The notes beneath the pieces are model-generated. The model ran no database searches. It was not told the DNA's origin and was given only the letters and a program-made list of their open reading frames with translations. The position numbers were made by a program, and so were the translations under genes. A stretch of 64,000 nt of DNA, taken from contig CAVSBL010000002.1 in assembly GCA_963726255.1 (NCBI GenBank), forward strand, positions 224,001-288,000, in the 5' to 3' direction. Source of the stretch: Candidatus Bathyarchaeota archaeon (GTDB lineage Archaea > Thermoproteota > Bathyarchaeia > 40CM-2-53-6). Below, one piece after another: positions 1-64,000 of this stretch (the first letter of the stretch is position 1; every line of letters begins with the position of its first letter).

Positions 1-1
1 C

Positions 2-343
2 GCTATCGAACCTTTTGTTACGTTGAAGAATGCTGAGGGCGCCGTCCGCGATGGCGATTCCGCATACATCTACCGCTTTGTTAAAGTTAAAGGCGCCAAA
101 TCAAGTGACGCAATCAAACTAGCGGAGTTTGTTAGGGAAACGTACAAGACCCTGCCTTTCGCTTCACGTTGGGCGCACAACTCTTGGAGTGGGGCCAATC
201 TCAGCGAGGCGTTTGAAGAACTGGTTAAGCGCCGCTGTATTGTTGGTTATCCTGTACTAGTTGAGGCGAGCGGCCATGTTGTTGCTCAGGCTGAGCACAC
301 AATAGTGGTAACTGAGAATGGCTGCCGGGTTCTGACTGCCTAG
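2..343 (+). CDS. map: Methionine aminopeptidase type II, C-terminal part (5'-truncated by window edge)
   Basis: Frame opens at window start as AIEPFVT; contains LPFASRW insert helix and YPVLVE...VAQAEHTIVV motif. Confidence 0.93.
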   Translation, partial: AIEPFVTLKNAEGAVRDGDSAYIYRFVKVKGAKSSDAIKLAEFVRETYKTLPFASRWAHNSWSGANLSEAFEELVKRRCIVGYPVLVEASGHVVAQAEHTIVVTENGCRVLTA

Positions 344-732
344 GTTTTCTTGGGCTTCAGGTCCTCGGCGTAGATGGTGTCAACGCGCATGTTGCCCTTG
401 CACTGTTGGCATTCTCCAACCTGTTTGGTCACATAGTCGCCTGCGCTGAATGTCCTAACAACTTTGAACCCGCAGTTCGCGCAGATGACGACACTAAGTA
501 CTTTGGCGGCGAGGGTTTGGAGCACTACCATTCGCCGGCGCATTTGGGTGATCGAAGAGATGGACAGCACAGTTCCAACGGACGCCATTATGCCGTACAC
601 GAAGAATTGTGGAAACTGTCCAGCTTCATAGTAGGTGAGGGCTTGGACCATTGCCCACATTGAGATTGCTAGAATGACTAGAGCGAAGGCGATGAGTAAG
701 TATGCGTAGTACGTTGACGGCTTGTTACTCAT
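340..732 (-). CDS. Small membrane protein with C-terminal Zn ribbon
   Basis: Two TM segments then CANC...CQQC; directly downstream of the DUF1512 gene. Confidence 0.8.
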   Translation of the reverse strand: MSNKPSTYYAYLLIAFALVILAISMWAMVQALTYYEAGQFPQFFVYGIMASVGTVLSISSITQMRRRMVVLQTLAAKVLSVVICANCGFKVVRTFSAGDYVTKQVGECQQCKGNMRVDTIYAEDLKPKKT

Positions 733-742
733 TAGCGCTCGC

Positions 743-1876
743 CTAGGGTGCTATGCCGGCGGTATTGCCAATGCCGGCGATTATGACGAGTTCGCCTTCT
801 TTGGTGCGTTCGAGAATTAGCCGCTTAATTCTATCCAATACGGGCTCAGCGGCCTCAGCGATTTCCTTTTTCATTGTGGTAACTGCTTCTTGTATGCTCT
901 GTTTGATTACGATGGCGTAGACCGGAATGCCGAATTTCGTAGCCTCCTCTTCTATCTTGAACCGCTCTGTTCCGATTCCACCGATCGCAGCGCCAATCCC
1001 TTCGCTAACTTCGCCAGTCTTCTCTCCCTCTAACTTCAGGGCAGCGTCGACCATGATTATCATCGATGCTTTGCCGTTGTTTTCTTCCAGGACTATGCGT
1101 ATCGCGTCACCTGGCTTTCCAACGTTACCGCCTGGGCCTTCTGCCTTGAGTGCAATGACTTTGCGGCCTTCAATGGTCGTTTCGGCCGCTACCATGTCCT
1201 TCTCCACTTTTCTAGTTTCGTGGCCACGCATCAGTTTCGAGGCTACGAGTGCGCCGGCACCGTCACCTATCGGGTGCCCTTCTGCGAAGGCCTTCGTCGC
1301 GCCTTGGTAGGCGTCGGCTTCCATCATGATTAACGGTAGGAAGGCTTGGAGTTGGAATATTACGAAAATGCTGAACGTCTTCTTACCCAGTAAGTACAAG
1401 TGGCGAACAACTTTGAACATGAAGTTCAATGCCCAAGTCGCTTCAACCAAGTTCTCGAGATTGTTAACTTGTGTAGGGGTCGCTTCGGGCGCAATCCTAG
1501 CCACGTCCGCCTTGAACTTCGTCTCACGAACATCGAGCAGGTGATCAAACTTATTGACAACTCCCGATGGATCCATGTTAACAGGCTCGATTAGGAATTG
1601 CTCGAGGAGTGAGTTCAACCGCGGTGCCGGGTCATCTTTGGGCTTGCCTATGTCTCGGATTATTTTGAGTGTGAGTGATGCTGCGTCGTTTCTCATGTGT
1701 TCGAGTTTTCTGACCGCGCCGTCAATTTGCATAAGAGCGATTCGGCTCTGAATTTGTTGCCCAAACACCATGAAGGCAAGGAACGAGACGACGAAAAGTA
1801 TGTTCAGTATGTTGTTGACTCCGCTTGCCCCGAAGATTCCGGTTTCAAGTACTATTGTGAGTAGCTGAGATAGCAA
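743..1876 (-). CDS. DUF1512 family protein
   Basis: N-terminal TM; PIGDGAGALVA, GPGGNVGKPG, DAALKLEGE, GAAIGGIGTE and GIGNT motifs. Confidence 0.88.
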   Translation of the reverse strand: MLSQLLTIVLETGIFGASGVNNILNILFVVSFLAFMVFGQQIQSRIALMQIDGAVRKLEHMRNDAASLTLKIIRDIGKPKDDPAPRLNSLLEQFLIEPVNMDPSGVVNKFDHLLDVRETKFKADVARIAPEATPTQVNNLENLVEATWALNFMFKVVRHLYLLGKKTFSIFVIFQLQAFLPLIMMEADAYQGATKAFAEGHPIGDGAGALVASKLMRGHETRKVEKDMVAAETTIEGRKVIALKAEGPGGNVGKPGDAIRIVLEENNGKASMIIMVDAALKLEGEKTGEVSEGIGAAIGGIGTERFKIEEEATKFGIPVYAIVIKQSIQEAVTTMKKEIAEAAEPVLDRIKRLILERTKEGELVIIAGIGNTAGIAP

Positions 1877-1971
1877 TAATATTCCTCTAACTCTTTTGAT
1901 TAGCGGAGCCGACCATGTAATAAACGTTCATTCAACTGACTAAGCGCCGATGAATCAAGTCACAAAATTAA

Positions 1972-2100
1972 TGGAGTCGGCAGCGGTCCGGGGCTCGCAT
2001 GGCCTTTCGGAACATACTACTACCCGAATCGCCTGAGAGATTCACTTCCGTGTTCGGAATGGGAACGGGTCCTAGCCCTCAGCTATGGCCGCCAACTCCA
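1972..2100 (-). rRNA. rrf: 5S rRNA, not linked to 16S/23S
   Basis: Reverse strand reads GGAGUUGGCGGCCAUAGC...CCCGUUCCCAUUCCGAACACGGAAGUGAA...GCUGCCGACUCC; terminal helix pairs; loop C CCGAAC present; TTTATTTA box about 22 nt upstream. Confidence 0.95.
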
Positions 2101-2160
2101 AGCCAACTGCGGCCCAGCGAATAAATAAACATAGAGCCTGCAAGATATGCTGCGTTCAGC

Positions 2161-3324
2161 TTGACAACCCTACGTGACGTCGCCATAATCGGAGTCGGAA
2201 TGACACCGGTTACGGCAGGCTCCGGAAAGAGCCTAACAGAACTATTCGTCGAAGCCGCTACTGAAGCGATAGAAGATTCTGGAGTCGACAAAATCGACTC
2301 CATCTACGTCGGAAACATGATGTCAGGGTTTCTACAGAACCAAGAACATTTGGGCGCTTTAATGGCGACGGCGCTTGGAAAGGAAGGTGTCCCAACTTAC
2401 AAGGTTGAAGGTGCTTGCGCCTCGGGTGGCGTGGCCGCCAACGCTGGCGTGAAGGGTGTGTTGTCGGGCTTGGAGGAGGTTGCCCTCGTGGGAGCTGTTG
2501 AGAAGATGTCGGGTTACACGACGCCTGAGGTGACTTCGGGCCTTATGATGGCTGAGGACAAGGCCCGGGTTGGCGCTACAGGTGTCACCTTCGTTGGCCT
2601 CAACGCGATGATTGCGCGGGAATATATGCGCAAGTACAATGTCCCGCACGAACTCCTCGCGGAGTTTCCCGTCCTCTGCCACGAAAACGCCCTCGACAAC
2701 CCGAAGGCCCAATTCCACAAGAGCATTACCGTAGAAGACGTTCTCAACTCGCCTCTGGTGGCCGACCCATTGCGGCTATACGATTGTTCCGCCATTGGAG
2801 ACGGCGCAGCCGCCCTTATCTTAACGACGGTGAAGAGAGCGAAGCAATTCACGGATTCGCCAGTAAAGATCGTCGCTTCAACCGTAGCGTCAGACAGGCT
2901 CAGCCTCTACCAGCGCCCAGACCTCACCACATTTGAAGGGTCGAGGAAAGCTGCTCAACGAGCTTACGAGGTTGCGGGTGTGAAGCCCAAAGAAATCGAC
3001 CTATTGGAAGTCCACGACGCCTTCTCCGTTCTTGGTATCATGGCCTTAGAAGACTTGGGTTTCGCATCGAAGGGGTCCGGGAGTCAACTAGTCAAGGATG
3101 GCGTATGCGCGCGGGATGGTCGTTTGCCTACAAACACGTTTGGAGGCTTGAAGGCTAGAGGCCATCCTGTTGGGGCCAGTGGAATGTACCAAATCGCCGA
3201 GTTAGCCCTTCAATTGGCCAAGAAAGCTAGGAAATGCCAAGTCCCAGAGGCCCACATAGGTATGTCACAGAGCGTGGGCGGGATTGGTGGTACGGTCGCG
3301 GTGCACATACTCAGAAGCGATTAG
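2161..3324 (+). CDS. Thiolase (acetyl-CoA C-acyltransferase, archaeal SCP2-like type)
   Basis: EGACASG catalytic Cys, EVHDAF and GHPVGASG motifs. Confidence 0.93.
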   Translation: MTTLRDVAIIGVGMTPVTAGSGKSLTELFVEAATEAIEDSGVDKIDSIYVGNMMSGFLQNQEHLGALMATALGKEGVPTYKVEGACASGGVAANAGVKGVLSGLEEVALVGAVEKMSGYTTPEVTSGLMMAEDKARVGATGVTFVGLNAMIAREYMRKYNVPHELLAEFPVLCHENALDNPKAQFHKSITVEDVLNSPLVADPLRLYDCSAIGDGAAALILTTVKRAKQFTDSPVKIVASTVASDRLSLYQRPDLTTFEGSRKAAQRAYEVAGVKPKEIDLLEVHDAFSVLGIMALEDLGFASKGSGSQLVKDGVCARDGRLPTNTFGGLKARGHPVGASGMYQIAELALQLAKKARKCQVPEAHIGMSQSVGGIGGTVAVHILRSD

Positions 3325-3327
3325 TCA

Positions 3328-3651
3328 ATGGGCGAAACCAAAGGCGTCCAAGGCTACCGTTGCCCAAAATGTCACTGGTCTGACTTCTTCGAAACCAAAA
3401 CGTGCCCACAATGCCACAGCAAAGTGAGTGAGGTCTTGTTGTCGGGTAGGGGAAAGATTGCGACCTTCACTGTAATCAGATATCCCCCCAAGGGGTTCGA
3501 GAAAGACGCACCGTATATTGTCGGGCTCGTAGACCTCGAGAATGGGCCCAGAGTAATCGGTAGATTCACGGCGAACCCTGAAGAACTCAAAATTGCCAAA
3601 GTCGTACAATATACTGGGAAGACCCAGGACGCGTTGTGGTTTCGAATCTGA
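3328..3651 (+). CDS. DUF35 Zn-ribbon/OB-fold thiolase partner
   Basis: CPKC...CPQC then GKIATFTV...PYIVGLVDL; adjacent to thiolase. Confidence 0.92.
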   Translation: MGETKGVQGYRCPKCHWSDFFETKTCPQCHSKVSEVLLSGRGKIATFTVIRYPPKGFEKDAPYIVGLVDLENGPRVIGRFTANPEELKIAKVVQYTGKTQDALWFRI

Positions 3652-3713
3652 AATCACTCTTCGTGCCGGAAAACTTCGAAAGGCCTAATTCATTTCAAAG
3701 CCAATCCCTAAGA

Positions 3714-5192
3714 TTATCGACTCTCTTTGACTTGGAAGGCTCTCTCGATATGTTTTGCTCGGTAGTATTGCCATTTGATCTGGCGAACCACGTTAGCCAG
3801 AAAGACTTCACCTTGATGGTATGCCCGATCCAGTATTGCATCTCTAGAGAGAAAGTCCTTCTTCAGGTCGCGTAGTTCTTTCTTCGGCGCGAAGAACACG
3901 AAAACTGGAACGCCCATGACAAATACTGTCGCTGCGACTAGAATTTGTTGAGCATTTACTGAAATCATCAACAGAACGGAGAAAATCACGCCCAGAACCG
4001 GTACCACGATTCTCTCCCAGATGCTAAGCCGGCCCTTAGCATAATCCTTCTCGAGCCGAACGGCCGATATGCACGTTGCCAGGTAGGCAAACGAAAGAAG
4101 GAAAACCGAACTGTTGATCAGCGCAGAGATACCATTAGTTACGCTAGCAACAAACGCCGTAGAACATATCACGATTACCGCAACGTACGGGGTTTGATAC
4201 GCCTTCTGCAACTTACTGAAAACTTTGGGTAAGAGCCCGTCAATTGACATTGCAAACGCTAGTCTGGTAGTTCCGATGCTCGCTGATTCATCCGCCCCTA
4301 GGATTGATACGAGAGCGCCGACGGCGAGAATCAAACCGCCGAAGACGGCTAGGCCTGGTGAGAAGTTTAGCACATTTGATGCAGCCACGGTCAAAGGCGC
4401 AGGTGAAGCAGCCAAGGTTTTCTGGTCTACGACACCGACAACAACAAAGTTCGTGATCACGTAGAAGGCTGTAACAATTAGCATTCCAAACAGCAGGGCC
4501 TTCGGGAGCGTCTTCCTCGGATTCTGAACCTCATCCGCAGGGAGACTTGATAGTTCGAATCCTGCGTAGGCCCAGAAGATGAGTACCAGTGCTGGACCCA
4601 CATTCATTAGACTGCCTTTGAGAAACGGTTGAAAGTTTGCAGCACTCGAAGCCGGATGTAAGCCCATGAAAACTGAACCCAAACATATGAGAAGGAAGAG
4701 GGGACCTAATTTCAAGATCGTCAAGACGTCGTTGAGTCTTCCTGCAGTCTTAACACCATAAATGTTAGTCACGGTGATGACTACTATGAAGATCACTTTC
4801 AATAGTAGCTGAGTAAGTGGGTTCAAGCCCGGTATTATGGCGAGAAAGTATTGCGCAAAGGCTCCAGGGTATACGGAGAGCGTGAACCATTCCGCCAGCA
4901 AAAGTGCCCAGCCAACCATGAAACCAGGAAAGGGTCCTGCCACTCTCGTTGCGTAGGCATAGGAACCGCCCACTTTTGGCAAGAACGAGGCACAATAGGC
5001 GAAACAGAGGGCGATCACGATAGAAAGCCCTCCCGCTATCACCCATATCACGAGTGAAGCTGGACCAAGGAGTTTGGCGCTGAGGGCGGGTACTACGAAG
5101 ATGTCGGCTCCAATCGCTGAGCCGACCACCAGGTTTGTCGTGTCAAAAGTGTTCAGTTGCCGTTTCAGAATGATTTTTCGATTCGTTTTCAA
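3714..5192 (-). CDS. APC-family amino acid permease
   Basis: GSAIGADIF, GGSYAY and WAYAGFE motifs; about 12 TM segments. Confidence 0.92.
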   Translation of the reverse strand: MKTNRKIILKRQLNTFDTTNLVVGSAIGADIFVVPALSAKLLGPASLVIWVIAGGLSIVIALCFAYCASFLPKVGGSYAYATRVAGPFPGFMVGWALLLAEWFTLSVYPGAFAQYFLAIIPGLNPLTQLLLKVIFIVVITVTNIYGVKTAGRLNDVLTILKLGPLFLLICLGSVFMGLHPASSAANFQPFLKGSLMNVGPALVLIFWAYAGFELSSLPADEVQNPRKTLPKALLFGMLIVTAFYVITNFVVVGVVDQKTLAASPAPLTVAASNVLNFSPGLAVFGGLILAVGALVSILGADESASIGTTRLAFAMSIDGLLPKVFSKLQKAYQTPYVAVIVICSTAFVASVTNGISALINSSVFLLSFAYLATCISAVRLEKDYAKGRLSIWERIVVPVLGVIFSVLLMISVNAQQILVAATVFVMGVPVFVFFAPKKELRDLKKDFLSRDAILDRAYHQGEVFLANVVRQIKWQYYRAKHIERAFQVKESR

Positions 5193-5460
5193 TCATGTTC
5201 ACAGCCGTTTACGGTTTCATCCCAATCTGCTGATAGCCGACGGTAACGAACCGAGCTATACATGCTCAGGTTTGGTTCAACGCTGATTTCAAACTCACCC
5301 GAAAGGGGCATAAGCCGATTTTTATAGTAGTCCAGCCTCTTATGGCGGCAGTATACTGGAGATGTTACGTGCGGGATGATGGAAGGGCCTACTGGCCCGT
5401 GCCGATTGTCGCGGGTACTATCTTTTGTATAACTAGAAAATAGGGAAGGTGGAAAACAAA

Positions 5461-5613
5461 ATGGGTTATCAGAATAGAAGTTACGGTGCCCCAAGGCAAA
5501 TGACGAAAGTCAAATGCTCTGAATGCGGCGCAGACACAGAAGTACCATTCGTGCCAACGTCGGGTAAACCGGTCTACTGCAGAGAGTGCTACCAGAAGCA
5601 CCGAAGATACTAG
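5461..5613 (+). CDS. CxxC-x17-CxxC small zinc-finger protein (50 aa, absent from the ORF track)
   Basis: Manual translation MGYQNRSYGAPRQMTKVKCSECGADTEVPFVPTSGKPVYCRECYQKHRRY; GGAAGGTGG SD-like sequence upstream. Confidence 0.92.
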   Translation: MGYQNRSYGAPRQMTKVKCSECGADTEVPFVPTSGKPVYCRECYQKHRRY

Positions 5614-5836
5614 GACAAACGTCCTAGGACCGAGAATGACCGGAATTTCTCTATTTTTCTTATATTACCTACGTCCCACACCCTGGGACTGTTTCTTTCG
5701 TGTATGTCATACCACTGTTGAGCGGTAGTACCACGTTCAGCGCTTTGTGGGAAGCTTAAGGTGAAATTTTGGCTCCTCGTGAATCTAGGTGTGAAATCGG
5801 GTAGGTGATAACTGTTTTTATGTCATTCGCAAACGC

Positions 5837-6793
5837 TTGGTGCTTCTGAATCATGGGAATGATGGTGTGAACCAGTTGGATTCGAGCTTGGTCGGGGAAG
5901 CGGCCGCGGTAATCACTTCAGGCCTCTGGACCTTTAGTTCAGTGTTTTTCACGGCCGCTGGGCGAAGGATCGGTTCGCTTAGCGTGAACGCTTACCGCAC
6001 CGTTATGGCGGTGGGTTTTCTCCTGGTTGCACATGTTGTTTTGCTCGGGAGCATCTTTCCCTTGGCGAGTGTTGGGCAATGGTTCTGGATGGGGGCGAGC
6101 GGGGTTGTGGGCTTGGGGATTGGTGATTCTGGGTTGTTCGCGGCGTATGTGATGATTGGCCCGAGACGTTCTCTGCTACTGATGGCTTTGGCGCCTATCT
6201 TCGCCTCGTTGGGCGCGTACATCATGCTGGGGGAAACTCTTCCAGCAGTAGCTGTACTTGGCATTGCTTTGACCTTAGGTGGGGTTGTGTTAGTGATCCT
6301 GGAACGGGAGGAGCGCTCTGGTGAGGCTCCTGTCTCAGGGAAATTGAAGAAGTATGGCGCCTTCTGCGGATTGGTCGCTGCAATTGGGCAGGGGGTGGGA
6401 TTGGTTTTGGCGAAGAAAGGGATCGAGCTTAACCCGGCGGTAACCTTGAACCCACTTTCGGCCACGTTAATGCGCATGGTTCTTGGGGCCTTTTCGCTTT
6501 GGCTCCTTATGTTGACTACCGGAAGGTTGGCCGACCTCCAGAAGGCCTTCACGAATACGGAAGGGATGCGTCAGACCGCCGCCGCTGCGTTTCTGGGGCC
6601 TTTCCTTGGTGTCACGCTCTCAATGGTTGCCGTGACCTTCGCCGAAACAGGTATCGCACAGACCCTACTCTCATTGATGCCTGTCATGATCATCCCAGTA
6701 GTCTGGATCCTTTACCGCCAGAAGACAAGTTGGCGAGGAATCTTGGGGGCAGCAATTGCAGTAATCGGGGTCTCGATTCTCTTCCTGGTTTAA
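5837..6793 (+). CDS. DMT/EamA family transporter
   Basis: About 10 TM segments in two EamA repeats; GLGIGD...IGPRR; true start may be 5867. Confidence 0.9.
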   Translation: MVLLNHGNDGVNQLDSSLVGEAAAVITSGLWTFSSVFFTAAGRRIGSLSVNAYRTVMAVGFLLVAHVVLLGSIFPLASVGQWFWMGASGVVGLGIGDSGLFAAYVMIGPRRSLLLMALAPIFASLGAYIMLGETLPAVAVLGIALTLGGVVLVILEREERSGEAPVSGKLKKYGAFCGLVAAIGQGVGLVLAKKGIELNPAVTLNPLSATLMRMVLGAFSLWLLMLTTGRLADLQKAFTNTEGMRQTAAAAFLGPFLGVTLSMVAVTFAETGIAQTLLSLMPVMIIPVVWILYRQKTSWRGILGAAIAVIGVSILFLV

Positions 6794-6853
6794 GATTCGG
6801 TCGTCAGGGCTCTTGGTTGATATAGTTGTGAACTGCTAGTTGGACTTGAGATT

Positions 6854-9598
6854 ATGATGGAGCATACGGAACGAACTGGCGCGCCTCAGCGACTTTTCGC
6901 CTTTTCAGGCTTGATTATTGTAGCGTTGGTCTTCGTCGGCGTGATCTTCTACGGGCTTTCAGTGTACTTGGATTGGATTGTACTCCAGTACATGTACCTT
7001 TCCAAGGCGGGGCTCAACTGGTTCTCGATAAACTTCTATCACAACAACACATTCATCGTCGCCGCTGTGCTAGCGCTTCTCTTCGTCAACCCGATTCCCA
7101 GGAGGAGTCATCTCTTTGAGTGTTTGTCGGCGCTAGGCGGCGCATTCGCCCGCGTCAGAGGCGAAGAGGAAACAGTCTCGCTCGGCTTCGGCAAGGTTGT
7201 CTGGTTGTTCTGGCAGGTGGCGAAGTGGGGTGTTGCATTTTCGGTGATCACAACCGCGAATGGCATACCAGGCTTCGACAACATGACGCTCGTGATCACA
7301 ATGCTACAAAGCGGATTAGGCAACTGGCACCAGGTCTTGAGCGTCTTTCAGCTTCCGATGGTTCCAGTTTCAGGAACCGAGCTTGTTGCGCTGATGCCCA
7401 CTATGGAAGTTCAGTATCGTCTAATCTATGACATCGTTATTGCGGTCGTTTTTGTCGCGGTACTCAGGCTCGTTCTGATGAGCCTCCGCGACTTCACTCG
7501 CATGAAGACAAACGCTTGGATGAGGGATCTATTCCTGATCCTATCTCTATTGGTTCTCGTAGTGGTTGTAGGTGCCCCATATTGGGTCATGAACATTGTA
7601 ACACCCAACGATTATCTGATCGCAGTCACAGTCTTGATAGGCTTCCTTCTCATCGCAGCGTCTTTCCAATTCGGAGTCATACGACGAACTATAGGCATGA
7701 AGCGCCGCAAACGCTGGGCAGTCTACGTCCTTGGCTTGCTGTTTCTCGCCATCCTCATCGTGAACATAGGCTTCGTCGCAGGCTACTCCCTGAACTGGAA
7801 CAATAACTGGACGAACTATGAATGGAAACCCATGACGATGAAGGAGATCGAGGTCACGCGGTGGGCGGCAGGAATCCAGAACGTCACTGAGGCGCCCCTC
7901 TCAAGCCTTCCCGCAGGCAACACTAGTATAATCGTCTCGCTGGTTCGACAATGGGACCACGATGCATCTTATACGAAGATGAAAAATCAGATAGGCGTTA
8001 ATTGGATGCAGCTCAGCGCGTCGCAGATAATCTACCTTAACGGCCATGAGTACTGGGCTGCTCCTACTACGATCAACTACCCGACCGATGACTGGATAAG
8101 CCATCACCTGATTTACACTCACGCTGCCAAAATTATCGTAATCGATAGCCACACGGGCGATTACGTTTCGGTTCAGAAGGCATTCGGAGTCAACGCGGAA
8201 CCTTCGATCTACTATGGCGAGCAACTCGCAGATGATGTCTACGTTCATGTAAGAGGCTTCGAGGAAATAGGAAACGCCTCCTACACCGGCGAGCCTGACT
8301 ATGTTCTGTCAGGCTGGCAACGGATGTTGTGGTTCCTCGTGAAGCAAGGTCAGGTTGGCTTCGCATTCAGCCCTCCCCAGGAGGATATCATGATGCTGCA
8401 CAACCGTGACGTTTACCAGAGAGTGCAAGGCATACTCATTAATGGACTGACAACGGACCGCGCAAGCTACCTCGTCACAGACGGTACCCGCATCTATTAC
8501 CTCGTGCAAGTCTATACAGATTACCCGATTCATTCCGGATTCTCCGGAAGCAATTACCTCCGATTTTTCGGTGTAGTTCTGGTGGACGTTGAAGACGGAC
8601 GCATGTATCCTTATGTTATTGCGAAACCGGACGGTTTTCTAGTCGACTTCTACAGGCAATATTATTCTTCATGGAAAGCACCGCCGGACTGGCTTGTCGC
8701 CCAGCTGCGTTATCCTGAGGACCTGCTCGGGACTGCCGACAACCCTGGACAATTGGATGTAGCTTTCAGATACCACGTGAGCGACCCATTCATCTGGCGA
8801 TCAGGATCTGACTTCTATGAGCGACCAGAAGCCACGGAAGTGCTCTATATTCTAGCCACATCCGGAAACCGTGCAGACTTTGTAGGGCTACAGCTCGTAG
8901 AATACCAACTATCTCCCGGCAGAAATCTTGCCGGGATGTTCATCGCGTATGGTAGTGATCAGTTGGGAAGGTTGAATCTCTACAGAATATCAAATTCAAC
9001 GACACAGCTGATCGGGCCATCCGCCGCTCTCCAAGCCGTTGAAACCGACGACTACGTACGCCAACAGTTAACGCTGTTACCGAACTACAGGCTGGGCAAC
9101 ATCTTGCTGTATCTGATCGGCGACCACCTGTACTATTTCATTCCAGTCTACATCAACACACAAGTCGAGAATGCTGTAATCACAAAAATGGCGTTCGTGA
9201 CGATCATCGACGCATCGACAGGCGCTAGGGTGGCGGTTGGAGAAGACTCAGCTCAAGCATACTACGCAATCTCCGGCGGGACTCCCCTCATACTGGGGTC
9301 TGCGGAGCGTCAGACGAAACTCAACTCCGTATTCACAAACAAGGGATACTCACTAATCAGCCCGAATAAGATAAACGCGAATGTCGAAATTCAAGTCGGT
9401 AACATCACCTTCACCGATGAGACACAGTGGACTTCCGTCAATGCTACAGTGAACAATTTCATCGCAAGTTACTCTCAGAAATACAAAGTGTCAGAAATCT
9501 ACTATTGGACCTCGCCAGACGGGAGCATCAACTATGGGGTACTCATCTCCGATAGCGGAGTCGTGAAACTCTACTATATCAGCATCCAGATCAGGTAG
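6854..9598 (+). CDS. UPF0182 (COG1615) membrane protein
   Basis: Multi-TM N-half; VRQWD, HLIYTH, IYYGE, LRYPEDL and LGNILL motifs. Confidence 0.85.
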   Translation: MMEHTERTGAPQRLFAFSGLIIVALVFVGVIFYGLSVYLDWIVLQYMYLSKAGLNWFSINFYHNNTFIVAAVLALLFVNPIPRRSHLFECLSALGGAFARVRGEEETVSLGFGKVVWLFWQVAKWGVAFSVITTANGIPGFDNMTLVITMLQSGLGNWHQVLSVFQLPMVPVSGTELVALMPTMEVQYRLIYDIVIAVVFVAVLRLVLMSLRDFTRMKTNAWMRDLFLILSLLVLVVVVGAPYWVMNIVTPNDYLIAVTVLIGFLLIAASFQFGVIRRTIGMKRRKRWAVYVLGLLFLAILIVNIGFVAGYSLNWNNNWTNYEWKPMTMKEIEVTRWAAGIQNVTEAPLSSLPAGNTSIIVSLVRQWDHDASYTKMKNQIGVNWMQLSASQIIYLNGHEYWAAPTTINYPTDDWISHHLIYTHAAKIIVIDSHTGDYVSVQKAFGVNAEPSIYYGEQLADDVYVHVRGFEEIGNASYTGEPDYVLSGWQRMLWFLVKQGQVGFAFSPPQEDIMMLHNRDVYQRVQGILINGLTTDRASYLVTDGTRIYYLVQVYTDYPIHSGFSGSNYLRFFGVVLVDVEDGRMYPYVIAKPDGFLVDFYRQYYSSWKAPPDWLVAQLRYPEDLLGTADNPGQLDVAFRYHVSDPFIWRSGSDFYERPEATEVLYILATSGNRADFVGLQLVEYQLSPGRNLAGMFIAYGSDQLGRLNLYRISNSTTQLIGPSAALQAVETDDYVRQQLTLLPNYRLGNILLYLIGDHLYYFIPVYINTQVENAVITKMAFVTIIDASTGARVAVGEDSAQAYYAISGGTPLILGSAERQTKLNSVFTNKGYSLISPNKINANVEIQVGNITFTDETQWTSVNATVNNFIASYSQKYKVSEIYYWTSPDGSINYGVLISDSGVVKLYYISIQIR

Positions 9599-9608
9599 GT
9601 GCAGGTCA

Positions 9609-9902
9609 TTGGAAGTCGTGCGGGAAGAGTTTGAACTGTGGCTGACGAGCAGGTATTCGAACCCTTTCTGGCTTGGACATCACAGATTCGAGAAAACCGC
9701 AACGGGCGAGATCCGCGTAGACAACGGCATATTCAACAGAGAAGAAGCGGTTATACTCTTCCGGATGCTCAAGTCACGCGACCCGTTCACCCGTCTCAAC
9801 GCTAAGTTTGTGATCTGGGAGAGAAACCGAACTCTCCTTATTCTCCTCTTGGTTGGAACGATCTTGCTGCTTGCACTTGTAGTCATAAGGATCCGAAGAT
9901 AG
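9609..9902 (+). CDS. Hypothetical small protein with C-terminal TM anchor
   Basis: Co-oriented 10 nt after UPF0182 with AGGTG SD-like sequence. Confidence 0.7.
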   Translation: MEVVREEFELWLTSRYSNPFWLGHHRFEKTATGEIRVDNGIFNREEAVILFRMLKSRDPFTRLNAKFVIWERNRTLLILLLVGTILLLALVVIRIRR

Positions 9903-9948
9903 CGCATCCAATCCCGTTGGAAAACATCAGTTCCCACGTGGTGATGTG

Positions 9949-11670
9949 TTAGGCTGCTGATTGGTTCGGGGGTTGAAACGTTGGTGGTAGCGCTTCCTTG
10001 AACCAGTCGGGTATGTATGGCCAGCAGTCTATGACGAGTTTCTGGAAGTTTCCGTCCACCACATAGAAACCTGCCTTGTCATCGTCGGCTCTAATCGCCC
10101 GCCCATACGCCTGAATTACCTCCATCATTGCTTGGTTCTCATACCACCTCCTGTGACCCAACTCCAGACGGCGGCTCGTTCGTCGATCACTGAGGTCCCC
10201 GAAAGGGACCTTCAAAAGGATCTGAGCGTCGCAGAGCTCGTACTTCCAGTCTTGGCCTTCGTTGAAGGCGACGGAGACGAATACTTTTCCTCGGGAGCGC
10301 ATCCACTCCCGGAGTTTCTCTTCTCGGTTACGGTTCGTGTGTACAATTAGGCGTGGTTTCAGGTCTGCGGGAAGGTGCTCGACTAGCGCTCGTTGGTGGC
10401 GGTAGCTATGTGAATGGATTGCTACCTTGCCTTTTTCCTTCCTGAGGATCGCCGCGACCATCTTGACTGCCTGGGGCATGTTCTTCTCCCATTCTTGTCT
10501 TGACAGGGGGCCGACGGTTGCATCGATTATCGGGCGGTTCTTGACTGGGAAGGTGCTTGGCGCCTGGAGAACGCAAATCTCGTCCCGTTCGAGAATCGTT
10601 GTGAGGCCGGTCAACTCGACGAATTTCTCCGGGTCAAGGATGGTGGCGGAGGAAATTATGTAATACTCAGCTCGCTTCCAGATGAGTTGCTTCATGAATT
10701 CCTTCGCGAATACCGGTTGTAGGAGTAGTTGGTCGTTCCTGATCTGCCAGACCCATTCTGACTGCGAGTTCATGTAGAGGTAGTAGCTGGCGACGTATCG
10801 CTCAATGAGTTCCTTGTTCTCGGTTTGTATTACAGAGAGTCCTGAGGCCTCGGATTTATGTTTCAGCTGCTCCAAGAGTTTGCTTAGTTTCGACTCCAAG
10901 TTTTCCAGGAATCTTCCTAGGCCTACGTCCGACTCCACTTCGCGGAGGGCGGGGAGTATTTCGTCGTAGATGTCGTACGGTATCGAGAACGGGGATAGGC
11001 GAACTGAGATGTGGTTGAGGCATTGCTCTTCCAAGTTGTGTGCTTCGTCCAGAACCATCAAGGGCCTGGTTCCGAGGTAGGTTTCACTTCGGCCCTCCGT
11101 CTGGCCCTCCGAAATGAGGTATGCGAGGCTGAGGAGGACGCTCGGAGCTTTGAGCGCGCGCATCTTCTGCATCCAGTACGGGCAGATGTCCACGCGTTCG
11201 TTGCAGGGGTACTGCTCGGTCTCACATTTCCCGACCTGCACACCTCTACTCGGGTTGTAGTAGCATCGGTAGTTCTGTCTGCCTTTGATCTCCACAAATC
11301 GCTTCTCCAAAAAGGGGTCTCGCATGATCTGGTCAATTAAGGCGAGTTGGGGTGTTGCATAGAAGGAACGGGTGGCCGATGTGAAGGAGGCGTTTACGTA
11401 GGATTTTCCAGCGCCTGTCGGGGCTACGAGGAGTATGCACTTTACGCCGGAAGTGAACGCTTCGACCATCTTAGTAATAGTTTCCTTTTGGTGTTGGCGA
11501 AAAGTTCGGCTCGGAAATAGGTCAAGCACGTCCTGCGGAGTTAGTTGGTTTGGATTAATCTCCTTCGAGTGGACGGGCGGTCTGCTCCTTGGCCCACAAG
11601 TTGCGCATTGCGTGAGGCCCGCTGGGATGTAAGCTCCACAGTCTCGGCAGAAATCAACCATCACTAGCAC
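9949..11670 (-). CDS. DinG/Rad3-family SF2 helicase with N-terminal Zn ribbon and Fe-S cysteines
   Basis: APTGAGKS, DEAH, SAT and QAYGRAIR motifs; four Cys after KGRQNY. Confidence 0.92.
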   Translation of the reverse strand: MLVMVDFCRDCGAYIPAGLTQCATCGPRSRPPVHSKEINPNQLTPQDVLDLFPSRTFRQHQKETITKMVEAFTSGVKCILLVAPTGAGKSYVNASFTSATRSFYATPQLALIDQIMRDPFLEKRFVEIKGRQNYRCYYNPSRGVQVGKCETEQYPCNERVDICPYWMQKMRALKAPSVLLSLAYLISEGQTEGRSETYLGTRPLMVLDEAHNLEEQCLNHISVRLSPFSIPYDIYDEILPALREVESDVGLGRFLENLESKLSKLLEQLKHKSEASGLSVIQTENKELIERYVASYYLYMNSQSEWVWQIRNDQLLLQPVFAKEFMKQLIWKRAEYYIISSATILDPEKFVELTGLTTILERDEICVLQAPSTFPVKNRPIIDATVGPLSRQEWEKNMPQAVKMVAAILRKEKGKVAIHSHSYRHQRALVEHLPADLKPRLIVHTNRNREEKLREWMRSRGKVFVSVAFNEGQDWKYELCDAQILLKVPFGDLSDRRTSRRLELGHRRWYENQAMMEVIQAYGRAIRADDDKAGFYVVDGNFQKLVIDCWPYIPDWFKEALPPTFQPPNQSAA

Positions 11671-11881
11671 CTAATCTAACTGTGGAAGCCGTTAGTTTCC
11701 CCTGTGTTCTGTTCGTGTGCGAGACATGGTTCTTAGTTAAATTTCTTGAGGGCTGTAGGATTGTCGATGTTTTCGTTCCTCGGTCTCCCTCATTCGTCCC
11801 CAACGGGGATGGGACGCAACCGTAAAGAATGTCGAACTAAATTGCTGGTTTGAACTTGATGCTCATGCATCGGTTGGTGGT

Positions 11882-13063
11882 ATGTCCCGCTTGTTGAATC
11901 CGAGTTTTCGTCGGGTGCTCCCAGCCTATGTTACTCTGTTTCTGTGGAGTGTTTCTTGGTCTGTTACAATCACGGGCCCTGTGCTGCCTCTCTACATTGA
12001 ATCGCTTGGAATTGGAATCGTCGGATGGAGCACGTTGGCCGCTGCGTTCGCTTTGGGGATGTTTCTTTTCGAATGGATGTGGGGGAACCTAAGTGACAGA
12101 ACTAATCGGAAACATCTCATGATTTTTTCGCTGATATGCATGAGTGCAATCCTTGTACTCTACACGCATCACGGTTCCTTTTTCTTCTTCCTAATTCTGC
12201 AACTACTTACAGGAGCGGTTGGAGTCGTAATCGGACCAACAACCAGAACATCTGTTTCGGAGGAATCTTCCTCGAACTCCGCCGGGCTCTATGCGAGTCT
12301 TTGGTGGGTTTTTCTCTCAATCGGCAGCATCATAGGCCCTTTAATCGGCACGTACATTGCCCAAACCTGGTCGTTTGAATACTCGTTCTACGCCTCATCT
12401 GCGCTGAGTATTCTCTTGATTTTCATTGTGCTCTGGTCGTTTCCTCGTAGCCGCCAATTAGCAGGCACCGTCAAGAGTATGAGCTATGGCCTTACTTCCA
12501 CCTTGCACAGGCGTTCGGCACAATTACTTTTTCTGTCAGCGATTCTTGCTTTCATGGGATTCTCTATTGTCCGCTCATTTCTTCCCCTCTACGTGTCAGG
12601 GCGGATGGGGATGTCAACCGTTCAGGTTGGGACGCTCATTTCAACTGTTGCTACTTCTCAGTTGGTTGCAATCCTGTTTCTCGGCTGGGTTTCCGACAGG
12701 TTTGGCCGAAAGCCCATGACTATCGTTGCGTTCTTGCTTTGTTCGGGCTCATTCTTGCTCTATCTTGTCGCGGACACCGCGTTCCAGGTTTTCCTTGTTT
12801 CCATTGCCGCAGGCCTAGGCCTGTCAGCATCGCTAATGTTGCTCTCCCTCGTACCGGATGTCACGCCCAAGAGAATGTATGGCACAGTCGTAGGCATCTA
12901 TGGCTCGTGTGAAGACCTGGGTATAATCATGGGGCCACTCGTCTATGGCTTAGTGTGGACTGCTATTGGGCCCATCTACATTTTTGTTGCAAGCTCAATA
13001 ACGCAAATCCTCGCGGCCACCCTAGTATTTGCAATTAGGCAACAGCGCTCCAGCAACCGATAG
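11882..13063 (+). CDS. MFS transporter
   Basis: GNLSDRTNRK and GWVSDRFGRK motif A repeats; 12 TM. Confidence 0.92.
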   Translation: MSRLLNPSFRRVLPAYVTLFLWSVSWSVTITGPVLPLYIESLGIGIVGWSTLAAAFALGMFLFEWMWGNLSDRTNRKHLMIFSLICMSAILVLYTHHGSFFFFLILQLLTGAVGVVIGPTTRTSVSEESSSNSAGLYASLWWVFLSIGSIIGPLIGTYIAQTWSFEYSFYASSALSILLIFIVLWSFPRSRQLAGTVKSMSYGLTSTLHRRSAQLLFLSAILAFMGFSIVRSFLPLYVSGRMGMSTVQVGTLISTVATSQLVAILFLGWVSDRFGRKPMTIVAFLLCSGSFLLYLVADTAFQVFLVSIAAGLGLSASLMLLSLVPDVTPKRMYGTVVGIYGSCEDLGIIMGPLVYGLVWTAIGPIYIFVASSITQILAATLVFAIRQQRSSNR

Positions 13064-13282
13064 CGGATCGAAATGATGTCTAGAATATCTTATACACTAC
13101 CATTCGGGGCGGAACAGTAATCTGGGTCAATGGCTTATCTAGAGCACGGGCCGGTAATGACAGCGTTCTCCTATCCAATCCGGTTCATGCGGAGAATAGT
13201 CGCACCCTTATAGTTCGCAACCACAGCGAATCTCTCTTCATATACTCAACCGAGCCCTGGGGGAAGCTAGGCGTGGTGTAGT

Positions 13283-13753
13283 TTGGTGAATCCAATAGCG
13301 GTTCTGGAGACGAGCATGGGCGTGATCAAGTTGGAGTTGTTCACCACTGAAACTCCGATCACAGTTCAAAACTTCATGAAACTCTGCAAGAACGGCTTCT
13401 ATGATAACCTAACCTTCCACCGTGTTATTGACGGTTTCATGATTCAAGGCGGCTGTCCACGCGGAGACGGGTCAGGCGGCCCAGGCTATGTTATCAAGGA
13501 CGAGTTTGTGGCAAGCCTGAAACATAACGCGCCAGGTATGCTATCAATGGCAAACGCCGGGCCAAACACTGGCGGCTCACAATTCTTCATCACACTCGCA
13601 CCCACACCCTGGCTCGACGGAAAACACACCATATTCGGAAAAGTCATCGAGGGCATGGATGTCGTGCAATCAATCGGCAAAGTTCGAACGGACAATCACG
13701 ACCGGCCTCTCGAAGCCGTGAAGCTAAAATCCGCCAACATCATTGAACCATAG
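13283..13753 (+). CDS. Cyclophilin-type peptidyl-prolyl cis-trans isomerase
   Basis: [30 protein letters not shown] and [10 protein letters not shown]. Confidence 0.97.
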
Positions 13754-13804
13754 GCATCGATCTCTCTCTACGTCATGTTCCTCAGTTGGCGTGCGATACG
13801 CGCT

Positions 13805-14515
13805 CTATCGTGTCAGAGAGGCTTTTCTTTTCAGGTATTGGATGAAATGTGGCGGGTCAATTGACTTCGGGCAGGCGTCCGCGCAGTTGAAGACGGTGTG
13901 GCATCGCCAGACGCCATCTTCGCATCCGACCAACATGAGGCGCTCGCGTTTGGCGGTATCCCTGCTGTCAGCAATGAAACGTGCGGCTTTCACGAGTGCG
14001 GCGGGGCCGGGGTACGATGGGTCGGTCCATGTCATGGGGCAAGATGAGAAGCAGGCTGCGCAATCGATGCAGTCGATGGCGACGTCAATCGCTTGCCTTT
14101 GCTTCTGTGATTGTAAGAATTCTCTTTCCGGGTACGGTTCATGGCTTTCGAAGTAGGGTTTCACCATGCCCATCTTTTGGAAGAAGGGGTGAAGGTCAAC
14201 TACCAAGTCGCGGATGATAGGTAGATGCGGTAAGGGTCCGATGGTGATCGTTGAACCTAGCGTGTCGATCTGGGTTTTGCACGCGAGTCGTTGCCGTCCG
14301 TTGATGTAAGTGGTGCAGCTTCCGCATACCGCGCTTCTACACGAATAGCGGAAAGCAAGCGTCCCGTCTTCTTTCTCAAGGACCTGGAACAACGCATCTA
14401 GAACGGTCATGCCGGGTTTTGTGGGGACATCGAAGGCGTCATAGTGTGGTTCCGCTTCGTTCTTCGGATCGTAGCGTTGAATCCTTAGGCGAACGGTGTT
14501 AGACCGGGGCGTCAA
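13805..14515 (-). CDS. sdhB: Succinate dehydrogenase/fumarate reductase iron-sulfur subunit
   Basis: CRSAVCGSC [2Fe-2S], CIDCAACFSSCP [4Fe-4S], CHTVFNCADACP [3Fe-4S]. Confidence 0.95.
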   Translation of the reverse strand: MTPRSNTVRLRIQRYDPKNEAEPHYDAFDVPTKPGMTVLDALFQVLEKEDGTLAFRYSCRSAVCGSCTTYINGRQRLACKTQIDTLGSTITIGPLPHLPIIRDLVVDLHPFFQKMGMVKPYFESHEPYPEREFLQSQKQRQAIDVAIDCIDCAACFSSCPMTWTDPSYPGPAALVKAARFIADSRDTAKRERLMLVGCEDGVWRCHTVFNCADACPKSIDPPHFIQYLKRKASLTR

Positions 14516-16194
14516 TACTTTCTCTCCTCCGGTTGGTACCGAGTTATCGTCACAGGTGAGAAGTCGATTCGGGCGCCGTCGGCCGTCTTGTAGACGAGCG
14601 TATGCTTCAAGAAGTTAACATCGTCCCGCTGCGGAAAATCAAGGCGCACGTGTGAGCCACGTGATTCTTTACGACTCAAGGCGGAGGCAACTATTACTTC
14701 ACTCAGTTCCAGCATATCTTCAAGTTCGATTGTGCGGATTAGGTCGAGATTGTACACCTTATGGCCATTTACTGGCCTGAGGTTGCGAAGCCTCACCTTC
14801 AGCTCCTTTATCGCCGAGGCTGCCTCCTCGAGCCCCTGTCTGTTCCTGAACAGGAATACCTTGTCGACCATTAGGCTTCGCATTTCTTCGCGAATAGTCC
14901 ATGGGTCTTCTTCTCCTCCTCCGTTGAAGAGCGCGGAGAAATGTTGCTGCTCTCTTCTCAGCGCGTCCCTGCAGCTTATTTCGTCTGTCCCATCGACAGG
15001 AATACTCTTTGCGAATTTTCCTGCTTCTTCCCCGGCTATTTTTCCGAAGACAACCGTTTCAAGCAGTGAGTTTCCGCCCAACCTGTTTGCGCCGTGAACG
15101 CTGACGCATGCGCATTCGCCCGCGGCGTAGAGGCCTTTGATTGTGGTTTGGCATCTTATGTTGCAATCCACTCCGCCCATTGTGTAATGCTGGGCTGGCT
15201 GGACGGGGATCGTTTTCGTGATCGGGTCGACGGCAGCAAAATCCATCGCAATGTCGCGTATGCCGGGGAGGTTGCTGAGAATCTTCTTCTTTCCGAGGTG
15301 GCGAACGTCTAGCTCAACATAGAGGCCATTTACACCTCGTCCCGCATCGATCTCTTTCTGAATTGAGCGGCTGACAATGTCGCGGGGAGCAAGCTCCATA
15401 GCCTTAGGGGCGTAGCGTTGCATGAAGCGCTCGCCTTGGGAGTTCACGAGGTAGCCGCCCTCGCCGCGGGCTCCCTCAGTAATCAAAATACAGGTCGGGT
15501 AGAGCGCGGTGGGGTGGAATTGTACAAATTCCATATCTTTCAACGCGACCCCTGCCCGGTACGCCATAGCCATTCCGCTGCCGGTGTTGATCATCGAGTT
15601 AGTTGATTTCCCGTAAATCCAGCCTGCACCACCCGTAGCTAAAATGACCGCTTTCGCCCGGAAGGCCTCTACTTCGCCGGTCAGGATATCGAGGGCTACG
15701 AGGCCTTTGACGGCGTCGTTCTCAACGATAAGGGAAGTGACGAGCCATTCCTCGTATACCTTCACATTTCGCTTTAGGACCTGCTCATAGGCTGTGACGA
15801 GTAGGTAGTGTCCCGTTTTATCGGCTGCGAAGCACGTTCGAGGGTAACCTGCCCCACCGAACGGCCTTTGTGCGATTTTACCGTTCTCGGTTCGGCTGAA
15901 GGGGCAACCCCAGTGTTCCATTTCAATTATCCGGGACGGGGCTTCCTTCGTCATGAGTTCGACGGCGTCTTGGTCGGCTAGGAAGTCGCTGCCCTTGATT
16001 GTATCATATGCATGCTTCTCCCAGTTGTCGTCGCGGTTCGCCTCAATGTTACCCAGCGCTGCGTTGATACCGCCCTGCGCCGCCCCCGTGTGTGATCTTA
16101 GCGGGTGGACTCGACTGAAGATACACGTGTCCGCGTAACGGGACGATTCGATTGCTGCACGGAGGCCTGCGAGGCCACCGCCAACTATGATCAC
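14512..16194 (-). CDS. sdhA: Succinate dehydrogenase/fumarate reductase flavoprotein (start may extend to 16206)
   Basis: GGGLAG, RSHTGAAQGG covalent-FAD His, QFHPT, TEGARGEGG, HYTMGG, HGANRLGGNSL. Confidence 0.96.
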   Translation of the reverse strand: MIIVGGGLAGLRAAIESSRYADTCIFSRVHPLRSHTGAAQGGINAALGNIEANRDDNWEKHAYDTIKGSDFLADQDAVELMTKEAPSRIIEMEHWGCPFSRTENGKIAQRPFGGAGYPRTCFAADKTGHYLLVTAYEQVLKRNVKVYEEWLVTSLIVENDAVKGLVALDILTGEVEAFRAKAVILATGGAGWIYGKSTNSMINTGSGMAMAYRAGVALKDMEFVQFHPTALYPTCILITEGARGEGGYLVNSQGERFMQRYAPKAMELAPRDIVSRSIQKEIDAGRGVNGLYVELDVRHLGKKKILSNLPGIRDIAMDFAAVDPITKTIPVQPAQHYTMGGVDCNIRCQTTIKGLYAAGECACVSVHGANRLGGNSLLETVVFGKIAGEEAGKFAKSIPVDGTDEISCRDALRREQQHFSALFNGGGEEDPWTIREEMRSLMVDKVFLFRNRQGLEEAASAIKELKVRLRNLRPVNGHKVYNLDLIRTIELEDMLELSEVIVASALSRKESRGSHVRLDFPQRDDVNFLKHTLVYKTADGARIDFSPVTITRYQPEERKY

Positions 16195-16220
16195 ATCATG
16201 CGATATCGTACCCTATCCCC

Positions 16221-16553
16221 TCATCTAGTGAACACCAATGGCCAGAAACCGTACACCCCAAAAAGAAAAGCGGCAAACCCTAACATCACCAGGCTTACGG
16301 ACAAGTAATGTCTCCCTTGTGACCCAAGTCCGAAATCCAGTACTATTGACCTCACACCGTTGAGGCCGTGAAATAGAGCCAGGCTCAGTAGGGTGAGGTC
16401 GACGAGCGCTCTCAAAGATGTGGCCCAATCAGTCGAAAAGTTCGACACCCACAGGTGCAGTCCCAGAAAGACCACGAGAAGTACCGCTGTGATTCGTTGA
16501 AGAATCCAGAGGCCGACACTTTTCCGCAAACTCTGTTTCATCTCTCGTTTCAC
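16221..16553 (-). CDS. sdhD: Succinate dehydrogenase hydrophobic anchor
   Basis: QRITAVLL..LGLH and FHGLNGVR; three TM. Confidence 0.9.
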   Translation of the reverse strand: MKREMKQSLRKSVGLWILQRITAVLLVVFLGLHLWVSNFSTDWATSLRALVDLTLLSLALFHGLNGVRSIVLDFGLGSQGRHYLSVSLVMLGFAAFLFGVYGFWPLVFTR

Positions 16554-16972
16554 CCACCGTGCAGCATTGGCAGGGCGAACGTGATGACGTAGGCCGTTGT
16601 GAGGATGGCTATGACCATCGTTACCCAGAAGAACAGCCTATGTTTCCGAACGCCAATGCCCAAGTCCAACAACACAATTCGGACACCGTTCAATCCGTGA
16701 AAAGCAACAATGCCTAGGATTATCAAGTCGAAAGCTACCGTGGTGGAGCCGCCTGCCCAAAACGGGTTTCTAAGCACGTCGAACACCTCGGTCATAGAAC
16801 CAGTCGTAATGCCAAAGTTCGCTTGGGCAATCGCCATGATGTGGGTGAGCAGGAAAAAGACCAAGTAGAGTCCAGACACACGTTGAATCACCCAAGCATA
16901 CATTCCAAGCCTCATGTTTCGCGGGTTCAGGTCACTACTTCTGTCAACGAGCTTCCTCGTCCATCTAACCAA
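16550..16972 (-). CDS. sdhC: Succinate dehydrogenase cytochrome b subunit
   Basis: QRVSGLYL..LTH and FHGLNGVRIVL; three TM. Confidence 0.9.
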   Translation of the reverse strand: MVRWTRKLVDRSSDLNPRNMRLGMYAWVIQRVSGLYLVFFLLTHIMAIAQANFGITTGSMTEVFDVLRNPFWAGGSTTVAFDLIILGIVAFHGLNGVRIVLLDLGIGVRKHRLFFWVTMVIAILTTAYVITFALPMLHGG

Positions 16973-16989
16973 ATTGATTCACTCTCCCC

Positions 16990-17199
16990 TCAATCCCAGC
17001 CGTAGAACACAACAGAAGCTGCATAGAGTAAAGCGGCGAAGCAGAGTATTGCCAATCCCGCGAATGCTGCGAAGATTTTCTCGTACCCGCCCATGTCAGC
17101 AACCATAGCTTCATATAGAAAGGCGAATTCGAGGATAATGAGCAACACAGCCAACGCTACCCAACCCTGGGAAATATTATCCGTACTGTGACCACTCAC
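16990..17199 (-). CDS. Small two-TM protein in the Rieske/cyt b-sdh operon
   Basis: 69 aa, two hydrophobic helices, abuts neighbouring genes. Confidence 0.75.
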   Translation of the reverse strand: MSGHSTDNISQGWVALAVLLIILEFAFLYEAMVADMGGYEKIFAAFAGLAILCFAALLYAASVVFYGWD

Positions 17200-17460
17200 T
17201 TACTCGAACCATCCAACTCTGTTGTGTATGCGCTCCGCCCGCTTGTCCACTCTATAGACCTCTCGTGCCAGATAGGCCACTGATGCAATTACGACGACTA
17301 GGTCGCCAACAATCGAGGCCGCGTTCGATGCGTTCAAGCCGGTTCTGGCGGCATGAAGGAGAAGCGGCATCAAGTTCGAAACCGCATACGTACCGACGAC
17401 AAACGCTACGGCAAGAAGAAGCATACGTGCGGCGCGCCTAGTCGAAGAATTAACTTTCAT
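17200..17460 (-). CDS. Small two-TM protein in the Rieske/cyt b-sdh operon
   Basis: 86 aa, ATGA overlap with upstream gene, two TM and a basic tail. Confidence 0.78.
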   Translation of the reverse strand: MKVNSSTRRAARMLLLAVAFVVGTYAVSNLMPLLLHAARTGLNASNAASIVGDLVVVIASVAYLAREVYRVDKRAERIHNRVGWFE

Positions 17461-17987
17461 TTTTCGAGGCTCCTTCTTATTCTTCGATTGGCATAAAGAA
17501 CCAAGAACACTAACACGGCCGCCGCCATGTTGGTCACGAGGAAAGCCGTAGCAAACCCAGGGTCAGTAAAGGAACCTACTTGGCCCGGCGAGAGGTAGCC
17601 GTAAATCGTCAGGCCTAGAAATTCAGCGGCCACGACGAATGCAACTGCAGCAAAGATGGGCCTTCTCAGCGGGCGGCGTTCCGAACCTCGGTCGATGAAG
17701 GGAACCGCTAGCAAGAAAATTCCGAGACATGCAAGTATCAAGACGCCGTAGAGGGGTTGGACGCCTTGGGTCTTTAGAAACTGGTATACCCCCATGAAAT
17801 ACCATTCAGGTTCAAGAATTGCCGGCGGATGGAGGGGGTCGAACTTTTTCCCAAGTTGGAGAGGAAAGAGGGCTACGAAGATTGCGAGTAGTCCGATTAC
17901 GGCGAATGCGAGGCTCATTTCCGCCAATAAGACATTTGGGAAGAATGGAACGTTCTCCCGGGGTTCTTCCTCAGAGGGGTCTTGCAA
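17457..17987 (-). CDS. Cytochrome b C-terminal part (subunit IV-like)
   Basis: PFFPN, PEWY Qo motif and VPFIDR...RRP. Confidence 0.92.
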   Translation of the reverse strand: MQDPSEEEPRENVPFFPNVLLAEMSLAFAVIGLLAIFVALFPLQLGKKFDPLHPPAILEPEWYFMGVYQFLKTQGVQPLYGVLILACLGIFLLAVPFIDRGSERRPLRRPIFAAVAFVVAAEFLGLTIYGYLSPGQVGSFTDPGFATAFLVTNMAAAVLVFLVLYANRRIRRSLEK

Positions 17988-18621
17988 TTCTATGCCTCCG
18001 AATCATCCAAAAGTGAAACGCCATCAATAGGACAAGTAATCCTGGGATGAGCAGTATGTGGCTGGCGAAGAAGCGGCCAAGCGTGTCCGTGTAGTTGTTT
18101 CCCCAGAAAAGGTAGGTTATGGTGCTTCCGAGTTGCGGAATCGAATCAGCGAGCCCTAAACCCACGCCGGCGGCGCCCACTGCTTCCTGATCCCAACGGA
18201 GAACGTACCCTGTGAAGCCAGCCATCACGGTGAAGGCGCCGAGTCCGATCCCAATGATCCAGTTGAGTTCTCTCGGTTTCTTGTATGCGCCGGTGAAGTA
18301 GACGCGAAGCATGTGTAGAATTGAAGTGATTATCATTCCGTTAGCTGAATAGAAATGGATCCCACGTATCAGCCAGCCGTACTTCACATTCATAGTGATA
18401 ACTTGGACGCTATCGTAGGCGCTGTCTGGTATCGGCTTGTAGTACATCGCAAGCATGATGCCTGTTACGGTTAGGAGAACGAAGAAGAGGAATGTGAGGC
18501 CGCCAAGGCAATACATCGGGTTGAGGGCTCGTTCGGTGATCTTCGTATTCAAGATTGGTTCGATTCTGGTTCGTTCCACAAACCAATGCCAAATCCTCTG
18601 GGAGAATGGGCGACGGCGCAT
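17971..18621 (-). CDS. Cytochrome b N-terminal part (b6-like)
   Basis: YCLGG, four heme His, YKKPRELNW, FTGYVLRWDQ, C-terminal IARPL. Confidence 0.94.
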   Translation of the reverse strand: MRRRPFSQRIWHWFVERTRIEPILNTKITERALNPMYCLGGLTFLFFVLLTVTGIMLAMYYKPIPDSAYDSVQVITMNVKYGWLIRGIHFYSANGMIITSILHMLRVYFTGAYKKPRELNWIIGIGLGAFTVMAGFTGYVLRWDQEAVGAAGVGLGLADSIPQLGSTITYLFWGNNYTDTLGRFFASHILLIPGLLVLLMAFHFWMIRRHRIARPL

Positions 18622-18627
18622 TCCTTC

Positions 18628-19128
18628 TCAAGCCTCACCATAGAGGGGAAGCCCACTCTCGTAACCGTCCGCGTAAATGTCCCCCTGATTGTCAATTTCG
18701 AGCTTGATCTTTGGTAAAGGCCGCGGCGGAGGACCGCCCAAAACGTTTCCCGTCTCGGGGTCGAAAACACCCCCATGGCACGAGCAGAAGTTCTGGTCTG
18801 GTTTACTCTCCCATCCTGCTACGACAGTTTTGTCGTAGTGTACTTGACATCCGAGGTGCGTGCATATCGAATCGAATGCCACAAAACCGTCGGACAAGTG
18901 AATGAGAACGGCCGGTCGGTCTTTGTGCGGATATTCAAACAGCAGGCTCGTGTTGACGGGCACATCGTTCGTATTGGCAACCCGCAGTCTAGGGTAAGTT
19001 AGAGGGCCGGTTTCATGGGGAACGAACAGAAACTGCCCAAGCCTCTCTAGCGGAAAGAGCAGCGCAACTGCTCCAAACAGGGCTGTCCCCTTTAGGAAAC
19101 TACGCCTACTGAGTCTGCGGTTTGGCAA
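18628..19128 (-). CDS. Rieske [2Fe-2S] protein with Tat anchor
   Basis: SRRSFLK Tat motif, CTHLGC, CSCHGGVF, GPPPRPL. Confidence 0.95.
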   Translation of the reverse strand: MPNRRLSRRSFLKGTALFGAVALLFPLERLGQFLFVPHETGPLTYPRLRVANTNDVPVNTSLLFEYPHKDRPAVLIHLSDGFVAFDSICTHLGCQVHYDKTVVAGWESKPDQNFCSCHGGVFDPETGNVLGGPPPRPLPKIKLEIDNQGDIYADGYESGLPLYGEA

Positions 19129-19200
19129 TGGTCGTACATGATGAGAGGGTAACGGTCTCTGTTTATTGGTATGGGATTAACAGAAAATACTATTCATACT

Positions 19201-19217
19201 TGGTGGGGCCGAAGGGA
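19201..19217 (-). repeat. att-like copy of tRNA-Trp 3' end (outer island boundary)
   Basis: 17/17 identical to 42772-42788. Confidence 0.9.
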
Positions 19218-19218
19218 C

Positions 19219-19362
19219 TGGCAAAACAGGCTACATAAGAATGAACTGCTGAGCCATCAAATATCCAAACGCGGTGGCGTAATGCGCGTAAGAGTTGGAG
19301 ACAAACGGGTGTTCATCGGCGGCAAAGCCGTAACGATTCTCCACGCCGAACTTCATGAATAA
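19219..19362 (+). pseudogene. 5'-truncated PhzF-family gene remnant
   Basis: WQNRLHKNELLSHQISKRGGVMRVRVGDKRVFIGGKAVTI resembles the PhzF/YddE C-terminus; begins right at the att repeat. Confidence 0.72.
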
Positions 19363-19407
19363 CCACTTAAAGAATGCACCATAGTTCATTCGTCAAACTA
19401 TGAGTGG

Positions 19408-20364
19408 GTGGCTCCGATGAAACTAGTCGTAGTAGACCATGTGCACCTTACAGACCGTCACATTCAACAACTTCGCCGAATGGGCGAGCTGCAGGTCTTC
19501 GGTGACCCGCCGAAATCCGATGAAGAATTGAGGGAGAGAATGCGGGGAGCCGACATCGTGATAGTTGGCTGGAGCAATATTACGAAAGAAATTCTCGAGT
19601 CGGTCCCAAACCTCAAGATGTTAGCGATCTGGGCTACGACCTGTCATTACGTAGACCTCGAAGCTGCTAAGAAACGAGGCATCGTCGTCACACACGTCCC
19701 AGGCTACGGTACCGAAGCAGTGGCTGAACACGCCTTCGTCCTGCTGCTCGCGACAATTAGAAAATTGTTGCTGGCTGACCATCAGATCAGAGAGGGAAAG
19801 TTTGATTGGCGGCCGCTCAAAGGAGCAGAACTTGCTGACAAAACCATAGGAATCGTTGGTACCGGTGCAATCGGCTGCAGAGTCGGCGAGATAGCCAAAG
19901 GTTTTCGAATGCGCATCCTAGGCTATGACATCACGCCAAACCACAAGAAGGCCCAAGAAATCGGGATGAAATACGTTGACCTTCAAACCTTGCTGAAGGA
20001 AAGTGACATCATAAGCCTGCATGTCACCCTAACCGCCAATTCAGAACATCTAATCGGAAAGAAGGAGTTTGAAATGATGAAGAACGGCGCTATCTTGATC
20101 AACACTTCTCAAGGCAAGGTGGTTGACGAGAAAGCGATAGTCGACGCACTTATTTCAGGCAAATTGTCCTGCGCTGGGCTAGACGTTTTCTCGCAGGAAC
20201 CTCCAGCCCGAGACAATCCACTGTTCAAACTTGACAACGTGGTTCTCACGCCTCACATAGGCTTCCACACAGGCGAAGCCGTGGAGAGATGCAGTGACAT
20301 ATGCGTTGACAACGTCGCGAAATTCTTGGAGGGACGCCCGCAGAACATCTGCGCGTCACCTTGA
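19408..20364 (+). CDS. D-isomer-specific 2-hydroxyacid dehydrogenase
   Basis: AVAEHA, GIVGTGAIG, LDVFSQEP and TPHIG motifs. Confidence 0.93.
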   Translation: MAPMKLVVVDHVHLTDRHIQQLRRMGELQVFGDPPKSDEELRERMRGADIVIVGWSNITKEILESVPNLKMLAIWATTCHYVDLEAAKKRGIVVTHVPGYGTEAVAEHAFVLLLATIRKLLLADHQIREGKFDWRPLKGAELADKTIGIVGTGAIGCRVGEIAKGFRMRILGYDITPNHKKAQEIGMKYVDLQTLLKESDIISLHVTLTANSEHLIGKKEFEMMKNGAILINTSQGKVVDEKAIVDALISGKLSCAGLDVFSQEPPARDNPLFKLDNVVLTPHIGFHTGEAVERCSDICVDNVAKFLEGRPQNICASP

Positions 20365-20506
20365 AACATCAAAAGCCTATCAGGCCCTTCGCTTCACACT
20401 CATCTGAACCGGTTACGATTCGAGGCAAATTGGTTCCTAGTCGTGAAAATAAGTAGATTAGCAATAAATACGTTCATAACCGATATCAATCATCGAGGCA
20501 AGACTA

Positions 20507-21340
20507 TTGTCTGAGAAAAAATCTCGTAGAGGATTCGTCAAAACTGTCGGCGTTGGCGTCGGCGGCCTAATTGTCGGCGCACTTGCAGGTACGGCCGTCG
20601 CACCGATGATGACGCCACCTCCACCCAAAGCCAAATGGGCCGATATGCCCCCCGCCGGGTCTACGATTGTTCACGGTATGGACGCAGCCTATCCTCCTTT
20701 CACACAGATTGACCCTTCCGGCAACGCAGTAGGGTTCGACGTTGATGTCGTGAACATGATCGGGCAAAAATACAGTTGGAACATCGTGCACAAACCATGG
20801 GACTGGTCAGCAATTATCACAGCGGTCCAGTCTGGCGACCTAGACTTTGTCGCGTCAGGGATGACCGACACCGCAGCTAGATCAGAGATCGTGTGGTTCA
20901 GTGTTCCCTACTACAGTTACATTCACGAGCTGATCGCACTAGTAACCGACACTAGGACAAAAGACCAAATTCTCAATTCGGGATCATACGTAGCGTGCCA
21001 AACAGGTGCCACATCAGACGAGTGGGCTACGAAACTCTTAGCCAAAGGCTACACCTTCCAAAAACTCGGGCTTGATTCCTACGAACTCGCTTTCAAGGCA
21101 GTAACAGACGGCAGGGCGGTCGCCGTGATCAGCGACAGTGCCTTCACTGGGCCATACTTCAAGAGCCAACCGGACCAAGCGGCCAAGTTCAGAGTGGTTT
21201 CAACTATTGGGGGCGATGCAACGTACGGATACGCCACAAGGCCAGGCGACTTTGGGCTTAGAAATGCAATCAACCACGCACTAGAGGACATAATGGCGAC
21301 TACCGACTGGCAGGATTTAAGGGACAAGTGGAGCGTCTAA
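20507..21340 (+). CDS. Polar amino acid ABC transporter substrate-binding protein (Tat signal)
   Basis: SRRGFVK; YPPF, GFDVD, SGMTDTAARS and FSVPYY. Confidence 0.92.
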   Translation: MSEKKSRRGFVKTVGVGVGGLIVGALAGTAVAPMMTPPPPKAKWADMPPAGSTIVHGMDAAYPPFTQIDPSGNAVGFDVDVVNMIGQKYSWNIVHKPWDWSAIITAVQSGDLDFVASGMTDTAARSEIVWFSVPYYSYIHELIALVTDTRTKDQILNSGSYVACQTGATSDEWATKLLAKGYTFQKLGLDSYELAFKAVTDGRAVAVISDSAFTGPYFKSQPDQAAKFRVVSTIGGDATYGYATRPGDFGLRNAINHALEDIMATTDWQDLRDKWSV

Positions 21341-21416
21341 GCAAACCCAAGACTGAGCTTCCTCACTCCCACATGAATGGGAGAAAACACCGCGAACTGT
21401 CTTTGGCCGTGAGTTA

Positions 21417-22079
21417 ATGGCGGCGTTTGCGGAATTTCTCCCGTACATTCTTTCTGGTACTGTTTGGACTCTTGGTTTAGTCGCGGGCGGCATAGGGATA
21501 GGATTCGTAATCGGTCTCGTCATGGCCATTGAGCAAATCTACGGCGGCCAGGAAGCAAGGGCAATTATTCATGCATATGTCTGGTTTTTCAGAAGCATTC
21601 CACTTCTAGTGCTTCTCTTCCTATTCTACTGGGGTGTATTTCCAGCAACCGGTTTCAAGCTCGATCCTTTGGCGTGTGGCATTGTGGTTCTTGGGCTGCG
21701 AAGCGGGGCGTACCAATCTCAGATTTTCCGCGGGGCCATATTGTCGCTTGGCGATACTCAACTACTAGCTGCGCGAGCTTTGGGCATGAGCAAGCCGAGA
21801 GGCGTATTTCATATTGTCTTGCCTCAAGCGCTTCGAATCTCAATGCCGGGCTGGTCGAACGAATATTCTACCATGATCAAAGACTCGGCGATTACCTTTG
21901 CCTTGGGTGTCCTTGAAATCTTAACGAGGACAAGGTACGTTGTTAGCGCGACACATGAAGCGCTTATACCGTATTTCTTTGCCGGGGGACTCTTTCTAGT
22001 CCTTACGTACGCCGGGACCAAAGCCGTCAACATGGTCTACGAACGAACAAAGATACCCGGCTTGGTTGGGAGGCTGTGA
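21417..22079 (+). CDS. Polar amino acid ABC transporter permease
   Basis: FRSIPLLV; AARALGMS EAA loop; LPQA. Confidence 0.93.
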   Translation: MAAFAEFLPYILSGTVWTLGLVAGGIGIGFVIGLVMAIEQIYGGQEARAIIHAYVWFFRSIPLLVLLFLFYWGVFPATGFKLDPLACGIVVLGLRSGAYQSQIFRGAILSLGDTQLLAARALGMSKPRGVFHIVLPQALRISMPGWSNEYSTMIKDSAITFALGVLEILTRTRYVVSATHEALIPYFFAGGLFLVLTYAGTKAVNMVYERTKIPGLVGRL

Positions 22080-22080
22080 A

Positions 22081-22845
22081 ATGGCTGAAACAAATGTGGT
22101 GCTGAAGGTTGAGGGTCTGGAAAAGAGCTTCGCAGGCAACAGAATTCTCAACGGTGTGTCCTTCGAAATCGACCGAGGGCAGATTAAGGTAATATGTGGC
22201 CCAAGTGGCTCTGGGAAAAGCACGCTTCTCAGATGTTTGAATCTCATAACCCAACCCGATAAGGGGCAAGTATGGCTCGAAGGCCGGGAAATAACGAATG
22301 AGAAGGGCGACGTAAACAGGGTCAGGCAGAGAATTGGTTTCGTCTTTCAGGAATTCAACCTATTCAACCATCTCACAGCGCTGAAAAACGTCAGCATAGC
22401 CTTGGAGAAAGTCAAGAAGATGAGTAAGGACGAGGCGAACGACCTCGCCATGAAGGAGTTGGCAAGGGTCAACCTAGAGAACGACGCACACAAATACCCA
22501 GCCGAACTTTCGGGGGGACAGAAGCAGCGGGTTGCGATAGCCAGGGCTCTCGCAATGAACCCGGTAATAATGTTCTACGATGAACCGACATCCGCTCTCG
22601 ATCCTCACTTGATCGGCGAAGTTCTCGACGTCATGAAGAAGCTGGCGCAGGAGAAACTGACCAGTCTCGTCGTGACACATGAGATAGGATTCGCTCGTTC
22701 GGTCGCCGATGAAATCATGTTCATGGGGGAAGGTAAGATACTCGAACATGGGCCACCCAGTGAAATCATCGAGAACCCCAAGCATGAGGTTGTTAGACAA
22801 TTCTTCAAACGCATCAATGAACTCTACAGGAGGGACCAGCAATAG
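22081..22845 (+). CDS. Polar amino acid ABC transporter ATP-binding protein (GlnQ-like)
   Basis: GPSGSGKS, LSGGQKQR, DEPTSALD; ATG at 22081 after the permease stop. Confidence 0.96.
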   Translation: MAETNVVLKVEGLEKSFAGNRILNGVSFEIDRGQIKVICGPSGSGKSTLLRCLNLITQPDKGQVWLEGREITNEKGDVNRVRQRIGFVFQEFNLFNHLTALKNVSIALEKVKKMSKDEANDLAMKELARVNLENDAHKYPAELSGGQKQRVAIARALAMNPVIMFYDEPTSALDPHLIGEVLDVMKKLAQEKLTSLVVTHEIGFARSVADEIMFMGEGKILEHGPPSEIIENPKHEVVRQFFKRINELYRRDQQ

Positions 22846-23501
22846 CATTCTGGGACACCTACATTCCGCAGCTGCTTGCTGGGGCTCTAGTAACAGTCGA
22901 ATTGATCGTCGTATCCATCCCGATCGGCGTTGCGCTAGCAATCGTTCTAGGGGTGGCTCGGGTCTATGGAAACAAAGCTGTTTCCCTAGTCGCAACAAGC
23001 ATCGTGGGAGTTTTCAGGGGATTCCCAGCCATAGTGACCCTGTTCATAATTTTCTTCGCTCTTCCTGAAGTCAGAATTTATTTTTCACCGTACTGGTCGG
23101 CCGTTTTAGGATTCGTGCTTGTGACTGGCGCGTACCAGTCGGAGTATATCAGGGGATGCATACAATCAGTTCAGACTGGGCAATCGCTTGCAGCTCAAGC
23201 GCTCGGGATGAGTAAACCACAGGAAGTGATCCATATCATTCTACCCCAAGCGCTGAGAGCAGCGCTCCCGGGGATTACCAACGAAATCATTTATCTGATT
23301 CTCTACTCCTCGCTAGCGTCTTACATAGGCGTCCAAGAGATGTTCGGCGTAGCGAGGACGTTCAATTCTCTAAATTTTAGGCCGATAGAGATTTTTCTCA
23401 CGGCCGGCTTAGTCTACGCGGCTATTGCCACCGTCTGTTTTGTAGGTTTTAGATTAATCGAAAGGAGAGTCCGCATTCCCGGGTTGGAAGCCGCACGCTA
23501 A
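22842..23501 (+). CDS. Second polar amino acid ABC permease (probable ATA start at 22842; track start 22902)
   Basis: FRGFP, AAQALGMS, LPQA; upstream in-frame IAFWDTYIPQLLAGALVTVEL. Confidence 0.9.
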   Translation: MAFWDTYIPQLLAGALVTVELIVVSIPIGVALAIVLGVARVYGNKAVSLVATSIVGVFRGFPAIVTLFIIFFALPEVRIYFSPYWSAVLGFVLVTGAYQSEYIRGCIQSVQTGQSLAAQALGMSKPQEVIHIILPQALRAALPGITNEIIYLILYSSLASYIGVQEMFGVARTFNSLNFRPIEIFLTAGLVYAAIATVCFVGFRLIERRVRIPGLEAAR

Positions 23502-23514
23502 GGAGTGAGGCCGC

Positions 23515-24714
23515 ATGCATCTAACTCGTGAGGACGAGCAGATCCTGAAAGGAGAATTCGGGGCCGGCAGACAGGCTGCGATGGAACTGCTCGTGGCCAT
23601 AGGAGAAGCCTTTGACGCTCCAAGAATGATTCCCATCAACCGTGCACATGCTGCCTCCAGCGGCCAAGAAGGCGACCTGTACTTTGTTGAAATCCTAGCC
23701 AAAGGCGGCGCCTCATGCAAAGTAACTACAACAACAAACCCGATCGTGGACTTTGATTATTTTCAGCAAATCATGAACATGGCCGAGGAACACGATGAAG
23801 CCTCGGTGGCTTGGAAGACGAAAAACTATTACAAGCAAATTGGCGCAGTCATGAGCCAGTCTTGCATTCCTTACCTCGCTGAGAACATTCCAGAATATGG
23901 AGAACACGTAGCCTTCTCCGAATCCAGCGCAACCCCGTACGTGAATTCAGTTATAGGTGGACTAACGAACCGTGAGTCCATTCAGACAGCTCTAGCAGCG
24001 GGTGTACTTGGTGAGACACCTGAATACGGAATGCACCTGAAAGAAAACCGAAGGGGCACAGTCCGTGTCAAAGTTGAAGCCAACCTAAATGATGGATATA
24101 GCTACTCACTTCTGGGGCAATATGTGGGAAAGAAAATTGCTTCCGGAATCCCCGTCTTCACGGGCATTCTAAAGCGGCCCAGGATTGATCAATACATCAA
24201 CCTATGCGCCATGTTGAACGTGACAGGTGCGATACCAATGTTCCACATACCCAGCATAACGGTTGAGGCGAGAACTGAGGAAGAAGCTTTCGCCGGAGAC
24301 ATACCAATCGAGAGGATCACGGTCACCAACCGCGAACTTTGCCAAACTCAGGACGAACTTCAAACGGCAACTGGCTCAGTAAGTGTCGTTATCCTCGGGT
24401 GCCCTCATTACAACCTGGACCAATTGGCCGAGCTAGCCGGGCTCGTGAAAGGTAAGAAGGTTCGCGATGGCATGACTTTCTGGGTTAATACGTCCGCAAC
24501 GACTAAGCTCATGGCCGACAGGGCTGGCCACACTAATACCATCCAAGAATCAGGAGTCCACCTCGTAGTGGACACCTGCATAGACATGTTCTGCTGGAAC
24601 AACCTTCGGGACAAGACCGGAATGACCGACTCACCAAAATGCGCATACTACCGAAGGTTCGGTCCAGTCAAGGTTGGCACGATGGAAGAATGCGTTGCCG
24701 CGGGCATGGAATAG
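23515..24714 (+). CDS. Aconitase X large (catalytic) subunit, DUF521
   Basis: SCIPY, SESSA..YVNSVIG, GCPH, DTC and TDSPKCAYY. Confidence 0.92.
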   Translation: MHLTREDEQILKGEFGAGRQAAMELLVAIGEAFDAPRMIPINRAHAASSGQEGDLYFVEILAKGGASCKVTTTTNPIVDFDYFQQIMNMAEEHDEASVAWKTKNYYKQIGAVMSQSCIPYLAENIPEYGEHVAFSESSATPYVNSVIGGLTNRESIQTALAAGVLGETPEYGMHLKENRRGTVRVKVEANLNDGYSYSLLGQYVGKKIASGIPVFTGILKRPRIDQYINLCAMLNVTGAIPMFHIPSITVEARTEEEAFAGDIPIERITVTNRELCQTQDELQTATGSVSVVILGCPHYNLDQLAELAGLVKGKKVRDGMTFWVNTSATTKLMADRAGHTNTIQESGVHLVVDTCIDMFCWNNLRDKTGMTDSPKCAYYRRFGPVKVGTMEECVAAGME

Positions 24715-24718
24715 GGCG

Positions 24719-25141
24719 GTGCCGGAGTTCGTAGAAATCAGCATTAAGTGTCACAAGCTCGCGAAAGGATTTGGAGAAGGAGAAGCTTTGGTCTCCAAGG
24801 ATCCTATCTGCTTCTACCTAGTCGAGCCGAAGACCGGTATCGTTAGAGAGAAGGGGCATCAACTCGAGGGCAAGTCGATCGCGGGTAAAGTGCTAGTGTT
24901 TCCGACGGGAAAGGCGAGTTCCGCAGTCCAAATGGACGGGCTCGTCAAGTTGTTAATCTATAAGAACGCACCTCGGGCCATGATTGTAACGGATGTGGAG
25001 CCAGTTCTCTTGGGAAGCGCGGTTCTGACTAAGATCCCGCTCGTTGACAAACTGGAAAGGAACCCATTCGAGGCCATTAGCTCCGGGGACTTCGTGAAAG
25101 TGGACGCTGAGAAGGGTTCAGTTATCGTGACAAAAGGCTAA
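24719..25141 (+). CDS. Aconitase X small (swivel) subunit, DUF126
   Basis: GEGEALVS, GKVLVFPTGKASS, APRAMI; GTG start at 24719. Confidence 0.9.
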   Translation: MPEFVEISIKCHKLAKGFGEGEALVSKDPICFYLVEPKTGIVREKGHQLEGKSIAGKVLVFPTGKASSAVQMDGLVKLLIYKNAPRAMIVTDVEPVLLGSAVLTKIPLVDKLERNPFEAISSGDFVKVDAEKGSVIVTKG

Positions 25142-25488
25142 TCGAGAATTTCTCGCAAACCAAATGTTAGGACAGGCCATCAGCCCTACTGTTTCTTTGT
25201 GGACTTGATGGTGAGGCCGAAGGCTTTTAGTCCTCTTTTGAAGGCAGAGCGGTCGGCTCGCACCGCGCGTCTTCCGTGCGGGAGACAGCTCAAACCTTGT
25301 GCAAGAGTCCTCATACTTGGATCAAAAAACAATTCTTCATTGGCCCAAGTCATCCTGTTCATACCCGGATTTCTCCACCATCATTCGGGATGAGTAACAT
25401 AGTTTGCTCCTAAACAGGCGACACCCCCATCCCTCAGGGCTTGAGGGCACGGAGAAGATTTTCAGCACATGTTATACACGTGCAGGAT

Positions 25489-25505
25489 TGGTGGGGCCGA
25501 AGGGA
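25489..25505 (-). repeat. att-like copy of tRNA-Trp 3' end (internal boundary)
   Basis: 17/17 identical; followed by CACTGCG-TATA-CGAAGTG imperfect palindrome. Confidence 0.9.
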
Positions 25506-26065
25506 CTCACTGCGTATACGAAGTGGGTGTTACTCAATTGGGCCGTATTTCCTATGAGCAAGGCATGTCACTCCTTGAGCGACGATATACGCGGTCTTCC
25601 TCTTAGTGTTTGCGCGGCTGTCGGGCAATGTTGAGTTCAAATTGGTCTGCTCGCACCACTAGACCCACACACACAATTACTTGAACGACCGCGGGAGTTC
25701 AAATTCGGACGCCCGCGCCAAAATACCGCACACAAATGCTGCAACATGCTTGACAATCAAAGAGTGATCGGGCGCTAGCGACTTCGAAGGCCAGGATAGT
25801 TCTTGATTGCGAAAACCGAAAGTTGGTCGTCGCGAAGGCTTTCCAGTTCCCACGGTAAATTCGTCATTGGTGTTGCGGTTCCGAACGCTACCCATGATGG
25901 AGCAGCAGTTCCTCCAGTAGTTCTCTGAACGGCGTTGGCGACATTCTTTCCGAGCTTCTTCAAGATAAGTCAGATCGTCTGGCTGAGTGGTCGCCCCCAG
26001 CAGGAAAGTTTGAATCTGCAGATCACTGCTTAGTTAGACCCTGGAAGTACAGAGAGGAGAGCACG

Positions 26066-26410
26066 ATGAGCAACGAACAGGTGGCACCTGAGACGAAAGG
26101 TGTTACGGTGAAGTTACTTGCAACGGTTGACCTTGGCCCTGAGATCGAGGGCATGGCAGGGCGCCAACTTCGAATGCGTATGGTGACCATCGAGCCTGGA
26201 GGCGTCATCGGCCCGATTCACGACCATAAAGACAGACCAGGCACCGTCTACATACTGCAAGGAACGATCACTGACCATCGAAATGGAGTCGCTACGGACT
26301 ATGGGCCGGGAGTGGGCTGGCCCGAGGATAGGAACACCACACACTGGCTTGAGAACAGAGGAACGATTCCGGCGGTGGAGATCTCGGTCGACATAGTCAG
26401 GCAAGAGTAA
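26066..26410 (+). CDS. Cupin domain protein
   Basis: PGGVIGPIHDHKDRPG..YILQG and HWLENRG cupin motifs; GAGGAG SD. Confidence 0.92.
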   Translation: MSNEQVAPETKGVTVKLLATVDLGPEIEGMAGRQLRMRMVTIEPGGVIGPIHDHKDRPGTVYILQGTITDHRNGVATDYGPGVGWPEDRNTTHWLENRGTIPAVEISVDIVRQE

Positions 26411-26596
26411 GCTCAGGCCCTCTGGATCATACTACTGGGACTCACACTACTCACCGATCTTCGGATGGATGTTCACTGCCTGTCCGGGACTACTGAACTT
26501 TGCAGTTGTCGTTCGTCGTTCATGAAATTGTGTGTGTGGGGTATGCTGGTGCGCACACACACTTTTCTAACGAAGGACGTACAACGACAGTTCAAG

Positions 26597-27874
26597 TCAT
26601 TTCTTTACTAGCCCGTACCTGCTCTTGAAGTCGAATACGTTCACTACATAACTCGGACTGACAGCTTTCGCAATCCGTTCACTAGTCGAATCAGTTCTGA
26701 GTTCGAGCATCTTTTCTCCTATATTATAGCCGAGAGCCGCGAGAAGACCACCTACTGCGCCTATAGGACCAGCCGCAACTGTTCCCAATACTGCTATTCC
26801 AATCGTTATCCCTCCACGAATGAATCCTGTCTTTGATCCAATTGAGTCTGCTTCCTCCCATAATTTGTCCAAGATGTCTCCGAGTTTCTTCCCATTGGAT
26901 AGAATGTCCGAGTATTCTTCACTCTTGACTGCTTGGAGAAGGGAGGTTGATACTCCGTACAAATCGGTCTCACTGAACTTGTCACACATAGCTCTGCAAG
27001 CTTCATAGCTTGTAGGATAGGGAGCGAGCTTTTCCATGAGAAACTTGCCAATCTCTGCTAGGTTTGGGCTTGGAGCTTGTGAAACAAGAAGAGCCATGCC
27101 ATCTGGTGTCTTCATTGCAAGTTGTTCATGGCTTACGTTGTGAATTGCTCCAAAAATATCGAATGTTGGCTCCAATATCAATTGTACGCACAAGTTCGTA
27201 ACGTCCGCCAATTCTCCGAATTCGTCGTAGACCAATCTATCGCGAATGAATTCTTTCAAGTCGCGATAGCCCAAAAGCTCTAGCGCTGCGTATGTATCTG
27301 CAAATTTCTCCCACGCGGTTTTTGTTATATCGACTGCAGGGCCATATTTCCGCATGTAACGAGGGTCGAGATTTCGTCTGTTTGCGGTTGGGTATATGCG
27401 AATTCTGCAGAGAGTATCATATTCAATCAAAGCATCCCTATATCTTACCAGATCTGATGCGGAAAACTCTTCCTTATGAATTACGCCGTACCACTTTCGC
27501 GGCTTCAGGTCTAGAACCGGATCAAGGAAGTCCAATCCCGCATATTCCTCCGGGTCGCCGTTTAGAACAAATGCAACTCGCCCGGTATCCTTGGCAAAGT
27601 CTGCTAGACGGTCGACATCAGATGCATCAAACCCATGATATTTACTGAAATCGCCTTCTGAGTATGGCGCTACCGGAATTAGAAGGGTTCCAAAGAGCGG
27701 GATTTGCGGCCAAATACTCTCGCAGATCGCGCTCCATGCTATTGGTTCCCGAAGTTTAGGGTATCTCTGCGTGTAGTATGCTTTCATTTCAAATGGATCC
27801 ATTGATGACTTACTTAGTCGTGCGATTTCTTCACGTTCTTTGGCTGAGTAGTCTAACAACGATTCTTTATCCAA
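26597..27874 (-). CDS. Hypothetical protein with C-terminal Gly-rich hydrophobic hairpin
   Basis: 425-aa ORF between repeats; no recognised motif. Confidence 0.8.
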   Translation of the reverse strand: MDKESLLDYSAKEREEIARLSKSSMDPFEMKAYYTQRYPKLREPIAWSAICESIWPQIPLFGTLLIPVAPYSEGDFSKYHGFDASDVDRLADFAKDTGRVAFVLNGDPEEYAGLDFLDPVLDLKPRKWYGVIHKEEFSASDLVRYRDALIEYDTLCRIRIYPTANRRNLDPRYMRKYGPAVDITKTAWEKFADTYAALELLGYRDLKEFIRDRLVYDEFGELADVTNLCVQLILEPTFDIFGAIHNVSHEQLAMKTPDGMALLVSQAPSPNLAEIGKFLMEKLAPYPTSYEACRAMCDKFSETDLYGVSTSLLQAVKSEEYSDILSNGKKLGDILDKLWEEADSIGSKTGFIRGGITIGIAVLGTVAAGPIGAVGGLLAALGYNIGEKMLELRTDSTSERIAKAVSPSYVVNVFDFKSRYGLVKK

Positions 27875-28057
27875 GAGGTTGAGCCATTAGCCTCATCGAC
27901 TCAACACACTAAATAACTATTTTTCGTCGTCGGTATCCTAGTCCGCACGCCACGATGACGGTTCGATTTCTGTCGCTCGCACCATTGATACCACACACAC
28001 TAAATGACGGCAACTCAAATTACGCTACTCGCACCATTGGAATAGCCTGAAGGCGAA

Positions 28058-28350
28058 ATGAGCAATGAAGGAGAGCTAGTGGCCCAACGCATGTCAAAGA
28101 ATCAAGAATCAATTGATAATGCTTTTCTATTCTTGTTGACTTCGTTGACTTTGCTATTCGGAGTCTTGAACGACGCTGTTGACGGATTGCGAGCTGTTCT
28201 TCTTCAGATCCCGCTAATTATCTCAGGTTTCTTTTTTCCATTCTATATTGGCTACGTGCGAGGAGTAATAGACCCCGGTTCCAACGTAGAAAGGGTTCGA
28301 GGATGGATATTCTTTACATTTGGAGTTGCCACCTACGCATGGATGTTCAC
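28058..28350 (+). pseudogene. Truncated membrane protein gene
   Basis: Three TM-like segments, then the ORF runs into GC-rich non-coding-like DNA and repeats. Confidence 0.55.
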
Positions 28351-28805
28351 GGACTTCCGGGTTGTATGTTTCCGGGCCCGATTTCTGCTATGCGACACAT
28401 GCGGCCGGGTCCGGCGAAGGACCCTTGGCGGGTCTGACTCCGGAGGCCGGGCCGGAGAGGGGTTGTTAGGGGACACTTCCCCTAAACAGCAAACACCTAC
28501 ACCAACCGTTTCAAAGTGTGTGTGGATCTCTTGGTGCGACCGGCGCAATTTGAACCGCAGGGTCAAACGTAATTGTGTGTGTGCGCACCACTAGACCGGG
28601 GGTATAACATAGGGGCGGTTTTGGGGTGTCCACGTGGATGGGTTGGTGGGGACGTGGAAGTCCACGTGTACGCGAGATAATGAGACCTGCTTGACTACCA
28701 ATTGAATCGCTGTTACCAAAGTTTCGAAAAGCATGGAACACTACAGGTATGTTGATCTTTAGCCAAACCTCTAGGTGAGCTATAGAAAAGAACCTGTTCA
28801 GTCCC

Positions 28806-29198
28806 ATGGCGGCTTTGGATATGAGGAAGTCAACGATAATCTACGCCCTTCTATGGTTCCTAACTATTGTAGCGTTTTCTGTTCCATGGTACACAGTTGG
28901 TGGGCACACGTTTACCGGCTGGAATTTTGTCATTCCATTCTCAGCCAGCTATCTGATAGGCATCCTTCTGGGTCTCATAGTCCTGATTACTAAGCGATGG
29001 GCGTTTGGTCTTACCATTGTTGCAGGAATCTTGATGATACTGGGAATAGTAGGTGCGGGCATTGGCGGTGGAATAAGCGAAGCACTTAGCGGAGTAAGCG
29101 GTCAGACCACCACGGCCCAAGGTGGAATAGGTTTTGCTTTCGTGATTAGTTTGGTATACCTTGTCGGCGGAGCTGTTCTAGGTAAGCGAATGGAGTAG
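28806..29198 (+). CDS. Small four-TM hypothetical protein
   Basis: Four hydrophobic segments; PWY...TGW pattern. Confidence 0.75.
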   Translation: MAALDMRKSTIIYALLWFLTIVAFSVPWYTVGGHTFTGWNFVIPFSASYLIGILLGLIVLITKRWAFGLTIVAGILMILGIVGAGIGGGISEALSGVSGQTTTAQGGIGFAFVISLVYLVGGAVLGKRME

Positions 29199-29341
29199 CG
29201 ACTCGACAAACAACGGAAATAGGTTTAGCATGAGACATGGGGATTAAGGGTCCTTCCGCTGTCGTCGGATCTATTGGTGAGGTCCACGGGTACAACCGAG
29301 CAGAAATTCGTCGACTATCAAGTTGACTCTATGAATAGATG

Positions 29342-32300
29342 TTAGCCGCGTGGAGTCGAAAATTTCTCGTCATCCGATAATTCAAGCTTAATCATTTCAT
29401 CGATATCATGTATGCAAGAGTCAGCAATTACTCGGACAGTTTCTGAAGATACCTGATCATCCTTGATTTTCTGAAAGATCGCCTTACGTCGGACCAGCTC
29501 AGGCGGAGGTTCACCGGGTCTCGCCGTATATGCATGAGGCGGATGCGTCTTTCGGTAGAACATTGACTCAACTTGATTTCTTAATCCAGCTGAGATGCCC
29601 TCAGATCCAACCCTCGCGAAGATATTCGAATTATCTTCTTTGAGTTCTAGAAATTCACATGCGGTTAACGCGTTCTCGATTCTATGAGCGTTCAGCTGTC
29701 TATCGATGTATGTCGTAAGACTCGCCTGCATTTGAAGTCGATTCGGGTCTGCGAAGGGTAGGAAGAGATTGCGTAGGCACATTTGGTAGATTGCGTCTTT
29801 GCTGTACCATGCTATGACTGCGTCCATTAGTTTGTCGAATGCCTCGACTGATTTCGTCAAACTCGCTACTGCGTCGATTCCATCTCCAGGTATTGGCTCA
29901 TACTGGTAATCTTTCATGCGAATTGTTGAGAGGCGTTCCTGAAGGAGAAAGATTACTGACTGTATATCAGAGCACACAAACGAGATGATTCGTTGAGAAT
30001 CGTAGTCTAAGTTGGGCATCTCAACTAGTCGGTTCAGTAATGCCCTTCGCAGTAGTACAAGCTCATGTGAAGGAAGTGCCCCAATGATGTTTCCCTTCCG
30101 CAGGAGAACCAAAGACACAGCGAAGCTTAGCTGCTGATAATCATCCTCCATAGAAACTCCAAGACGCAATAGCTTAGTGAGTAAGTACACACTCTGAAAC
30201 TTGTCGAATAAGAAATCGAGATAGCTAATTACTTGATATTTGGTGCCGGAGCTTCCGAACGTCAGTAATTTGTGGAGCCAAAGGTATAAACTGAAAGAGG
30301 AAATTGTGTTCTTGGTAGTCGATTTAGTTCTGTTGTCGTCAATACGACTGAACTTGTCAAAGACGGCCGCAACGATCGTTTGATACCCTCCTTTGTCAAG
30401 TAATTCTATGAATCTACTATAGGTTCGAGACCTTGTAAATTGAAACCTGCATGTACATGCTAAAAAGGCCTGCACTTTTGACTCGGAAGTTCTCGGAAGT
30501 TCTGAAATAGTCTCCTCAGCCATCATTCGAAGGAAGCGCCCATCGAGTTCTGCAAGAGCTGCTTGCATTTCGTCCTTGAAGCGAGTCGGGGTGTCGGCCC
30601 AAAGTGCATTGTTGCTTCTAATTTCCGCGAACACTGGTCTCTGTTGATGAACCCATGAGGTTAGTATCGGAGCGGTCACACGGTTGGGCGGCTCCCGCAG
30701 CGATTTGTCCAATGACTTAAGAAATCGCAAAACGTCGCCAGGTGTAGGATACTTCTCTGGCAAAGTGGAGGTTATTTTGTCGAATTCTTCCGGTAAGAAT
30801 ACTCGTCTAGACGTGAATGACTGAATGAACCATTTCCAACGCCCATCCTGTGGTGCGTTTTTCCTCAGATTCTCGAAGCTCTCTGAGATGTAATATGGCG
30901 ATAGGTAGTGACTGAACATCAAATATTCAGAAGATCTAGGCATCGCTTCCAAGAACTTCTCAGTTTCCTCTGTACCAGGAGTGCTCTGTGCCCACCAAGT
31001 CAAGAACAGGTTCTCAATTTTGTTCAGAACTGCAAAATCCATATCTGATCTGATTGTGTTTCCTATTAGTCGAGTTACATGTCTCCTTTCTTGAGCAATT
31101 CTTGATTCAAGTGGCAAGGCACTCTCACTAACCCTTTGCAATCGAGTCTTTCCGAGAACTTCAGCAACATCTAGTGCTGCAATTCTTGCCTTTGGTGAAG
31201 AATGTTCGATCATAAGCGAGAGAACTCTAAGGGCTTCGTCTCTAATCGCTGTCACCTCGGCGGTTTGTGAAAGAATCTTTTCTCCGAACGTCACCCTGAG
31301 TGTCCTGGATTCTGAATATTCATGGGAACCAGCGAGAACCTCCGAAAGAGCTGGAAAGAGCAGCTCGACTTGTGTGTCCGATCCGTTTATCCAAGTTTCT
31401 AGGATCGACAGCGCCTCGCAGATCTGAGATGCGCTGTTCTGCAAAGGAGAGACGCATGAACGTATCAATGATTTTGTCTTGTAGTTGTCGTATCTGCCTG
31501 GAATGTTCTTCCTGTGAAGTAGATTGATGATGTCAAGTATTGTTGATCGAGATTGACGTGTTGAGATTAATTGCGCAATGACAGGTCCGTAGTCATCCGT
31601 TGATAGTGGCAGACGAGGGTCGTCGTCATCTCTTTCTATGTAACATCGAAGAAGGCGTGCACATTCGGTCGGAACGATCGGGGTTATGCTAGGAATCGCG
31701 TTGAGGACTCCTCGCATAGATCGGTGAGGTCCTTCGTTCGGATGTAATGACCAATGTAAAACATGTCCCGCCAATACTCGTCTAAGGCTTGGAACTTCTG
31801 CGTATTTAGCGGCTGATGCTAAGTTGTTCAGTGCGTTCTCAGGGGCGGTTTGAAGCCAGGGGTCAACCAACGAAATCAGGTTTTCTACATTCATGTTCTG
31901 AATCTGTCGCAAAAGGTACAGGTCGCCCTTCATGTCAGGGTTGAACCGGACCGTGTCGCCAATTTCTCTCAGTATTCCTGCTCTGATCATTCGATTCAAT
32001 GAATCTTGTAATAGCTCTCGCTCTTGCGATATCACCGTGGATATGCTTGAGATTGTTGGCGGGGATAAAGCGATGAATGTCTGTGAAATCGAAGTCGTCT
32101 CTCGTTTTGATATAGGAGATATCAAAGTCAGGTTTGTGACTAGCTGTGTTACAACATTTCTTGGCATTAACCCGTTAAGGCATTGAAACGCTTCGAATTC
32201 AAGTTCCCCACTCAGTCTTGCCTTAATTGCCTCGATGTCAAAAGTGGTCTGACCACTCAGACGCCTACCAATCCACACGATAATGAATGGATTCGGATAT

Positions 32301-33328
32301 TGGGCGACAATCTCTAACTCATCAGGCACGGTGTCCTTCCCAGCAGCAACATGCAACAGTTTGACGAGATCCTCAGAGCTCCAGTCCTCAATGCGTATGT
32401 CTTCGGAAAATTCTGCCAGCCTCAGGGCATTCAGTTGCTCGTTAACGGCCTGTAGTGCCGCGCTTCGTAGTGCGATAACCAGTTTCGTCGAACGCGGATT
32501 AGTCTTGCACATAGTCAATAATGATCTGAGATCGTCTGTAATCGCATCTGCCTCGTCCAGGAACAAGACGTATGCTCTGCCCGGCACAAGCTCATCTCCT
32601 ATCGCCTCGGTCATTGAACGCGGGCCTAGTCGGGTAGCCCATGGCTGAAAGAGATTGTTGGTTTGATGAGCTAAGCTGGCTATCTGTCGAAGAAGATGAG
32701 ATTTTCCATAACCGCCTGGAGAATGTACTAGGAGAACAGTGCGGTCAGACAACAGGAATCGCTTTGCTCTTGCCAGATATTGCTCGAACGACGAATTCAC
32801 GCCGTCGATTGGTAGGAGTTGCGGCGCGTTTTCGTTGAAATACAAGTTCCAAGGAACGAATTTTGGAAATTGTGGAGCGCCAAAAAAGAAGTGTCGTAAG
32901 AAAGGTTGACGCTCAATCCGAATGGTCAAGCGCTCTCGATGCCAGACTTTCAGAGAAATTGAGGTGCCCGTGTTCAGTTTTTCAAGAGTGCGTACTTGAG
33001 ACGTTTTCATTTGCGCATTTGTTGCAACTCTCAAATGGTCTGCTTTGTTTTGTTTCGCCTTGTCAAGCTCTGCTTTAATCTCCTTAGTAAGTATTCGTTG
33101 GGCCTCTTTCATCGATTTGGTTGTCCACTTTGATTGTATCGACCAATGTCCGCTGAGTTCTTCCATCGGATACTCCCCGGTGAAATCACCATCAAATCCG
33201 CCATCGGCTCCGATGTAAGGGCTGCTTGGTATGAATCCTGGGGAATTGCATTCTAACGCAAAGAGGTGATTCACCAAACGCTGAAACGTCTTCTCGTTGT
33301 CTATCCTTGACCATTCGAGCGTTGACAT
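29342..33328 (-). CDS. Mrr-like nuclease fused to STAND-type P-loop NTPase with long helical C-terminus (Avs-like defence protein)
   Basis: N-terminal FQRLV...GADGGFD...IQSK; Walker A SPGGYGKS; Walker B LFLDEAD; 1328 aa. Confidence 0.78.
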   Translation of the reverse strand: MSTLEWSRIDNEKTFQRLVNHLFALECNSPGFIPSSPYIGADGGFDGDFTGEYPMEELSGHWSIQSKWTTKSMKEAQRILTKEIKAELDKAKQNKADHLRVATNAQMKTSQVRTLEKLNTGTSISLKVWHRERLTIRIERQPFLRHFFFGAPQFPKFVPWNLYFNENAPQLLPIDGVNSSFEQYLARAKRFLLSDRTVLLVHSPGGYGKSHLLRQIASLAHQTNNLFQPWATRLGPRSMTEAIGDELVPGRAYVLFLDEADAITDDLRSLLTMCKTNPRSTKLVIALRSAALQAVNEQLNALRLAEFSEDIRIEDWSSEDLVKLLHVAAGKDTVPDELEIVAQYPNPFIIVWIGRRLSGQTTFDIEAIKARLSGELEFEAFQCLNGLMPRNVVTQLVTNLTLISPISKRETTSISQTFIALSPPTISSISTVISQERELLQDSLNRMIRAGILREIGDTVRFNPDMKGDLYLLRQIQNMNVENLISLVDPWLQTAPENALNNLASAAKYAEVPSLRRVLAGHVLHWSLHPNEGPHRSMRGVLNAIPSITPIVPTECARLLRCYIERDDDDPRLPLSTDDYGPVIAQLISTRQSRSTILDIINLLHRKNIPGRYDNYKTKSLIRSCVSPLQNSASQICEALSILETWINGSDTQVELLFPALSEVLAGSHEYSESRTLRVTFGEKILSQTAEVTAIRDEALRVLSLMIEHSSPKARIAALDVAEVLGKTRLQRVSESALPLESRIAQERRHVTRLIGNTIRSDMDFAVLNKIENLFLTWWAQSTPGTEETEKFLEAMPRSSEYLMFSHYLSPYYISESFENLRKNAPQDGRWKWFIQSFTSRRVFLPEEFDKITSTLPEKYPTPGDVLRFLKSLDKSLREPPNRVTAPILTSWVHQQRPVFAEIRSNNALWADTPTRFKDEMQAALAELDGRFLRMMAEETISELPRTSESKVQAFLACTCRFQFTRSRTYSRFIELLDKGGYQTIVAAVFDKFSRIDDNRTKSTTKNTISSFSLYLWLHKLLTFGSSGTKYQVISYLDFLFDKFQSVYLLTKLLRLGVSMEDDYQQLSFAVSLVLLRKGNIIGALPSHELVLLRRALLNRLVEMPNLDYDSQRIISFVCSDIQSVIFLLQERLSTIRMKDYQYEPIPGDGIDAVASLTKSVEAFDKLMDAVIAWYSKDAIYQMCLRNLFLPFADPNRLQMQASLTTYIDRQLNAHRIENALTACEFLELKEDNSNIFARVGSEGISAGLRNQVESMFYRKTHPPHAYTARPGEPPPELVRRKAIFQKIKDDQVSSETVRVIADSCIHDIDEMIKLELSDDEKFSTPRG

Positions 33329-33490
33329 ATCGGCGACGCTCTACCGTAAGTAGAATGGCCCAAACCCGTATACGTTCAATTGCTGAAGAGAACGTTGTAT
33401 CTCATCTAGTCGCTCTCTCATGGTCATTATCGGCAATTTGATTCCGAGGTATTCCCACAAGTGAGAAGGCCGTATTTGTGTTGTGGACAC

Positions 33491-33525
33491 CCGAAGGGAT
33501 TCACTGCGGCTACGTGGTGGGTCTT
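33491..33525 (-). repeat. Partial att copy with flanking palindrome
   Basis: CCGAAGGGATT then CACTGCG-GCTA-CGTGGTG-GGTCTT, matching the motif at 42753-42780. Confidence 0.75.
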
Positions 33526-33673
33526 CACCAAATTCCGATCAAGTGAAGACAATCTTGTTCTGACCACATTTCGATATACAATAGGCTCTGTTTCTCTTTA
33601 GCGTTTGCGTCTTAGCTGAGGCTTGCGAATTTTCTGGACGTATCGAGAATCGACTCAGGGGGTGGAGCTGAAA

Positions 33674-33700
33674 GCGTCGGGGGTGGGATTTGAACCCCCC
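33674..33700 (-). pseudogene. 3'-half remnant of a tRNA-Ser-like gene
   Basis: Reverse strand GGGGGGTTCAAATCCCACCCCCGACGC; T-arm and acceptor 3' strand only. Confidence 0.65.
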
Positions 33701-33948
33701 GTAGTTCCCGTGCTTGGCTGGATGAACACAGGACCTCTATCAGTCTGCGAGCGTTTATCATCGGGCAATCTGCTCACGTTCTTGAATAGTGTGTGAACCC
33801 AATAGGGGTCCCGTAATGATCTGGGCACGCCTTTTTCCGCTCAGCCGGAACCTAAATGTAAGGATGGTTTGAACGCCGCGGCGGAGTAACACCCTTATCG
33901 TGATCATCCCTGTGATTCATATTAGCTAGGCACCCGGATGCTTGCAAC

Positions 33949-34782
33949 TTGAGCACAGGAATTTTTGTTCAGACACGTGCTCTTCAATTTCTCAGAGGTC
34001 AGTTTAACAAAGACATTGGACTTTGCTATGAGTCGCATGATCCTTCAACCCCCACCTTTCAACAGACGTTTTGGACAATGAACGATAACGGACTGGCTGT
34101 GCGAGCCTTTGAGAGGCTGGGAGATACGAACACCGCAAATATGATCGCCCAACAGCTACAGAGTCTACCGTTACCATTTGGTCATAATTCTTTCTTCAAT
34201 AATGGATGGGCTGATTGTTTCATTCATCAAGAAATCATAACACCTTCTCCGTTTCGAGGAACGCAATGCTATAGGTTTCTGAATGAAAGTGGTGAGCTGT
34301 CACCATCGATGGACTGCAAAGGCGGCCTAGAAGGAATCATGCACGAGGAAGCAAATGGTGGGCTGATGCGCGACGAAGAAAATTACTTCTTGTTGTCGGC
34401 TAGTAAAGCGCTCAATTGCCACAAGGCAGGAGACCCCACGAACAGAGATAGACTCGTTGCTCATATCGAGCAATTCTGGGATAATGACAACACTGGCTTT
34501 CGCGATATGATAGACACACCACCAGCTTCCCTGAAGAATACGATGAAGCTTGCCGTATACATAATTCTGGGAGCAAGGTGCGGTTGGCCACCGACGTTTT
34601 CTACAACTCTTCCAACGCAAGCGAAGAGACTAATGAATAGTCTTCAACTAGCCAATGGAGGCTTTGCTACGCAGTATTTCATCCACAACGGTGCAATCTA
34701 CTGGCCTCGAACCGACACCCATGGTAATATTGAAACCACCAGTGTTTGCGTATTGGCAAACATTAATCCGAACACATACTAG
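33949..34782 (+). CDS. Hypothetical protein, possible alpha/alpha-barrel fold
   Basis: 277-aa ORF; LQLANGGF resembles a prenyltransferase-like repeat; ETTSVCVLA. Confidence 0.7.
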   Translation: MSTGIFVQTRALQFLRGQFNKDIGLCYESHDPSTPTFQQTFWTMNDNGLAVRAFERLGDTNTANMIAQQLQSLPLPFGHNSFFNNGWADCFIHQEIITPSPFRGTQCYRFLNESGELSPSMDCKGGLEGIMHEEANGGLMRDEENYFLLSASKALNCHKAGDPTNRDRLVAHIEQFWDNDNTGFRDMIDTPPASLKNTMKLAVYIILGARCGWPPTFSTTLPTQAKRLMNSLQLANGGFATQYFIHNGAIYWPRTDTHGNIETTSVCVLANINPNTY

Positions 34783-34938
34783 AACGAACAAAGACCACAA
34801 ACAATCGAGATCAGGATATTCTCTGCAAGTAATTACTCTGAAAAATTGGGCTAATCCAATGGGGCGCAAAAGAAATAGCGACGAAACAGCCACATTTGCA
34901 GTGCGCCAAATTCCGATTCCTTCGGTGAGGAATAGACC

Positions 34939-35150
34939 TTGATGGCTTCAACTCACATGGCTTTCGGGTTCGTGTCTAGCTATTTCCTCGCTGTCGTCCT
35001 TGCTACCCGTATTGCAAGTTGGGCCTATCCGGTTATCATGCCGGTTACTGCTGTCTTCGCTCTCGTGGGTGTCTTCGGAGGATTGTTTCCAGATATCGAC
35101 CAGTTCGAGTTCTGGGGACCAACATGGATCAGAAAGTACTTATTTCATGA
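34939..35150 (+). pseudogene. Truncated YdjM-like membrane metal-dependent hydrolase
   Basis: THMAFG...GGLFPDID N-terminal motifs; expected downstream HR.xTHS motif missing. Confidence 0.65.
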
Positions 35151-35438
35151 TTTGGTTTATCTCAGCAGTTTTCGATGTACAGATTCGAGCCAAGGACCGG
35201 CAAGCGAAAGAACTGGCGATTTCCCATTGAGTGTTTGGTCACTGGGCTTATCAAGAAACTTTTTCCTGAAACTGTCAAATATATCGACCGAGGATTTAAC
35301 ATTCAGGACTTCGGCTGGCTGGGAACTTCTCATTACAGGATCTAACACTTCAACCTCAGGGCAGCGACTATTACGTTTTGACGAGATGAGAAGTCACTAA
35401 ATTGTAGTTCGGATGATTACTTAAGACAAGGGTGAAAG

Positions 35439-36575
35439 ATTGCGCGCAGGGTTCTTTGGGTCGTCGGCTTCCTAGGTCTGCTTTCTACTATAATTGTCTC
35501 ATCATGCCTCGTGTCCTTCTATGGTCAGATATCGCGGCAATACGATTTCATACCTTTCAAACTTAGAGTTAGACCTGGAACAAATGGCGACGGCGGAATC
35601 TCGTTCGCACCAGGCATCATGCCCACAAACCCTCAAAATCCAATACTCAAGTCTCCTCTAAGTCTCACCAGCCCGGGCGACCTTGGTACATCGGGTGACC
35701 TAATCACCGACTGGGACACTTCTAATTGGGCAACCCTCGCTGTCGTGGACGGACGTTCTACACCAGCAATTCTAGCAGCGAATTACGGTGAGGAGGGAGG
35801 ACAGGTCGCTTACGTTACGAATCAGTTGGCGCCTTTTCCGAAACTTGTCTATGACCTTCTGGCGTGGCATTTCGATGGATCACAGAATAGGACAATCAAA
35901 ATCGCGGTTATGATCGAAAGCATGGTGCCCCCTGAGCAGATTCTCAACGACTGGGATGGGTGCTTCCAAGAAGTCGCAACATTGGCGAGTGAGAATAGAA
36001 CTTCCTGGAATATTCAGTATAGCAGAATACGAGTCTTTCAGTTGAACAACTTGGACCTCAACCGGTTTGATGTTCTGGTTTTGGCTGTAGGTTGGGGAGA
36101 CGGCTACTTTTCTACAGGCTGGAATTGGAACATCCATCAAGGCGGCGCGGCGGCGCGTCGATTTGTTGGACGGGGCGGTCTTCTTCTGTTGCCTGAAGCT
36201 GGCTTCTACGACGATTACGGGTTTTGGCTTGGGGATCGCCAAATAGTTTTTCCAGTTGCGGCTTTAGAGGCGAGTTTGAGCAGTCAGGCGAACGCATTCG
36301 CGATGGCTGGCGCATCATTGTCCGGTATTGGATTCCTGTACACGATTAAGAAGGATTACCTTACGGAACCAAGTTATGCCTGGATCACGATGTACCTCTT
36401 CTTAGTAGGCTTCATCTGGTTCATGGTACCAATCTTCTTTTCTGGAAACTTATGGGCGCAAACTTCGGTCGTCTTAACCGCGACAGTCCTTGATGGCGTC
36501 GCAATATTCTCAGCCCTTGTAGCCATTGTCTTGAGACAGATACATTCGGGAGCAGCTAATTCCACTGATCCATAA
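35439..36575 (+). CDS. Hypothetical membrane protein with extracellular domain and three C-terminal TM (possible ATT start; track start 35511)
   Basis: FDVLVL...FVGRGGLLL resembles a class I GATase-like fold; in-frame signal-like segment upstream of 35511. Confidence 0.7.
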   Translation: MARRVLWVVGFLGLLSTIIVSSCLVSFYGQISRQYDFIPFKLRVRPGTNGDGGISFAPGIMPTNPQNPILKSPLSLTSPGDLGTSGDLITDWDTSNWATLAVVDGRSTPAILAANYGEEGGQVAYVTNQLAPFPKLVYDLLAWHFDGSQNRTIKIAVMIESMVPPEQILNDWDGCFQEVATLASENRTSWNIQYSRIRVFQLNNLDLNRFDVLVLAVGWGDGYFSTGWNWNIHQGGAAARRFVGRGGLLLLPEAGFYDDYGFWLGDRQIVFPVAALEASLSSQANAFAMAGASLSGIGFLYTIKKDYLTEPSYAWITMYLFLVGFIWFMVPIFFSGNLWAQTSVVLTATVLDGVAIFSALVAIVLRQIHSGAANSTDP

Positions 36576-36915
36576 TCCACAAAGGCGTTCGGTTATCTCC
36601 TTTGGCATCGCCTCAAGCATAATCACGTCGGTTCGCGTCCCGTGGAATCCCAGTAGCTTAGCTCCAAGAGCGTGTTTGGATTGGGGAGGAACTTACGTTT
36701 TGAACGAAAATGGGGGAAGGAAACACTGATCAGTACTGTTTTCCGCAGCACTTACGAGGAACGATGCTATTTTCATTATACTAAATCAGATTCAGCGTCA
36801 AGCATCACGCTGAAACGATCTCAGTGCAAACTGTTCTGTGAGTCAGTTCGATTCCTTAACCGAGATAACATTCCGTAGGGAATGCGCTTACTTTAACTGA
36901 ACCGTATCACGCTGT

Positions 36916-38391
36916 ATGACTAGTAGTAATTACCGTACATGCCTAATCGTTAAGCACGGCATGGAACACTGTGTACTAGTGGTTATTTTCCGCGTCGGTC
37001 ACGCTTTCGCGTGCGTGCTTCTTGTCTTCCTAGTTGTTGTCATCGCGCAGGGTTGCGTAACTGCTCAGACTGCTCCGACAGTTGCGCCGAAAGTTACCAT
37101 CGAGCTTTCTCCCGCCACTATTAATGCTGGGTCGAACACGACTCTTGCCGTCACCGTGAGCGATCCAGGAAACTCAAGTTTCACCTACTCCCAGTTGAAC
37201 ATCACAACAATAATTCCACCCCGCTGGAAGTGCGAGTCTGATGTTGGGGCGGATTGCTCAATCCATTCAGTCCTCAATCTCATGAAGGGGCAGTCGAACT
37301 TGACTGAGTATCGAATTTCAATACCGCCGGATGCCTCGCAAGGGGACTATATGATCCACGTGCGCGTGAGTTGGAATCAAACCTATTCCGCAATATACTC
37401 GGCGCGAGTTTCAGTTCAATACGTTCTCGGACCTTCACTTCCAGGTGAAATCCCATTCGTTCTGGCAGTCATGATTCTACCGGGATTCATCGCATTCGCA
37501 ATAGGTGTTTACCTAGGTGGGTCAAAGCTAAGTGACTGCTCGGTGCTGCAACTCGTGCTCGTCAGCATTCTCTTTGGCGCATTCATTTGGCAGACTGGCG
37601 GGCTCAGCATTATTCTGGCGACCTCTAACGCGAACGTCTTACTGAAGACGCTTTCGAACACTGACTTCTTTCAGACGGCTCCTTTCGACTGGTCGAAGTT
37701 TTGGACCATCCTGAATTTGCAGAACATCTGGGTGAGAACGGGGCTGATTGCCATCGCAATTGCAATCGCGGCTCGAATTGGTTCAGTAGCGAGTTGGGTT
37801 TGGCAGAAGTTGGGATTGACATCTCCTGGCAAGCTGTGGCAATGGTGGGATAGCTTGGTAGGAGGTCCCGAAGAAGTGCGTACTACAGCTTGGGAAACTC
37901 AGATGCGTTACTCGCGTCTGAATATACGAGGGTACCGGCGTAAGATCACGCTAACCTTGGCCCAGCAAACTAAGCCGTCAGATGCAGCTAAGCCACCAGA
38001 TCAAACTAAGACGCTAACTGGATTGTTCGTCGCGGGAGAAAAGAAGGATCCACTGAATCTGATTCTGGACCCGCAATACATCGTAGAAGATGCGTCGAAT
38101 CTACATCTTGATTTTACGAGCGCACCTTTCTGGCATAGGCTCTCGTATGTAATCAGACAACGCAAAGACATGAACCATGAATTGAGTGGACTTATCATAG
38201 AGAAAGCCCTGAAAGAAGCGAGAGAGAATAACAAGAAAATATCGACTAATGATAAACTCACAAATCTCACTGGTCGAACTCTGATCCGTGAACAGGTTCT
38301 CGAATGGGAGATATCACCGGATCCAGAACCCATAGCCAAGTTTAGGATCGGTGATGGCTATGTAACTCCCTATGATAAGTCAAAAAAATAG
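36916..38391 (+). CDS. Hypothetical membrane protein with Ig-like domain
   Basis: Signal-like segment, beta-rich domain ending IPPDASQGDY, then TM helices; start uncertain. Confidence 0.72.
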   Translation: MTSSNYRTCLIVKHGMEHCVLVVIFRVGHAFACVLLVFLVVVIAQGCVTAQTAPTVAPKVTIELSPATINAGSNTTLAVTVSDPGNSSFTYSQLNITTIIPPRWKCESDVGADCSIHSVLNLMKGQSNLTEYRISIPPDASQGDYMIHVRVSWNQTYSAIYSARVSVQYVLGPSLPGEIPFVLAVMILPGFIAFAIGVYLGGSKLSDCSVLQLVLVSILFGAFIWQTGGLSIILATSNANVLLKTLSNTDFFQTAPFDWSKFWTILNLQNIWVRTGLIAIAIAIAARIGSVASWVWQKLGLTSPGKLWQWWDSLVGGPEEVRTTAWETQMRYSRLNIRGYRRKITLTLAQQTKPSDAAKPPDQTKTLTGLFVAGEKKDPLNLILDPQYIVEDASNLHLDFTSAPFWHRLSYVIRQRKDMNHELSGLIIEKALKEARENNKKISTNDKLTNLTGRTLIREQVLEWEISPDPEPIAKFRIGDGYVTPYDKSKK

Positions 38392-39133
38392 AGGAAAGAA
38401 CTAACTGAACATTGATTTGAAATTTACAAGCAAGAGAGGCATCGTTGTGATAGGATGGTTCAGCGTTTCCTCTATGGTAGTAAAATAGGTAAAAAGGTAA
38501 AAAGCAAATCGTCCATTTTCCGTTGCGTCCTATATATCTATCAGTTCTTGATTCTCCCACGGTTCTCCGGGCTTTCGTTTACTTCCTGAATCGTGTGTGC
38601 TCTAATGGTGCGGGTACCCAAATTTGAACAGAGGTTTGCGCCCTAGCTTCGTGTGTGTTGGTGCTATCTGTGCGATCTAACTGAGAGTATGTGCGCTGTG
38701 TTCTGAATAGCACGTCAATGAACTTGGTGCCGCTTTCTAGGTAAAAGGTGCCGTTTTCCTTGAAGGGGCCACTTGGTAGGTAAAAATGCCTTCGAAGCAT
38801 TAAAAACATGGGAATGAGCATACGCACACGGACAAAGTATGTTGGACTTACCAGAGATCGACCCTCACCATCCGTATGTTCCATACGAGGCAGAGAGCAT
38901 GCGAGAAGCTATGGTAGAAGGAGAATGGGTGAAGAGAACCCGTGTCGTTACTAGAATGTCTATTTATCCTTGGGTTAAGCGCGAGTATGTCGAAGAAGAC
39001 CCCAGCAGAATTAGAACCAGAGTTATGTACACGCTTATGTGGCAGTAGATTTCTTAGCGTTCTGAATTAGTGTGAGCCATTTGTTCTCTCTCCTTTGCCC
39101 TGCCGCTCTTCAGTTGAGTCGGTCTGGAAGCAT

Positions 39134-39176
39134 TTCGAACCCTTGAAAAGCAGGGTTCGAATCCCTTCGACCCCAC
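39134..39176 (+). repeat. Inverted, intron-free tRNA 3'-half copy within a palindrome
   Basis: TTCGAACCCT-N8-AGGGTTCGAA followed by TCCCTTCGACCCCAC. Confidence 0.75.
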
Positions 39177-39267
39177 GAATCAGTGTGTTTGTAGTCTTCC
39201 TGTGGGAAACCTAACTAGAAAAAATGTCCAAAATAAGGCGGGGATTCGATTCTTCGAGAAATCGGTT

Positions 39268-39352
39268 TGTTCGTTTGTTCGCTGAGCCCAAATATGTTCG
39301 CTCCTTGCGAACGTGTTCGCTAGTAGCGAACATTCATATATGATAGCGAACA
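39268..39352. promoter_or_regulatory. Putative autoregulatory operators and TATA box of the AbiE-like operon
   Basis: GTTCGC-N5-GCGAAC at 39296-39312 and 39315-39331, extra half-sites, TATAT about 25 nt before ATG 39364. Confidence 0.72.
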
Positions 39353-39363
39353 CACTCTTCCCC

Positions 39364-40044
39364 ATGCGAGTTGTTCGGAATATCTTCGAAATCAAATCGT
39401 CCAGAGCAATTAGGGTCTTGTTATCTAACCCGGGCAGAAAATGGACTATCAGGGAGCTCGCATCCGAGGCCAGGGTGGCTTTCGGATATGTTCATGCGGT
39501 GGTCGCCAATCTGATGCAGAGTGGCTACTTGCTGAGGAACCAGGTCAATCGGCTGGAACTCGTTGATCCAATTCGTCTTATCAAACGGTGGGCCGCCTAT
39601 CACCAATTCAATGCCGTTAACAAGATGCTTCCCTACTACACTTTTGAAAGAGAAATAGACACTCTGATCGGTAAATTGCAGGACGTTGAGCAGGACTATG
39701 CGCTTACCTCTTTGTCGGGTGCTTGGCTTGCGGTTCCGCAGGTCAGACCTGTAATGATCGAAGCCTACATACGCGATGCTTTGCAGGCTGAGAAACTATC
39801 CAAGCAGTTGCAACTAAAGCCGATTCCGAAGGAAGGGAACGTCCGTCTGATCGTGCCATACGATGACGGAGTCTTCTACAAGGCTCAGAAAATTGAAGGA
39901 ATTCGGATTGTCTCTAATGTTCAGCTATACGTGGATCTTTACAACTACCCGGCTAGAGGAGAGGAAGCGTCATTGGCGGTGTTGGCGCTGGTCGAGAACG
40001 CTTGGAAGCAAGCGCTAATCGGTGTGACGAAGACAATTGTATGA
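39364..40044 (+). CDS. AbiEi-like type IV antitoxin (wHTH regulator)
   Basis: TIRELASEARVAFGYVH HTH; YALTSLSGA, GNVRL, VQLYVDL..RGEEA. Confidence 0.82.
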   Translation: MRVVRNIFEIKSSRAIRVLLSNPGRKWTIRELASEARVAFGYVHAVVANLMQSGYLLRNQVNRLELVDPIRLIKRWAAYHQFNAVNKMLPYYTFEREIDTLIGKLQDVEQDYALTSLSGAWLAVPQVRPVMIEAYIRDALQAEKLSKQLQLKPIPKEGNVRLIVPYDDGVFYKAQKIEGIRIVSNVQLYVDLYNYPARGEEASLAVLALVENAWKQALIGVTKTIV

Positions 40045-40972
40045 CCGCAAGTTGACTGAAGCCTCAAAGGGGGCTCTCCTCGAGGTTTGTATGGCGCTCA
40101 ACGATTACAGGCATGACTTTGTTCTAGCGGGAGGATGGGCTCCCTACTTCCTAAGTAGAGACCATTTCGATCACTGCGGTTCAATCGACATAGACTTAGT
40201 CTTGAAGCCCAAGGTGATACGCAGATATGAGAGCATCAAGGAAATTGTTCTCCGATTAGGTTACAAAGAAACGAGAAATCCATTCCGGTTCAATCGTGAG
40301 ATCAGCTCCTTAGACGAAACGAACAAATTTAACGTGGGATTAGATTTCTTGACCGAACCCGATAAGGAAGCTCTTGAAGAGGTGGTCAATGTCCAGGAGG
40401 ATCTCAGAGCCTCTCTGATAAGAGGATCAAGTATCGTGTTCGATTTTAACTACCCTGAGAACCTAAGCGCAAAACTCCCTGCGGGGGGCTCGGCGTCGAC
40501 GACGCTTGATGTAGCAAACGTTGTCAGCTCTATTGCCATGAAGGGTCTCGCGTTGCTACGTCTCAAAGACAAAGATAGTTACGACATTTATGCTGTTGCC
40601 GGTTTTCATACTGGTGACCCAAATGGAGCCGCTGATGCCTTCAAGAATTTGATTGGTTCGAAAGGACATGGTTTGCCATTTGTAGTGTCTGAAGCCTTAG
40701 GTACCATCACAAACGCTTTCAACTCACCCACGAGCTACGGATGCGTTGCCGCGGCACGTTTCTTAGGATCCGACGAGGTGCGTACTGATGCTTGTCAGCG
40801 AGTCACAGCGTTCCTCGATGAGATCTCCTCCAAATTAGATAGGCCCCCCACGAGTAATGACGACGCCGTCAACACAGATAGCAGCACCCACACCAACAAC
40901 CACGCAGATGCCTACCTCCTTGTCCACTCCTTTTCCCTTGCTGCTCCCAACACCATTCCCCGCTGTCGCTAA
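40037..40972 (+). CDS. AbiEii-like nucleotidyltransferase toxin
   Basis: LAGGWA, SIDID, MKGLA and KDSYDI motifs; overlaps the antitoxin stop. Confidence 0.82.
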   Translation: MYDRKLTEASKGALLEVCMALNDYRHDFVLAGGWAPYFLSRDHFDHCGSIDIDLVLKPKVIRRYESIKEIVLRLGYKETRNPFRFNREISSLDETNKFNVGLDFLTEPDKEALEEVVNVQEDLRASLIRGSSIVFDFNYPENLSAKLPAGGSASTTLDVANVVSSIAMKGLALLRLKDKDSYDIYAVAGFHTGDPNGAADAFKNLIGSKGHGLPFVVSEALGTITNAFNSPTSYGCVAAARFLGSDEVRTDACQRVTAFLDEISSKLDRPPTSNDDAVNTDSSTHTNNHADAYLLVHSFSLAAPNTIPRCR

Positions 40973-41164
40973 TTGCTGTTCAACGATGATGCCGAAATCA
41001 ACGATGACGATGATAATAGTGCTGATCATGGTCAGGCCGATAGTGACCAAGAGAGGAAAGGTAGAGAAATCTATGGGTTGAAGCTGTGTGAAGAGGCCGG
41101 TTTCGAAGCCGTGATTGATGGCAAAACTCAGAGGGAGAGAATTGAACCCATGTTGCGAATCCAT
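40835..41164 (-). CDS. Hypothetical small membrane protein
   Basis: Two hydrophobic stretches; overlaps the low-complexity tail of the toxin ORF. Confidence 0.35.
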   Translation of the reverse strand: MDSQHGFNSLPLSFAINHGFETGLFTQLQPIDFSTFPLLVTIGLTMISTIIIVIVDFGIIVEQQLATAGNGVGSSKGKGVDKEVGICVVVGVGAAICVDGVVITRGGPI

Positions 41165-41174
41165 ACGGTCGAGG

Positions 41175-41426
41175 TCAATCTGGTCTGTCTTTCGGAGCGC
41201 TCCCAGCCTTGCCGGGGAGTTCGATTTTGAAATGCTGCTTGTCAGCCCATTTTCCCAGCAGGTTGCCTAGTTTCTTCTGGAGTAGTTCGTGGAGTCTTTC
41301 AGCGGTCATGTCTCCGGGGTGGAAGAGCTCGATCTGATCGAACGTGTGGCCAGCGAGATGAAGCGCAACCATGTTGAAGGCTGCTCTAGCCCGTTCGGGA
41401 TCCGGTAAATGCTCCCGTTGCTCCAT
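41175..41426 (-). CDS. Hypothetical protein
   Basis: 83 aa, ATG start with CTTAAG box upstream. Confidence 0.55.
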   Translation of the reverse strand: MEQREHLPDPERARAAFNMVALHLAGHTFDQIELFHPGDMTAERLHELLQKKLGNLLGKWADKQHFKIELPGKAGSAPKDRPD

Positions 41427-41463
41427 GGCGAACTCTTCATATGCCGAACCTTAAGAGGGTTTA

Positions 41464-41655
41464 ATGGTTTGTGTCTTGGCTGAAGAGAAGGATTTAGTCA
41501 GCTTTGACCTGTTGAAGACTTGGGCGAAGGCGCACCTGCGGGAGGATAGCAAGTTGCGGGCGATGATTCTTGATGAGCGTGAGAATTCCCCTCGGCAGGA
41601 GATGATTGTGAAGCTTGACATGTACAACCGTATGCTTTCCCGGGAGAAGCGTTAG
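41464..41655 (+). CDS. Hypothetical small protein convergent with the integrase
   Basis: 63 aa with helical, charged composition. Confidence 0.6.
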   Translation: MVCVLAEEKDLVSFDLLKTWAKAHLREDSKLRAMILDERENSPRQEMIVKLDMYNRMLSREKR

Positions 41656-42692
41656 AGTGGTGATCGAATGACTGCTTGGTCGTTCGGAAGTTGGGTTACG
41701 TACTCCCAGCCCTCAGTGATTGCTTCCGCGACCTGACTCATTGGTATGATTTTCTGTCGGTTCTTGCCGTTCAGGCCGAAGAAGCTGGCTGCCTTTTGGT
41801 GGAGTAGGTCTCTGAATTGGTCGTTGGTGAGTTTGCCGAGGTCTATTTTCTGGCGTTCTTCTTCGGTGAATCCAAGCATCTCAAGCATTGTCTCCCGCAT
41901 GCTGCTTCGCACCCTTTCTGGAGTTTCTGGCCTTTTGCCGAGGGTTGTTAGGTGGGCTTCGTCCAGTCTCTCGTAAGCTTTCCTTAACCTGTCCAGGTCT
42001 TCGTTGAGGAGGCTACGGTACTCGTAGCGGCTTTTGCTGATGGTCGCTCGGCAAGTTACGAAGGTTGGGATGGCATTGAACTCGACGGTGCCGTTTGCGA
42101 TTTTCATTTCGGGAAAGTCGCTGATTTTGAGGCCGTCAACGCCGGTAAGGTCGCCGAGGGTCTGATCTCTGAACCCTGAAAACGCCATGAGGCTGATGGC
42201 GACTTTTTGCCTGATATCTGCAGCATCGAGGATTCTGCGGAGTTCCTCGTTCGTGGGGGGCTTTTCTTGGGCGTAGAGTCCTGTTTCGGGGGCCACTTTG
42301 TACTCGACTTCGACGTGCTTCCGGTTGTGTTTGAACCAGCTTTTCGCGGTCTTGAAGAGGTTGCTGATGTAGCTGCTCCGTTTGCCGTTGTCTTCGAGGA
42401 GGCTGATCATGTCCTCAGTCCAATCCTCCGCCTTCCGCTTGCTTAACCTGGCTAGTTCCTTCGGGCTGGTGTCGAAGTGTTCACAGAGCCAGCCGAGTCT
42501 GCTGAGGTTCTTTCCTGCTGACGCGGGGCTGCGCCGGAGGAGCTTCCGGAACCACCGTTGAACGTTCGGATCGTCGAGGAGGTCCTTGTATTTGGACTTC
42601 TGCATGAAGGTGGGTTTGACGCGGAGGGATGGTGCGCGGGGCGGAAGCTTCAGCGCCTTCTTAACCGGCGGCTTTGCCTGATCTGGAGTCAT
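41652..42692 (-). pseudogene. Tyrosine integrase with in-frame internal deletion
   Basis: Core-binding domain, MAFSGFR...GLKISDFPE first catalytic Arg and ISK Lys; no HxxR/H/Y region after SLLNE; adjacent to tRNA 3' end. Confidence 0.8.
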
Positions 42693-42771
42693 TAGGCACC
42701 CTCCCCACTGCCTACCGGGACTGTTCTGTGGGTTCTGGATGTTAATTTTGCTAAGACCCACTGCGTGAACG

Positions 42772-43000
42772 TGGTGGGGCCGAAGGGATTCTCATGGTTC
42801 TGGGGTGAACCATTTTGAACCCTCGACTTCCGCCATGCCGTCATGTCTACGGGTTTCTTCGCTCCTGAAGTTCGTCATTCCGTTCAGGTCCGCAAACCCG
42901 TTAAGGTTTGGTCTTCTGGAGCCCTTGGCGGGAACGTGTCCCTGTCGTCATCCCTGGCTAGAGTCCGTCACTCCCACGTGGTCACTGTGTCTACGGCCCC
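42772..43000 (-). tRNA. tRNA-Trp(CCA) with five introns (10/11, 28/29, 37/38, 45/46, 59/60)
   Basis: Spliced product GGGGCCGUAGUCUAGCCAGGGAUGACGACGGGCUCCAGACCCGUAGGUCGAGGGUUCAAAUCCCUUCGGCCCCACCA is a 77-nt cloverleaf; anticodon at 42917-42919. Confidence 0.88.
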
Positions 43001-43133
43001 ACATCGGAACCGACAGGGCGGCCCCAGCCCAGTCAGCATAGGTAGTTGCTATATGGATTTTGGCTACTTTCAGCCGATACGCGTAGCCCGTCAAGTAGTA
43101 ATACTGCTATGCAGGAACTCTGGCTGAAGGTTC

Positions 43134-44354
43134 TTGCTGAAGATCGGGCTCATTGGGAAAACGAACGCAGGCAAGACGACGTTCTTCAACGCCGCAACCC
43201 TACTGAGCGCTCCCGTCTCAACCTACCCATTCACGACCAAGCAGCCGAACATCGGACAGGCATACGTTAAGACAATATGCGTCTGCAGAGAACTCGGCGT
43301 GAAAGACAACCCTAAGAATTCCACCTGCATAGACGGCGCCCGCTTTATCCCCATACAGCTCATCGACTTGCCCGGCCTAATCAAAGGGTCATGGATGGGC
43401 AAAGGTCTCGGCAGCCAGTTCCTAAGCGTCGCGTCCCAGGCGGATGCACTCATCCACGTTGCCGACGCGTCAGGAAGCGTCGATGGCCAAGGCAAACTCA
43501 CGAAGCCGGGTATGGGGAACCCAGTGGCCGATGTCTACGACATTGAGGAGGAGTTGGTTCGCTGGTTCGCCAAAATCATCGAGAAGACCATCAAGAAACT
43601 TGGAAAGCATCCCAAGAAGGGTTCGTCCATTGACAGGCTCCTCACGCAAGATCTCGCGGGGTTGAAAATTACAGGCGAACATATCGCGAGAGCCCTTGAG
43701 GCCAATGCACTTGTGGACAAGGGACTTGGGCGATGGAAGCATGAAGACGTTTGGAACTTTGCGAAAAGCCTTAGACAGTTCTCAAAACCAACCGTCATAA
43801 TCGCAAACAAAATGGACCTTGCACCCGCGGATAAGAATTACGAGAAACTTGTAAAGGAATTCGGCCAGGCTTTTGTATTGCCCGCCTCCGCTGACGCGGA
43901 ATTAGCTCTGCGTCGCGCTGAACAGAAGGGATACGTTGAGTATGTTCCCGGCGAGGAAGCGTTCCGGGTGAAGAATAGGGAGAAGCTGACGGCTGAGCAG
44001 AGGGAGGCATTAACTTACGTTGAGCAGCGTGTTTTCTCAAAATGGATTCAGACTGGTGTGCAGTTCGCACTGAACACCTGTGTCTTCAAATTGATGGGCA
44101 TGAACGCAGTCTACCCTGTCGAGGATACGGAGAAATTATCAGACAAGAAGGGAAACGTGCTCCCCGATGTGTTCCTCGTTCCGTACAACGCCTCAGTCAC
44201 CGACTTGGCCGCCCAAATACATACCGAACTGGCGAAGACTATGATCTACGCGGTTGACGCGCGAACGAAGATTCGGGTGCCAGCCGATTACAAGTTGAAA
44301 GACCGTGATATCATAACAATCGTTGCGGCCGCAAAAGGAAAAAGGGTAAGCTAG
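43134..44354 (+). CDS. ychF: Archaeal YchF/Obg-family NTPase
   Basis: GKTNAGKT, YPFTT, DLPGL, NKMD; C-terminal TGS domain. Confidence 0.93.
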   Translation: MLKIGLIGKTNAGKTTFFNAATLLSAPVSTYPFTTKQPNIGQAYVKTICVCRELGVKDNPKNSTCIDGARFIPIQLIDLPGLIKGSWMGKGLGSQFLSVASQADALIHVADASGSVDGQGKLTKPGMGNPVADVYDIEEELVRWFAKIIEKTIKKLGKHPKKGSSIDRLLTQDLAGLKITGEHIARALEANALVDKGLGRWKHEDVWNFAKSLRQFSKPTVIIANKMDLAPADKNYEKLVKEFGQAFVLPASADAELALRRAEQKGYVEYVPGEEAFRVKNREKLTAEQREALTYVEQRVFSKWIQTGVQFALNTCVFKLMGMNAVYPVEDTEKLSDKKGNVLPDVFLVPYNASVTDLAAQIHTELAKTMIYAVDARTKIRVPADYKLKDRDIITIVAAAKGKRVS

Positions 44355-44920
44355 GCGCCAACGACCTTCAACAGGTCGGCCTTAGTAATTATTCCTTGGA
44401 CATGGCCTCGCTTCGTGACTAAGACCGCTGGCGCGTACTGCAGCAGGGTGGAAACCATCGACAGCGGTGTCTCCTCATTTACGCTCGGAAAGGCCTCGTC
44501 CATGATCTTCTCAATCGGCTGCTTGGACACTTCATCTGGTTTCGGTGCTGAAACCAACCTCTCGAGGATGATCTTCTCCGTCAGGCTGCCCACAACCTGA
44601 TTATCGTTAAAGACTGGGAGTTGGGAGAAGCCCGTCTCACGCATTATGCGGACGCCTTTCGACACGGCATCATGCGCGTGGACGCCGACCACTTTTCCAT
44701 GGCTGATGTCTTTGGCTTTGAACTGATTTCTACGTTCCAATCCTTCTAGGGTATCAAAGATTGCTTTCGTCTTAAGGTAGGAGGGGCTGATTCGTTTGCT
44801 TTCGACCTTGGCGATCATGGACTGGCTTACCCCGGCGAGGCTAGCGAGTTTCTTCTGGCTGATCGCGAGTAGCCTTCGCCGTCTGCCAATCTCTTCGAGG
44901 CCCGGCAACATGCTCTTCAT
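44351..44920 (-). CDS. XRE-HTH plus tandem CBS regulator (COG3620)
   Basis: SQKKLASLAGVSQSMIAKVES HTH; FSQLPV and GIITKADLL. Confidence 0.92.
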   Translation of the reverse strand: MKSMLPGLEEIGRRRRLLAISQKKLASLAGVSQSMIAKVESKRISPSYLKTKAIFDTLEGLERRNQFKAKDISHGKVVGVHAHDAVSKGVRIMRETGFSQLPVFNDNQVVGSLTEKIILERLVSAPKPDEVSKQPIEKIMDEAFPSVNEETPLSMVSTLLQYAPAVLVTKRGHVQGIITKADLLKVVGA

Positions 44921-45070
44921 ACCTGTTTCCGAAGGTTATTCTTATGAGAATACTTTCTGTCTTAGACTTATATTATAGGAATATCGGACTTCCGCAAATA
45001 ACTTACCGGAGAATCGCCATTGAGCAAAATTCGAAGCGCTGGCGCCCCGTCTACGAATGTGGCAGTCGCT

Positions 45071-46225
45071 ATGAGTCAGAGGCCAAGGTCATTTCTGTTT
45101 ACGTCGGAAAGCGTTACTGAAGGCCATCCAGACAAAGTTGCAGACCAAATATCGGATTCCATACTCGATGCAATTCTCGAGAAGGATCCGAAGTCTCGTG
45201 TCGATATTGAGACTTTGATTATGAAAGGCACGGTAATTGTCACGGGGCAAATATCCACCAATGCGTACGTGCCCATGAACCAAATTGTTCGAAACGTTCT
45301 GAAGGACATTGGCTTCGACAACGCTAAAGTTGGTCTCGACTGGGAGGCCTGCGGAGTTCTGGTCGCCATAGAAGAACAATCCCCGGACATCGCGATGGGT
45401 GTTGACAAGGAGGATATTGGGGCTGGCGACCAGGGTATGATGTTCGGGCACGCTACAAATGAAACGCCGGAGCTCATGCCGTTACCCATAATGCTCGCCC
45501 ACAAGCTCGTGAGGAAGCTGGCCGAGGTCCGAAAACAGAAATTGCTAACCTACCTGCGACCGGATGGCAAATCGCAGGTCACCGTAGAGTACGAGAATGA
45601 CAAGCCGAAGAGGGTGGAAGCCGTCGTCATAGCAGCCCAACATGACGATCATGTGAGTAGGGAGCAGCTGAGAAAAGACATTATCGAGAAGGTAATCAAA
45701 GCAGTCATACCGAGGAATATGCTTGACGAGAACACGAAATTCTTCATCAACGAAACAGGCCGCTTTACAATCGGAGGGACCCTCGCAGACACCGGGCTAA
45801 CTGGTAGGAAAATAATCGTGGACACCTACGGCGGAATCGGTAGCCACGGTGGCGGATGCTATTCCGGAAAAGACCCGACCAAAGTTGACCGGTCTGGAAG
45901 CTACATGGCTAGGTACATTGCAAAGAACATCGTTGCCGCAGGGCTGGCCGAGAAGTGCGACATTCAAATCGCCTACGCCATCGGTGTCTCAAAGCCGGTT
46001 TCAATTATGGTCAACACCTACGGAACCGGAAAGGTACCGGATGAGAGGATTACGGAGGCTGTGAAGAAGGTCTTCGACATGACTCCGAAAGGGATAATTG
46101 AACATCTGAAATTACGTCGTCCCATATACAGAAAGACAGCCGTCTACGGCCATTTCGGCCGCGACGATCCTGAATTCACTTGGGAGCGCACCGATAAGGT
46201 GGACGAACTCAAGGCGAGTCTCTAG
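45071..46225 (+). CDS. metK: S-adenosylmethionine synthetase, bacterial/eukaryotic type
   Basis: [44 protein letters not shown]; start 45071 or 45020. Confidence 0.96.
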
Positions 46226-46351
46226 CCTTCATCGGCTCACGCTATGGTTGCCGAGCATCCCCGTATGGATGAATTTGCAGGTCAACACCATTACGTTGAT
46301 TAAGTATCGCGGCTCGTTCCCACGCTGAAACCAAGTCAACGGCGGACATGC

Positions 46352-47440
46352 ATGTCATCAAACAAACGCCTTCAGGCAGTCCAGAATATCGGCAAGGCCC
46401 TTGCATTGATCCTTGCAGTTTTCTCCACGCTCAGTTACATAATCTCCATGACCATTGGCCCAATCCTGTTCTTCTCCACAACAGATGGCCTAACTGTTGC
46501 GGCCCGACAAATCCATCAAATCCCCATCGACGTATTCATGGTGATAACGATCCCCGTGCCAGTGGGCGTTAACTTGGGGATTTTGTTCGCTGGGATCTGG
46601 GCGTTTTTCGCGGCCTGTTTCATTTTTGCTTGGCTTAGTCGTGGTGGCTTTGTTAAGGCTGTCAGGGATGTTCTCTCGAAGTCGGTTTCGGTGGCGAAGA
46701 TGAACTTCCTTTTCATCATGCCCCTCATAGCTTGCGCTCTTCTGTACGCCACAGTCCTGATCGACGAGTTTCAGGCAACTCAGGGAGTTCAGACCGGTAG
46801 CCTAAACTTCCCCCCGGCCACCAGCCCGTACCTCATCCTGTTGGAACTTGCCTTCGCTCCGCTCCGTGAGGAGTTTGCCTTCCGCATAACCTCAATCGGT
46901 ATCCCTCTCGGAATCGCCCTCTTGTTTCTATTTCGCTCTGACCCGAAACTTGCAGGCCCACTAAACAAGGCAAAATTGTTTCTACTTGCAATGTTCAGCC
47001 CCGACCGTGCCAAGCTGAAACTCGGCTATAGAAACGTAAGCACGAATGGTTTCTGGCATGGCATAAGCCCGCTCGAATGGGCGTTGATTCTAGTAACCGG
47101 TTTTGCGTTTGGCACAGCTCACCTCCTATTCGGAGGCGGCTGGGAAGTTGGCAAAGTAACAACTGCTTTCATGGCGGGTGTAGTGTTTGGGGTAGTCTAT
47201 GTTGCGTACGGTGCCTACGCGCCTATCTTGCTGCACTGGTTCTTCAACTATTATTTCACAGTGCTCGATATGGGAGCTTCCACTTACGGGGGCGTGTTTC
47301 AAATGTTCTCAAATTTGAGCGAAGTTACAGCCCTGGCCGTAGGGCAAGTGGTGCTTGTCGTCTTCCTTCTGGTGGCAGCCCTGAAGGTATCGGATTCTCT
47401 GACGCTAAGGGCGGCAGGGATGGGCGGAAGTAGTAGTTGA
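46352..47440 (+). CDS. CPBP (CAAX/Abi) intramembrane metalloprotease
   Basis: EEFAFR, FGTAH and HWFFN motifs. Confidence 0.9.
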   Translation: MSSNKRLQAVQNIGKALALILAVFSTLSYIISMTIGPILFFSTTDGLTVAARQIHQIPIDVFMVITIPVPVGVNLGILFAGIWAFFAACFIFAWLSRGGFVKAVRDVLSKSVSVAKMNFLFIMPLIACALLYATVLIDEFQATQGVQTGSLNFPPATSPYLILLELAFAPLREEFAFRITSIGIPLGIALLFLFRSDPKLAGPLNKAKLFLLAMFSPDRAKLKLGYRNVSTNGFWHGISPLEWALILVTGFAFGTAHLLFGGGWEVGKVTTAFMAGVVFGVVYVAYGAYAPILLHWFFNYYFTVLDMGASTYGGVFQMFSNLSEVTALAVGQVVLVVFLLVAALKVSDSLTLRAAGMGGSSS

Positions 47441-47582
47441 TCGAATAGTCTTATACGACTAAGCAGTTCTCAAATAAAATAGGTTAGGGGCTTGTATCAC
47501 CGCCAAGTCTAGTAACAGCAAAACAACCTAATTCTCTGAATAACAGGCGAAGAGTAAACTTCGAATTGGGTGAATACCCGGG

Positions 47583-49943
47583 ATGAGCGCTGAGAAAACT
47601 GAAACAATGAAGAGATTTCTCCCTTCGATAGGCGAAAAGCGCTGGGACCACAATCTAGAACGAGCGATGTTTGATGAGTGGCAAAAGGAAGGGATTTACG
47701 GCTTCAAACTAGGAAGAGCGGGCAGGCCGTTCGTAATCGACACCCCACCACCGTACCCATCCGGTACGTGGCACATCGGTGCCGTCGCACAATACTCCCA
47801 AATCGACATGATCGCCAGGGCCGAACGAATGTCCGGCAAACAAGTTCTATTTCCAATCGGTTTCGATCGCAATGGTCTGCCCGTAGAAATTTACACGGAA
47901 AATCTATACCACGTAAAAATGCGGGACACACCTAGAGAGAAATTCATCGAACTCTGCGCTACAGCCCTAGACGATCTTGAGAACAACATGCTCGGCATCA
48001 TGAAGCGAATCGGACTCAGCGGCGATTACGCAGGAAAGTATCGGACTGATGAAGCACAGTATAGGAAGCTGACCCAGAGCAGCTTCATCGACCTCTGGCA
48101 TCAAGGGCTTATCTACGAAGCAACCCGCCCCAACAATTACTGTAACGATTGCGGAACAACCATTGCCGACGCTGAAGTTGAATACGAGGAGTTGCCCACC
48201 CGTCTCGTGCACGTGAAATTCACGATCAAAGAGACAGGTGAACCTCTAGTAATCGCCACAACGAGGCCCGAACTCATCTGCTCTTGTCAACTGGTAATAG
48301 TAAACCCATCCGATGAAAGATACATCGGCCTTCATGGGAAACATGCTACGCTTCCAATTTTCGACCGCACGGTGGAAATAAGGCCGCACCCAAGCGCGCG
48401 GCCAGAATTCGGGACCGGCGCCGTAATGATATGCAGTTACGGTGATTACACAGATGTTCTCATTTTCAGGGAGCTAGGCCTCACGGAAATCTTAGCCGCA
48501 GGCCAAGATGGCCGATTGACTGAGGCGGCAGGACCCTACCGAGGGTTGAGAATGGAGGAGGGAAGGTCCAGAATCGTGCAGGACCTTGCGGCTAAAGGTC
48601 TTCTAGTCAAGACTGAGAGCATCGTACATCGAACGCCGATTTGCTCGCGAAGCCATACACCGATCGAAATCATACCCATGAAGGAGTACTACCTTAAACA
48701 ACTAGACTTTCTGCCGAAGCTCAAGCAGCTCGCGAAGAAGATCATTTTTCACCCCGACGCCAACCGACAGATCTTGCTGGATTGGTTAAATTCCATAGCA
48801 ATCGACTGGCCGATCTCACGGCGCAGGGTATACGCCACAGAGATACCTGTCTGGTACTGCAAGAAATGTCGGGCGCCATTTGTCCCACCGGGCGGAGAAT
48901 ATTACAGGCCATGGAGGGACCCGCCCCCCATCGAAAAATGTTCCACGTGCGGTCACACGGAATTCGAAGGCGACAGCCGAACCTTTGATACTTGGATGGA
49001 CTCGAGCGTTTCTGCCATGTTCATAGCCAAGTCTCGGAGGGACTCGAAGTTCTTCAAACGAACCTATCCTGCGAGCATTAGGGCACAGGGAAAGGACATC
49101 GTTCGGACCTGGCTCCATTACTCCATTCTTCGATGTTTCCAACTTACCCGCCAAGCTCCCTTCACGCACGCCTGGATTACCGGAATGGGAATGGATGAGC
49201 AGGGGCAGGCGATGCACAAGAGCAAAGGCAACGTCATAGAGCCAGAGCCAATCCTGGAGAAATATGGCGCGGACCCCTTCAGGTTCTGGAACGCATCCGA
49301 AGCAACCCTCGGTTCAGATTTCCGTTGTTCCGAAGCGCGAATTGCAGCCGCGCACAAGTTTCTAACTAAACTTTGGAATCTATCCAGATTCATTTCCTCT
49401 TTCCCCCAAGTCGAAAGCGCCACCTTGCTTCCCAGTGACAAGTGGATACTCGCAGAACTAGCCGTCTTAGTCCAGAAATGCTCCGCTGGATACAAAGATT
49501 ACAACTTCTTTGTCCCTGCCACAGAAATCAGAGATTTCGTGTGGGAAACCTTCGCCTCACACTATGCTGAGATGGTGAAACCAAGAGCGTACGGTCAAGG
49601 TTTTTCAAAGTCAGAACAGAGAGCAGCGTGGTTCACCCTACACACAGTGCTGAAGAACGTGCTGCTGCTGCTCGCCCCAATAACGCCGTTCTTGACGGAC
49701 CATATATGGCGGCAGCTTTACTCGCCCAAGAGCATACATGTCCAGAAGTTGTCCAAGCCGGCTTGGTCCAAGGCTCACAAACGTTACACGGAGAAGGTGC
49801 TTGCATTCAACCGAGAAGTGTGGAAAGTCAAGAAGGAAAAGAACTTGACCCTCCGCGACCCTGTAGAAATTCAGGTTCCAAGCGTCCTAGCCCCGTTCAA
49901 GGACGACCTGACCCGGATGCATTCGTTAATCCCCAAACCATAG
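47583..49943 (+). CDS. valS: Valine--tRNA ligase
   Basis: DTPPPY, HIGA, ATTRPE editing domain, DWPISR, DTWMDSS, AMHKSKGN. Confidence 0.95.
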   Translation: MSAEKTETMKRFLPSIGEKRWDHNLERAMFDEWQKEGIYGFKLGRAGRPFVIDTPPPYPSGTWHIGAVAQYSQIDMIARAERMSGKQVLFPIGFDRNGLPVEIYTENLYHVKMRDTPREKFIELCATALDDLENNMLGIMKRIGLSGDYAGKYRTDEAQYRKLTQSSFIDLWHQGLIYEATRPNNYCNDCGTTIADAEVEYEELPTRLVHVKFTIKETGEPLVIATTRPELICSCQLVIVNPSDERYIGLHGKHATLPIFDRTVEIRPHPSARPEFGTGAVMICSYGDYTDVLIFRELGLTEILAAGQDGRLTEAAGPYRGLRMEEGRSRIVQDLAAKGLLVKTESIVHRTPICSRSHTPIEIIPMKEYYLKQLDFLPKLKQLAKKIIFHPDANRQILLDWLNSIAIDWPISRRRVYATEIPVWYCKKCRAPFVPPGGEYYRPWRDPPPIEKCSTCGHTEFEGDSRTFDTWMDSSVSAMFIAKSRRDSKFFKRTYPASIRAQGKDIVRTWLHYSILRCFQLTRQAPFTHAWITGMGMDEQGQAMHKSKGNVIEPEPILEKYGADPFRFWNASEATLGSDFRCSEARIAAAHKFLTKLWNLSRFISSFPQVESATLLPSDKWILAELAVLVQKCSAGYKDYNFFVPATEIRDFVWETFASHYAEMVKPRAYGQGFSKSEQRAAWFTLHTVLKNVLLLLAPITPFLTDHIWRQLYSPKSIHVQKLSKPAWSKAHKRYTEKVLAFNREVWKVKKEKNLTLRDPVEIQVPSVLAPFKDDLTRMHSLIPKP

Positions 49944-49995
49944 GTGAATTGCAACAGTTTAATATCACAACCATTGTTGTAGATTTTCGGTTTCA

Positions 49996-50286
49996 ATGAA
50001 GATATCCGAACTAAAGCCTGGGACTAGGAGTGTTAACGTCACGGCTAAAATCCAGGAGATGTCAGAAGCAAGAGAAGTGACGACGCGTAGGGGCGAACAG
50101 TCGCGTGTCGCGACTGCGGTAATCATCGATGATTCCGGCACCGTCAAGCTAAACCTTTGGAACGAGCAGATAGACCAAGTGAAGGTCAACGACAATATTG
50201 CAATCGAGAATGGTTACGTGGACAGCTTTCGGGGTGAGACTCAACTTAACGTGGGCCGGTATGGGAAGCTAACTGTGCAACCCTAG
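49996..50286 (+). CDS. ssb: Single-OB-fold single-stranded DNA-binding protein
   Basis: DDSGTVKLNLW...ENGYVDSFRGETQLNVGRYG. Confidence 0.9.
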   Translation: MKISELKPGTRSVNVTAKIQEMSEAREVTTRRGEQSRVATAVIIDDSGTVKLNLWNEQIDQVKVNDNIAIENGYVDSFRGETQLNVGRYGKLTVQP

Positions 50287-50328
50287 GCCAGCCTCCAAAT
50301 CCCGTTCCGTTGCGGTTGGGGCCGCATT

Positions 50329-51207
50329 ATGAGCGCAGACGACCGCTTCGAGGAAATCAAGCGGCTTCTCGACTCCACAATAAACGAATTCCAAACTCTG
50401 TTCCAGTCAGCCGGTGGTTTCGAGGATTCACGGGTTGGAAATGGCTGGGCCCATGAGAAAATAGCCCCTGAGATTTGCTATCTGCAACCGAAGCCCTTTG
50501 AAGAATTAACCAAAATTGCCGAAGGGCACAAACGAGCGTTATTCAGGAACCGGGTCTTCTCATTCGTGAAACCTAAAGACCAAGACGTGCAATCGACGAC
50601 CTCGCGGCTGAAATTGGTGCCCTTTTGGCGAATCAAAGGCTACCATGAATGCTTCTACTTCCGGGGCAATTCCTACAAGATTGATTTACCTGAAGACGTG
50701 GTCGCCGTGGAGGTTGAAGGCAAAATACGCGACCTACTAGGGCGAGAGGAAGTCGACTCGCAGGGTTTGACTAACCTCGCCAAACGCCTACTCGGAAAAA
50801 AGGAGTGGGTCACCACGAAGGCAATTCGCCTGGGCGATGTTACAGAGCTTGCATACATGTACAAGGAGGGCTCGATTTTCGTGGACGCCGACGGTAAGGA
50901 AAACCTTGAGGCCGAAGCCTTTTTCGATCGCAATTTGCCGCTTCAACAAGTGACGATTAATCAGTTGAAGAAGGAATTTCCAAACGCAGAGTTAGGCGCT
51001 GGTTCGATTACGAAGGAGGACCTGATTAGAAAGCTTCATGCTATGGTTGTGAAGCCGCCAACGGCGTTTTCGAAGATTCTTAGCAATCGCTTTCAAATTA
51101 CGCAGCTGGCGCAGTACTTGATGCCTATGTATTCATTCGTTTTTGAATGGCGCGGGCAAAGAAGGGAACTCACGGTTCACGGGTATACAGGCGGAATTCT
51201 TCAGTAG
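50329..51207 (+). CDS. Hypothetical protein
   Basis: 292-aa ORF; LVPFW...YLMPMY...VHGYTG pattern. Confidence 0.8.
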   Translation: MSADDRFEEIKRLLDSTINEFQTLFQSAGGFEDSRVGNGWAHEKIAPEICYLQPKPFEELTKIAEGHKRALFRNRVFSFVKPKDQDVQSTTSRLKLVPFWRIKGYHECFYFRGNSYKIDLPEDVVAVEVEGKIRDLLGREEVDSQGLTNLAKRLLGKKEWVTTKAIRLGDVTELAYMYKEGSIFVDADGKENLEAEAFFDRNLPLQQVTINQLKKEFPNAELGAGSITKEDLIRKLHAMVVKPPTAFSKILSNRFQITQLAQYLMPMYSFVFEWRGQRRELTVHGYTGGILQ

Positions 51208-51210
51208 AAT

Positions 51211-52659
51211 TCAACGAACCGCGCCGGGCCTGAATTTCTGAATTATCTTTCTGACACGGAAGTATACTCTTCTTCCGTAACGGTTAAGTGTCCACCGACC
51301 GAACAACGCCGCGGCTACTAGAACCACCAGTATGGCGATGAATAAGTATGGTTGCGCCGCCACGTCGTACGTAGCAGTCCCCGAATTACCAAACGTGTCC
51401 GCGGCATTGACTCTAAATGTCCAAGTTCCAACCCGCCAAAGGTCAGAGAACGAACTCGGATACGAGGCTCGCCACGCCTGTATGGTCGGGTCATAGACGG
51501 AATCTAGTTCCGAAACGGTCGATCCCGTAGAGAGTAACAATCGAACAGTTCCGTTCGTCAACAGTGTCCCATCTGGGTAAGTCACTTTCGAGATTATGCT
51601 GACCTGCCCGAAGGGGATCTGAGTCTGTGTTCCATTTACTTCGCTTTGGATGACTAAACTCGCATTTCTGACCTGGAAAGAATCTGAAAACGTATCGGTA
51701 GGCCCACCCTTGTTTCCGGAACCGTCATCAAACGACATTGCCGGTAATTCGAATCTGTATTTCCCGGCAGATGTCGCGTTTGCAAGGATCCTGGCGCTGG
51801 CCATCCACATTCCGTTCACCGAGTCAGCCAAGGAAACCGAAGCGTAAGCCACGGTAGCTTGGTCCTGCAAGAGCAGGATTGTTTGGACTCCAGGTTTTGA
51901 TTTAAGGACAGGGCTTCCGTCAGGGTATTGAAGAGCTAGCGAAAACGCTGCCTGTTCAGTACGCTGGTAAACCTGTTTCGGTTGTTGAAGGATCTTGGGG
52001 GTCAATACGGCCTCCGTCACTGTGAACTTGGATTCGGACACGTAGTCTTGTTGTGCGTTGTCGTAGATTCCCGTACCGTCTATGAAGATAGTATACACGT
52101 CTGTAATGGCATCTGCAGCCACTCTCCATGTGTGGTTGAAATCGCCAGCGGTCGTCGAGGCGAGAGTAGCTTGATGAATGTAATTCCCGGCAGCATCACG
52201 AATTGTTAGCTTAAGGCTCGTTCCAGGAAACAGGCCTCCTCCAACAATCTGTAAAGACTGCGTTCGTTGATACAGCGGCCTTAGTGGCCCCCAAACCCCG
52301 AAATGCGCGGTCGCTTGCGAAGCATCAACGATTGCGGAATTTGAGAGGCTGACTGAATAAGTTCCGAGGGAAGCATTTGCACTTAGTGCCAGGGCGATGC
52401 CCGGTGGCACCATCCCACCAGAGACAGGGGAGAAGCTAGTTCCAGTGAAACGCGTTCTGTTGTCTGCGGGGCTCATAGTCCAAATGTAGTATGTCACCCC
52501 TTGCGAAAGCCCTGACCCAAGGAGCGTAGCCTGCTTATCCCTTGTCGTGTAGAGGGGTTGATCGGTTCGTAAGCTTGCCGCGGCGTAGGCTGGGGTAGGC
52601 AGCAGCGAAATGACAGTTAGTAGACCTAGAATGATTACGAGAGCCCGTGTCTTCTTCAT
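51211..52659 (-). CDS. Secreted, C-terminally anchored Ig-like repeat protein
   Basis: Signal peptide from MKKTR, beta-rich repeats (YPDG), C-terminal TM and basic tail. Confidence 0.85.
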   Translation of the reverse strand: MKKTRALVIILGLLTVISLLPTPAYAAASLRTDQPLYTTRDKQATLLGSGLSQGVTYYIWTMSPADNRTRFTGTSFSPVSGGMVPPGIALALSANASLGTYSVSLSNSAIVDASQATAHFGVWGPLRPLYQRTQSLQIVGGGLFPGTSLKLTIRDAAGNYIHQATLASTTAGDFNHTWRVAADAITDVYTIFIDGTGIYDNAQQDYVSESKFTVTEAVLTPKILQQPKQVYQRTEQAAFSLALQYPDGSPVLKSKPGVQTILLLQDQATVAYASVSLADSVNGMWMASARILANATSAGKYRFELPAMSFDDGSGNKGGPTDTFSDSFQVRNASLVIQSEVNGTQTQIPFGQVSIISKVTYPDGTLLTNGTVRLLLSTGSTVSELDSVYDPTIQAWRASYPSSFSDLWRVGTWTFRVNAADTFGNSGTATYDVAAQPYLFIAILVVLVAAALFGRWTLNRYGRRVYFRVRKIIQKFRPGAVR

Positions 52660-52702
52660 CGTTTGTCGGTTCTCCTCAATTTTCAGCAAACTGCTGGGTA
52701 AT

Positions 52703-52827
52703 TGGCGCCGGGAGAGGGATTCGAACCCCCGAGGCCCGCAAGGGCCACAGGCTTGCGTTGAATCGTTCACTCAAGGCCTGCGCCTCTAGATCGAGTTCTC
52801 ACTGTTAATCCGCTCGGCCATCCCGGC
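52703..52827 (-). tRNA. tRNA-Ser(TGA) with two introns (21/22 at 52786-52805; 37/38 at 52754-52769)
   Basis: GCCGGGA/UCCCGGC acceptor, G73, long variable arm, encoded CCA; splices to 89 nt. Confidence 0.88.
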
Positions 52828-52905
52828 TAGGTACCCCTCAAGGCGATTCCTATTTAAGTTCCGAGACAACTTGCGAGCGATGAAACCTCGAAGGGGCCTC
52901 TTCTA

Positions 52906-53340
52906 GTGTCAGTTGCGGGTTACACATTCCTCCCACACACGACGGACGCATACATTCAGGCGACGGGCTCAACATTGGAGGAAGCCTTTGAGTATGCTGC
53001 AATGGCGCTTTTTGACACCATGTGCGATTTGACAACGATTTCGCCCGACCATGTTGAAAACATGGAAGTTACCGGAGCCGACGAAGTTGCACTTCTACAT
53101 AATTGGCTGGAGTCCTTGCTGCTCAAATTCGAGCTTGAAGGCAAGGTGTTTTCGAAGTTCAAAGTGACTCTGAGCAGGAGGCTGTCAAACCGACTTCAAG
53201 CGAATGCAGAGATCTATGGGGAGCCCTACAACAAGAAAAAGCACGGCGCCAAAGTTGAGGTGAAAGCCGTGACCGTTCACAAGATGGAAATCGTTCGAAA
53301 TGGGGCCGCGACGACAGCGAGGTATATCTTGGACCTCTAG
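52906..53340 (+). CDS. Archease (RtcB activator)
   Basis: HTTDAY, EVKAVTVH and terminal LDL. Confidence 0.95.
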   Translation: MSVAGYTFLPHTTDAYIQATGSTLEEAFEYAAMALFDTMCDLTTISPDHVENMEVTGADEVALLHNWLESLLLKFELEGKVFSKFKVTLSRRLSNRLQANAEIYGEPYNKKKHGAKVEVKAVTVHKMEIVRNGAATTARYILDL

Positions 53341-54386
53341 GTGGCCCGCGCTACTTCCCTGAACCTTGGTATCAACTCTAACTCGGACGGGTCCACCCCA
53401 CGGAGTAGGGCTAAGTATGCTGACACGTAATCGCCGAACATGACAGCGGTAAGCAGCCGTTCTAGCCGATTCCCTCCTAGCCCCTCAAACTCGAGAACTC
53501 GTAATCCTAGTTCCGTCAGTAAGCCGTAGAGTTTTTCTCGGGTTCTCCGTTGCCGGTCGCCCTCGTCTTGGTCCCGGAGGAAAATTGGCTGCGGCTGAGA
53601 GAGTTTGCAAATCATCTTCAAACCTTCAATATCGTCGTGGTATGCTTCGGGCAACGTGTAATAGATCGCCGGGTATTTGCTATTTTCATTAAGTTCGTTC
53701 TTGAATCGGCGTAGTACGCTTGCAGCCTCTTCACTGCCAAAGAGCAAAGGTAACTTGCCTTGGAGCCCCATCGCCATCTGCTTGGCCTTGTTTTGAGGCA
53801 AGGAAACATTCGGCCCAATTGCGCGTACCTGAGCTTGGAGCTTTTCCGACGTGCCTCGAAGGAGGTCTGTCGGTTCTGGAATAACTCCTGCTAAGCCCAT
53901 TACGAAAATTGTCGCGGCCAAGAGTTCCGGAAGGGCGACCCTAGGAAGTAGCCCCCCGGAAACCTTCAGATAGCCTATTTTGTTGCTTATTGATTCGGAG
54001 ATGAGCTTGCCTCCGGAACTAACCGTTATCACTTTAGCGCCACTCCGTATGGCCTGGTCAAACAGGGAAATCGTCTCCTTCGTCTCGCCCGAGTAGCTGA
54101 TTGCAACAAACAATGTGTGCTCTCCAACATATGCAGGAAGTTCCAAGGCCTTACAAACTGAAACCGGTACATCGCCGGCGCTTCTCAGATAGTCGGAAAC
54201 GATGTCGCCAATTATCCCCGACCCCCCAACCCCTCCGAAGACAACGTTTCGAGGCCTTTCAAAGCGCCCCCCACAAGTTGCCGTCGCATCGATGGGAGGG
54301 TGGAGACGCGTAGGGGTCTTCTCCATGACTGAGAGCATGTGAGAGCGGTCAATGTCACTCATTGAGGAGGTATTGTCTAGGTTCAT
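53337..54386 (-). CDS. Bifunctional phosphoglucose/phosphomannose isomerase
   Basis: GVGGSG, SYSGETKET, SSGGKL, NENSK and PEAYH. Confidence 0.92.
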   Translation of the reverse strand: MNLDNTSSMSDIDRSHMLSVMEKTPTRLHPPIDATATCGGRFERPRNVVFGGVGGSGIIGDIVSDYLRSAGDVPVSVCKALELPAYVGEHTLFVAISYSGETKETISLFDQAIRSGAKVITVSSGGKLISESISNKIGYLKVSGGLLPRVALPELLAATIFVMGLAGVIPEPTDLLRGTSEKLQAQVRAIGPNVSLPQNKAKQMAMGLQGKLPLLFGSEEAASVLRRFKNELNENSKYPAIYYTLPEAYHDDIEGLKMICKLSQPQPIFLRDQDEGDRQRRTREKLYGLLTELGLRVLEFEGLGGNRLERLLTAVMFGDYVSAYLALLRGVDPSELELIPRFREVARAT

Positions 54387-54464
54387 GCCGGCCACCATGA
54401 GAGAATGCGGTCTAGTGCAATAAGATTCATCTTCCACACGGTGCCACCCCTCCACAGAGAGAAA

Positions 54465-55328
54465 ATGACCTCTGCAGTGAAGGACCCTAGCCTAAGCGTG
54501 GCGATTCCAGCGTCCTTGGTCGCTGACACTCCACACTTACGGGAGAAAACAGCCAAATTGGGAGCAGTTGCACGAGCCTGCGCGATTTTTGGAGTCCGTG
54601 AAGTCATACTCTACCCTGATGACCTGCGGCGTGACCGGCCCGAGGACATGCAGCTTTGCGCAGAGCTATTGAGTTTTATCGAGACGCCTCAATACCTCCG
54701 GAAGAGACTCTTCAAACTGAGCCCATCACTCAAGTTCGCTGGAATCCTACCCCCGCTGCAGATTCCGTCCCATGATGTTCCTCGCTCGATTCGAGATTGC
54801 AGACAGGGCGACCTCCGGGAAGGTGTCGTGGTCGCCCAACGTGGAGAAACCTTAGCGGTAGATATCGGACTTGAGCATACACTAGAATGCCGCGGAAGAA
54901 TTTCAGTCGGAGGCAGAATCACTGTTCGACTATCCACTACCGAAAAGAGTTTGATTGGTGAAATCGTTGACCCATCCAAGATAAGCATATATTGGGGCTA
55001 CCGGGTTAGACAGCCGAAATTCAGCTTAGGAACCCTGCTCAAGAAGGAGAGATTTGATCTAAGAATCGGGACGTCCCGATACGGAACCAACATACTGGAT
55101 GTTTGGCCGCAAGTAAGCAGTTCAATGAGGAGTGTGGTTTCGGTTTTGGTTGTCTTTGGTTCGCCGCGGTTGGGGCTCACTGAGATTCTGAGCCAAGAAG
55201 GCAAGACTCACAGCGATGCTTTTGATTTCTTGATCAATACCGTTCCGGCTCAAAACGTAGCGACGGTGCGGACCGAGGAAGCAATCTTCATTTCCTTGGC
55301 GCTCTTGAACACGATGAAGTTAGGTTGA
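54465..55328 (+). CDS. SPOUT methyltransferase (DUF171/MTH1 family)
   Basis: ETPQYLRK, AGILPPL, YWGY, QNVATVRTEEA. Confidence 0.93.
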   Translation: MTSAVKDPSLSVAIPASLVADTPHLREKTAKLGAVARACAIFGVREVILYPDDLRRDRPEDMQLCAELLSFIETPQYLRKRLFKLSPSLKFAGILPPLQIPSHDVPRSIRDCRQGDLREGVVVAQRGETLAVDIGLEHTLECRGRISVGGRITVRLSTTEKSLIGEIVDPSKISIYWGYRVRQPKFSLGTLLKKERFDLRIGTSRYGTNILDVWPQVSSSMRSVVSVLVVFGSPRLGLTEILSQEGKTHSDAFDFLINTVPAQNVATVRTEEAIFISLALLNTMKLG

Positions 55329-55334
55329 TGCAAA

Positions 55335-56123
55335 TTGGCAAAGACAGTTAATGTTTATGACGTTGAAGGAAAATCAGTCGGGAAAGTTCCAGTCCCAGAC
55401 TTCTTCGAGTCACCGGTACGTGCCGACCTGATCAGGCGAGCGGTCGTCTCTCTTCAGAGCGGTGCCTTCCAACCACAAGGCCGCGACCCAATGGCTGGGA
55501 AGCGAACGACCGCGGAGTCCTACGGCGTTGGCCGTGGCATGTCCCGCATCCCAAGGGTCAAGGGGGAAAGGTACTCGAGAGGGGGCCTAGCAGGGTTTGC
55601 GGCGGGGACCGTGAAGGGCAGGCTAACCTTTCCGCCAACCTCAGCGCACTATAGTGCTAAGGGAATCAATAAGAAGGAACTCAAGTTAGCTTTTCGTTCT
55701 GCAGTGGCGGCGACATCTTCGAAAGAACTAGTCAAAGCAAGAGGGCACAGGGTCGCTTCAGACCTAGACTTACCCATTGTAGTTTCGGAGGACGCTGAAA
55801 AGATAACGACAAGTTCTGGCGCAGAAAAGATTCTGAGAAATCTCGGCCTCTGGGAAGACGTGGAACACGCGGCCAACCGAAAGGCTCGCAGCGGCAAAGG
55901 CAGCGTTCGCGGTCGACCCTACAAGCATCCGGTCAGCGCGTTGGTTGTAGTTGCAAAAAGGCAGGGTGCCGAAAAGGCCTTCAGGAACTTCACCGGTGTC
56001 AAAGTTGTCGACGTTCAAAGCCTGAACGTCAGCGACCTTGCGCCAGGCACACATGCGGGCCGACTCACGATCTGGACGCAGTCGGCGCTCAAAGGACTGG
56101 ACTCCCGGCTTGGAGGAAGCTGA
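55335..56123 (+). CDS. rpl4: 50S ribosomal protein L4 (uL4)
   Basis: AESYGVGRGMSRIPR and LAPGTHAGRLTIWT. Confidence 0.97.
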   Translation: MAKTVNVYDVEGKSVGKVPVPDFFESPVRADLIRRAVVSLQSGAFQPQGRDPMAGKRTTAESYGVGRGMSRIPRVKGERYSRGGLAGFAAGTVKGRLTFPPTSAHYSAKGINKKELKLAFRSAVAATSSKELVKARGHRVASDLDLPIVVSEDAEKITTSSGAEKILRNLGLWEDVEHAANRKARSGKGSVRGRPYKHPVSALVVVAKRQGAEKAFRNFTGVKVVDVQSLNVSDLAPGTHAGRLTIWTQSALKGLDSRLGGS

Positions 56124-56125
56124 AA

Positions 56126-56395
56126 ATGGCGAAGCTCGCCACGAGTGAGATCGTGAAATATCCTCTGCTGTCCGAGGATGCAGTGACACTCCTGGAGGGA
56201 GAAAACAAAATCACCTTCATCGTTGACATCAGATCCGACAAACATGACATTAAGAGGGCCATTCAAGAGCTGTATGAGGTACGCGTTCAGGATGTAAATA
56301 CCATGATAACGCCCGAAGGCGAGAAGAAGGCGTTCGTTAAGCTAGCGCCGGACTTCAAGGCCTCAGACCTCGCAGTGCGACTCGGAATACTATAG
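56126..56395 (+). CDS. rpl23: 50S ribosomal protein L23
   Basis: ENKITFIVD...KKAFVKL. Confidence 0.96.
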   Translation: MAKLATSEIVKYPLLSEDAVTLLEGENKITFIVDIRSDKHDIKRAIQELYEVRVQDVNTMITPEGEKKAFVKLAPDFKASDLAVRLGIL

Positions 56396-56473
56396 ACCGT
56401 CTTGGGGCAACTCTACTCGGGGGCGGCAACGTTAATTAGAAGATTACCGAACGGAACAGCTGTGTGTTAGAGT

Positions 56474-56875
56474 TTGCCGCGTGAATTCTCATACAGAGGT
56501 CACACAATCGACGATTTGCAGCAAATGTCCATGGACGAATTCATTAGGATACTGCCCGCGAGGCAGAGAAGGTCGTTGACGAGGGGGCTAACGGCAGATC
56601 AGCGAATCCTGATGGAACTCATCCGGAACTACAGCAGAAAGAAAGGAAAAGACGCGAAACCCATCAAGACGCATTGCAGAGACATGGTTATCCTTCCGGA
56701 AATGGTGGGGCTATCCATACTTGTCCACAGCGGAAAAGAATTCACATCGCTCGACATCAAACCAGAAATGATCGGACACTACATCGGCGAATTCATCATA
56801 ACAAACAAAAAAGTCGTACACGGAACACCAGGCATCGGAGCATCACGCAGCTCAATGTACGTACCTCTGAAGTAG
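56474..56875 (+). CDS. rps19: 30S ribosomal protein S19 (uS19)
   Basis: [13 protein letters not shown]...SSMYVPLK. Confidence 0.97.
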
Positions 56876-57053
56876 CAGAACTGTTCCCGGAACCACACTT
56901 TCGCTCGACTCTCGCGATTATCTAACTCCCGCTACTACTCTAACTACGTTGCGCTTCAAATCGGAAGAGAATCGGCTCCAAACTCCTCAAACTTCAACCC
57001 ATCCACCGAGGGACGGTGAGATCGCGATCTAGGCTCTTAACGGAGTTCCTGCC

Positions 57054-57598
57054 TTGGGACGTTTAGGTCGCTATCGGCGTTGGTCTATTCGTGTTTCAAG
57101 TCTAACTTTGGCGCATGTTACACGTCTGGCGTTGAGTGAAGGATGGGAGATCAGTGACCTCACGAGGGCGCTGGTCGTTTTTGCCGCTACGGCTACTTGG
57201 CTTGCTTTAGAGAACCAGAAGAACGTGGACATACTGAGAGCAATAGGGGTTCTCGGCCGTATGCGTAACGCCCTAAGCAAACGTATTCCAGGTTCGGTGC
57301 AAAAAGACCATACCCTCTTGCTAGGGGTTCCCAAGACACGGCTGTTATGACCCTCATCCTACCGGCGGACATCGCAGAATTGCTTGAATCCTTTGCAGCG
57401 GCCAAGATAATATCGAAAACGATTTGTGCGCGACCTTCCCACGAAAGGCCTGATCATGTACTTGGCCGCGAAGCAGAGGCTTCTTCAAGCGCTTCAAAAT
57501 CAACGGCGGAGGGCGGAGATCAGCAGCCAAGTGAACATGAATGTACTACCCGGGTACTACATTCGCATTCCCTTTCCCGAGCCCTTGCATGTCATTGA
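57054..57598 (+). pseudogene. Possibly frameshifted gene with ribbon-helix-helix-like segments
   Basis: Two overlapping ORFs, each with a strand-helix-helix-like stretch and a degenerate tail. Confidence 0.35.
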
Positions 57599-57664
57599 AT
57601 AGAGTGTATGTTTTTGAAAACTGAGGATACAATGATATAGAGGGTGGAGGGTCGTTCTCGGCGT

Positions 57665-57919
57665 TTAGTTGCGTTTTCTAGCCAATAGAAAGAATGGTAA
57701 TGCCACGAGGACCCCGACTAGCAGGGAGATCAAGATCACTTGGTAGGAAGGTTGGGTTGGGCGAACTAGGTTGCCCATGGTGTGTTGGGCTTCGAGAGGC
57801 TGGCTGACAAGATTCGGCTCAGGGGAGCGCACGCCCAGACTAGACGAATTAAACGGAACGTAGACTATTCCCAAGCCCAGTAGTATGCCGAGAACGGCTG
57901 CCAACCATAGTTTACTCAT
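57665..57919 (-). CDS. Small two-TM hypothetical protein
   Basis: Starts MSKLWLAA; N- and C-terminal TM. Confidence 0.72.
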   Translation of the reverse strand: MSKLWLAAVLGILLGLGIVYVPFNSSSLGVRSPEPNLVSQPLEAQHTMGNLVRPTQPSYQVILISLLVGVLVALPFFLLARKRN

Positions 57920-57987
57920 TGACCTGGTCGGCTCCCTTGACTCTTCAAACTGGTTAAGCCTACATTTTCGAACAGCAGCCGCCCCAC

Positions 57988-58434
57988 CTAAACGACACGT
58001 TCCTTCCACATTCTGGCACACTCGTACCAAGAAACTGCGGCGCCTGCGGTTCCGAAGACAAGCCCCGCAAGCTCAATCGTGCCACTCTGAAGGACGGTAA
58101 CGATGGCATAGACAATTGTCGCCGTGGTGAGGAAGATTGCGTAGAAGAGGTATCGAGGCAAGATGAGATGTCCAACCTTCAAGAACATCTTTAGCGTTCC
58201 CACGGGGACCTGTTCTTTCAGGAAATACTGCCCCATAGCATCCTTCTCAGTCACTCCGAGCTCCCGTAATTTCTCCAGATGGTACAGGGCGGTACTCGGG
58301 CTCGACATTGAAAGTGCCCTCTGAGTCTCGCGCACTCCCACTGGTTTCGTATTCCTGAATAGGTACCAATACACTCTCAAAGTCGTCCCGTGGATTTCGC
58401 TTTCATTCCCTGAATTGGTCGCGGGAGTTTCCAT
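57988..58434 (-). CDS. Membrane-anchored winged-HTH regulator
   Basis: GVRETQRALSMSSPSTALYHLEKL wHTH followed by two TM. Confidence 0.85.
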   Translation of the reverse strand: METPATNSGNESEIHGTTLRVYWYLFRNTKPVGVRETQRALSMSSPSTALYHLEKLRELGVTEKDAMGQYFLKEQVPVGTLKMFLKVGHLILPRYLFYAIFLTTATIVYAIVTVLQSGTIELAGLVFGTAGAAVSWYECARMWKERVV

Positions 58435-58549
58435 TTAAACCCGAGTCAACAGCATACCCGTCATACATAGAATTTGCCTGAGTCGCTTCGAAAGAGGTGG
58501 CGGGCTGGCATCGAAAGTGTGAAAAACATGGGTGTCTGGATTATGGGGC

Positions 58550-58843
58550 ATGACTAACTGTCCATATTGTGCATCAACCGTTAGCGAGAATGCTTTCTTT
58601 TGTCACAGGTGCGGCACAAGGTTACCAGCCTCCTACCCGCCCTCGGCATACGGCTATGGTTCAACAGACGTAGTTCAGCAAGCCTTAGGTCCACTTTCAC
58701 GCCTTTGGTTCTCGCTCACTCAAGAAGAAAGAGCAATGGTGATCGGTCTGCTCCCATACGCCTTCCAAGGCTACCCCGCTGCCATTCAACGCGTCAGACA
58801 GTGGGTAGCGGATCGCTCAAGATATGATCGCCCTTACACCTGA
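58550..58843 (+). CDS. Zinc-ribbon domain protein
   Basis: CPYC...FCHRCG at the N-terminus. Confidence 0.75.
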   Translation: MTNCPYCASTVSENAFFCHRCGTRLPASYPPSAYGYGSTDVVQQALGPLSRLWFSLTQEERAMVIGLLPYAFQGYPAAIQRVRQWVADRSRYDRPYT

Positions 58844-59030
58844 GGAAAGATAAGGCAACGAGACCGGGTCTCTTACTATCAAAGAGACAATACGGCTTGC
58901 CGAGTACAGCGTCTTCGGCGATGAGAACTAGTTAGCGCGTTTAACACCGAACGACGTCACGCAAAATTTCAGGGCTAAACAACGTTTTTTAGGGTTACTG
59001 TGCACATGCGGGCCGCACGGTGCAAAATCG

Positions 59031-59498
59031 ATGCCGAATTGGGGATACTCGGTCAAGGAGTTCGACCCAGACCGAGCTGTCCAGTGCTCTGGTAGAGAGT
59101 TGGATGTTTCCCCAAAGGCAGCGACTGAGATTTGCAGGAAGCTTCGCGGGATGAGGCTAGATTCGGCGAAGGAGCTTCTGGAGGCCGTCACGAAGAAGAA
59201 GCGTGCGATCGCGTACAGGCGTTACCATAAGGAAGTTCCACATAGAAGCCTCGACGAAGGCTGGTACGCTGGCCGTTACCCCGTGAAGGCCGCAAAGACA
59301 TTCCTGTTTCTCCTAGAGGAATTGGAGGCGAACGCCGAATACAAGGGTCTAGACGTGGACCGCTTAAGAATCGTGCACGCAGCCTCTCAAAGAGGCGTAA
59401 AGACCCAGCGGTTCATATCAAGGGCCATGGGAAGAGCCACGCCTTACCGGAATACTCTCGTACATGTCGAGCTAATGGGATACGAGGTAGCCGAGTAA
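59031..59498 (+). CDS. rpl22: 50S ribosomal protein L22
   Basis: GRYPVKAA, ANAEYKGLD, RAMGRA. Confidence 0.97.
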   Translation: MPNWGYSVKEFDPDRAVQCSGRELDVSPKAATEICRKLRGMRLDSAKELLEAVTKKKRAIAYRRYHKEVPHRSLDEGWYAGRYPVKAAKTFLFLLEELEANAEYKGLDVDRLRIVHAASQRGVKTQRFISRAMGRATPYRNTLVHVELMGYEVAE

Positions 59499-59499
59499 G

Positions 59500-60204
59500 T
59501 TGCCAGTTCACAAGTATTTCGTGAGGGAAAACGCCCGTAGGGCCGAAATTGACGAGTACCTCTCCCAAGAACTGAAGCGGGCCGGTTACAGCAGGCTTGA
59601 AATGACCAAGACCCCGCTCGGCACCAGGGTTGTCGTTTACGCATCGAAACCAGGGCTTGTGATAGGCAGGCGGGGCCAAAGCATACGGGACTTGACACAG
59701 ATTCTGGAGCAGCGTTTTGGCGTTGAAAACCCGCAGATTTCAGTTGCCACGATAGACGCGCCTGAACTTGACCCGAAGGTAGTTGCTTCCCAGATTGCAA
59801 TGGCGCTCCAACGCGGCATTCATTTCAGGCGTGCAGCGTACTGGGCCCTTCAACGGACAGTGGAAGCTGGCGCCCTTGGTGTCGAGATAGCGATTCGGGG
59901 GAAGCTGACAACTGACCGGGCGCGCTATGAAAAATATCGGGCGGGTTACTTACCCTCGGTTGGTGAGGCAGTCAGCAAGATAGTGCGGACTGCTGTTGTC
60001 GATACCCAGCTGAAGCAAGGGCTGTTCGGAATAACCGTCAAACTCATGCCTCCAAACGTTTCATTGCCAGACAAGCCCGTAGTCAAGGAGATAGGCGAAG
60101 CCCCACCGATACCGAAACCGATAATCCAAGAAATTGTGGCAGAAGCTGGAACAGCTGAAACAGTTCAAGAGGTGGCCGACAGTGCCGATTCTAAGAAAGC
60201 GTGA
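59500..60204 (+). CDS. rps3: 30S ribosomal protein S3
   Basis: KPGLVIGRRG KH domain; HFRRAAY. Confidence 0.97.
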   Translation: MPVHKYFVRENARRAEIDEYLSQELKRAGYSRLEMTKTPLGTRVVVYASKPGLVIGRRGQSIRDLTQILEQRFGVENPQISVATIDAPELDPKVVASQIAMALQRGIHFRRAAYWALQRTVEAGALGVEIAIRGKLTTDRARYEKYRAGYLPSVGEAVSKIVRTAVVDTQLKQGLFGITVKLMPPNVSLPDKPVVKEIGEAPPIPKPIIQEIVAEAGTAETVQEVADSADSKKA

Positions 60205-60400
60205 GATCAGACAGCTACTCCCCGAAGAACGCGGCAAGAAGTTAGCTGAGTTGCGAACGGAACTCGCAAAACTGCGTACGAACGTGAAATCTGGGGGCAC
60301 CGTGGAGAATGTCGGCAGAATTCACGAACTGAAGCGAACTATAGCACGCATCCTTACCATTTCAGCCGAAAAAGTTCCGCCAGAGGCGCCCAAGGCATGA
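60182..60400 (+). CDS. rpl29: 50S ribosomal protein L29
   Basis: GTG start at 60182; LRKREIR...LKRTIARILT. Confidence 0.93.
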   Translation: MPILRKREIRQLLPEERGKKLAELRTELAKLRTNVKSGGTVENVGRIHELKRTIARILTISAEKVPPEAPKA

Positions 60401-60681
60401 GTGAGATTACACCGCAGAACATACTCCGCCACGAACTAATCGGGCTAACCGTAAGAGTCGTGAACGCAAGAGCCTCTTCGATCAAGGGAATTCGCGGCGT
60501 AGTAGTAGATGAGACGAGGAACATGTTAACGATAAACGCTGGGAGAGAAAGAGTTATGGTTCCGAAGAATGTTGCTTCGTTTCGATTCAATCTCCCTAGC
60601 GGCGTCCGAGTAGATGTAGATGGGGATCGTTTGGTTGGTAGGCCGGAGAATCGTTTGAAAACGAAAGTGAGGCGTTGGTGA
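60397..60681 (+). CDS. rnp1: Ribonuclease P protein component 1 (Rpp29)
   Basis: HELIGL, GVVVDETRNML, GRPENRLK. Confidence 0.95.
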   Translation: MSEITPQNILRHELIGLTVRVVNARASSIKGIRGVVVDETRNMLTINAGRERVMVPKNVASFRFNLPSGVRVDVDGDRLVGRPENRLKTKVRRW

Positions 60682-61010
60682 TGTCTGACATGGGAATTGG
60701 CGCGAAAGCGCCCAAGAAATCTTGTGACGACCGTAACTGTCCCTTCCACGGTCAGCTGTCCGTGAGACGGAAATTCTTGGATGGGAAGGTGGTAAGCACC
60801 AAAATGACTAAGACGGTTACTGTGGAGAGAGATTACTTGAATTATCTACCGAAGTACACTCGGTATGAGAAACGTAGGAGCCGTATTATGGCACACAGCC
60901 CCCCATGCCTGGAAGTACACGAGGGCGATCGCGTCAAGATCGCGGAGTGCCGCCCTATTAGCAAGGAAGTCGCTTTCGTGGTTGTCGAGAAACTGACTGG
61001 GCTAACATGA
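60681..61010 (+). CDS. rps17: 30S ribosomal protein S17 (uS17)
   Basis: CPFHG, RYEKRRS, ECRPISK. Confidence 0.97.
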   Translation: MSDMGIGAKAPKKSCDDRNCPFHGQLSVRRKFLDGKVVSTKMTKTVTVERDYLNYLPKYTRYEKRRSRIMAHSPPCLEVHEGDRVKIAECRPISKEVAFVVVEKLTGLT

Positions 61011-61085
61011 AGTAGCGTCTCCGTCTTCGCAACATAACCTTAATTTGTTTCAGGCGTGTTCTGCAGCGCCTTACGTGAGAGCAAG

Positions 61086-61523
61086 ATGCCCGCCCCTAAA
61101 ACTCGTGCTGTCAGTGCGAAAGGCATGGTAGAGTACCGGCCGCACGTTGCACGAGGATTACCCAATGGTTGCAGAATCAACTGCGCCGATAATACGGGGG
61201 CGAAGGAACTCAAGGTCATACAGGTTTTTGGTTACCACAGTCGCCTGAGACGCGTCCCATCGGCCTGCGTTGGCGATATGGTCATGGTCTCCGTTTCCAA
61301 GGGGACCCCCGACCTTCGGCGGCAGATGTTTCCAGCCGTTGTTGTTCGGCAAGTGAGGCTCTTCAAGCGTCCGGACGGAACTAGGCTCTCCTTCCACGAT
61401 AACGCTGCCGTTATCATGACCCCCGAAGGGGAATTGAAAGGGACCGAAATTCGCGGGCCTGTGGCAAGGGAAGCTGCCGAGCGTTGGCCAAGGGTATCTA
61501 ACCTCGCTAGTATTATCATCTGA
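61086..61523 (+). CDS. rpl14: 50S ribosomal protein L14
   Basis: [25 protein letters not shown]. Confidence 0.97.
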
Positions 61524-61525
61524 AA

Positions 61526-61927
61526 GTGAAGCCAATGCATCTGGTAACGGGAAAGCCCTCGAAGCAGCGTAAGATGGTTTACGAGGCCCCCTCACATCGA
61601 CTAAGAAGATTCTTAACCGCTCATCTTTCAGATGAGCTTCGGAAGAGTCAGGAAAGGCGCTCTTATCCGGTCAGGAAGGGTGACACAGTGAAAATTCTGA
61701 GGGGTGACTTTGCTGGCATTGAAGGAAAAATAAACGACATCGACACGCGCAGGCAGCGATTATTCGTTGAGGGCGTGCAGAGAGAAAAGACTTCAGGAAC
61801 AACCGCGAACGTTTCTGTAAACAGTTCGAAAGTAATGATTACAAAGCTGAACCTCGACGATAAATGGCGAGCAGAGTCCGTCAAACTGTCTCGCTCTAAA
61901 CCGGCTACCGCAGAGGCAGGGGCCTGA
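61526..61927 (+). CDS. rpl24: 50S ribosomal protein L24 (uL24)
   Basis: PVRKGDTVKILRGD KOW motif. Confidence 0.96.
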   Translation: MKPMHLVTGKPSKQRKMVYEAPSHRLRRFLTAHLSDELRKSQERRSYPVRKGDTVKILRGDFAGIEGKINDIDTRRQRLFVEGVQREKTSGTTANVSVNSSKVMITKLNLDDKWRAESVKLSRSKPATAEAGA

Positions 61928-61929
61928 GC

Positions 61930-62664
61930 ATGGGGCATAAAGGCGGTCTAGGACACCTCAAACGGCTAGCTTCCCCAAGCTTCTGGCCAGTGCACCGCAA
62001 GGAATCAACATGGGTCCCGAAGCCAGACCCGGGCGCACACGGCACTTCGCATTGTTTGCCATTAGAGTTGGCGATCCGCGATGAATTGGCCCTAGGTAGG
62101 AACCGAAGGGAAGTTGGCAGCATTTTGGCCGGAGGAAAAGTGAGGGTGGACGGGAGACCTAGGCACGCTAGAAATTACCCTATTGGTTTGATGGATGTTG
62201 TTGAATTCACCGACGCGAATACTGCTTACAGGGTCGTTCCCGTAGAGGGTAAAGGGCTCTCCCTCGTGAAGATAACGAAAGAAGAAGCGAAGTTCAAACT
62301 CTGTAAAGTCCTTCGCAAGGGGGTAGCCCCAGGCGGCCGCGTGCATTACGGAACGCATGATGGCCGTACCATAACACCAACAGAGGGCGAAACTGCCGAT
62401 TACTCAACGAATGATACGCTGCGGATAAGCATACCAACCCAACGCGTTCTGAACCAAATGAAATTCGAGAAAGGCAACTTTGCAGTTGTCATAGCAGGCC
62501 GTAACTTAGGTAAAAGTGGAAAGATCCTGCAGCTTCAGCCCGGAACCGCAACGAGGCCAGCAATGGTGACCCTTGAGGACGCTACGGGCAACAAGTTTGA
62601 TACCATGGTGGACTACACATTCGTTGTAGGAACAGACAAACCCGCGATTAAACTGGAGGCCTAG
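61930..62664 (+). CDS. rps4e: 30S ribosomal protein S4e
   Basis: HLKRLASP, VDGR, IGLMDVV, HDGRT. Confidence 0.97.
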   Translation: MGHKGGLGHLKRLASPSFWPVHRKESTWVPKPDPGAHGTSHCLPLELAIRDELALGRNRREVGSILAGGKVRVDGRPRHARNYPIGLMDVVEFTDANTAYRVVPVEGKGLSLVKITKEEAKFKLCKVLRKGVAPGGRVHYGTHDGRTITPTEGETADYSTNDTLRISIPTQRVLNQMKFEKGNFAVVIAGRNLGKSGKILQLQPGTATRPAMVTLEDATGNKFDTMVDYTFVVGTDKPAIKLEA

Positions 62665-62667
62665 AAA

Positions 62668-63207
62668 GTGCAAACGGTTACCGAAACATTGCACGAGAAC
62701 CCCATGCGGGAGGTCAAACTAGCGAAGGTCGTAGTGCACATAGGCGTCGGCAAGTCCGGAGAAATGCTAGAGAAGGCAAAGAAAGTCCTTCAAGAAATCA
62801 CCGGCCAAAAACCCTGCACTAAACAGGCCAAAATGACCATCAAAGAATTCGGAACTCGCCAAGGCGAACCGATCGCCTGCATGACGACCCTCAGAGGGGA
62901 AAAGGCTGCAACTTTTCTGAAGCGAGGCCTCGATGCCGTAGGAAACACTTTGAAGAGGTCGAGTTTCGATGAAAACGGGAACTTCGCATTCGGAATCAAA
63001 GAGCACATCGAGATTCCTGGAACCAAATATGTTCCCGAGCTTGGCATCTTCGGGATGGATGTCATGGCCACACTCGAACGGCCCGGATTCAGAATTAAGA
63101 GAAAGAGAATAAGGCCAGCCGCTGTCGGAAAATCACATCGAGTCTCCAAAGATGACGCCATTAATTTCATGACAGTAAAGTTCGCTGTTCAAATCCGGGA
63201 GGCTTAG
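62668..63207 (+). CDS. rpl5: 50S ribosomal protein L5 (uL5)
   Basis: NPMRE, TLRG, FGIKEHI, GIFGMD. Confidence 0.97.
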
Positions 63208-63212
63208 GTTAC

Positions 63213-63377
63213 ATGGCCAAACTGAAACAGAAGAAGGTCAGAAAATACGGTAAGGGCAGCCGGCCCTGTAGAAGGTGCGGCCAGTACGGCCCTGTGATTC
63301 GCAAGTATGACCTCTACCTGTGCCGGCAATGCTTCCGTGAAGTCGCCCCGAGCCTAGGATTCAAGAAATACATGTAG
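63213..63377 (+). CDS. rps14: 30S ribosomal protein S14, Zn-binding (absent from the ORF track)
   Basis: Manual translation [54 protein letters not shown]. Confidence 0.96.
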
Positions 63378-63379
63378 GA

Positions 63380-63940
63380 TTGGAAATCATGGTTCTCGTC
63401 GAGCTCGCGCAAAGATCATTGGCCATCCCAGAAGGGGTACAACTTAGCGTAGACGGAAGAAGAATCAAAGCGGTCGGACCGAAAGGAACGCTCGAAGAAG
63501 ATTTCTCACACCTCCCCGTGCAATTTGCCTTGGAGGGTAAATCCCTACGCGTATACAGCCCATGGGCTCGAAAACGCGAGGTCGCGCTCGTCGGCACGGC
63601 CCTTGCGCACGTCCGTAACATGATTCGCGGCGTAAACTCAGGATACACCTACAAACTCAAGCTCGTCTACGCTCACTTCCCAATAACCGTCAAAGTCATC
63701 GAGAAGGAAAAGAAACTCACCATCGACAACTTCACAGGTGAGAAGACACCACGAAACGCAAAGATCATCGGGGCAGCTAAGGTCAAAATTGCGGGAGACG
63801 AAATTCACGTTCAAGGAAACAGCCTCAGCGACGTAAGCCAAACAGCCGCCAACATCCAATACGCAACAAGAATTCGAGACAAGGACCAACGTGTATTCCT
63901 AGACGGCATTTACATCTTCGAGAAGTCGGAGGGCATGTGA
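63380..63940 (+). CDS. rpl6: 50S ribosomal protein L6
   Basis: GPKG, YAHFP, DQRVFLDGIY. Confidence 0.97.
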   Translation: MEIMVLVELAQRSLAIPEGVQLSVDGRRIKAVGPKGTLEEDFSHLPVQFALEGKSLRVYSPWARKREVALVGTALAHVRNMIRGVNSGYTYKLKLVYAHFPITVKVIEKEKKLTIDNFTGEKTPRNAKIIGAAKVKIAGDEIHVQGNSLSDVSQTAANIQYATRIRDKDQRVFLDGIYIFEKSEGM

Positions 63941-63941
63941 C

Positions 63942-64000
63942 TTGTCCTATCGCAGGCCGCGGTTTGTTCGGGAAGAAAGCTGGCGCTACAAGAGGATCAA
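63942..64000 (+). CDS. rpl32e: 50S ribosomal protein L32e, N-terminal part (runs off window)
   Basis: MSYRRPRFVREESWRYKRI; expected position after rpl6. Confidence 0.85.
   Translation, partial: MSYRRPRFVREESWRYKRI

Follow-up and report, generated by a model that had tools for sequence, protein, structure and literature searches.

In the textbook picture, complexes II and III are distinct enzymes, connected by nothing but the quinone pool. Among Rieske/cytochrome b systems of archaea, Sulfolobus SoxM and SoxLN-CbsAB-OdsN and the haloarchaeal petABD with halocyanin use blue-copper or haem-b proteins in place of cytochrome c and co-encode small hydrophobic proteins, and none of them is known to be co-encoded with succinate dehydrogenase (SDH).

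Sdh2 of M. smegmatis (PDB 6LUM), a two-haem class A succinate:menaquinone reductase, resembles the dehydrogenase described here in its four axial histidines and its SDH-type glutamine. Sdh2 likewise includes a small additional membrane subunit, SdhF, described as a single helix of 3 kDa that occurs mostly in mycobacteria (PMC7447783), whereas the archaeal operon encodes two unrelated proteins with two transmembrane (TM) segments each. Unlike the genes of the archaeal operon, those of Sdh2 do not lie together with a Rieske/cytochrome b unit. The other half of the operon is like cytochrome b6f of cyanobacteria and chloroplasts and the b6c-type complexes of Firmicutes and heliobacteria, with which it shares a split cytochrome b with full-length b6 matches, the H-x13-H and H-x14-H haem ligands, PEWY, a TAT Rieske protein and the CxGG motif, which has been linked to haem cn (PMC5600118). 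It differs from them in that the operon encodes neither a cytochrome f nor a c subunit, genes for cytochrome c maturation were not found in the genome, and the subunit-IV-like protein has four hydrophobic segments by hydropathy. The short archaeal cytochrome b of subfamily N is described as lacking CxGG in the account of PMC5600118, and the cytochrome b of this operon is therefore of a different archaeal type. The nearest cytochrome b sequences outside the clade (32–43% identity) belong to bacterial Rieske/cytochrome b sets (Elusimicrobia, Planctomycetes, Chloroflexi, Rubrobacteraceae and Kofleriaceae MAGs), many of which also place the Rieske gene beside cytochrome b but which encode CxxCH proteins after cytochrome b in four of seven loci inspected. 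The mycobacterial Mqo-CIII2CIV2 assembly likewise ties a Krebs-cycle quinone reductase, both in function and by contact, to a complex III and sends electrons down one branch, but the dehydrogenase is a different one, the structural description mentions no shared operon, and binding was seen there by cryo-EM (PMC11874196).

Here we describe a translationally coupled archaeal operon that joins complexes II and III, with two orphan membrane proteins encoded where the halves meet and no subunit to serve as acceptor; a literature search found no published description of an operon link between sdh and Rieske/cytochrome b genes. The arrangement suggests selection for making complexes II and III together, and perhaps for their working as one unit. 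Bathyarchaeia are among the most abundant uncultured archaeal groups, and the operon adds concrete respiratory hardware to them. It also raises the questions of which quinone they make and of what oxidizes the Rieske protein without a cytochrome c and, in some of them, without a known oxygen reductase.

Gene content and cofactor ligands of the nine-gene block

The window, the whole 64,000-nt stretch of Bathyarchaeota DNA that was analysed, carries nine ORFs on the minus strand between positions 13805 and 19128, all at the coordinates that the first-pass annotation had given them. In the direction of transcription these are the Rieske gene, the N- and C-terminal halves of cytochrome b (cyt b N and cyt b C), ORFs of 86 and 69 aa, sdhC, sdhD, sdhA and sdhB, and the ORF coordinates place successive genes +6, −17, −4, 0, +17, −4, +26 and −4 nt apart. 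Seven of the nine products match Pfam or NCBIfam families (Table 1), none of the nine has a cupredoxin or oxidase domain by these libraries, and a motif scan finds no CxxCH in the nine proteins and, by that motif, no c-type acceptor subunit (f, c1 or fused c). The first-pass annotation had described nine co-oriented genes that overlap or lie under 30 nt apart, with no CxxCH cytochrome c, blue-copper protein or oxidase among them, and both descriptions hold, with gaps running from −17 to +26 nt.

Table 1. Features of the block in the order of transcription, with window coordinates
Feature	Coordinates	Strand	Family match or basis
Promoter-like element, conserved	19161..19193	-	Common to 12 loci
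Rieske 2Fe-2S protein, 166 aa, TAT signal and one N-terminal TM anchor	18628..19128	-	PF00355, 36 bits; PF10518 (TAT), 24.1 bits (cut-off 22.7)
Cytochrome b6-type N-terminal half, 216 aa	17971..18621	-	PF00033, 153.8 bits
Subunit-IV-like cytochrome b C-terminal half, 176 aa	17457..17987	-	PF00032, 52.3 bits
86-aa membrane protein, two TM segments, basic C-terminal tail	17200..17460	-	No Pfam or NCBIfam match
69-aa membrane protein, two TM segments, Glu24	16990..17199	-	No Pfam or NCBIfam match
SdhC anchor, 140 aa, His44 and His92	16550..16972	-	PF01127, 48.8 bits
SdhD anchor, 110 aa, His33 and His62	16221..16553	-	PF01127, 41.7 bits
SdhA flavoprotein, 560 aa	14512..16194	-	TIGR01812, 781.7 bits (cut-off 567.3)
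SdhB iron-sulfur protein, 236 aa	13805..14515	-	NF004616, 290.4 bits (cut-off 228)

The cluster boxes of the Rieske protein, CTHLGC and CxCHG, are invariant across 15 aligned sequences, and its top NCBIfam match is AioB-like, at 66.9 bits under a cut-off of 95.65. Cytochrome b is split over two genes, one matching PF00033 and the other PF00032. The closest solved structures to cyt b N are cytochrome b6 chains (171 bits, vs 99 for bc1 cytochrome b), and H89, H103, H188 and H203, which align with the haem histidines of cytochrome b6, are invariant in 65 sequences together with C38-x-G-G. The cysteine of this CxGG motif (C38-L-G-G here) aligns to Cys35 of b6, making a covalently bound haem cn a putative cofactor. 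In cyt b C, the Qo-site motif PEWY is invariant in 13 sequences. The equivalog cut-offs of NCBIfam were not reached by either of two models, cytochrome b6 (NF002990, 206.7 vs 325 bits) and ExtP (NF040969, 225.6 vs 290 bits).

In the succinate dehydrogenase half, PF01127 (Sdh_cyt) matches both anchor subunits, each of which supplies two axial histidines. His44 and His92 of SdhC and His33 and His62 of SdhD show no variation among 14 and 13 aligned orthologues, respectively. The sole solved relatives of these subunits are chains C and D of 6LUM, and the four histidines align to C47/C87 and D65/D107 of that structure, the residues that bind haems bD and bP axially (PMC7447783). This alignment and the invariance of the histidines bear out the two-haem anchor that had been proposed from the histidine pairs. 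The closest solved relative of SdhA is again from this structure (6LUM_A, 508.7 bits), with His35, the covalent-FAD histidine, and Gln40 aligning to its His43 and Gln48. Since Gln-A48 is given as an SDH marker (PMC7447783), the aligned Gln40 supports the SDH direction. In SdhB, twelve cysteines, their positions read directly, fall within the usual three cluster motifs.

We consider it somewhat more probable than its negation that the nine genes form one transcription unit for two quinone-linked enzymes, in a branch leading from succinate through quinone to the Rieske protein. The first enzyme would be a two-haem (class A) succinate:quinone reductase running in the succinate-oxidizing direction, and the second a b6-type Rieske/cytochrome b quinol oxidase lacking a c-type cytochrome. 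A low-potential quinone would be reduced by succinate at an outer-side site of SdhCD, and the quinol would be re-oxidized by Rieske/cytochrome b at its outer-side Qo site in a Q cycle, from which the Rieske cluster would pass an electron to a partner encoded elsewhere.

The two small membrane proteins would then be extra, clade-specific subunits of one of the two enzymes. The 86-aa protein has 33 relatives, all from the same clade as far as they are named, and no paralogue elsewhere in the host genome. The 69-aa protein has 30 relatives, and W13, E24, F43, F46, G48 and L49 are the same in all of 31 sequences, with the invariant Glu24 lying within the membrane. Homologues of both are absent from 11,144 stop-to-stop ORFs of the bacterial relative loci, and both proteins are present in all 13 full loci.

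These orphan proteins, situated between the halves, found only with the block and always kept, would suit a role in which they hold SdhCD against cytochrome b, so that the operon would make one physical complex II-III hybrid or supercomplex. Quinol could then go from the outer SdhCD site straight to Qo, or SDH could deliver to the inner quinone site, in line with the Q cycle as Mitchell first proposed it, in which a dehydrogenase is the second donor. We regard such an assembly as unlikely. In its favour, the two halves are translationally coupled where they meet, Qo and the distal site of two-haem succinate:quinone reductases are both on the outer side (PMC7447783), a mycobacterial Krebs-cycle quinone reductase has been described bound to CIII2CIV2 (PMC11874196), and Mitchell's 'donor d' idea, recounted in PMC5600118, is in keeping with it. 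Against it, a shared operon alone is weak evidence of binding. Elsewhere the host genome encodes another SDH, whose SdhAB genes and two-haem SdhCD genes lie 310 kb from each other, and gene proximity is therefore not required for assembly in the host; the existence of this other set counts against our preferred reading of two quinone-linked enzymes as well, since it leaves the need for a second SDH unexplained.

Conserved linkage and a single upstream element

Each of the two enzymes is complete and belongs to a known kind, as would be the case if two independent, ordinary gene sets with their own promoters happened to lie side by side. We disfavour this explanation and hold it to be highly improbable, in view, among other things, of how the block is kept in relatives, a survey of which had been named as a check in the first-pass annotation and found the linkage conserved. 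The block order is shared by two genera of one Bathyarchaeia family, being the same in all seven fetched loci of the host genus and in each of the 13 loci of Bathyarchaeia type taken from a species collection. Among 18 family genomes with the cluster-type SdhA, 14 carry the whole block and two carry it up to a contig end, while the contigs of the remaining two begin inside sdhC or sdhD; in none of the 18 is this SdhA gene unlinked or set beside anything else. The order persists down to 57% cyt b identity, and its retention at this distance, with the 86-aa proteins at about 30%, is, on these identities, more than chance. Both halves divide into the same two genus clades, as judged from identities and the cyt b tree, and the flanking genes vary between loci around an unbroken block, which also argues against independent sets. 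None of 67 bacterial loci with the nearest cyt b relatives has sdh within 8 kb, and the link is therefore a derived, retained trait.

The junction between the halves points the same way. Across loci, the gap between the 69-aa gene and sdhC ranges from −25 to +30 nt, and in the second of the two genera, labelled g14, the two reading frames overlap by 8 nt in six of six loci, which leaves no room for an internal promoter there. No T5 run occurs at this junction. Matches to promoter and terminator consensus sequences were about as many as in shuffled sequence (4 vs 4.2 and 5 vs 5.6, respectively), in a scan whose consensus does not cover archaeal promoters, a gap in coverage that leaves the independent-sets explanation some room. 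Upstream of the block, a 12-nt core (19182–19193) is followed after 14 nt by an A/T-rich, TATA-like heptamer (19161–19167), the whole element lying about 33 nt before the TTG start of the Rieske gene and being common to the window and 11 loci in two genera. From its position and conservation, this element may act as the promoter from which all nine genes would be co-transcribed. The one RNA-library run found yielded contigs over sdhB to sdhC only, a span that weighs neither for nor against co-transcription. The first-pass annotation had called the locus one operon and had named an internal promoter or terminator between the halves, together with a lack of conserved linkage in relatives, as evidence to the contrary; conserved linkage, the junction overlap, the absence of a T5 run at the junction and the single shared upstream element support an operon-like unit.

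Electron acceptor, quinone and host metabolism

On our preferred reading, the partner of the Rieske protein in the host would likely be a cupredoxin or else a CuA subunit from either of its two haem-copper oxidases. No acceptor gene is found in the operon or in the flanks of seven loci, which counts against this reading, and the host's cupredoxins do not track the cluster, one occurring in 4 of 59 family genomes and the other in none of ten g14 genomes. Over the same ten genomes, COX1 exceeds its cut-off in three, cytochrome bd is found in two, Copper-bind in two and EB_dh in none. The g14 genomes that hold the block are MAGs, 69–94% complete overall, and no O2 reductase was found in four of eight of them (MAGs 77–94% complete). 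The earlier proposal of an external redox partner that could not be named still stands on these counts.

Because half of the g14 holders lack a known O2 reductase, cupredoxin and c-type cytochrome, the acceptor might be of an unrecognized kind. The operon could then encode a single, obligately coupled succinate:acceptor oxidoreductase in which SdhCD, cytochrome b and the two-TM proteins form one membrane body with one or more private quinone sites. We think this quite unlikely, and equally so its corollary that SDH channels quinol to Qo or acts as a second donor at the inner quinone site.

An acceptor would not have to be sought at all if fumarate took that role in a closed circuit, with electrons passing from the Rieske protein through the outer SdhCD haem, SdhB and SdhA to fumarate. 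The unit would be a Q-cycle-boosted quinol:fumarate reductase needing no outside partner, which would account for the lack of a cytochrome c and of an acceptor and for those holders in which no O2 reductase was found, and the two-haem anchor would serve as a transmembrane wire. We nevertheless consider both the circuit and such a boosted reductase very unlikely. SdhA has the SDH-type glutamine, and, by our own estimate from midpoint potentials of about −74 mV for menaquinone and about +30 mV for fumarate, the energy is too small for four charges per fumarate. Class I fumarase genes directly follow sdhB in two of seven loci checked, and in seven of eight g14 holders no SdhA other than the cluster type was found, both of which fit an oxidative Krebs-cycle role.

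No known quinone head-group pathway scored above cut-offs in the host genome, which also counts against our preferred branch: MqnA/D were not found, and MenD (40.7 vs 244 bits), MenB (160 vs 343) and MqnC (22 vs 428) all fell under theirs. Two intact MenA-like prenyltransferases are present, likewise under cut-off. On these scores menaquinone, which the first-pass annotation linked with two-haem enzymes of this type, is a candidate substrate. Genome surveys of Bathyarchaeia have identified no quinone pathway and no terminal electron route (PMC11697101). Of the functions for which a genome search had been suggested at first pass, oxidases and cupredoxins did turn up in the host, and a quinone head-group pathway did not; as for cytochromes c, a search of the 98.5% complete genome did not find the maturation family PF01578, and CxxCH occurs in only 30 ORFs.

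The host genome encodes two COX1 proteins over cut-off, COX2, cytochrome bd, three Copper-bind matches and CuA-like proteins, as well as two further Rieske/cyt b sets, and CdhC (acetyl-CoA synthase) was not found in it. With two COX1, cytochrome bd, the additional Rieske/cyt b sets and no CdhC, the first-pass remark that such an operon is unexpected in a fermentative or acetogenic lineage was overstated. Cytochrome oxidases have already been described in a (micro)aerobic genus of soil Bathyarchaeia (PMC10321748). The host of the present operon is a soil and peat archaeon.

Composition of the nine-gene block

The first-pass annotation had described nine co-oriented genes that overlap or lie less than 30 nt apart and encode no CxxCH protein, and coordinates, Pfam/NCBIfam searches and a motif check bore this out in every particular. 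The spacings between the nine ORFs are +6, −17, −4, 0, +17, −4, +26 and −4 nt, seven of the nine were identified by Pfam and NCBIfam, and the CxxCH motif is absent from all nine proteins. The 86-aa and 69-aa ORFs, which lie between cytochrome b and sdhC, matched no family in Pfam or NCBIfam.

By alignment, the operon's cytochrome b belongs to the b6 type: the solved structures that match it best are cytochrome b6 chains, which align end to end at 171 bits vs 99 for bc1 cytochrome b, and both the four haem histidines and a C-x-G-G motif, whose Cys aligns to Cys35 of b6, are invariant across 65 cytochrome b sequences; PEWY is likewise invariant in the C-terminal half. The Rieske boxes are intact, the second reading C-x-C-H-G-(G/A)-V-F, a pattern that would point to a lower-potential Rieske centre. 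Dibrova et al. 2017 (PMC5600118) associate CxGG with haem cn and report that the short cytochrome b subfamily known to them from archaea lacks it. In a quick cytochrome b tree, the two long paralogues from the window's genome attach to the cluster clade through long branches, and we therefore name no donor lineage. In four of the seven inspected loci of the bacterial nearest relatives, cytochrome b is followed by CxxCH proteins, whereas the archaeal clade has the two small proteins and the succinate dehydrogenase (SDH) there. Each small protein has two hydrophobic segments; the C-terminal tail of the 86-aa protein is basic and conserved, and in the 69-aa protein a Glu within the first hydrophobic segment is invariant. 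Among 5.8 billion proteins, we found 33 relatives of the former and 30 of the latter, and the names among these are Bathyarchaeia only, save one bin labelled Acidoferrales. Neither protein has a paralogue in the window's genome or a homologue in 67 bacterial cytochrome b loci, and the ESM Atlas gave best scores of 0.84 and 0.80 to unnamed clusters, without a lead.

Among solved structures, SdhC and SdhD have relatives only in chains C and D of 6LUM, the two-haem succinate:menaquinone reductase Sdh2 of M. smegmatis, which is also the best solved match of SdhA. The earlier suggestion of a two-haem anchor, made from two His in each subunit, held up on comparison: SdhC His44/His92 and SdhD His33/His62 align to 6LUM His C47/C87 and D65/D107, which the available text of PMC7447783 gives as axial ligands of haems bD and bP, and all four are invariant among the aligned orthologues. 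SdhA retains the flavin-binding His and a Gln when aligned to 6LUM, the latter used in the same text as a mark of the succinate-oxidising enzyme (PMC7447783). Against 1.84 billion representatives, the best full-length SdhA matches are at most 51% identical and the few named ones come from an MSBL1 archaeon, Peregrinibacteria and Eggerthellaceae; they give no lead on the origin of SdhA.

Features of the operon, its host genome and related loci (G000, the window's genome; C2, one of its contigs; G331, a relative's genome; L numbers, fetched loci with their own coordinates)
Feature	Location	Strand	Content or support
Nine-gene operon	window 13805-19128	minus	
Rieske protein with twin-arginine signal	first gene of operon	minus	Pfam, NCBIfam
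Cytochrome b N-terminal half, haem-binding	operon	minus	Pfam, NCBIfam
Cytochrome b C-terminal half, subunit-IV-like	operon	minus	Pfam, NCBIfam
SdhC and SdhD	operon	minus	both PF01127
SdhA	operon	minus	TIGR01812, 781.7 bits, above cut-off
SdhB	operon	minus	NF004616, 290.4 bits, above cut-off
Second Rieske/cytochrome b set	G000:C2:96959-100448 (L019 6959-10448)		EB_dh haem-domain protein 371 aa, Rieske 209 aa, fused long cytochrome b 495 aa, overlapping 86-aa ORF
Third Rieske/cytochrome b set	G000:C2:681434-684902 (L020 7434-10902)		Rieske 245 aa (second box Ser...Tyr type), long cytochrome b 462 aa, CuA-like protein 152 aa, haem O synthase; adjoins complex I antiporter-like subunit
Similar CuA-like protein and second haem O synthase	L104 4603-6152		
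Second sdhAB	G000:C2:752408-754121 (L021)		
Second sdhCD	G000:C2:1063589-1064434 (L114)		two-haem type
MenA-like prenyltransferases	L106 4173-5072; L107 4673-5584		intact
MenA-like prenyltransferase	C2:509569-510308		broken by TAA
Class I fumarate hydratase alpha and beta	L027 12950-14405; L029 13347-14802	same as sdhB	after sdhB
Near copy of 12-nt core with TATA-like box	G000:C2:2229591-2229602 (L112)	minus	
COX1	G331:C6:53438-54773		broken
LAGLIDADG homing endonuclease ORF	G000:C2:95242-95730 (L019 5242-5730)		162 aa
STAND NTPase-domain protein	window 29342-33328	minus	1328 aa
AbiEi/AbiEii-like toxin-antitoxin pair	window 39313-40972	plus	

Linkage across relatives and the seam between the halves

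The nine-gene order is kept in all seven fetched loci of the window's genus, five of which have different flanks. A cross-species scan with one genome per species and a cytochrome b alignment as query returned 80 loci, among which the order is kept in 13 of 13 Bathyarchaeia-type loci (in two of them the 86-aa gene escaped tblastn but shows up when the frames are read) and an sdh gene lies within 8 kb in none of 67 bacterial loci (32–43% cytochrome b identity). The cytochrome b orthologue occurs in 13 of 401 sampled genomes of the class, all within one family: 8/23 in the window's genus (g1), 5/10 in a second genus (g14) and 0/26 in the family's other genera. With SdhA as probe, the cluster-type enzyme was detected in 18 of 59 family genomes (g1 10/23, g14 8/10), of which 14 carry the full block, two carry it up to the contig end and two have contigs that start inside sdhC or sdhD; none of the 18 has the cluster-type sdh beside other genes.

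One locus with the full archaeal block (L030, on contig C85 of genome G022) is publicly titled Acidiferrales bacterium, and one protein cluster is named Terriglobales; these names are probably binning labels, because G022 groups in the window's genus. Frame changes or stops break sdhA in L026 (genome G018), cytochrome b and sdhA in L036/L119 (G331) and a COX1 gene of G331; the broken genes sit in two long-contig assemblies, where decay and assembly indels are indistinguishable. In L027–L029 the Rieske gene lies downstream of a PLP enzyme and of two genes for ClpP-like serine proteases (PF01972).

The distance from the 69-aa gene to sdhC at the seam varies between −25 and +30 nt across loci; in each of the six g14 loci the two genes overlap by 8 nt. 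The junction has no T5 run, and a bacterial-type promoter and terminator scan, a consensus scan that does not cover archaeal promoters, gave matches at shuffle level. That the two gene sets are merely adjacent is contradicted both by the overlapping reading frames at the seam and by the lack of any unlinked copy among the 18 genomes. The window shares with 11 loci from both genera a two-part element ahead of the Rieske gene: a 12-nt core followed after a spacer of about 14 nt by an A/T-rich box about 33 nt before the start, which we read as a putative promoter with a possible operator. The first-pass annotation had held that an internal promoter or terminator, together with a lack of conserved linkage, would speak against a single operon; on the DNA evidence, gene order, linkage, junction and upstream element all point the other way.

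A genome scan for the core at up to one mismatch gave 11 matches, about chance by our estimate, and we therefore claim no regulon. One near copy precedes, by about 50 nt, an operon of ferredoxin, 4Fe-4S protein, TfrA-like flavoprotein and HdrC/B/A-like genes (L112). A regulator common to that operon and the Rieske/sdh operon is possible, but the genome count of the 12-mer is at chance level. In the RNA-library run X1 (Nanopore, wetland), 15% of sampled words were present, and nine contigs, 90–99% alike, lie over 14096–16948 (sdhB to sdhC) and 19247–19596; these contigs are from a relative, the library may contain DNA, and the uncovered stretch 17098–19207 counts neither way.

Host genome, electron acceptor and quinone

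The window's genome (2.42 Mb, 5 contigs, 98.5% complete) encodes archaeal ribosomal proteins on the contig that bears the window, which marks that contig as archaeal, and close homologues are listed under the source name Candidatus Bathyarchaeia archaeon. It carries two haem-copper oxidase subunit I genes above cut-off, one adjoined by COX2 and COX3, cytochrome bd and three Copper-bind matches. It also contains two more Rieske/cytochrome b sets whose cytochrome b is long and fused; an EB_dh haem-domain protein precedes one of them, and a CuA-like protein and haem O synthase come after the other. A second SdhAB pair and a second two-haem SdhCD pair lie 310 kb apart, neither with partner genes nearby. 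In all, the genome has three sets of Rieske/cytochrome b genes, two SDHs and three oxidases. A search for CdhC, the family of acetyl-CoA synthase, found no member in it, and this is not a fermenter's genome. In the second Rieske/cytochrome b set, the 86-aa ORF is unrelated to the operon's 86-aa protein, and a Rieske acceptor of the extracellular haem-b kind would be reminiscent of Sulfolobus CbsA. The accessible text of Hou et al. 2023 (PMC10321748) describes a soil Bathyarchaeia genus without the Wood-Ljungdahl pathway, with cytochrome oxidases and with a proposed (micro)aerobic life. The earlier remark that such an operon is unexpected in a fermentative or acetogenic lineage is thus only half new, because of the aerobic hardware in this genome and that published genus. 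We did not assign the genome to the published aerobic genus Houtuousia: its oxidases and the absence of CdhC agree, but isocitrate lyase (PF00463) was not found.

An external redox partner encoded outside the operon, as first proposed, fits what we observed: the flanks of seven block loci contain no acceptor gene, and in phylogenetic profiling neither of two cupredoxins of the window's genome co-occurs with the cluster. These cupredoxins and two oxidases are available, yet nothing ties them to the operon. Among the ten g14 genomes, COX1 is above cut-off in three, cytochrome bd and Copper-bind in two each and EB_dh in none; by these counts, four of the eight g14 genomes holding the cluster-type SdhA show no oxygen reductase. 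The four are 77–94% complete, and gaps in these MAGs may account for some of the absence. No cytochrome c maturation genes were found above cut-off in the window's genome. The same holds for the quinone head-group genes MenD, MenB, MqnA/D and MqnC, in agreement with the available text of PMC11697101, which reports no known quinone pathway in Bathyarchaeia; MenA-like prenyltransferases were found below cut-off only. A naphthoquinone would suit both the two-haem anchor and the (G/A)-V-F stretch of the second Rieske box.

Readings of the enzyme pair

The simplest reading is that the two enzymes are probably made together as a pair. The two-haem SDH would oxidise succinate and reduce a low-potential quinone at an outer-side site, a step that the proton potential is considered to drive in two-haem SDHs (PMC7447783). 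At Qo, likewise on the outer side, the Rieske/cytochrome b unit would re-oxidise the quinol and recover energy via a Q cycle. We favour an oxidative, Krebs-cycle role for the operon SDH, which is suggested by the SDH-type Gln in SdhA (assigned as in the available part of PMC7447783), by fumarase genes directly after sdhB in two of seven loci and by the cluster enzyme being the sole SdhA found in seven of the eight g14 holders. That flavoprotein type is at odds with a closed circuit, in which electrons would pass from the Rieske centre to the SdhCD haems and fumarate would be the acceptor; such a circuit would need no partner, yet by an estimate from midpoint potentials it falls short of energy, and we give it low odds. 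A co-made pair might also be physically joined: the orphan membrane proteins at the seam make a II–III assembly attractive, and a loose precedent is the binding of Mqo to the CIII2CIV2 supercomplex of mycobacteria (PMC11874196).

Full-text literature searches, archaeal and general, returned no description of a Rieske/cytochrome b plus sdh operon, and the accessible main text of PMC11697101, PMC10321748, PMC12727194 and PMC5600118 describes none. Taken singly, both enzymes belong to known types; what sets the operon apart is that it fuses the two, includes orphan subunits and lacks an acceptor. Elsewhere in the window, several ORFs without a family lie near the AbiE-like pair and the STAND protein.

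Follow-up and report, generated by a model that had tools for sequence, protein, structure and literature searches.

tRNA-3′-like sites around single-gene cassettes in Bathyarchaeia as probable junctions of casposon-type transposition

The window analysed here, a single strand of 64,000 nt from Candidatus Bathyarchaeota archaeon (GCA_963726255.1, CAVSBL010000002.1:224001-288000), contains at 25666..28583 a 2.9-kb composite element that ends in (CA)n inverted repeats and encloses three cargo genes as well as internal landing sites. Judged from sequence, its limits are defined by identical 14-mers (at 25652 and 28584) placed around perfect 15-bp inverted repeats, and it encloses a cupin gene, a gene for a 425-aa protein and a putative membrane protein gene. 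The cupin cargo block (26033..26418, + strand) carries a Pfam Cupin_2 gene at 26066-26410, and its ends at 26033 and 26418 do not lie at (CA)n ends in the window. The 425-aa cargo gene (26597..27874, − strand) has no assigned family; matches were found in two of 23 genomes including the window genome, the other being 29% identical and situated in a site-rich island of G014, and within the genus the gene itself is present in the window genome only. Look-alikes of the 425-aa protein are bacterial hypothetical proteins, which may serve as a lead. The third cargo gene is read from a 178-aa open frame (28058..28594, + strand) for a putative membrane protein with no family match. Since the 3′ part of this frame crosses site 6 (see below) and a stretch at 28353-28590 that is a multi-copy repeat in the genus, the real gene is probably shorter.

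The original prediction placed seven related sites between 25633 and 28597, and all seven were confirmed there; an eighth copy lies beyond this range. Each site reads as a transposon junction composed of a tRNA-3′-end-like leader GGTTCAAATT-N8, a 14-bp target CGCACCA-N7 and (CA)n inverted-repeat ends. Site 1 (25636-25674, + strand) runs from leader through 14-mer to left end. Its leader (25636..25651, +; TTCAAATT followed by GGTCTGCT) mimics the T-loop and acceptor strand of a tRNA and lies directly 5′ of the presumed integration target; its 14-mer (25652..25665, +) begins with CGCA and is identical to 28584..28597 (+), these two being the sole copies in the window; and the left terminal inverted repeat (25666..25680, +; CACACACACAATTAC) is the exact reverse complement of the right one (28569..28583, +; GTAATTGTGTGTGTG). 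The right repeat and the second copy of the 14-mer constitute site 7 (28569-28597, +), which the original prediction had described, exactly as found, as the two halves of 25652-25680 with one half inverted.

Just inside the left end lies site 2 (25698-25735, +), with the leader TTCAAATT plus CGGACGCC and the 14-mer CGCGCCAAAATACC at 25698..25727, followed by a degenerate CA-rich end GCACACAAATG. It is mirrored just inside the right end by site 6 (28516-28554, −), an inverted internal leader (TTCAAATT plus GCGCCGGT) with the 14-mer CGCACCAAGAGATC and CACACACAC. Site 3 (26530-26562, −) has GTGTGTGTG where other sites have the TTCAAATT part and forms a tandem junction, in which the right end GTGTGTGTG is followed by the 14-mer CGCACCAGCATACC and the left end of the next segment, CCACACACAC. 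Site 4 (27962-28000, +) combines a leader variant (TTCGATTT plus CTGTCGCT) with the 14-mer CGCACCATTGATAC and the left end CACACACAC. Site 5 (28014-28043, +), with the leader CTCAAATT plus ACGCTACT and the 14-mer CGCACCATTGGAAT, has no CACAC or element end behind it and is an unoccupied internal landing site. The eighth site (38599..38628, −), in the same strain-specific island, shows the leader TTCAAATT plus TGGGTACC, the 14-mer CGCACCATTAGAGC and ACACACG. The six occurrences of CACACACAC in the window all fall in the site locus, against 0.25 expected from 100 shuffles, and TTCAAATT-N7-YCGCRCCA with up to three mismatches matched nine times against 2.27 expected, a count of nine being reached in one of 100 shuffles. 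None of the five inner 14-mers (sites 2-6) is repeated anywhere in the window, indicating that the nested history must include rearrangement or loss.

Our results support the view that the sites are derived from, or are mimics of, tRNA 3′ ends. The distance of 12 nt from TTCAAAT to the discriminator plus CCA matches the geometry of a tRNA 3′ end, as originally proposed, and is shared with the real tRNA genes of the window genome, which encode CCA. The acceptor strand of the sites is absent from all listed real tRNA 3′ ends of this genome, and no site was called a tRNA by ARAGORN or matched in Rfam, even at E<=10 in the latter. Most targets are tRNA mimics rather than real tRNA genes, and only tRNA-Ser(GCT), at genome position 198091, has a CA-rich end behind its 14-mer.

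The sites belong to a large family, and a scan of the genome and its relatives, as suggested with the original prediction, did not find the motif confined to this locus. CGCACCA-N7-CACACAC with at most one mismatch has 42 matches in the window genome, against one for the reversed control, and was matched in all 18 other searched genomes of this Bathyarchaeia genus; a looser rule gave 78 sites in the window genome, including some six real tRNA 3′ ends. The commonest form (type B, 179 of 366 unique copies) is GTGTGTGTG-CGCACCA-N7-CACACACAC, while type A (110 copies in the consensus) consists of leader, 14-mer and left end. CGCA opens the 14-mer in 95-99% of copies and is preceded by the T-loop/acceptor-like leader, and 65 of the 110 leaders sit 10-35 nt inside a (CA)n end. 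The 7-nt spacer that had been described as variable does differ among the five window copies, but over the 110 copies its consensus is nCGnTGCY, four of these positions being conserved in 62-89% of copies, and it is therefore not a free crossover spacer. In the window genome the sites are mostly intergenic and cluster in strain-specific islands. They show no orientation bias relative to flanking genes (same/opposite strand 17/12 upstream and 15/14 downstream for type A; 17/14 and 14/17 for type B), so the alternation around genes noticed at the locus does not reflect a fixed relation of site to gene. No long-range covariation emerged from mutual information computed over 110 copies of type A and 179 of type B. 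Read from the sequence, type B could fold into a 9-bp GU/CA hairpin with a 14-nt loop.

Pairs of ends across the family carry the marks of target duplication. Of 242 left-end/right-end pairs in the correct orientation and at most 30 kb apart, 20 had identical 14-mers, compared with one of 146 outward-facing and eight of 483 opposite-strand control pairs; 300 label shuffles gave a mean of 2.2 and a maximum of 7 identical oriented pairs. Rare 14-mers occur among the matched pairs, for example CGCAACATTAGACC around a 289-bp element, and the matched elements range in size between 289 bp and 4.2 kb. A perfect (CA)n inverted repeat of 7-15 bp is shared by the two ends in 16 of 18 such elements, while the ends of the other two share 0 and 1 bp. 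Most elements measure 0.3-4 kb, lack an integrase and contain no or few cargo genes. Empty and occupied targets could also be compared directly at the conserved flank 3′ of the target (28598..28690, +; GGGGGTATAACATAGG...). The same flank follows an uninterrupted leader plus 14-mer, that is, an empty target, at L148 (G006), L150 (G007) and L152 (G018), whereas it follows GTGTGTGTG plus 14-mer, an occupied target, at L149 (G008) and in the window. It counts against a casposon reading that identical 14-mers are restricted to these 20 of the 242 oriented pairs, most junctions having no partner, and that the inner 14-mers of the window element do not recur.

That the sites bound single genes or small gene groups that move, as first proposed, is borne out by cargo shared between species. 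At 97-98% identity the cupin gene recurs in two other species, G015 and G004, for which the neighbouring core gene, AcnX, shows only 83% and 76% identity; in both genomes the cupin gene sits in other contexts, again between sites. The 14-mers flanking the G004 cupin element are identical, those in G015 match at 13 of 14 positions, and the G015 block lies between its 14-mers without (CA)n ends. In another island, MFS, DUF116 and CBS blocks are 93-98% identical in G015, G004 and G011 and differ in order, with at least four of eight examined block ends falling at junction sites. The cargo is of accessory type (cupin, SnoaL, CMD, glyoxalase and hydrolases) and represents ordinary cellular genes rather than viral or plasmid modules, and gene order differs between close relatives. 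Two observations speak against the casposon reading. At the level of islands, sites do not delimit the differences of the window genome from its closest relative: a 2.2-kb block missing from G033 has its junction at ordinary sequence, and window positions 25197-42664 are replaced by 4.3 kb without sites. The cupin block, moreover, has no (CA)n ends at its borders either in the window or in G015. The idea of mobile cassettes is supported, and the tyrosine-recombinase or pdif mechanism attached to it is not.

Cas1 was found neither in the window element nor anywhere in the window genome. The elements of this genome are therefore non-autonomous, their mobility depending on an enzyme from elsewhere unless they arrived ready-made by gene transfer, and no activity is demonstrable there, which also counts against the casposon reading. 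TnpB copies of the window genome lie elsewhere. When ORFs from 115 Bathyarchaeia loci chosen solely by the type-B motif were clustered, Cas1 formed the third largest cluster (8 members in 8 loci), and a 604-aa family without known domain was more frequent near sites (15 members in 13 loci). Of the 22 other genomes in the genus, 16 carry Cas1, often in several copies, many of which are truncated or interrupted by stops, and these genes lie near motif copies; G018 alone has 13 matches. In G014 a 410-aa Cas1 is encoded within an element of 8.6 kb whose 14-bp flanks, CGCACCACTATACC, are identical. Outside the genus, the motif-rich genomes G028 (20 copies) and G030 (31 copies) contain casposase-like fragments at 42-61% identity, while among ten motif-poor genomes (0-3 copies) eight have no match and two have weak partial ones at 38-41% identity.

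The best solved relative of these Cas1 proteins is 6OPM, the Methanosarcina mazei casposase, with E 6.9e-71 for an alignment that spans residues 9-404 and takes in the C-terminal part, whereas CRISPR Cas1 proteins gave E 3e-25 or worse, and the catalytic E/H/E positions align identically with 6OPM. By these alignments the protein resembles casposases more than CRISPR Cas1 and is of the casposon type. A search of five Cas1-bearing genomes found no Cas2, and Cas1 is the sole gene common to nine Cas1 neighbourhoods. Neither the ten scanned genes of the G014 8.6-kb element nor the surroundings of Cas1 copies in five genomes include a family-B DNA polymerase (PolB); a PolB gene 5 kb from Cas1 in G014:C8 is separated from it by a junction site, and its same-sized counterparts (870-875 aa) in G015 and G002 are not beside Cas1. 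The Cas1 copies, having no family-B polymerase with them, consequently fall outside the original definition of casposons as self-synthesising elements. G018 encodes one protein-primed PolB about 11 kb from Cas1 fragments.

Taken together, the sites are probably junctions left by casposon-type transposition, and there is good reason to think that in Bathyarchaeia of soil and sediment small gene-carrying elements, moved by a stand-alone Cas1, accumulate as arrays of cassettes with one gene each. A Cas1-family integrase (casposase) would recognise the leader GGTTCAAATT-N8, which resembles the last ~25 nt of a tRNA, make staggered cuts around the adjoining 14-bp target CGCACCA-N7 and join DNA with 3′ ends ...GTGTG, the element ends being (CA)4-6 inverted repeats, after which repair would leave the 14 bp duplicated. 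Type A would then represent leader, duplication and left end, and type B the place where two successive elements meet, the right end of the first and the left end of the second sharing one duplication. An extra leader and target lie just inside the ends of many elements, so that new insertions could enter old ones or settle next to them and give rise to islands made up of single-gene units; window positions 25666-28583 would be such a composite element without an integrase gene. The sequences show directly how the sites are built, the duplications, the empty and occupied targets, the association with Cas1 in relatives and the near-identical cargo of different species. From association in relatives and likeness to the characterised system, we infer that the Cas1 homologue is the enzyme and that it reads the leader; any order of the nested events is likewise a deduction.

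It is unlikely, but the best-surviving of the alternatives, that the 14-bp repeats and (CA)n ends mark the family of another, unrecognised transposase, with stand-alone Cas1 as a frequent cargo. Such a transposase would account for a window genome rich in junctions and devoid of Cas1, and the commoner 604-aa family near the sites would be compatible with it; moreover, since only Cas1 is conserved around Cas1, Cas1 looks like one cassette among others. Nevertheless, a 14-bp duplication, a 5′ CGCA and a tRNA-3′ leader are hallmarks of family-2 casposases in the published descriptions (PMC6977970, PMC4779613), the Cas1 found here is nearest to the M. mazei casposase with its catalytic residues kept, and the many decayed copies recall the behaviour of a transposase gene.

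A reading of the sites as REP/BIME-like repeats or as small RNA, promoter or terminator elements, with nearby gene mobility incidental, is very unlikely. It could draw on the possible type B hairpin and the mostly intergenic position of the sites; however, orientation bias and covariation were not detected, the window genome has no match to the Y1 transposase (PF01797, RAYT), Rfam offers none for the sites, and identical flanking 14-mers and the pairing of empty with occupied targets would be left unexplained.

Less credible still is a mechanism on the lines of the original prediction, in which a tyrosine recombinase would use the sites as core sites, each with a 6-8 bp crossover spacer flanked by two arms, and reciprocal site-specific recombination would excise, invert or capture cassettes in the manner of pdif modules or integrons. 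Single genes between sites in mixed orientation, integron-type accessory cargo and a gene order that varies among close relatives would all suit this mechanism. However, PF00589 has no match in the window genome, although the same search was positive in 14 of 14 control genomes, and the tRNA-Gly-linked integrase that had been suggested was not seen. The variable 7-8 nt belong to the leader instead of lying between binding arms, and the flanking repeats are direct 14-mers beside inverted-repeat ends, an architecture that indicates transposition, not reciprocal site-specific recombination; the enzyme associated with the sites in relatives is a Cas1-family casposase. Ghaly et al. (2022) describe archaeal integrons with IntI, canonical attC sites and cassettes that mostly point the same way (PMC9668308); no attC-like structure is apparent here. 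Just as implausible are leftover tRNA 3′ fragments (att sites) from virus or plasmid integration by SSV- or pNOB8-type integrases, for although the sites resemble tRNA 3′ ends including CCA and cluster in strain-specific islands, the window genome has no integrase that we found and no extant tRNA with this acceptor strand, the repeat that flanking sites share is 14 bp and extends past CCA instead of being a long tRNA segment, the post-CCA sequence and (CA)n ends are conserved in hundreds of copies, the cargo is cellular, and the tandem junction occurs in no viral contig.

Casposon-type transposition, the preferred explanation, can be compared with several known systems. In M. mazei, casposons are described with a 14-bp duplication that has a conserved 5′-CGCA and overlaps the last 4 bp of tRNA-Leu (PMC6977970, PMC4779613); integration requires 15-30 bp of upstream tRNA sequence (PMC6977970), and tandem casposons separated only by one shared duplication are reported, as are solo ends (PMC4779613). 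The elements studied here agree with these family-2 casposons in the 14-bp duplication opening with CGCA, in terminal inverted repeats and in tandem elements with a shared duplication, as well as in the full-length similarity of the relatives' Cas1. The M. mazei target lies at a tRNA 3′ end and depends on upstream sequence; here tRNA-like sequence is the target, and leader dependence is predicted. Differences are equally clear, in that no family-B polymerase or HNH gene adjoins Cas1, the ends are only (CA)4-6 compared with a 31-bp inverted repeat in M. mazei, leader and target copies lie inside the element ends, the host belongs to Bathyarchaeia and the window genome lacks a casposase. Junctions number dozens per genome, against one to a few elements in M. 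mazei, where the strains covered by the published study have casposons at three loci only (PMC4779613).

The casposon of Aciduliprofundum boonei likewise prefers a site at a tRNA 3′ end, produces a 14-15 bp duplication and needs an upstream leader (PMC6614799, PMC6977970), but as described there it is a single large PolB-encoding element, and small-cargo arrays do not feature in that description. Only five terminal 3′ residues are reported as critical for it (PMC6614799), which fits the very short (CA)n ends seen here. Casposons have been described as 8-20 kb Cas1-polB islands (PMC9939771); the window element shares with them the terminal inverted repeats and the 14-15 bp duplication, whereas it contains neither Cas1 nor PolB, Cas1 within an element being found in the related G014 element. 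Among the other systems, integrons resemble these loci in forming arrays of mostly single accessory genes with short recombination-related sites and cross-species cassette sharing, whereas the loci here combine mixed orientation, leaders with 14-bp duplications and (CA)n ends, and have none of the IntI, folded attC or single orientation of integrons. MITEs and other non-autonomous DNA transposons are alike in their many short copies, inverted-repeat ends, target duplications and dependence on an enzyme encoded elsewhere for want of a transposase of their own, and are unlike in lacking the strong specificity for a tRNA-like leader, the frequent cargo genes and the presumed use of a Cas1 homologue instead of a DDE transposase. 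CRISPR arrays share a Cas1-family integrase, a leader by the integration point, a short target duplicated with each insertion and growth of the array at one locus, whereas here the repeats are 14 bp long, differ between sites and run in both directions, the inserts are gene-sized and Cas2 was not found.

Interest in casposons comes mainly from their presumed role as the ancestor of CRISPR adaptation. More tentatively, the stand-alone Cas1 might here drive a platform for gene cassettes instead of a self-replicating transposon, which would amount to a Cas1-based function of the integron kind. Landing pads of leader plus 14 bp inside the element ends would let arrays extend themselves, and with few terminal bases needed, nearly any DNA of gene size could be captured, stacked, reshuffled and exchanged between species, even where proper inverted repeats are missing, as in the G015 cupin block. 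Such a platform, if it exists, would be a present-day counterpart of the intermediate that has been proposed between casposon and CRISPR array, with a leader, a short duplicated repeat, foreign inserts and no polymerase.

Integration chemistry of the casposon kind appears to have yielded dozens of small, polymerase-less, cargo-carrying elements per genome, which form islands of single genes, and near-identical cargo is shared between species of an archaeal lineage widespread in soil, peat and sediment. For the annotation of these genomes, the motif flags where islands vary and where cassettes begin and end. Should the Cas1 homologue prove to be the enzyme, the system would offer a natural setting for work on how a leader is recognised, how a short target is duplicated and how loosely substrates are chosen, all of which bear on the origin of CRISPR arrays, would widen the known range of Cas1-driven mobility, and would provide a mechanism for the exchange of accessory genes in uncultured Bathyarchaeia.

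The seven related sites that the original prediction placed at this locus were borne out when window 25000-29400 was read and its coordinates were checked by script. Sites 1, 2, 4, 5 and 6 have the form (ACGACGG)TTCAAATT-N8-CGCACCA-N7-CACACACAC, here called type A, and in sites 3 and 7 (type B) GTGTGTGTG immediately precedes CGCACCA; another copy, the eighth, is found at 38599-38628. All six occurrences of CACACACAC in the 64-kb window are at this locus, against 0.25 expected. The distance from TTCAAAT to the discriminator and CCA is the same as in the real tRNA genes of the window's own genome (G000), which encode CCA. ARAGORN called no tRNA at any site and none in the window, and Rfam, searched at its gathering threshold and again at E ≤ 10, matched no site, the sole weak hit being an unrelated snoRNA. 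The copy at 28569-28597 does consist, exactly, of the two halves of the copy at 25652-25680 with one half inverted, since CGCACCACTAGACC stands at 25652 and 28584, with no third copy in the window, and CACACACACAATTAC (25666-25680) recurs in reverse complement at 28569-28583.

An arrangement of this kind, with a perfect 15-bp inverted repeat framed by a 14-bp direct repeat, is the signature of transposon insertion with a 14-bp target-site duplication, and here it bounds a composite element of 2.9 kb (25666-28583), both ends of which present, in order, the end, ~15 nt, TTCAAATT, N8, CGCRCCA-N7 and a CA-rich end. We read type A as a tRNA-3'-like leader followed by the duplication and the left end of an element, and type B as a junction at which a single duplication is shared between one element's right end and the following element's left end. 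None of the inner 14-mers of the window element (sites 2-6, n = 5) recurs anywhere in the window, and the nested events in this element must include recombination or loss.

The motif is not confined to the locus. In the 2.42-Mb assembly to which the window belongs, CGCACCA-N7-CACACAC with at most one mismatch was matched 42 times, versus once for the reversed control, and a looser rule gave 78 sites, about six of them true tRNA 3' ends; the sites are grouped in islands and are mostly intergenic. Each of the 18 genus members searched besides G000 had matches (2 to 83 each), two further genera in the order gave 20 and 31, and the remaining ten genomes searched in the order gave 0-3. When the genomes of 185,579 species were scanned for the type-B pattern, the matches came almost exclusively from Bathyarchaeia/Bathyarchaeota MAGs, of which many have record titles bearing peat- or soil-project labels, together with a few contigs filed under bacterial bins, and no exact tandem-junction match was found in viral contigs. 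Consensus building drew on 366 unique copies (110 type A, 179 type B, 83 other) and gave, for type A, aacgacGGTTCAAATT.cG.TGCcCGCACCA..AGAcCCACACACACa, in which the supposedly variable spacer is semi-conserved, true variability being limited to three bases before CGCACCA and two after it.

Pairing of the junctions could be assessed in G000 and the fetched loci, where properly oriented left-end/right-end pairs within 30 kb carried identical 14-mers in 20 of 242 cases. The controls gave 1/146 for outward-facing pairs, 8/483 for opposite-strand pairs, and a mean of 2.2 (maximum 7) over 300 label shuffles; the other 222 oriented pairs lacked identical 14-mers, so that most junctions genome-wide are partnerless. 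The elements matched by their 14-mers range from 289 bp to 4.2 kb, and 16 of 18 have (CA)4-6 common to both ends, corresponding to 7-15 perfect bp. Of 110 leaders, 65 are located 10-35 nt inward from a (CA)n end, and TTCAAAT follows within 50 nt in 84 of 289 ends, compared with 22 in the control. The presence of a further leader and target just inside many ends explains the nested and tandem arrays.

The flank starting at window 28598 was encountered in both states, directly after an unbroken leader and 14-mer in G006, G007 and G018 (empty), and after GTGTGTGTG and the 14-mer in G008 and in the window (occupied). Its first ~90 nt (28598-28690; GGGGGTATAACATAGG..., with palindromes of the CCACGTGG type) form a module conserved in five or more genomes (79-89% identity), always immediately after leader and 14-mer; it may represent either a portion of the favored genomic target or the terminus of a different element. 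At G000:C2:198047-198113, the 3' end of a real tRNA-Ser(GCT) gene (CGCACCATAATACT) is followed by CCCACACA and then by an inverted leader and 14-mer; among the real tRNAs of the genome, only this one appears to have had its 3' end used as a target. ARAGORN called seven tRNAs in G000 with introns disallowed (five with an unreadable anticodon) and 35 with introns allowed, so that nearly all tRNA genes of this genome are called with introns; calls with very long "introns" (1-2.8 kb) are probably false or split genes.

Comparisons between whole islands are less favorable to the junction reading. Instead of window 25197-42664 (17.5 kb), the closest relative, G033, has an unrelated 4.3 kb between flanks that are 97% identical, and the regions downstream of AcnX in five relatives have no sites, so that they yielded no orthologous empty site for the window element. 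At another island, a 2.2-kb difference between G000 and G033 is likewise not bounded by sites, and these island-level differences from the closest relative count against the reading. The 17.5-kb stretch is a hypervariable island, and possibly a defence island; it includes a gene for a 1328-aa STAND NTPase (29342-33328), of which searches of 22 further genus members revealed no copy.

Between sites lie mutually unrelated genes of accessory or even housekeeping type, including those for cupin, MFS, subtilase, DUF116, hemerythrin, DUF998, TspO, MarC, CBS, hydrolase, CMD, SnoaL and TBP. G015 and G004 have the cupin block (window 26033-26418) at 97% and 98% identity, in each case in another context between sites, and the neighboring AcnX gene is 83% and 76% identical, respectively. 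The cupin copy in G004 sits in a ~0.6-kb element with identical CGCACCATTAGACC flanks, and that in G015 has no (CA)n ends and is flanked by 14-mers matching in 13 of 14 bases. Within a second island, identity to G015, G004 and G011 is 93-98% over the MFS, DUF116 and CBS blocks and 72-83% over the other matched stretches; at least four of the eight block ends inspected coincide with junction sites, the blocks are ordered differently in G000 and in G033/G004, and the MFS unit of G015 has identical CGCACCAGCTGACC on both flanks. In public runs, which yielded contigs and hence attest presence and nothing more, the cupin block was several-fold deeper than its flanks in two and ran on into at least four different flanks in one. 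Contigs of run X1, which may be the source sample of the assembly, tile the window locus without differences, and the uncovered parts of the stretch in X3 and X5 are uninformative. Three repeat "joints" in the public runs, considered for excision or inversion, have sides of <30 letters at 90% likeness and are not evidence of either. A TBP gene at L130:1918-2514 (G000:C2:438918-439514) adjoins a junction site. Numerous TBP paralogues are present in each genome throughout the genus, with 73-90% of nucleotides identical (for G006, six matches are listed), and they may have spread as cargo of the elements.

When ORFs from 115 Bathyarchaeia loci fetched by the motif scan were clustered, the third largest cluster was Cas1, with eight members in 8 loci. 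Among the genus's 22 other genomes, 16 have Cas1, often in several copies, many truncated or with stops (13 matches in G018), close to motif copies, and it is the sole gene common to nine Cas1 neighborhoods; Cas2 was found in none of five Cas1-bearing genomes. In G014, a 410-aa Cas1 lies inside an 8.6-kb element between identical CGCACCACTATACC flanks, and no polymerase was found among the 10 genes scanned in this element. The best solved relative of this protein is the Methanosarcina mazei casposase 6OPM (E = 6.9e-71; match to residues 9-404, C-terminal region included), versus 3e-25 or worse for CRISPR Cas1 proteins, and the catalytic Glu/His/Glu residues of the two are identical in the alignment. 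In a class-wide sample of 201 genomes, Cas1 at E ≤ 1e-40 was detected in seven, six of them of the same order. No Cas1 was found in G000 itself, indicating that its elements are relics, need an enzyme supplied from elsewhere, or entered the genome in blocks. Association and analogy suggest that Cas1 acts on the sites. In G018, Cas1 fragments (967881-968892) and an empty target (960865) have a protein-primed-type PolB (PF03175; G018:C4:956660-957331) at distances of ~11 kb and ~4 kb, respectively; this polymerase could belong to a polymerase-bearing relative of the Cas1-linked elements or to an unrelated provirus.

According to two reports on M. mazei casposons (PMC6977970, PMC4779613), these elements have 14-bp duplications with a strictly conserved 5'-CGCA that is the last 4 bp of tRNA-Leu, require 15-30 bp of upstream tRNA sequence for integration, and can stand in tandem with nothing but a common duplication between them; solo ends are also known. 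For the A. boonei casposon (PMC6614799), a leader upstream of the site is needed and the critical element residues are the five terminal 3' ones only. Every one of these points has a counterpart here, in CGCA-CCA-N7, the tRNA-like leader, the type-B junctions and the very short (CA)n ends. Unlike published casposons, however, the Cas1 here is not accompanied by a family-B polymerase, junctions number dozens per genome, most elements are small and without integrase, and many ends hold an extra leader and target just inside. No account of such elements was found in the open literature on Bathyarchaeota integrons/attC, casposons, non-autonomous/MITE elements and PolB-less casposases.

Of the proteins near the sites, the most frequent cluster comprises KaiC-like ATPases, some with TPR repeats, and the second comprises proteins of ~130-940 aa (representative 604 aa; L039, L167 and others; 15 members in 13 of 115 loci); both were treated as putative cargo. 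The 425-aa, 178-aa, 130-aa and 604-aa proteins match no Pfam or NCBIfam family, and the proteins that resemble the 425-aa one in the Atlas belong to unnamed bacterial clusters. A GC-rich ~240 nt in the 3' part of the 178-aa frame (28353-28590) is a separate dispersed repeat, 78-83% identical at several places in G015 and G004, through which this frame is probably over-extended. Another repeat of 60 nt upstream of site 1 (25369-25428) is multi-copy in the genus at 87-97% identity (G004, G014, G015, G033, G000:C2:86839 and 1320813). A 5S rRNA gene lies at 1975-2096 on the minus strand (Rfam, 83.4 bits).

The original prediction was that tRNA-mimic sites bound mobile single-gene cassettes, which stands, and that a tyrosine recombinase exchanges them at a crossover spacer, which does not. 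In G000 no PF00589 tyrosine recombinase and no Y1 transposase (PF01797) was detected, and its TnpB copies are far from the islands; the PF00589 negative includes XerA-like proteins in a genome rated 98.5% complete, and the same search matched 14 of 14 control genomes. An RNA structure finds no support in mutual information (110 type A, 179 type B), which revealed neighbor effects only and no base-pair covariation, or in Rfam, which gave no relevant match. A promoter or terminator role is disfavored, since 78 sites show no orientation bias relative to crude gene calls, site orientation being unrelated to that of the flanking genes. Split or intron-bearing tRNA halves can be dismissed, as the T-stem and acceptor partners are missing upstream of the leaders on reading the sequence. 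Casposon-type transposition with a 14-bp duplication is a mechanism that we consider quite probable, and the system is best filed as polymerase-less, largely non-autonomous, cargo-carrying casposase elements arrayed in Bathyarchaeia.

Follow-up and report, generated by a model that had tools for sequence, protein, structure and literature searches.

Archaeal tRNA genes are described in the accessible text of the tRNAscan-SE 2.0 paper as carrying up to three introns, while a 2026 preprint on Asgard archaea reports, in its available portion, up to five intervening sequences per tRNA gene (10.64898/2026.10.13.758758). The expectation of the initial annotation of the DNA studied here, that multi-intron archaeal tRNA genes usually go up to three introns, thus agrees with the former source and has been outdated by the latter. 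In Haloferax, the tRNA-Trp intron guides 2'-O-methylation at positions 34 and 39, according to the accessible sections of two papers (PMC4090602, PMC7714728). The locus described here, very probably a real and functional tRNA-Trp gene with five introns, lies in a 64,000-nt stretch of a Bathyarchaeia genome (hereafter the window), and its intron number is at the known maximum, not beyond it. Bathyarchaeia are among the most abundant archaea in sediments, and our literature search found no paper on tRNA introns in this group.

Architecture of the locus and its spliced product

The locus occupies positions 42772 to 43000 on the minus strand of the window and comprises, over 229 nt, six exons and five introns, with the CCA terminus encoded. 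Joined by their coordinates, the exons (10 + 19 + 9 + 8 + 14 + 17 nt) form a 77-nt cloverleaf, which ARAGORN calls as tRNA-Trp(cca) spanning nucleotides 1-77. The product has an acceptor stem of 7 bp, D, anticodon and T arms of normal form, discriminator A and the encoded CCA. These exons, all on the minus strand, are exon 1 (42991-43000; tRNA positions 1-10), exon 2 (42944-42962; positions 11-28, D arm), a 19-mer in a tRNA whose D-loop has one extra nucleotide, exon 3 (42916-42924; positions 29-37, with the anticodon CCA), exon 4 (42847-42854; positions 38-45), exon 5 (42814-42827; positions 46-59) and exon 6 (42772-42788; positions 60-76, including CCA). In Sprinzl numbering, the introns, likewise on the minus strand, interrupt the D arm at 10/11 (intron 1, 42963-42990, 28 nt) and 28/29 (intron 2, 42925-42943, 19 nt), the anticodon loop at 37/38 (intron 3, 42855-42915, 61 nt), the variable region at 45/46 (intron 4, 42828-42846, 19 nt) and the T loop at 59/60 (intron 5, 42789-42813, 25 nt), and together make up 152 of the 229 nt, two thirds of the gene. 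The coordinates, the intron positions, this proportion and the helix sequences given below had all been put forward in the initial annotation and were correct on recomputation; its claim that the locus yields a 77-nt tRNA-Trp once five segments are removed is upheld by the acceptance of the product by ARAGORN.

Two boundaries can be moved without consequence: that at 37/38 slides to 38/39 with an identical product, both flanks being A, and that at 59/60 can be placed anywhere from 57/58 to 59/60 with the product unchanged. Since the six exons are colinear inside 229 nt, this is not a split or permuted tRNA gene. Acceptance of a spliced product by ARAGORN is in itself weak evidence, as an intron enumerator (see below) yielded rival accepted products elsewhere. 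Because in-silico splicing alone gives several rival tRNAs per locus, the case for the gene rests on comparison with relatives and on RNA.

Detection by standard tools and uniqueness in the genome

Left unspliced, the locus gave no tRNA with ARAGORN, with or without intron mode, and no Rfam match at either the gathering or a permissive threshold. At the permissive threshold, no tRNA or small-RNA family was matched between 42500 and 43300, and the Trp locus is absent from the matches of a whole-genome search with RF00005. The prediction that standard annotation would miss the gene therefore holds for ARAGORN and Rfam RF00005. A second tRNA-Trp gene, for which the initial annotation had advised looking, was found neither among the 17 Rfam matches and 35 ARAGORN -i matches of the whole genome, which is 98.5% complete, nor by an exon-wise genome search, which replaced an 11-mer scan judged too noisy. 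In the exon-wise search, the D-arm 19-mer occurs a single time in the genome at up to 2 mismatches, and all six exons come together at the Trp locus only, other places holding at most four of the six.

A SPLITS-like intron enumerator, combining acceptor, T-arm and CCA seeds with bulge-helix-bulge segments and ARAGORN, was tried and rejected in both of its settings: with the intron mode of ARAGORN on, real exons were absorbed into large false introns, and without it, competing products with differing anticodons arose at most loci, several at each, and the Trp locus itself was missed. Because the enumerator is ambiguous, no genome-wide intron count is given. Across the whole genome, 43 acceptor/T-arm/CCA seeds with a partner acceptor strand were found; the partner lies within 90 nt in 2 of the 43, many of them have a shortest span of 130-204 nt, and 14 of the 43 carry a T-loop insert. 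Rfam counts 17 tRNAs in this 98.5%-complete genome. Judged by these seeds, nearly all tRNA genes of the genome look interrupted. The Trp gene illustrates how tRNAs are undercounted by ordinary finders in these genomes, and the tRNA counts used for grading such genomes are accordingly too low. A second interrupted tRNA gene of the window lies at 52703-52827 on the minus strand (C2:276703-276827; seed span 125 nt); ARAGORN -i calls it as Thr(cgt) with a 44-nt intron, and it does not appear in the Rfam RF00005 list. The window also holds a lone 5S rRNA gene at 1975-2096 (minus strand; Rfam, 83.4 bits).

Conservation of the exons and turnover of the introns

When the locus was searched at the DNA level against 40 relatives, it was found in 18 of the 22 other genomes of the genus (E < 1e-50), the four genomes without such a match being 67-83% complete, and also in other families of the order. 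The genus set retained for comparison comprised 16 full-length loci from 15 genomes, six more loci cut by contig ends having been dropped. All six exons are letter-identical in the 16 loci, exons 1, 3, 4, 5 and 6 no less than the D-arm 19-mer, while introns 1 to 5 occur in 15, 9, 9, 2 and 12 distinct sequences, respectively, and four of the five introns vary in length. In other families of the order, the exons lie 0 to 3 letters from those of the window and the introns drift.

For the class as a whole, the mature sequence of the window was used as the template for spliced alignment to 47 distinct Trp loci, one truncated locus having been dropped. In this alignment, which is blind to introns shorter than 10 nt and less reliable where loci are most distant (6-9 mismatches), five introns were counted in 31 loci, four in 12 and three in 4, and no case of more than five was seen among the 47. 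Single introns are cleanly absent from some relatives: intron 1 from L021, L024, L028 and L029, intron 2 from L184 and L185, intron 4 from L030 and intron 5 from L031. Because the exons are contiguous where relatives are without an intron, the boundaries are fixed independently of any motif. The same five-intron architecture was recovered in L041, the informative outcome of a loose pattern scan of genome contigs that matched at least 120 stretches, nearly all of them ordinary tRNAs. L041 comes from an uncultured member of the Bathyarchaeia and shows 100% identity across 2328 nt to L160, whose genome (G119) belongs to the order of the window's own, which puts the host in the Bathyarchaeia; an ammonia-oxidising thaumarchaeon had been considered as host and was dropped.

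In some lineages, an intron in the D-loop (after linear position 19, or at 16/17) replaces the one at 10/11, and in others an intron at about 43/44 replaces that at 45/46; the loci concerned are L023, L026, L027 and L171 from other families of the order and L180-L186 from other orders. Intron sites thus appear, from these alignments, to turn over within the class while 37/38 stays. The possession of five introns is an old, stably inherited condition and does not reflect a recent burst.

Splice motifs, compensatory changes and predicted folds

At the fixed boundaries, every junction presents a 4-bp helix, strict or relaxed, flanked by 3-nt bulges, and this pattern is kept in relatives; removal of the introns so delimited restores the canonical 77-nt cloverleaf accepted by ARAGORN. 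All four pairs form in intron 1 (CCGU/ACGG, four Watson-Crick pairs), intron 4 (CCGU/GCGG) and intron 5 (UUCA/UGAG), the latter two with one G.U pair each, and three of the four in intron 2 (GACG/CGCC, with an A.C mismatch) and intron 3 (the relaxed motif CUCC/GAAG, with a C34.A mismatch). Our motif check agrees here with the initial annotation, which had described three fully paired junctions and two with one mismatch, all with 3-nt bulges. The mismatch of intron 2 becomes an A-U pair in L024, L028 and L029, and that of intron 3 is universal in the relatives. Intron 3 moreover has no inner helix, and because of this and of the mismatch it depends on the anticodon stem. Among the others, intron 1 has a covarying inner helix, intron 4 the inner helix CAUG/CAUG, and intron 5 joins the T stem and its central helix to a 6-bp inner helix.

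Covariation was assessed on an alignment (A1) of 23 sequences and 42 pairs from the five motifs. The expected partners are paired in 89.6% of the cells, as against 36-49% after a slide of the partners by 1-3 columns, and 14 pairs have changed on both sides. None of 500 shuffles reaches any of five measures, a test that is inflated by the relatedness of the sequences, whereas the slide control is unaffected by it. The double-sided changes in the inner helices involve 3 of 3 pairs in intron 1, 4 of 4 in intron 2, 2 of 4 in intron 4 and 5 of 6 in intron 5.

The local minimum-energy fold is the splice motif itself for introns 1 and 4; in the case of introns 2, 3 and 5, the motif comes to within 0.4-4 kcal/mol of that minimum. 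In the minimum-energy fold of the whole precursor, the acceptor stem and the intron 4 motif form and the intron 1 motif does not; in the centroid fold, exon 4 pairs with a stretch of intron 3 (guide 1, described below). The fold energy of the precursor is modestly lower than that of shuffled sequences (z = -1.82). Positions 5-8, 23-26 and 40-43, which the acceptor, D and anticodon stems need, respectively, are taken up by the central helices of introns 1, 2 and 4, and intron 5 alone sits in a motif compatible with the cloverleaf.

The locus in RNA libraries

The organism is uncultured. Metagenomes from sediment, peat, wetland and soil contain the stretch, as do, to a small extent, six RNA libraries. 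In four RNA runs (X15 to X18), the contigs are assemblies that could contain DNA, and those of X15, X16 and X18 differ from the window by 3-8 letters, so that they represent relatives and not this strain. In X18, a 165-nt contig with a depth of 563 runs from 43002, 2 nt before tRNA position 1, to 42838, inside intron 4; introns 1 to 3 are present in it and the flanks are uncovered. X15 yielded a 249-nt contig spanning 42772-43004, and X17 no contig matching the locus. In X16, a 90-nt contig places its first 30 letters on 42882-42854 and its next 60 on 42914-42854, that is, a 60-nt cycle plus a 30-letter overlap, with closure exactly at the predicted ends of intron 3 and an equal fit to 37/38 and 38/39. 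A de Bruijn assembler working with 31-mers turns a circle into just such a cycle plus a 30-letter overlap. We infer that intron 3 is excised and circularised in a close relative.

Contigs of joined exons were found in none of the four runs, the exon pieces of 8-19 nt being too short to place. Since libraries of this kind rarely capture mature tRNA, their absence is not evidence against splicing. Introns 1, 2, 4 and 5 are too short for detection in the RNA contigs, and these four introns are presumably removed in vivo.

Sequences flanking the gene

A copy of the 5' strand of the acceptor stem lies in the leader at 43019-43025 (minus strand), about 19 nt upstream of the acceptor strand of the gene itself, and a TATA-like ATATAG, which may act as the promoter, is found at 43049-43054, about 26 nt upstream of this copy. 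The leader copy is present in all 19 aligned loci with intron 1 and in none of the 4 without it, the related genomes not being independent. In the genus, the copy is followed by CCCUGUC (43012-43018, minus strand), a complement of the exon 2/intron 2 junction.

Downstream, exact copies of the 17-nt exon 6 occur at 25489-25505 and 19201-19217 (both minus strand) and bracket stretches of 17.3 kb and 6.3 kb, which resemble, by their layout, tandem integrated elements with exon 6 as the attachment core. The larger of them encodes a STAND NTPase and an AbiEii-like protein. An ORF of 369 aa (41652-42761, minus strand) starts 11 nt after the tRNA and is a weak integrase candidate: it matches phrog_1 (E 4e-4) and has protein-atlas look-alikes with integrase domains at 0.93, with nothing usable in Pfam or PDB, and a search of the genome with the integrase family PF00589 gave no match. 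Copies of the 3' end also occur in this manner for other tRNA genes of the genome. The putative island further contains, on the plus strand and so opposite to the gene (39162-39178), a degenerate piece resembling a tRNA 3' half, made up of a T arm and an exon-6-like 17-mer with 2 mismatches.

Alternative readings of the locus

Two other readings were weighed against that of a functional gene with five introns. The gene might be real and its processing different, either through a shifted boundary or through a sixth excised segment marked by the leader copy, in which case the upstream copy would supply the mature 5' end; this we hold to be highly unlikely. Two junctions do slide, and the circular contig fits 37/38 as well as 38/39, but the slid boundaries give the same mature tRNA and leave the intron count unaffected. 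As for a further segment, the 7-nt acceptor copy some 19 nt upstream tracks intron 1 (19/19 loci with it, 0/4 without), and the GGCC contained in both acceptor copies would allow a helix of 4 bp flanked by 3-nt bulges; splicing at this helix, however, would replace the conserved U of position 8 by C or A, and the X18 and X15 contigs begin 2-7 nt before position 1, short of the leader copy. A sixth intron between the two acceptor copies was rejected.

We give next to no credence to the other reading, that we are dealing with a tRNA-like relic, decaying or without function, and that Trp is decoded by an unfound gene. The spliced RNA was not seen in the four RNA runs, in which the exon pieces are too short to place, the genome is 98.5% rather than 100% complete, and an interrupted Trp gene of different sequence could escape the search, multi-intron genes being hard to find. 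A relic is nevertheless out of keeping with exons that are invariant in 16/16 genus loci and 0-3 letters off in other families while the introns drift, with splice helices maintained by compensatory changes, or with an RNA contig depth of 563 at the locus; and a replacement gene is not apparent in a genome where the D-arm exon occurs nowhere else and no other locus assembles more than four of the six exons. The functional five-intron gene is the reading retained in what follows.

Guide-like elements in the intron at 37/38

The conservation of intron 3 extends well outside the order: in other orders, the DNA search matches exon 3, intron 3 and exon 4 alone. From its 5' side, on the minus strand, it carries guide 1 (42894-42901), complementary to the last two intron bases and positions 38-43; a D'-like box, CGGA (42889-42892; CNGA in relatives); a C'-like box, AUGACGA (42872-42878; AUGA-N-GA in relatives); guide 2 (42861-42870), which, apart from an A.A mismatch at 36, is the complement of positions 31-37 and of the first three intron bases; and a D-like box, AAGA (42856-42859; NNGA in relatives, CUGA in L017), 12 nt after the C' box. 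In other orders, the mismatched site of guide 2 is U, which makes the duplex perfect. The intron thus shows the internal C'/D' arrangement of box C/D guide RNAs, whose guides are about 12 nt long, and has a C' to D spacer of 12 nt. In box C/D-guided 2'-O-methylation, the target is given by the fifth paired position upstream of the box. Here, C39 is the partner of the fifth guide base upstream of the D'-like box in all 44 scorable loci, and C34 that of the fifth guide base upstream of the D-like box in 31 of 46, the spacing to C34 being off by one (one extra base) in the remaining 15. The D' box reads CGGA in 24 of the 44 loci, CUGA in 13, CCGA in 4 and CAGA in 3, and the D box reads CUGA in just 1 of the 31 loci that follow the spacing rule. 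No convincing or conserved C box (RUGAUGA) was found near the 5' end of intron 3. Because of this, and because the D box is degenerate (NNGA), intron 3 is labelled box C/D-like only and is not filed as a member of the box C/D family.

On these pairings, intron 3 would guide the methylations Cm34 and Cm39. A possible alternative, though in our view a doubtful one, is that its conserved blocks are not methylation guides and are kept for the shape of the precursor in splicing or in 5'/3' processing. Cis pairing between the guides and exons 3 and 4 suits such a role, as do the missing canonical C box, the degenerate D box, the C34 spacing that is off by one in 15/46 loci and the lack of an Rfam match for the guide elements of intron 3. 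It accounts less readily for a spacing rule satisfied at C39 in every scorable locus (44/44) and at C34 in most (31/46) with a standard 12-nt spacer, or for the conservation of the AUGA-N-GA box; the targets are, furthermore, the two positions guided by the Haloferax tRNA-Trp intron, as given in the accessible parts of PMC4090602 and PMC7714728, a fibrillarin gene is present, and intron 3 survives as a circle in RNA.

Splicing machinery and a proposed order of maturation

The initial annotation had anticipated a splicing endonuclease of broad specificity, and the genome offers a suitable one: it encodes two EndA paralogs (ORFs of 188 and 187 aa), each with both EndA domains above the Pfam cut-offs. 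The best matches of the 188-aa protein are catalytic alpha subunits from the heterotetrameric enzymes of Aeropyrum, Sulfolobus and Pyrobaculum (E 8e-41 to 4e-28), its nearest PDB chain being 3p1z_B, the alpha subunit of Aeropyrum pernix. Residues K44 and R46 of the A. pernix specificity loop have K41 and K43 as their aligned counterparts in this protein. In the available text of PMC3241643, it is the loop with K44 and R46 that gives the Aeropyrum enzyme its broad specificity. The more distant 187-aa protein is probably the structural subunit. Along with this EndA suited to non-canonical sites, the genome encodes the ligase RtcB and, as mentioned, fibrillarin.

In the maturation that we propose, transcription would give a precursor of about 229 nt plus the leader, with five bulge-helix-bulge introns; an endonuclease of the heterotetramer type, composed of the two EndA paralogs and equipped with the crenarchaeal-type specificity loop, would cut within the 3-nt bulges, and RtcB would join the exons and circularise the introns. 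Since the acceptor, D and anticodon stems have to share nucleotides with the helices of introns 1, 2 and 4, the precursor must switch folds, and the cloverleaf would form only once these three introns have been removed. Because intron 3 needs the anticodon stem, it would hardly be recognised while the helix of intron 4 occupies positions 40-43. Ordered splicing, which the initial annotation had mentioned, is plausible and, on this model, likely. Positions 40-43 would then pair in turn with intron 4 (splicing), with guide 1 (methylation of C39) and with positions 27-31 (anticodon stem); the leader copy may hold the 3' acceptor strand while positions 5-8 sit in the intron 1 helix; and the circular 37/38 intron would subsequently serve as a stable guide of the box C/D type that lacks a C box. 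The joint reading, in which a forced order of refolding, an acceptor held by the leader and a circular intron 3 acting as a C-box-less guide all apply, is offered very tentatively and is, as a whole, rather unlikely. If true, the gene would offer a natural model of multi-intron tRNA splicing that is ordered and gated by structure. The competing pairings and the guide-bearing circular intron offer a tractable case for following the order of splicing and the sharing of one precursor between guide and splice motif.

Comparison with known systems

The comparisons below refer to the accessible parts of the sources cited. Thermoproteales such as Pyrobaculum calidifontis likewise have short bulge-helix-bulge introns at non-canonical sites, several per gene, which are cut by a heterotetrameric EndA with the crenarchaeal specificity loop (tRNAscan-SE 2.0 paper; PMC3241643). 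They differ from the present case in that the maximum given for them in this literature is three introns per gene, compared with five here, in that the host here belongs to the Bathyarchaeia of cold sediments and soils, and in that the intron set here, unlike theirs, is conserved across many families and was not recently gained. Asgard archaea resemble it in having most of their tRNA genes interrupted, many in the D arm, and in that standard tools miss many of these interrupted genes (10.64898/2026.10.13.758758, 10.1101/2023.11.21.568159). Asgard archaea, however, form another phylum, and their counts come from a computational census, whereas there is RNA evidence for one intron here; unlike that census, the present tRNA-Trp has five intron positions shared by 31 of 47 loci.

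The tRNA-Trp of Haloferax volcanii and other Euryarchaeota also has a long intron at 37/38 with guides to positions 34 and 39 (PMC4090602), and in Haloferax the excised intron likewise persists as a circle (PMC7714728). Compared with Haloferax, the boxes here are degenerate, a C box was not found, position 39 is C and not U, and there are four further introns, of which that at 45/46 competes with guide 1 for exon bases. The red alga Cyanidioschyzon merolae, which has ectopic and multiple tRNA introns, up to three per tRNA gene (PMC9602550), differs in that its genes belong to a eukaryotic nuclear genome. Against these systems, what is new here is the lineage, the conservation of an identical set of five sites throughout the order, the evidence from RNA that one intron is excised, and the overlap between splice motif and guide pairing. 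With the Bathyarchaeia, tRNA interruption reaches five introns in a third archaeal lineage.
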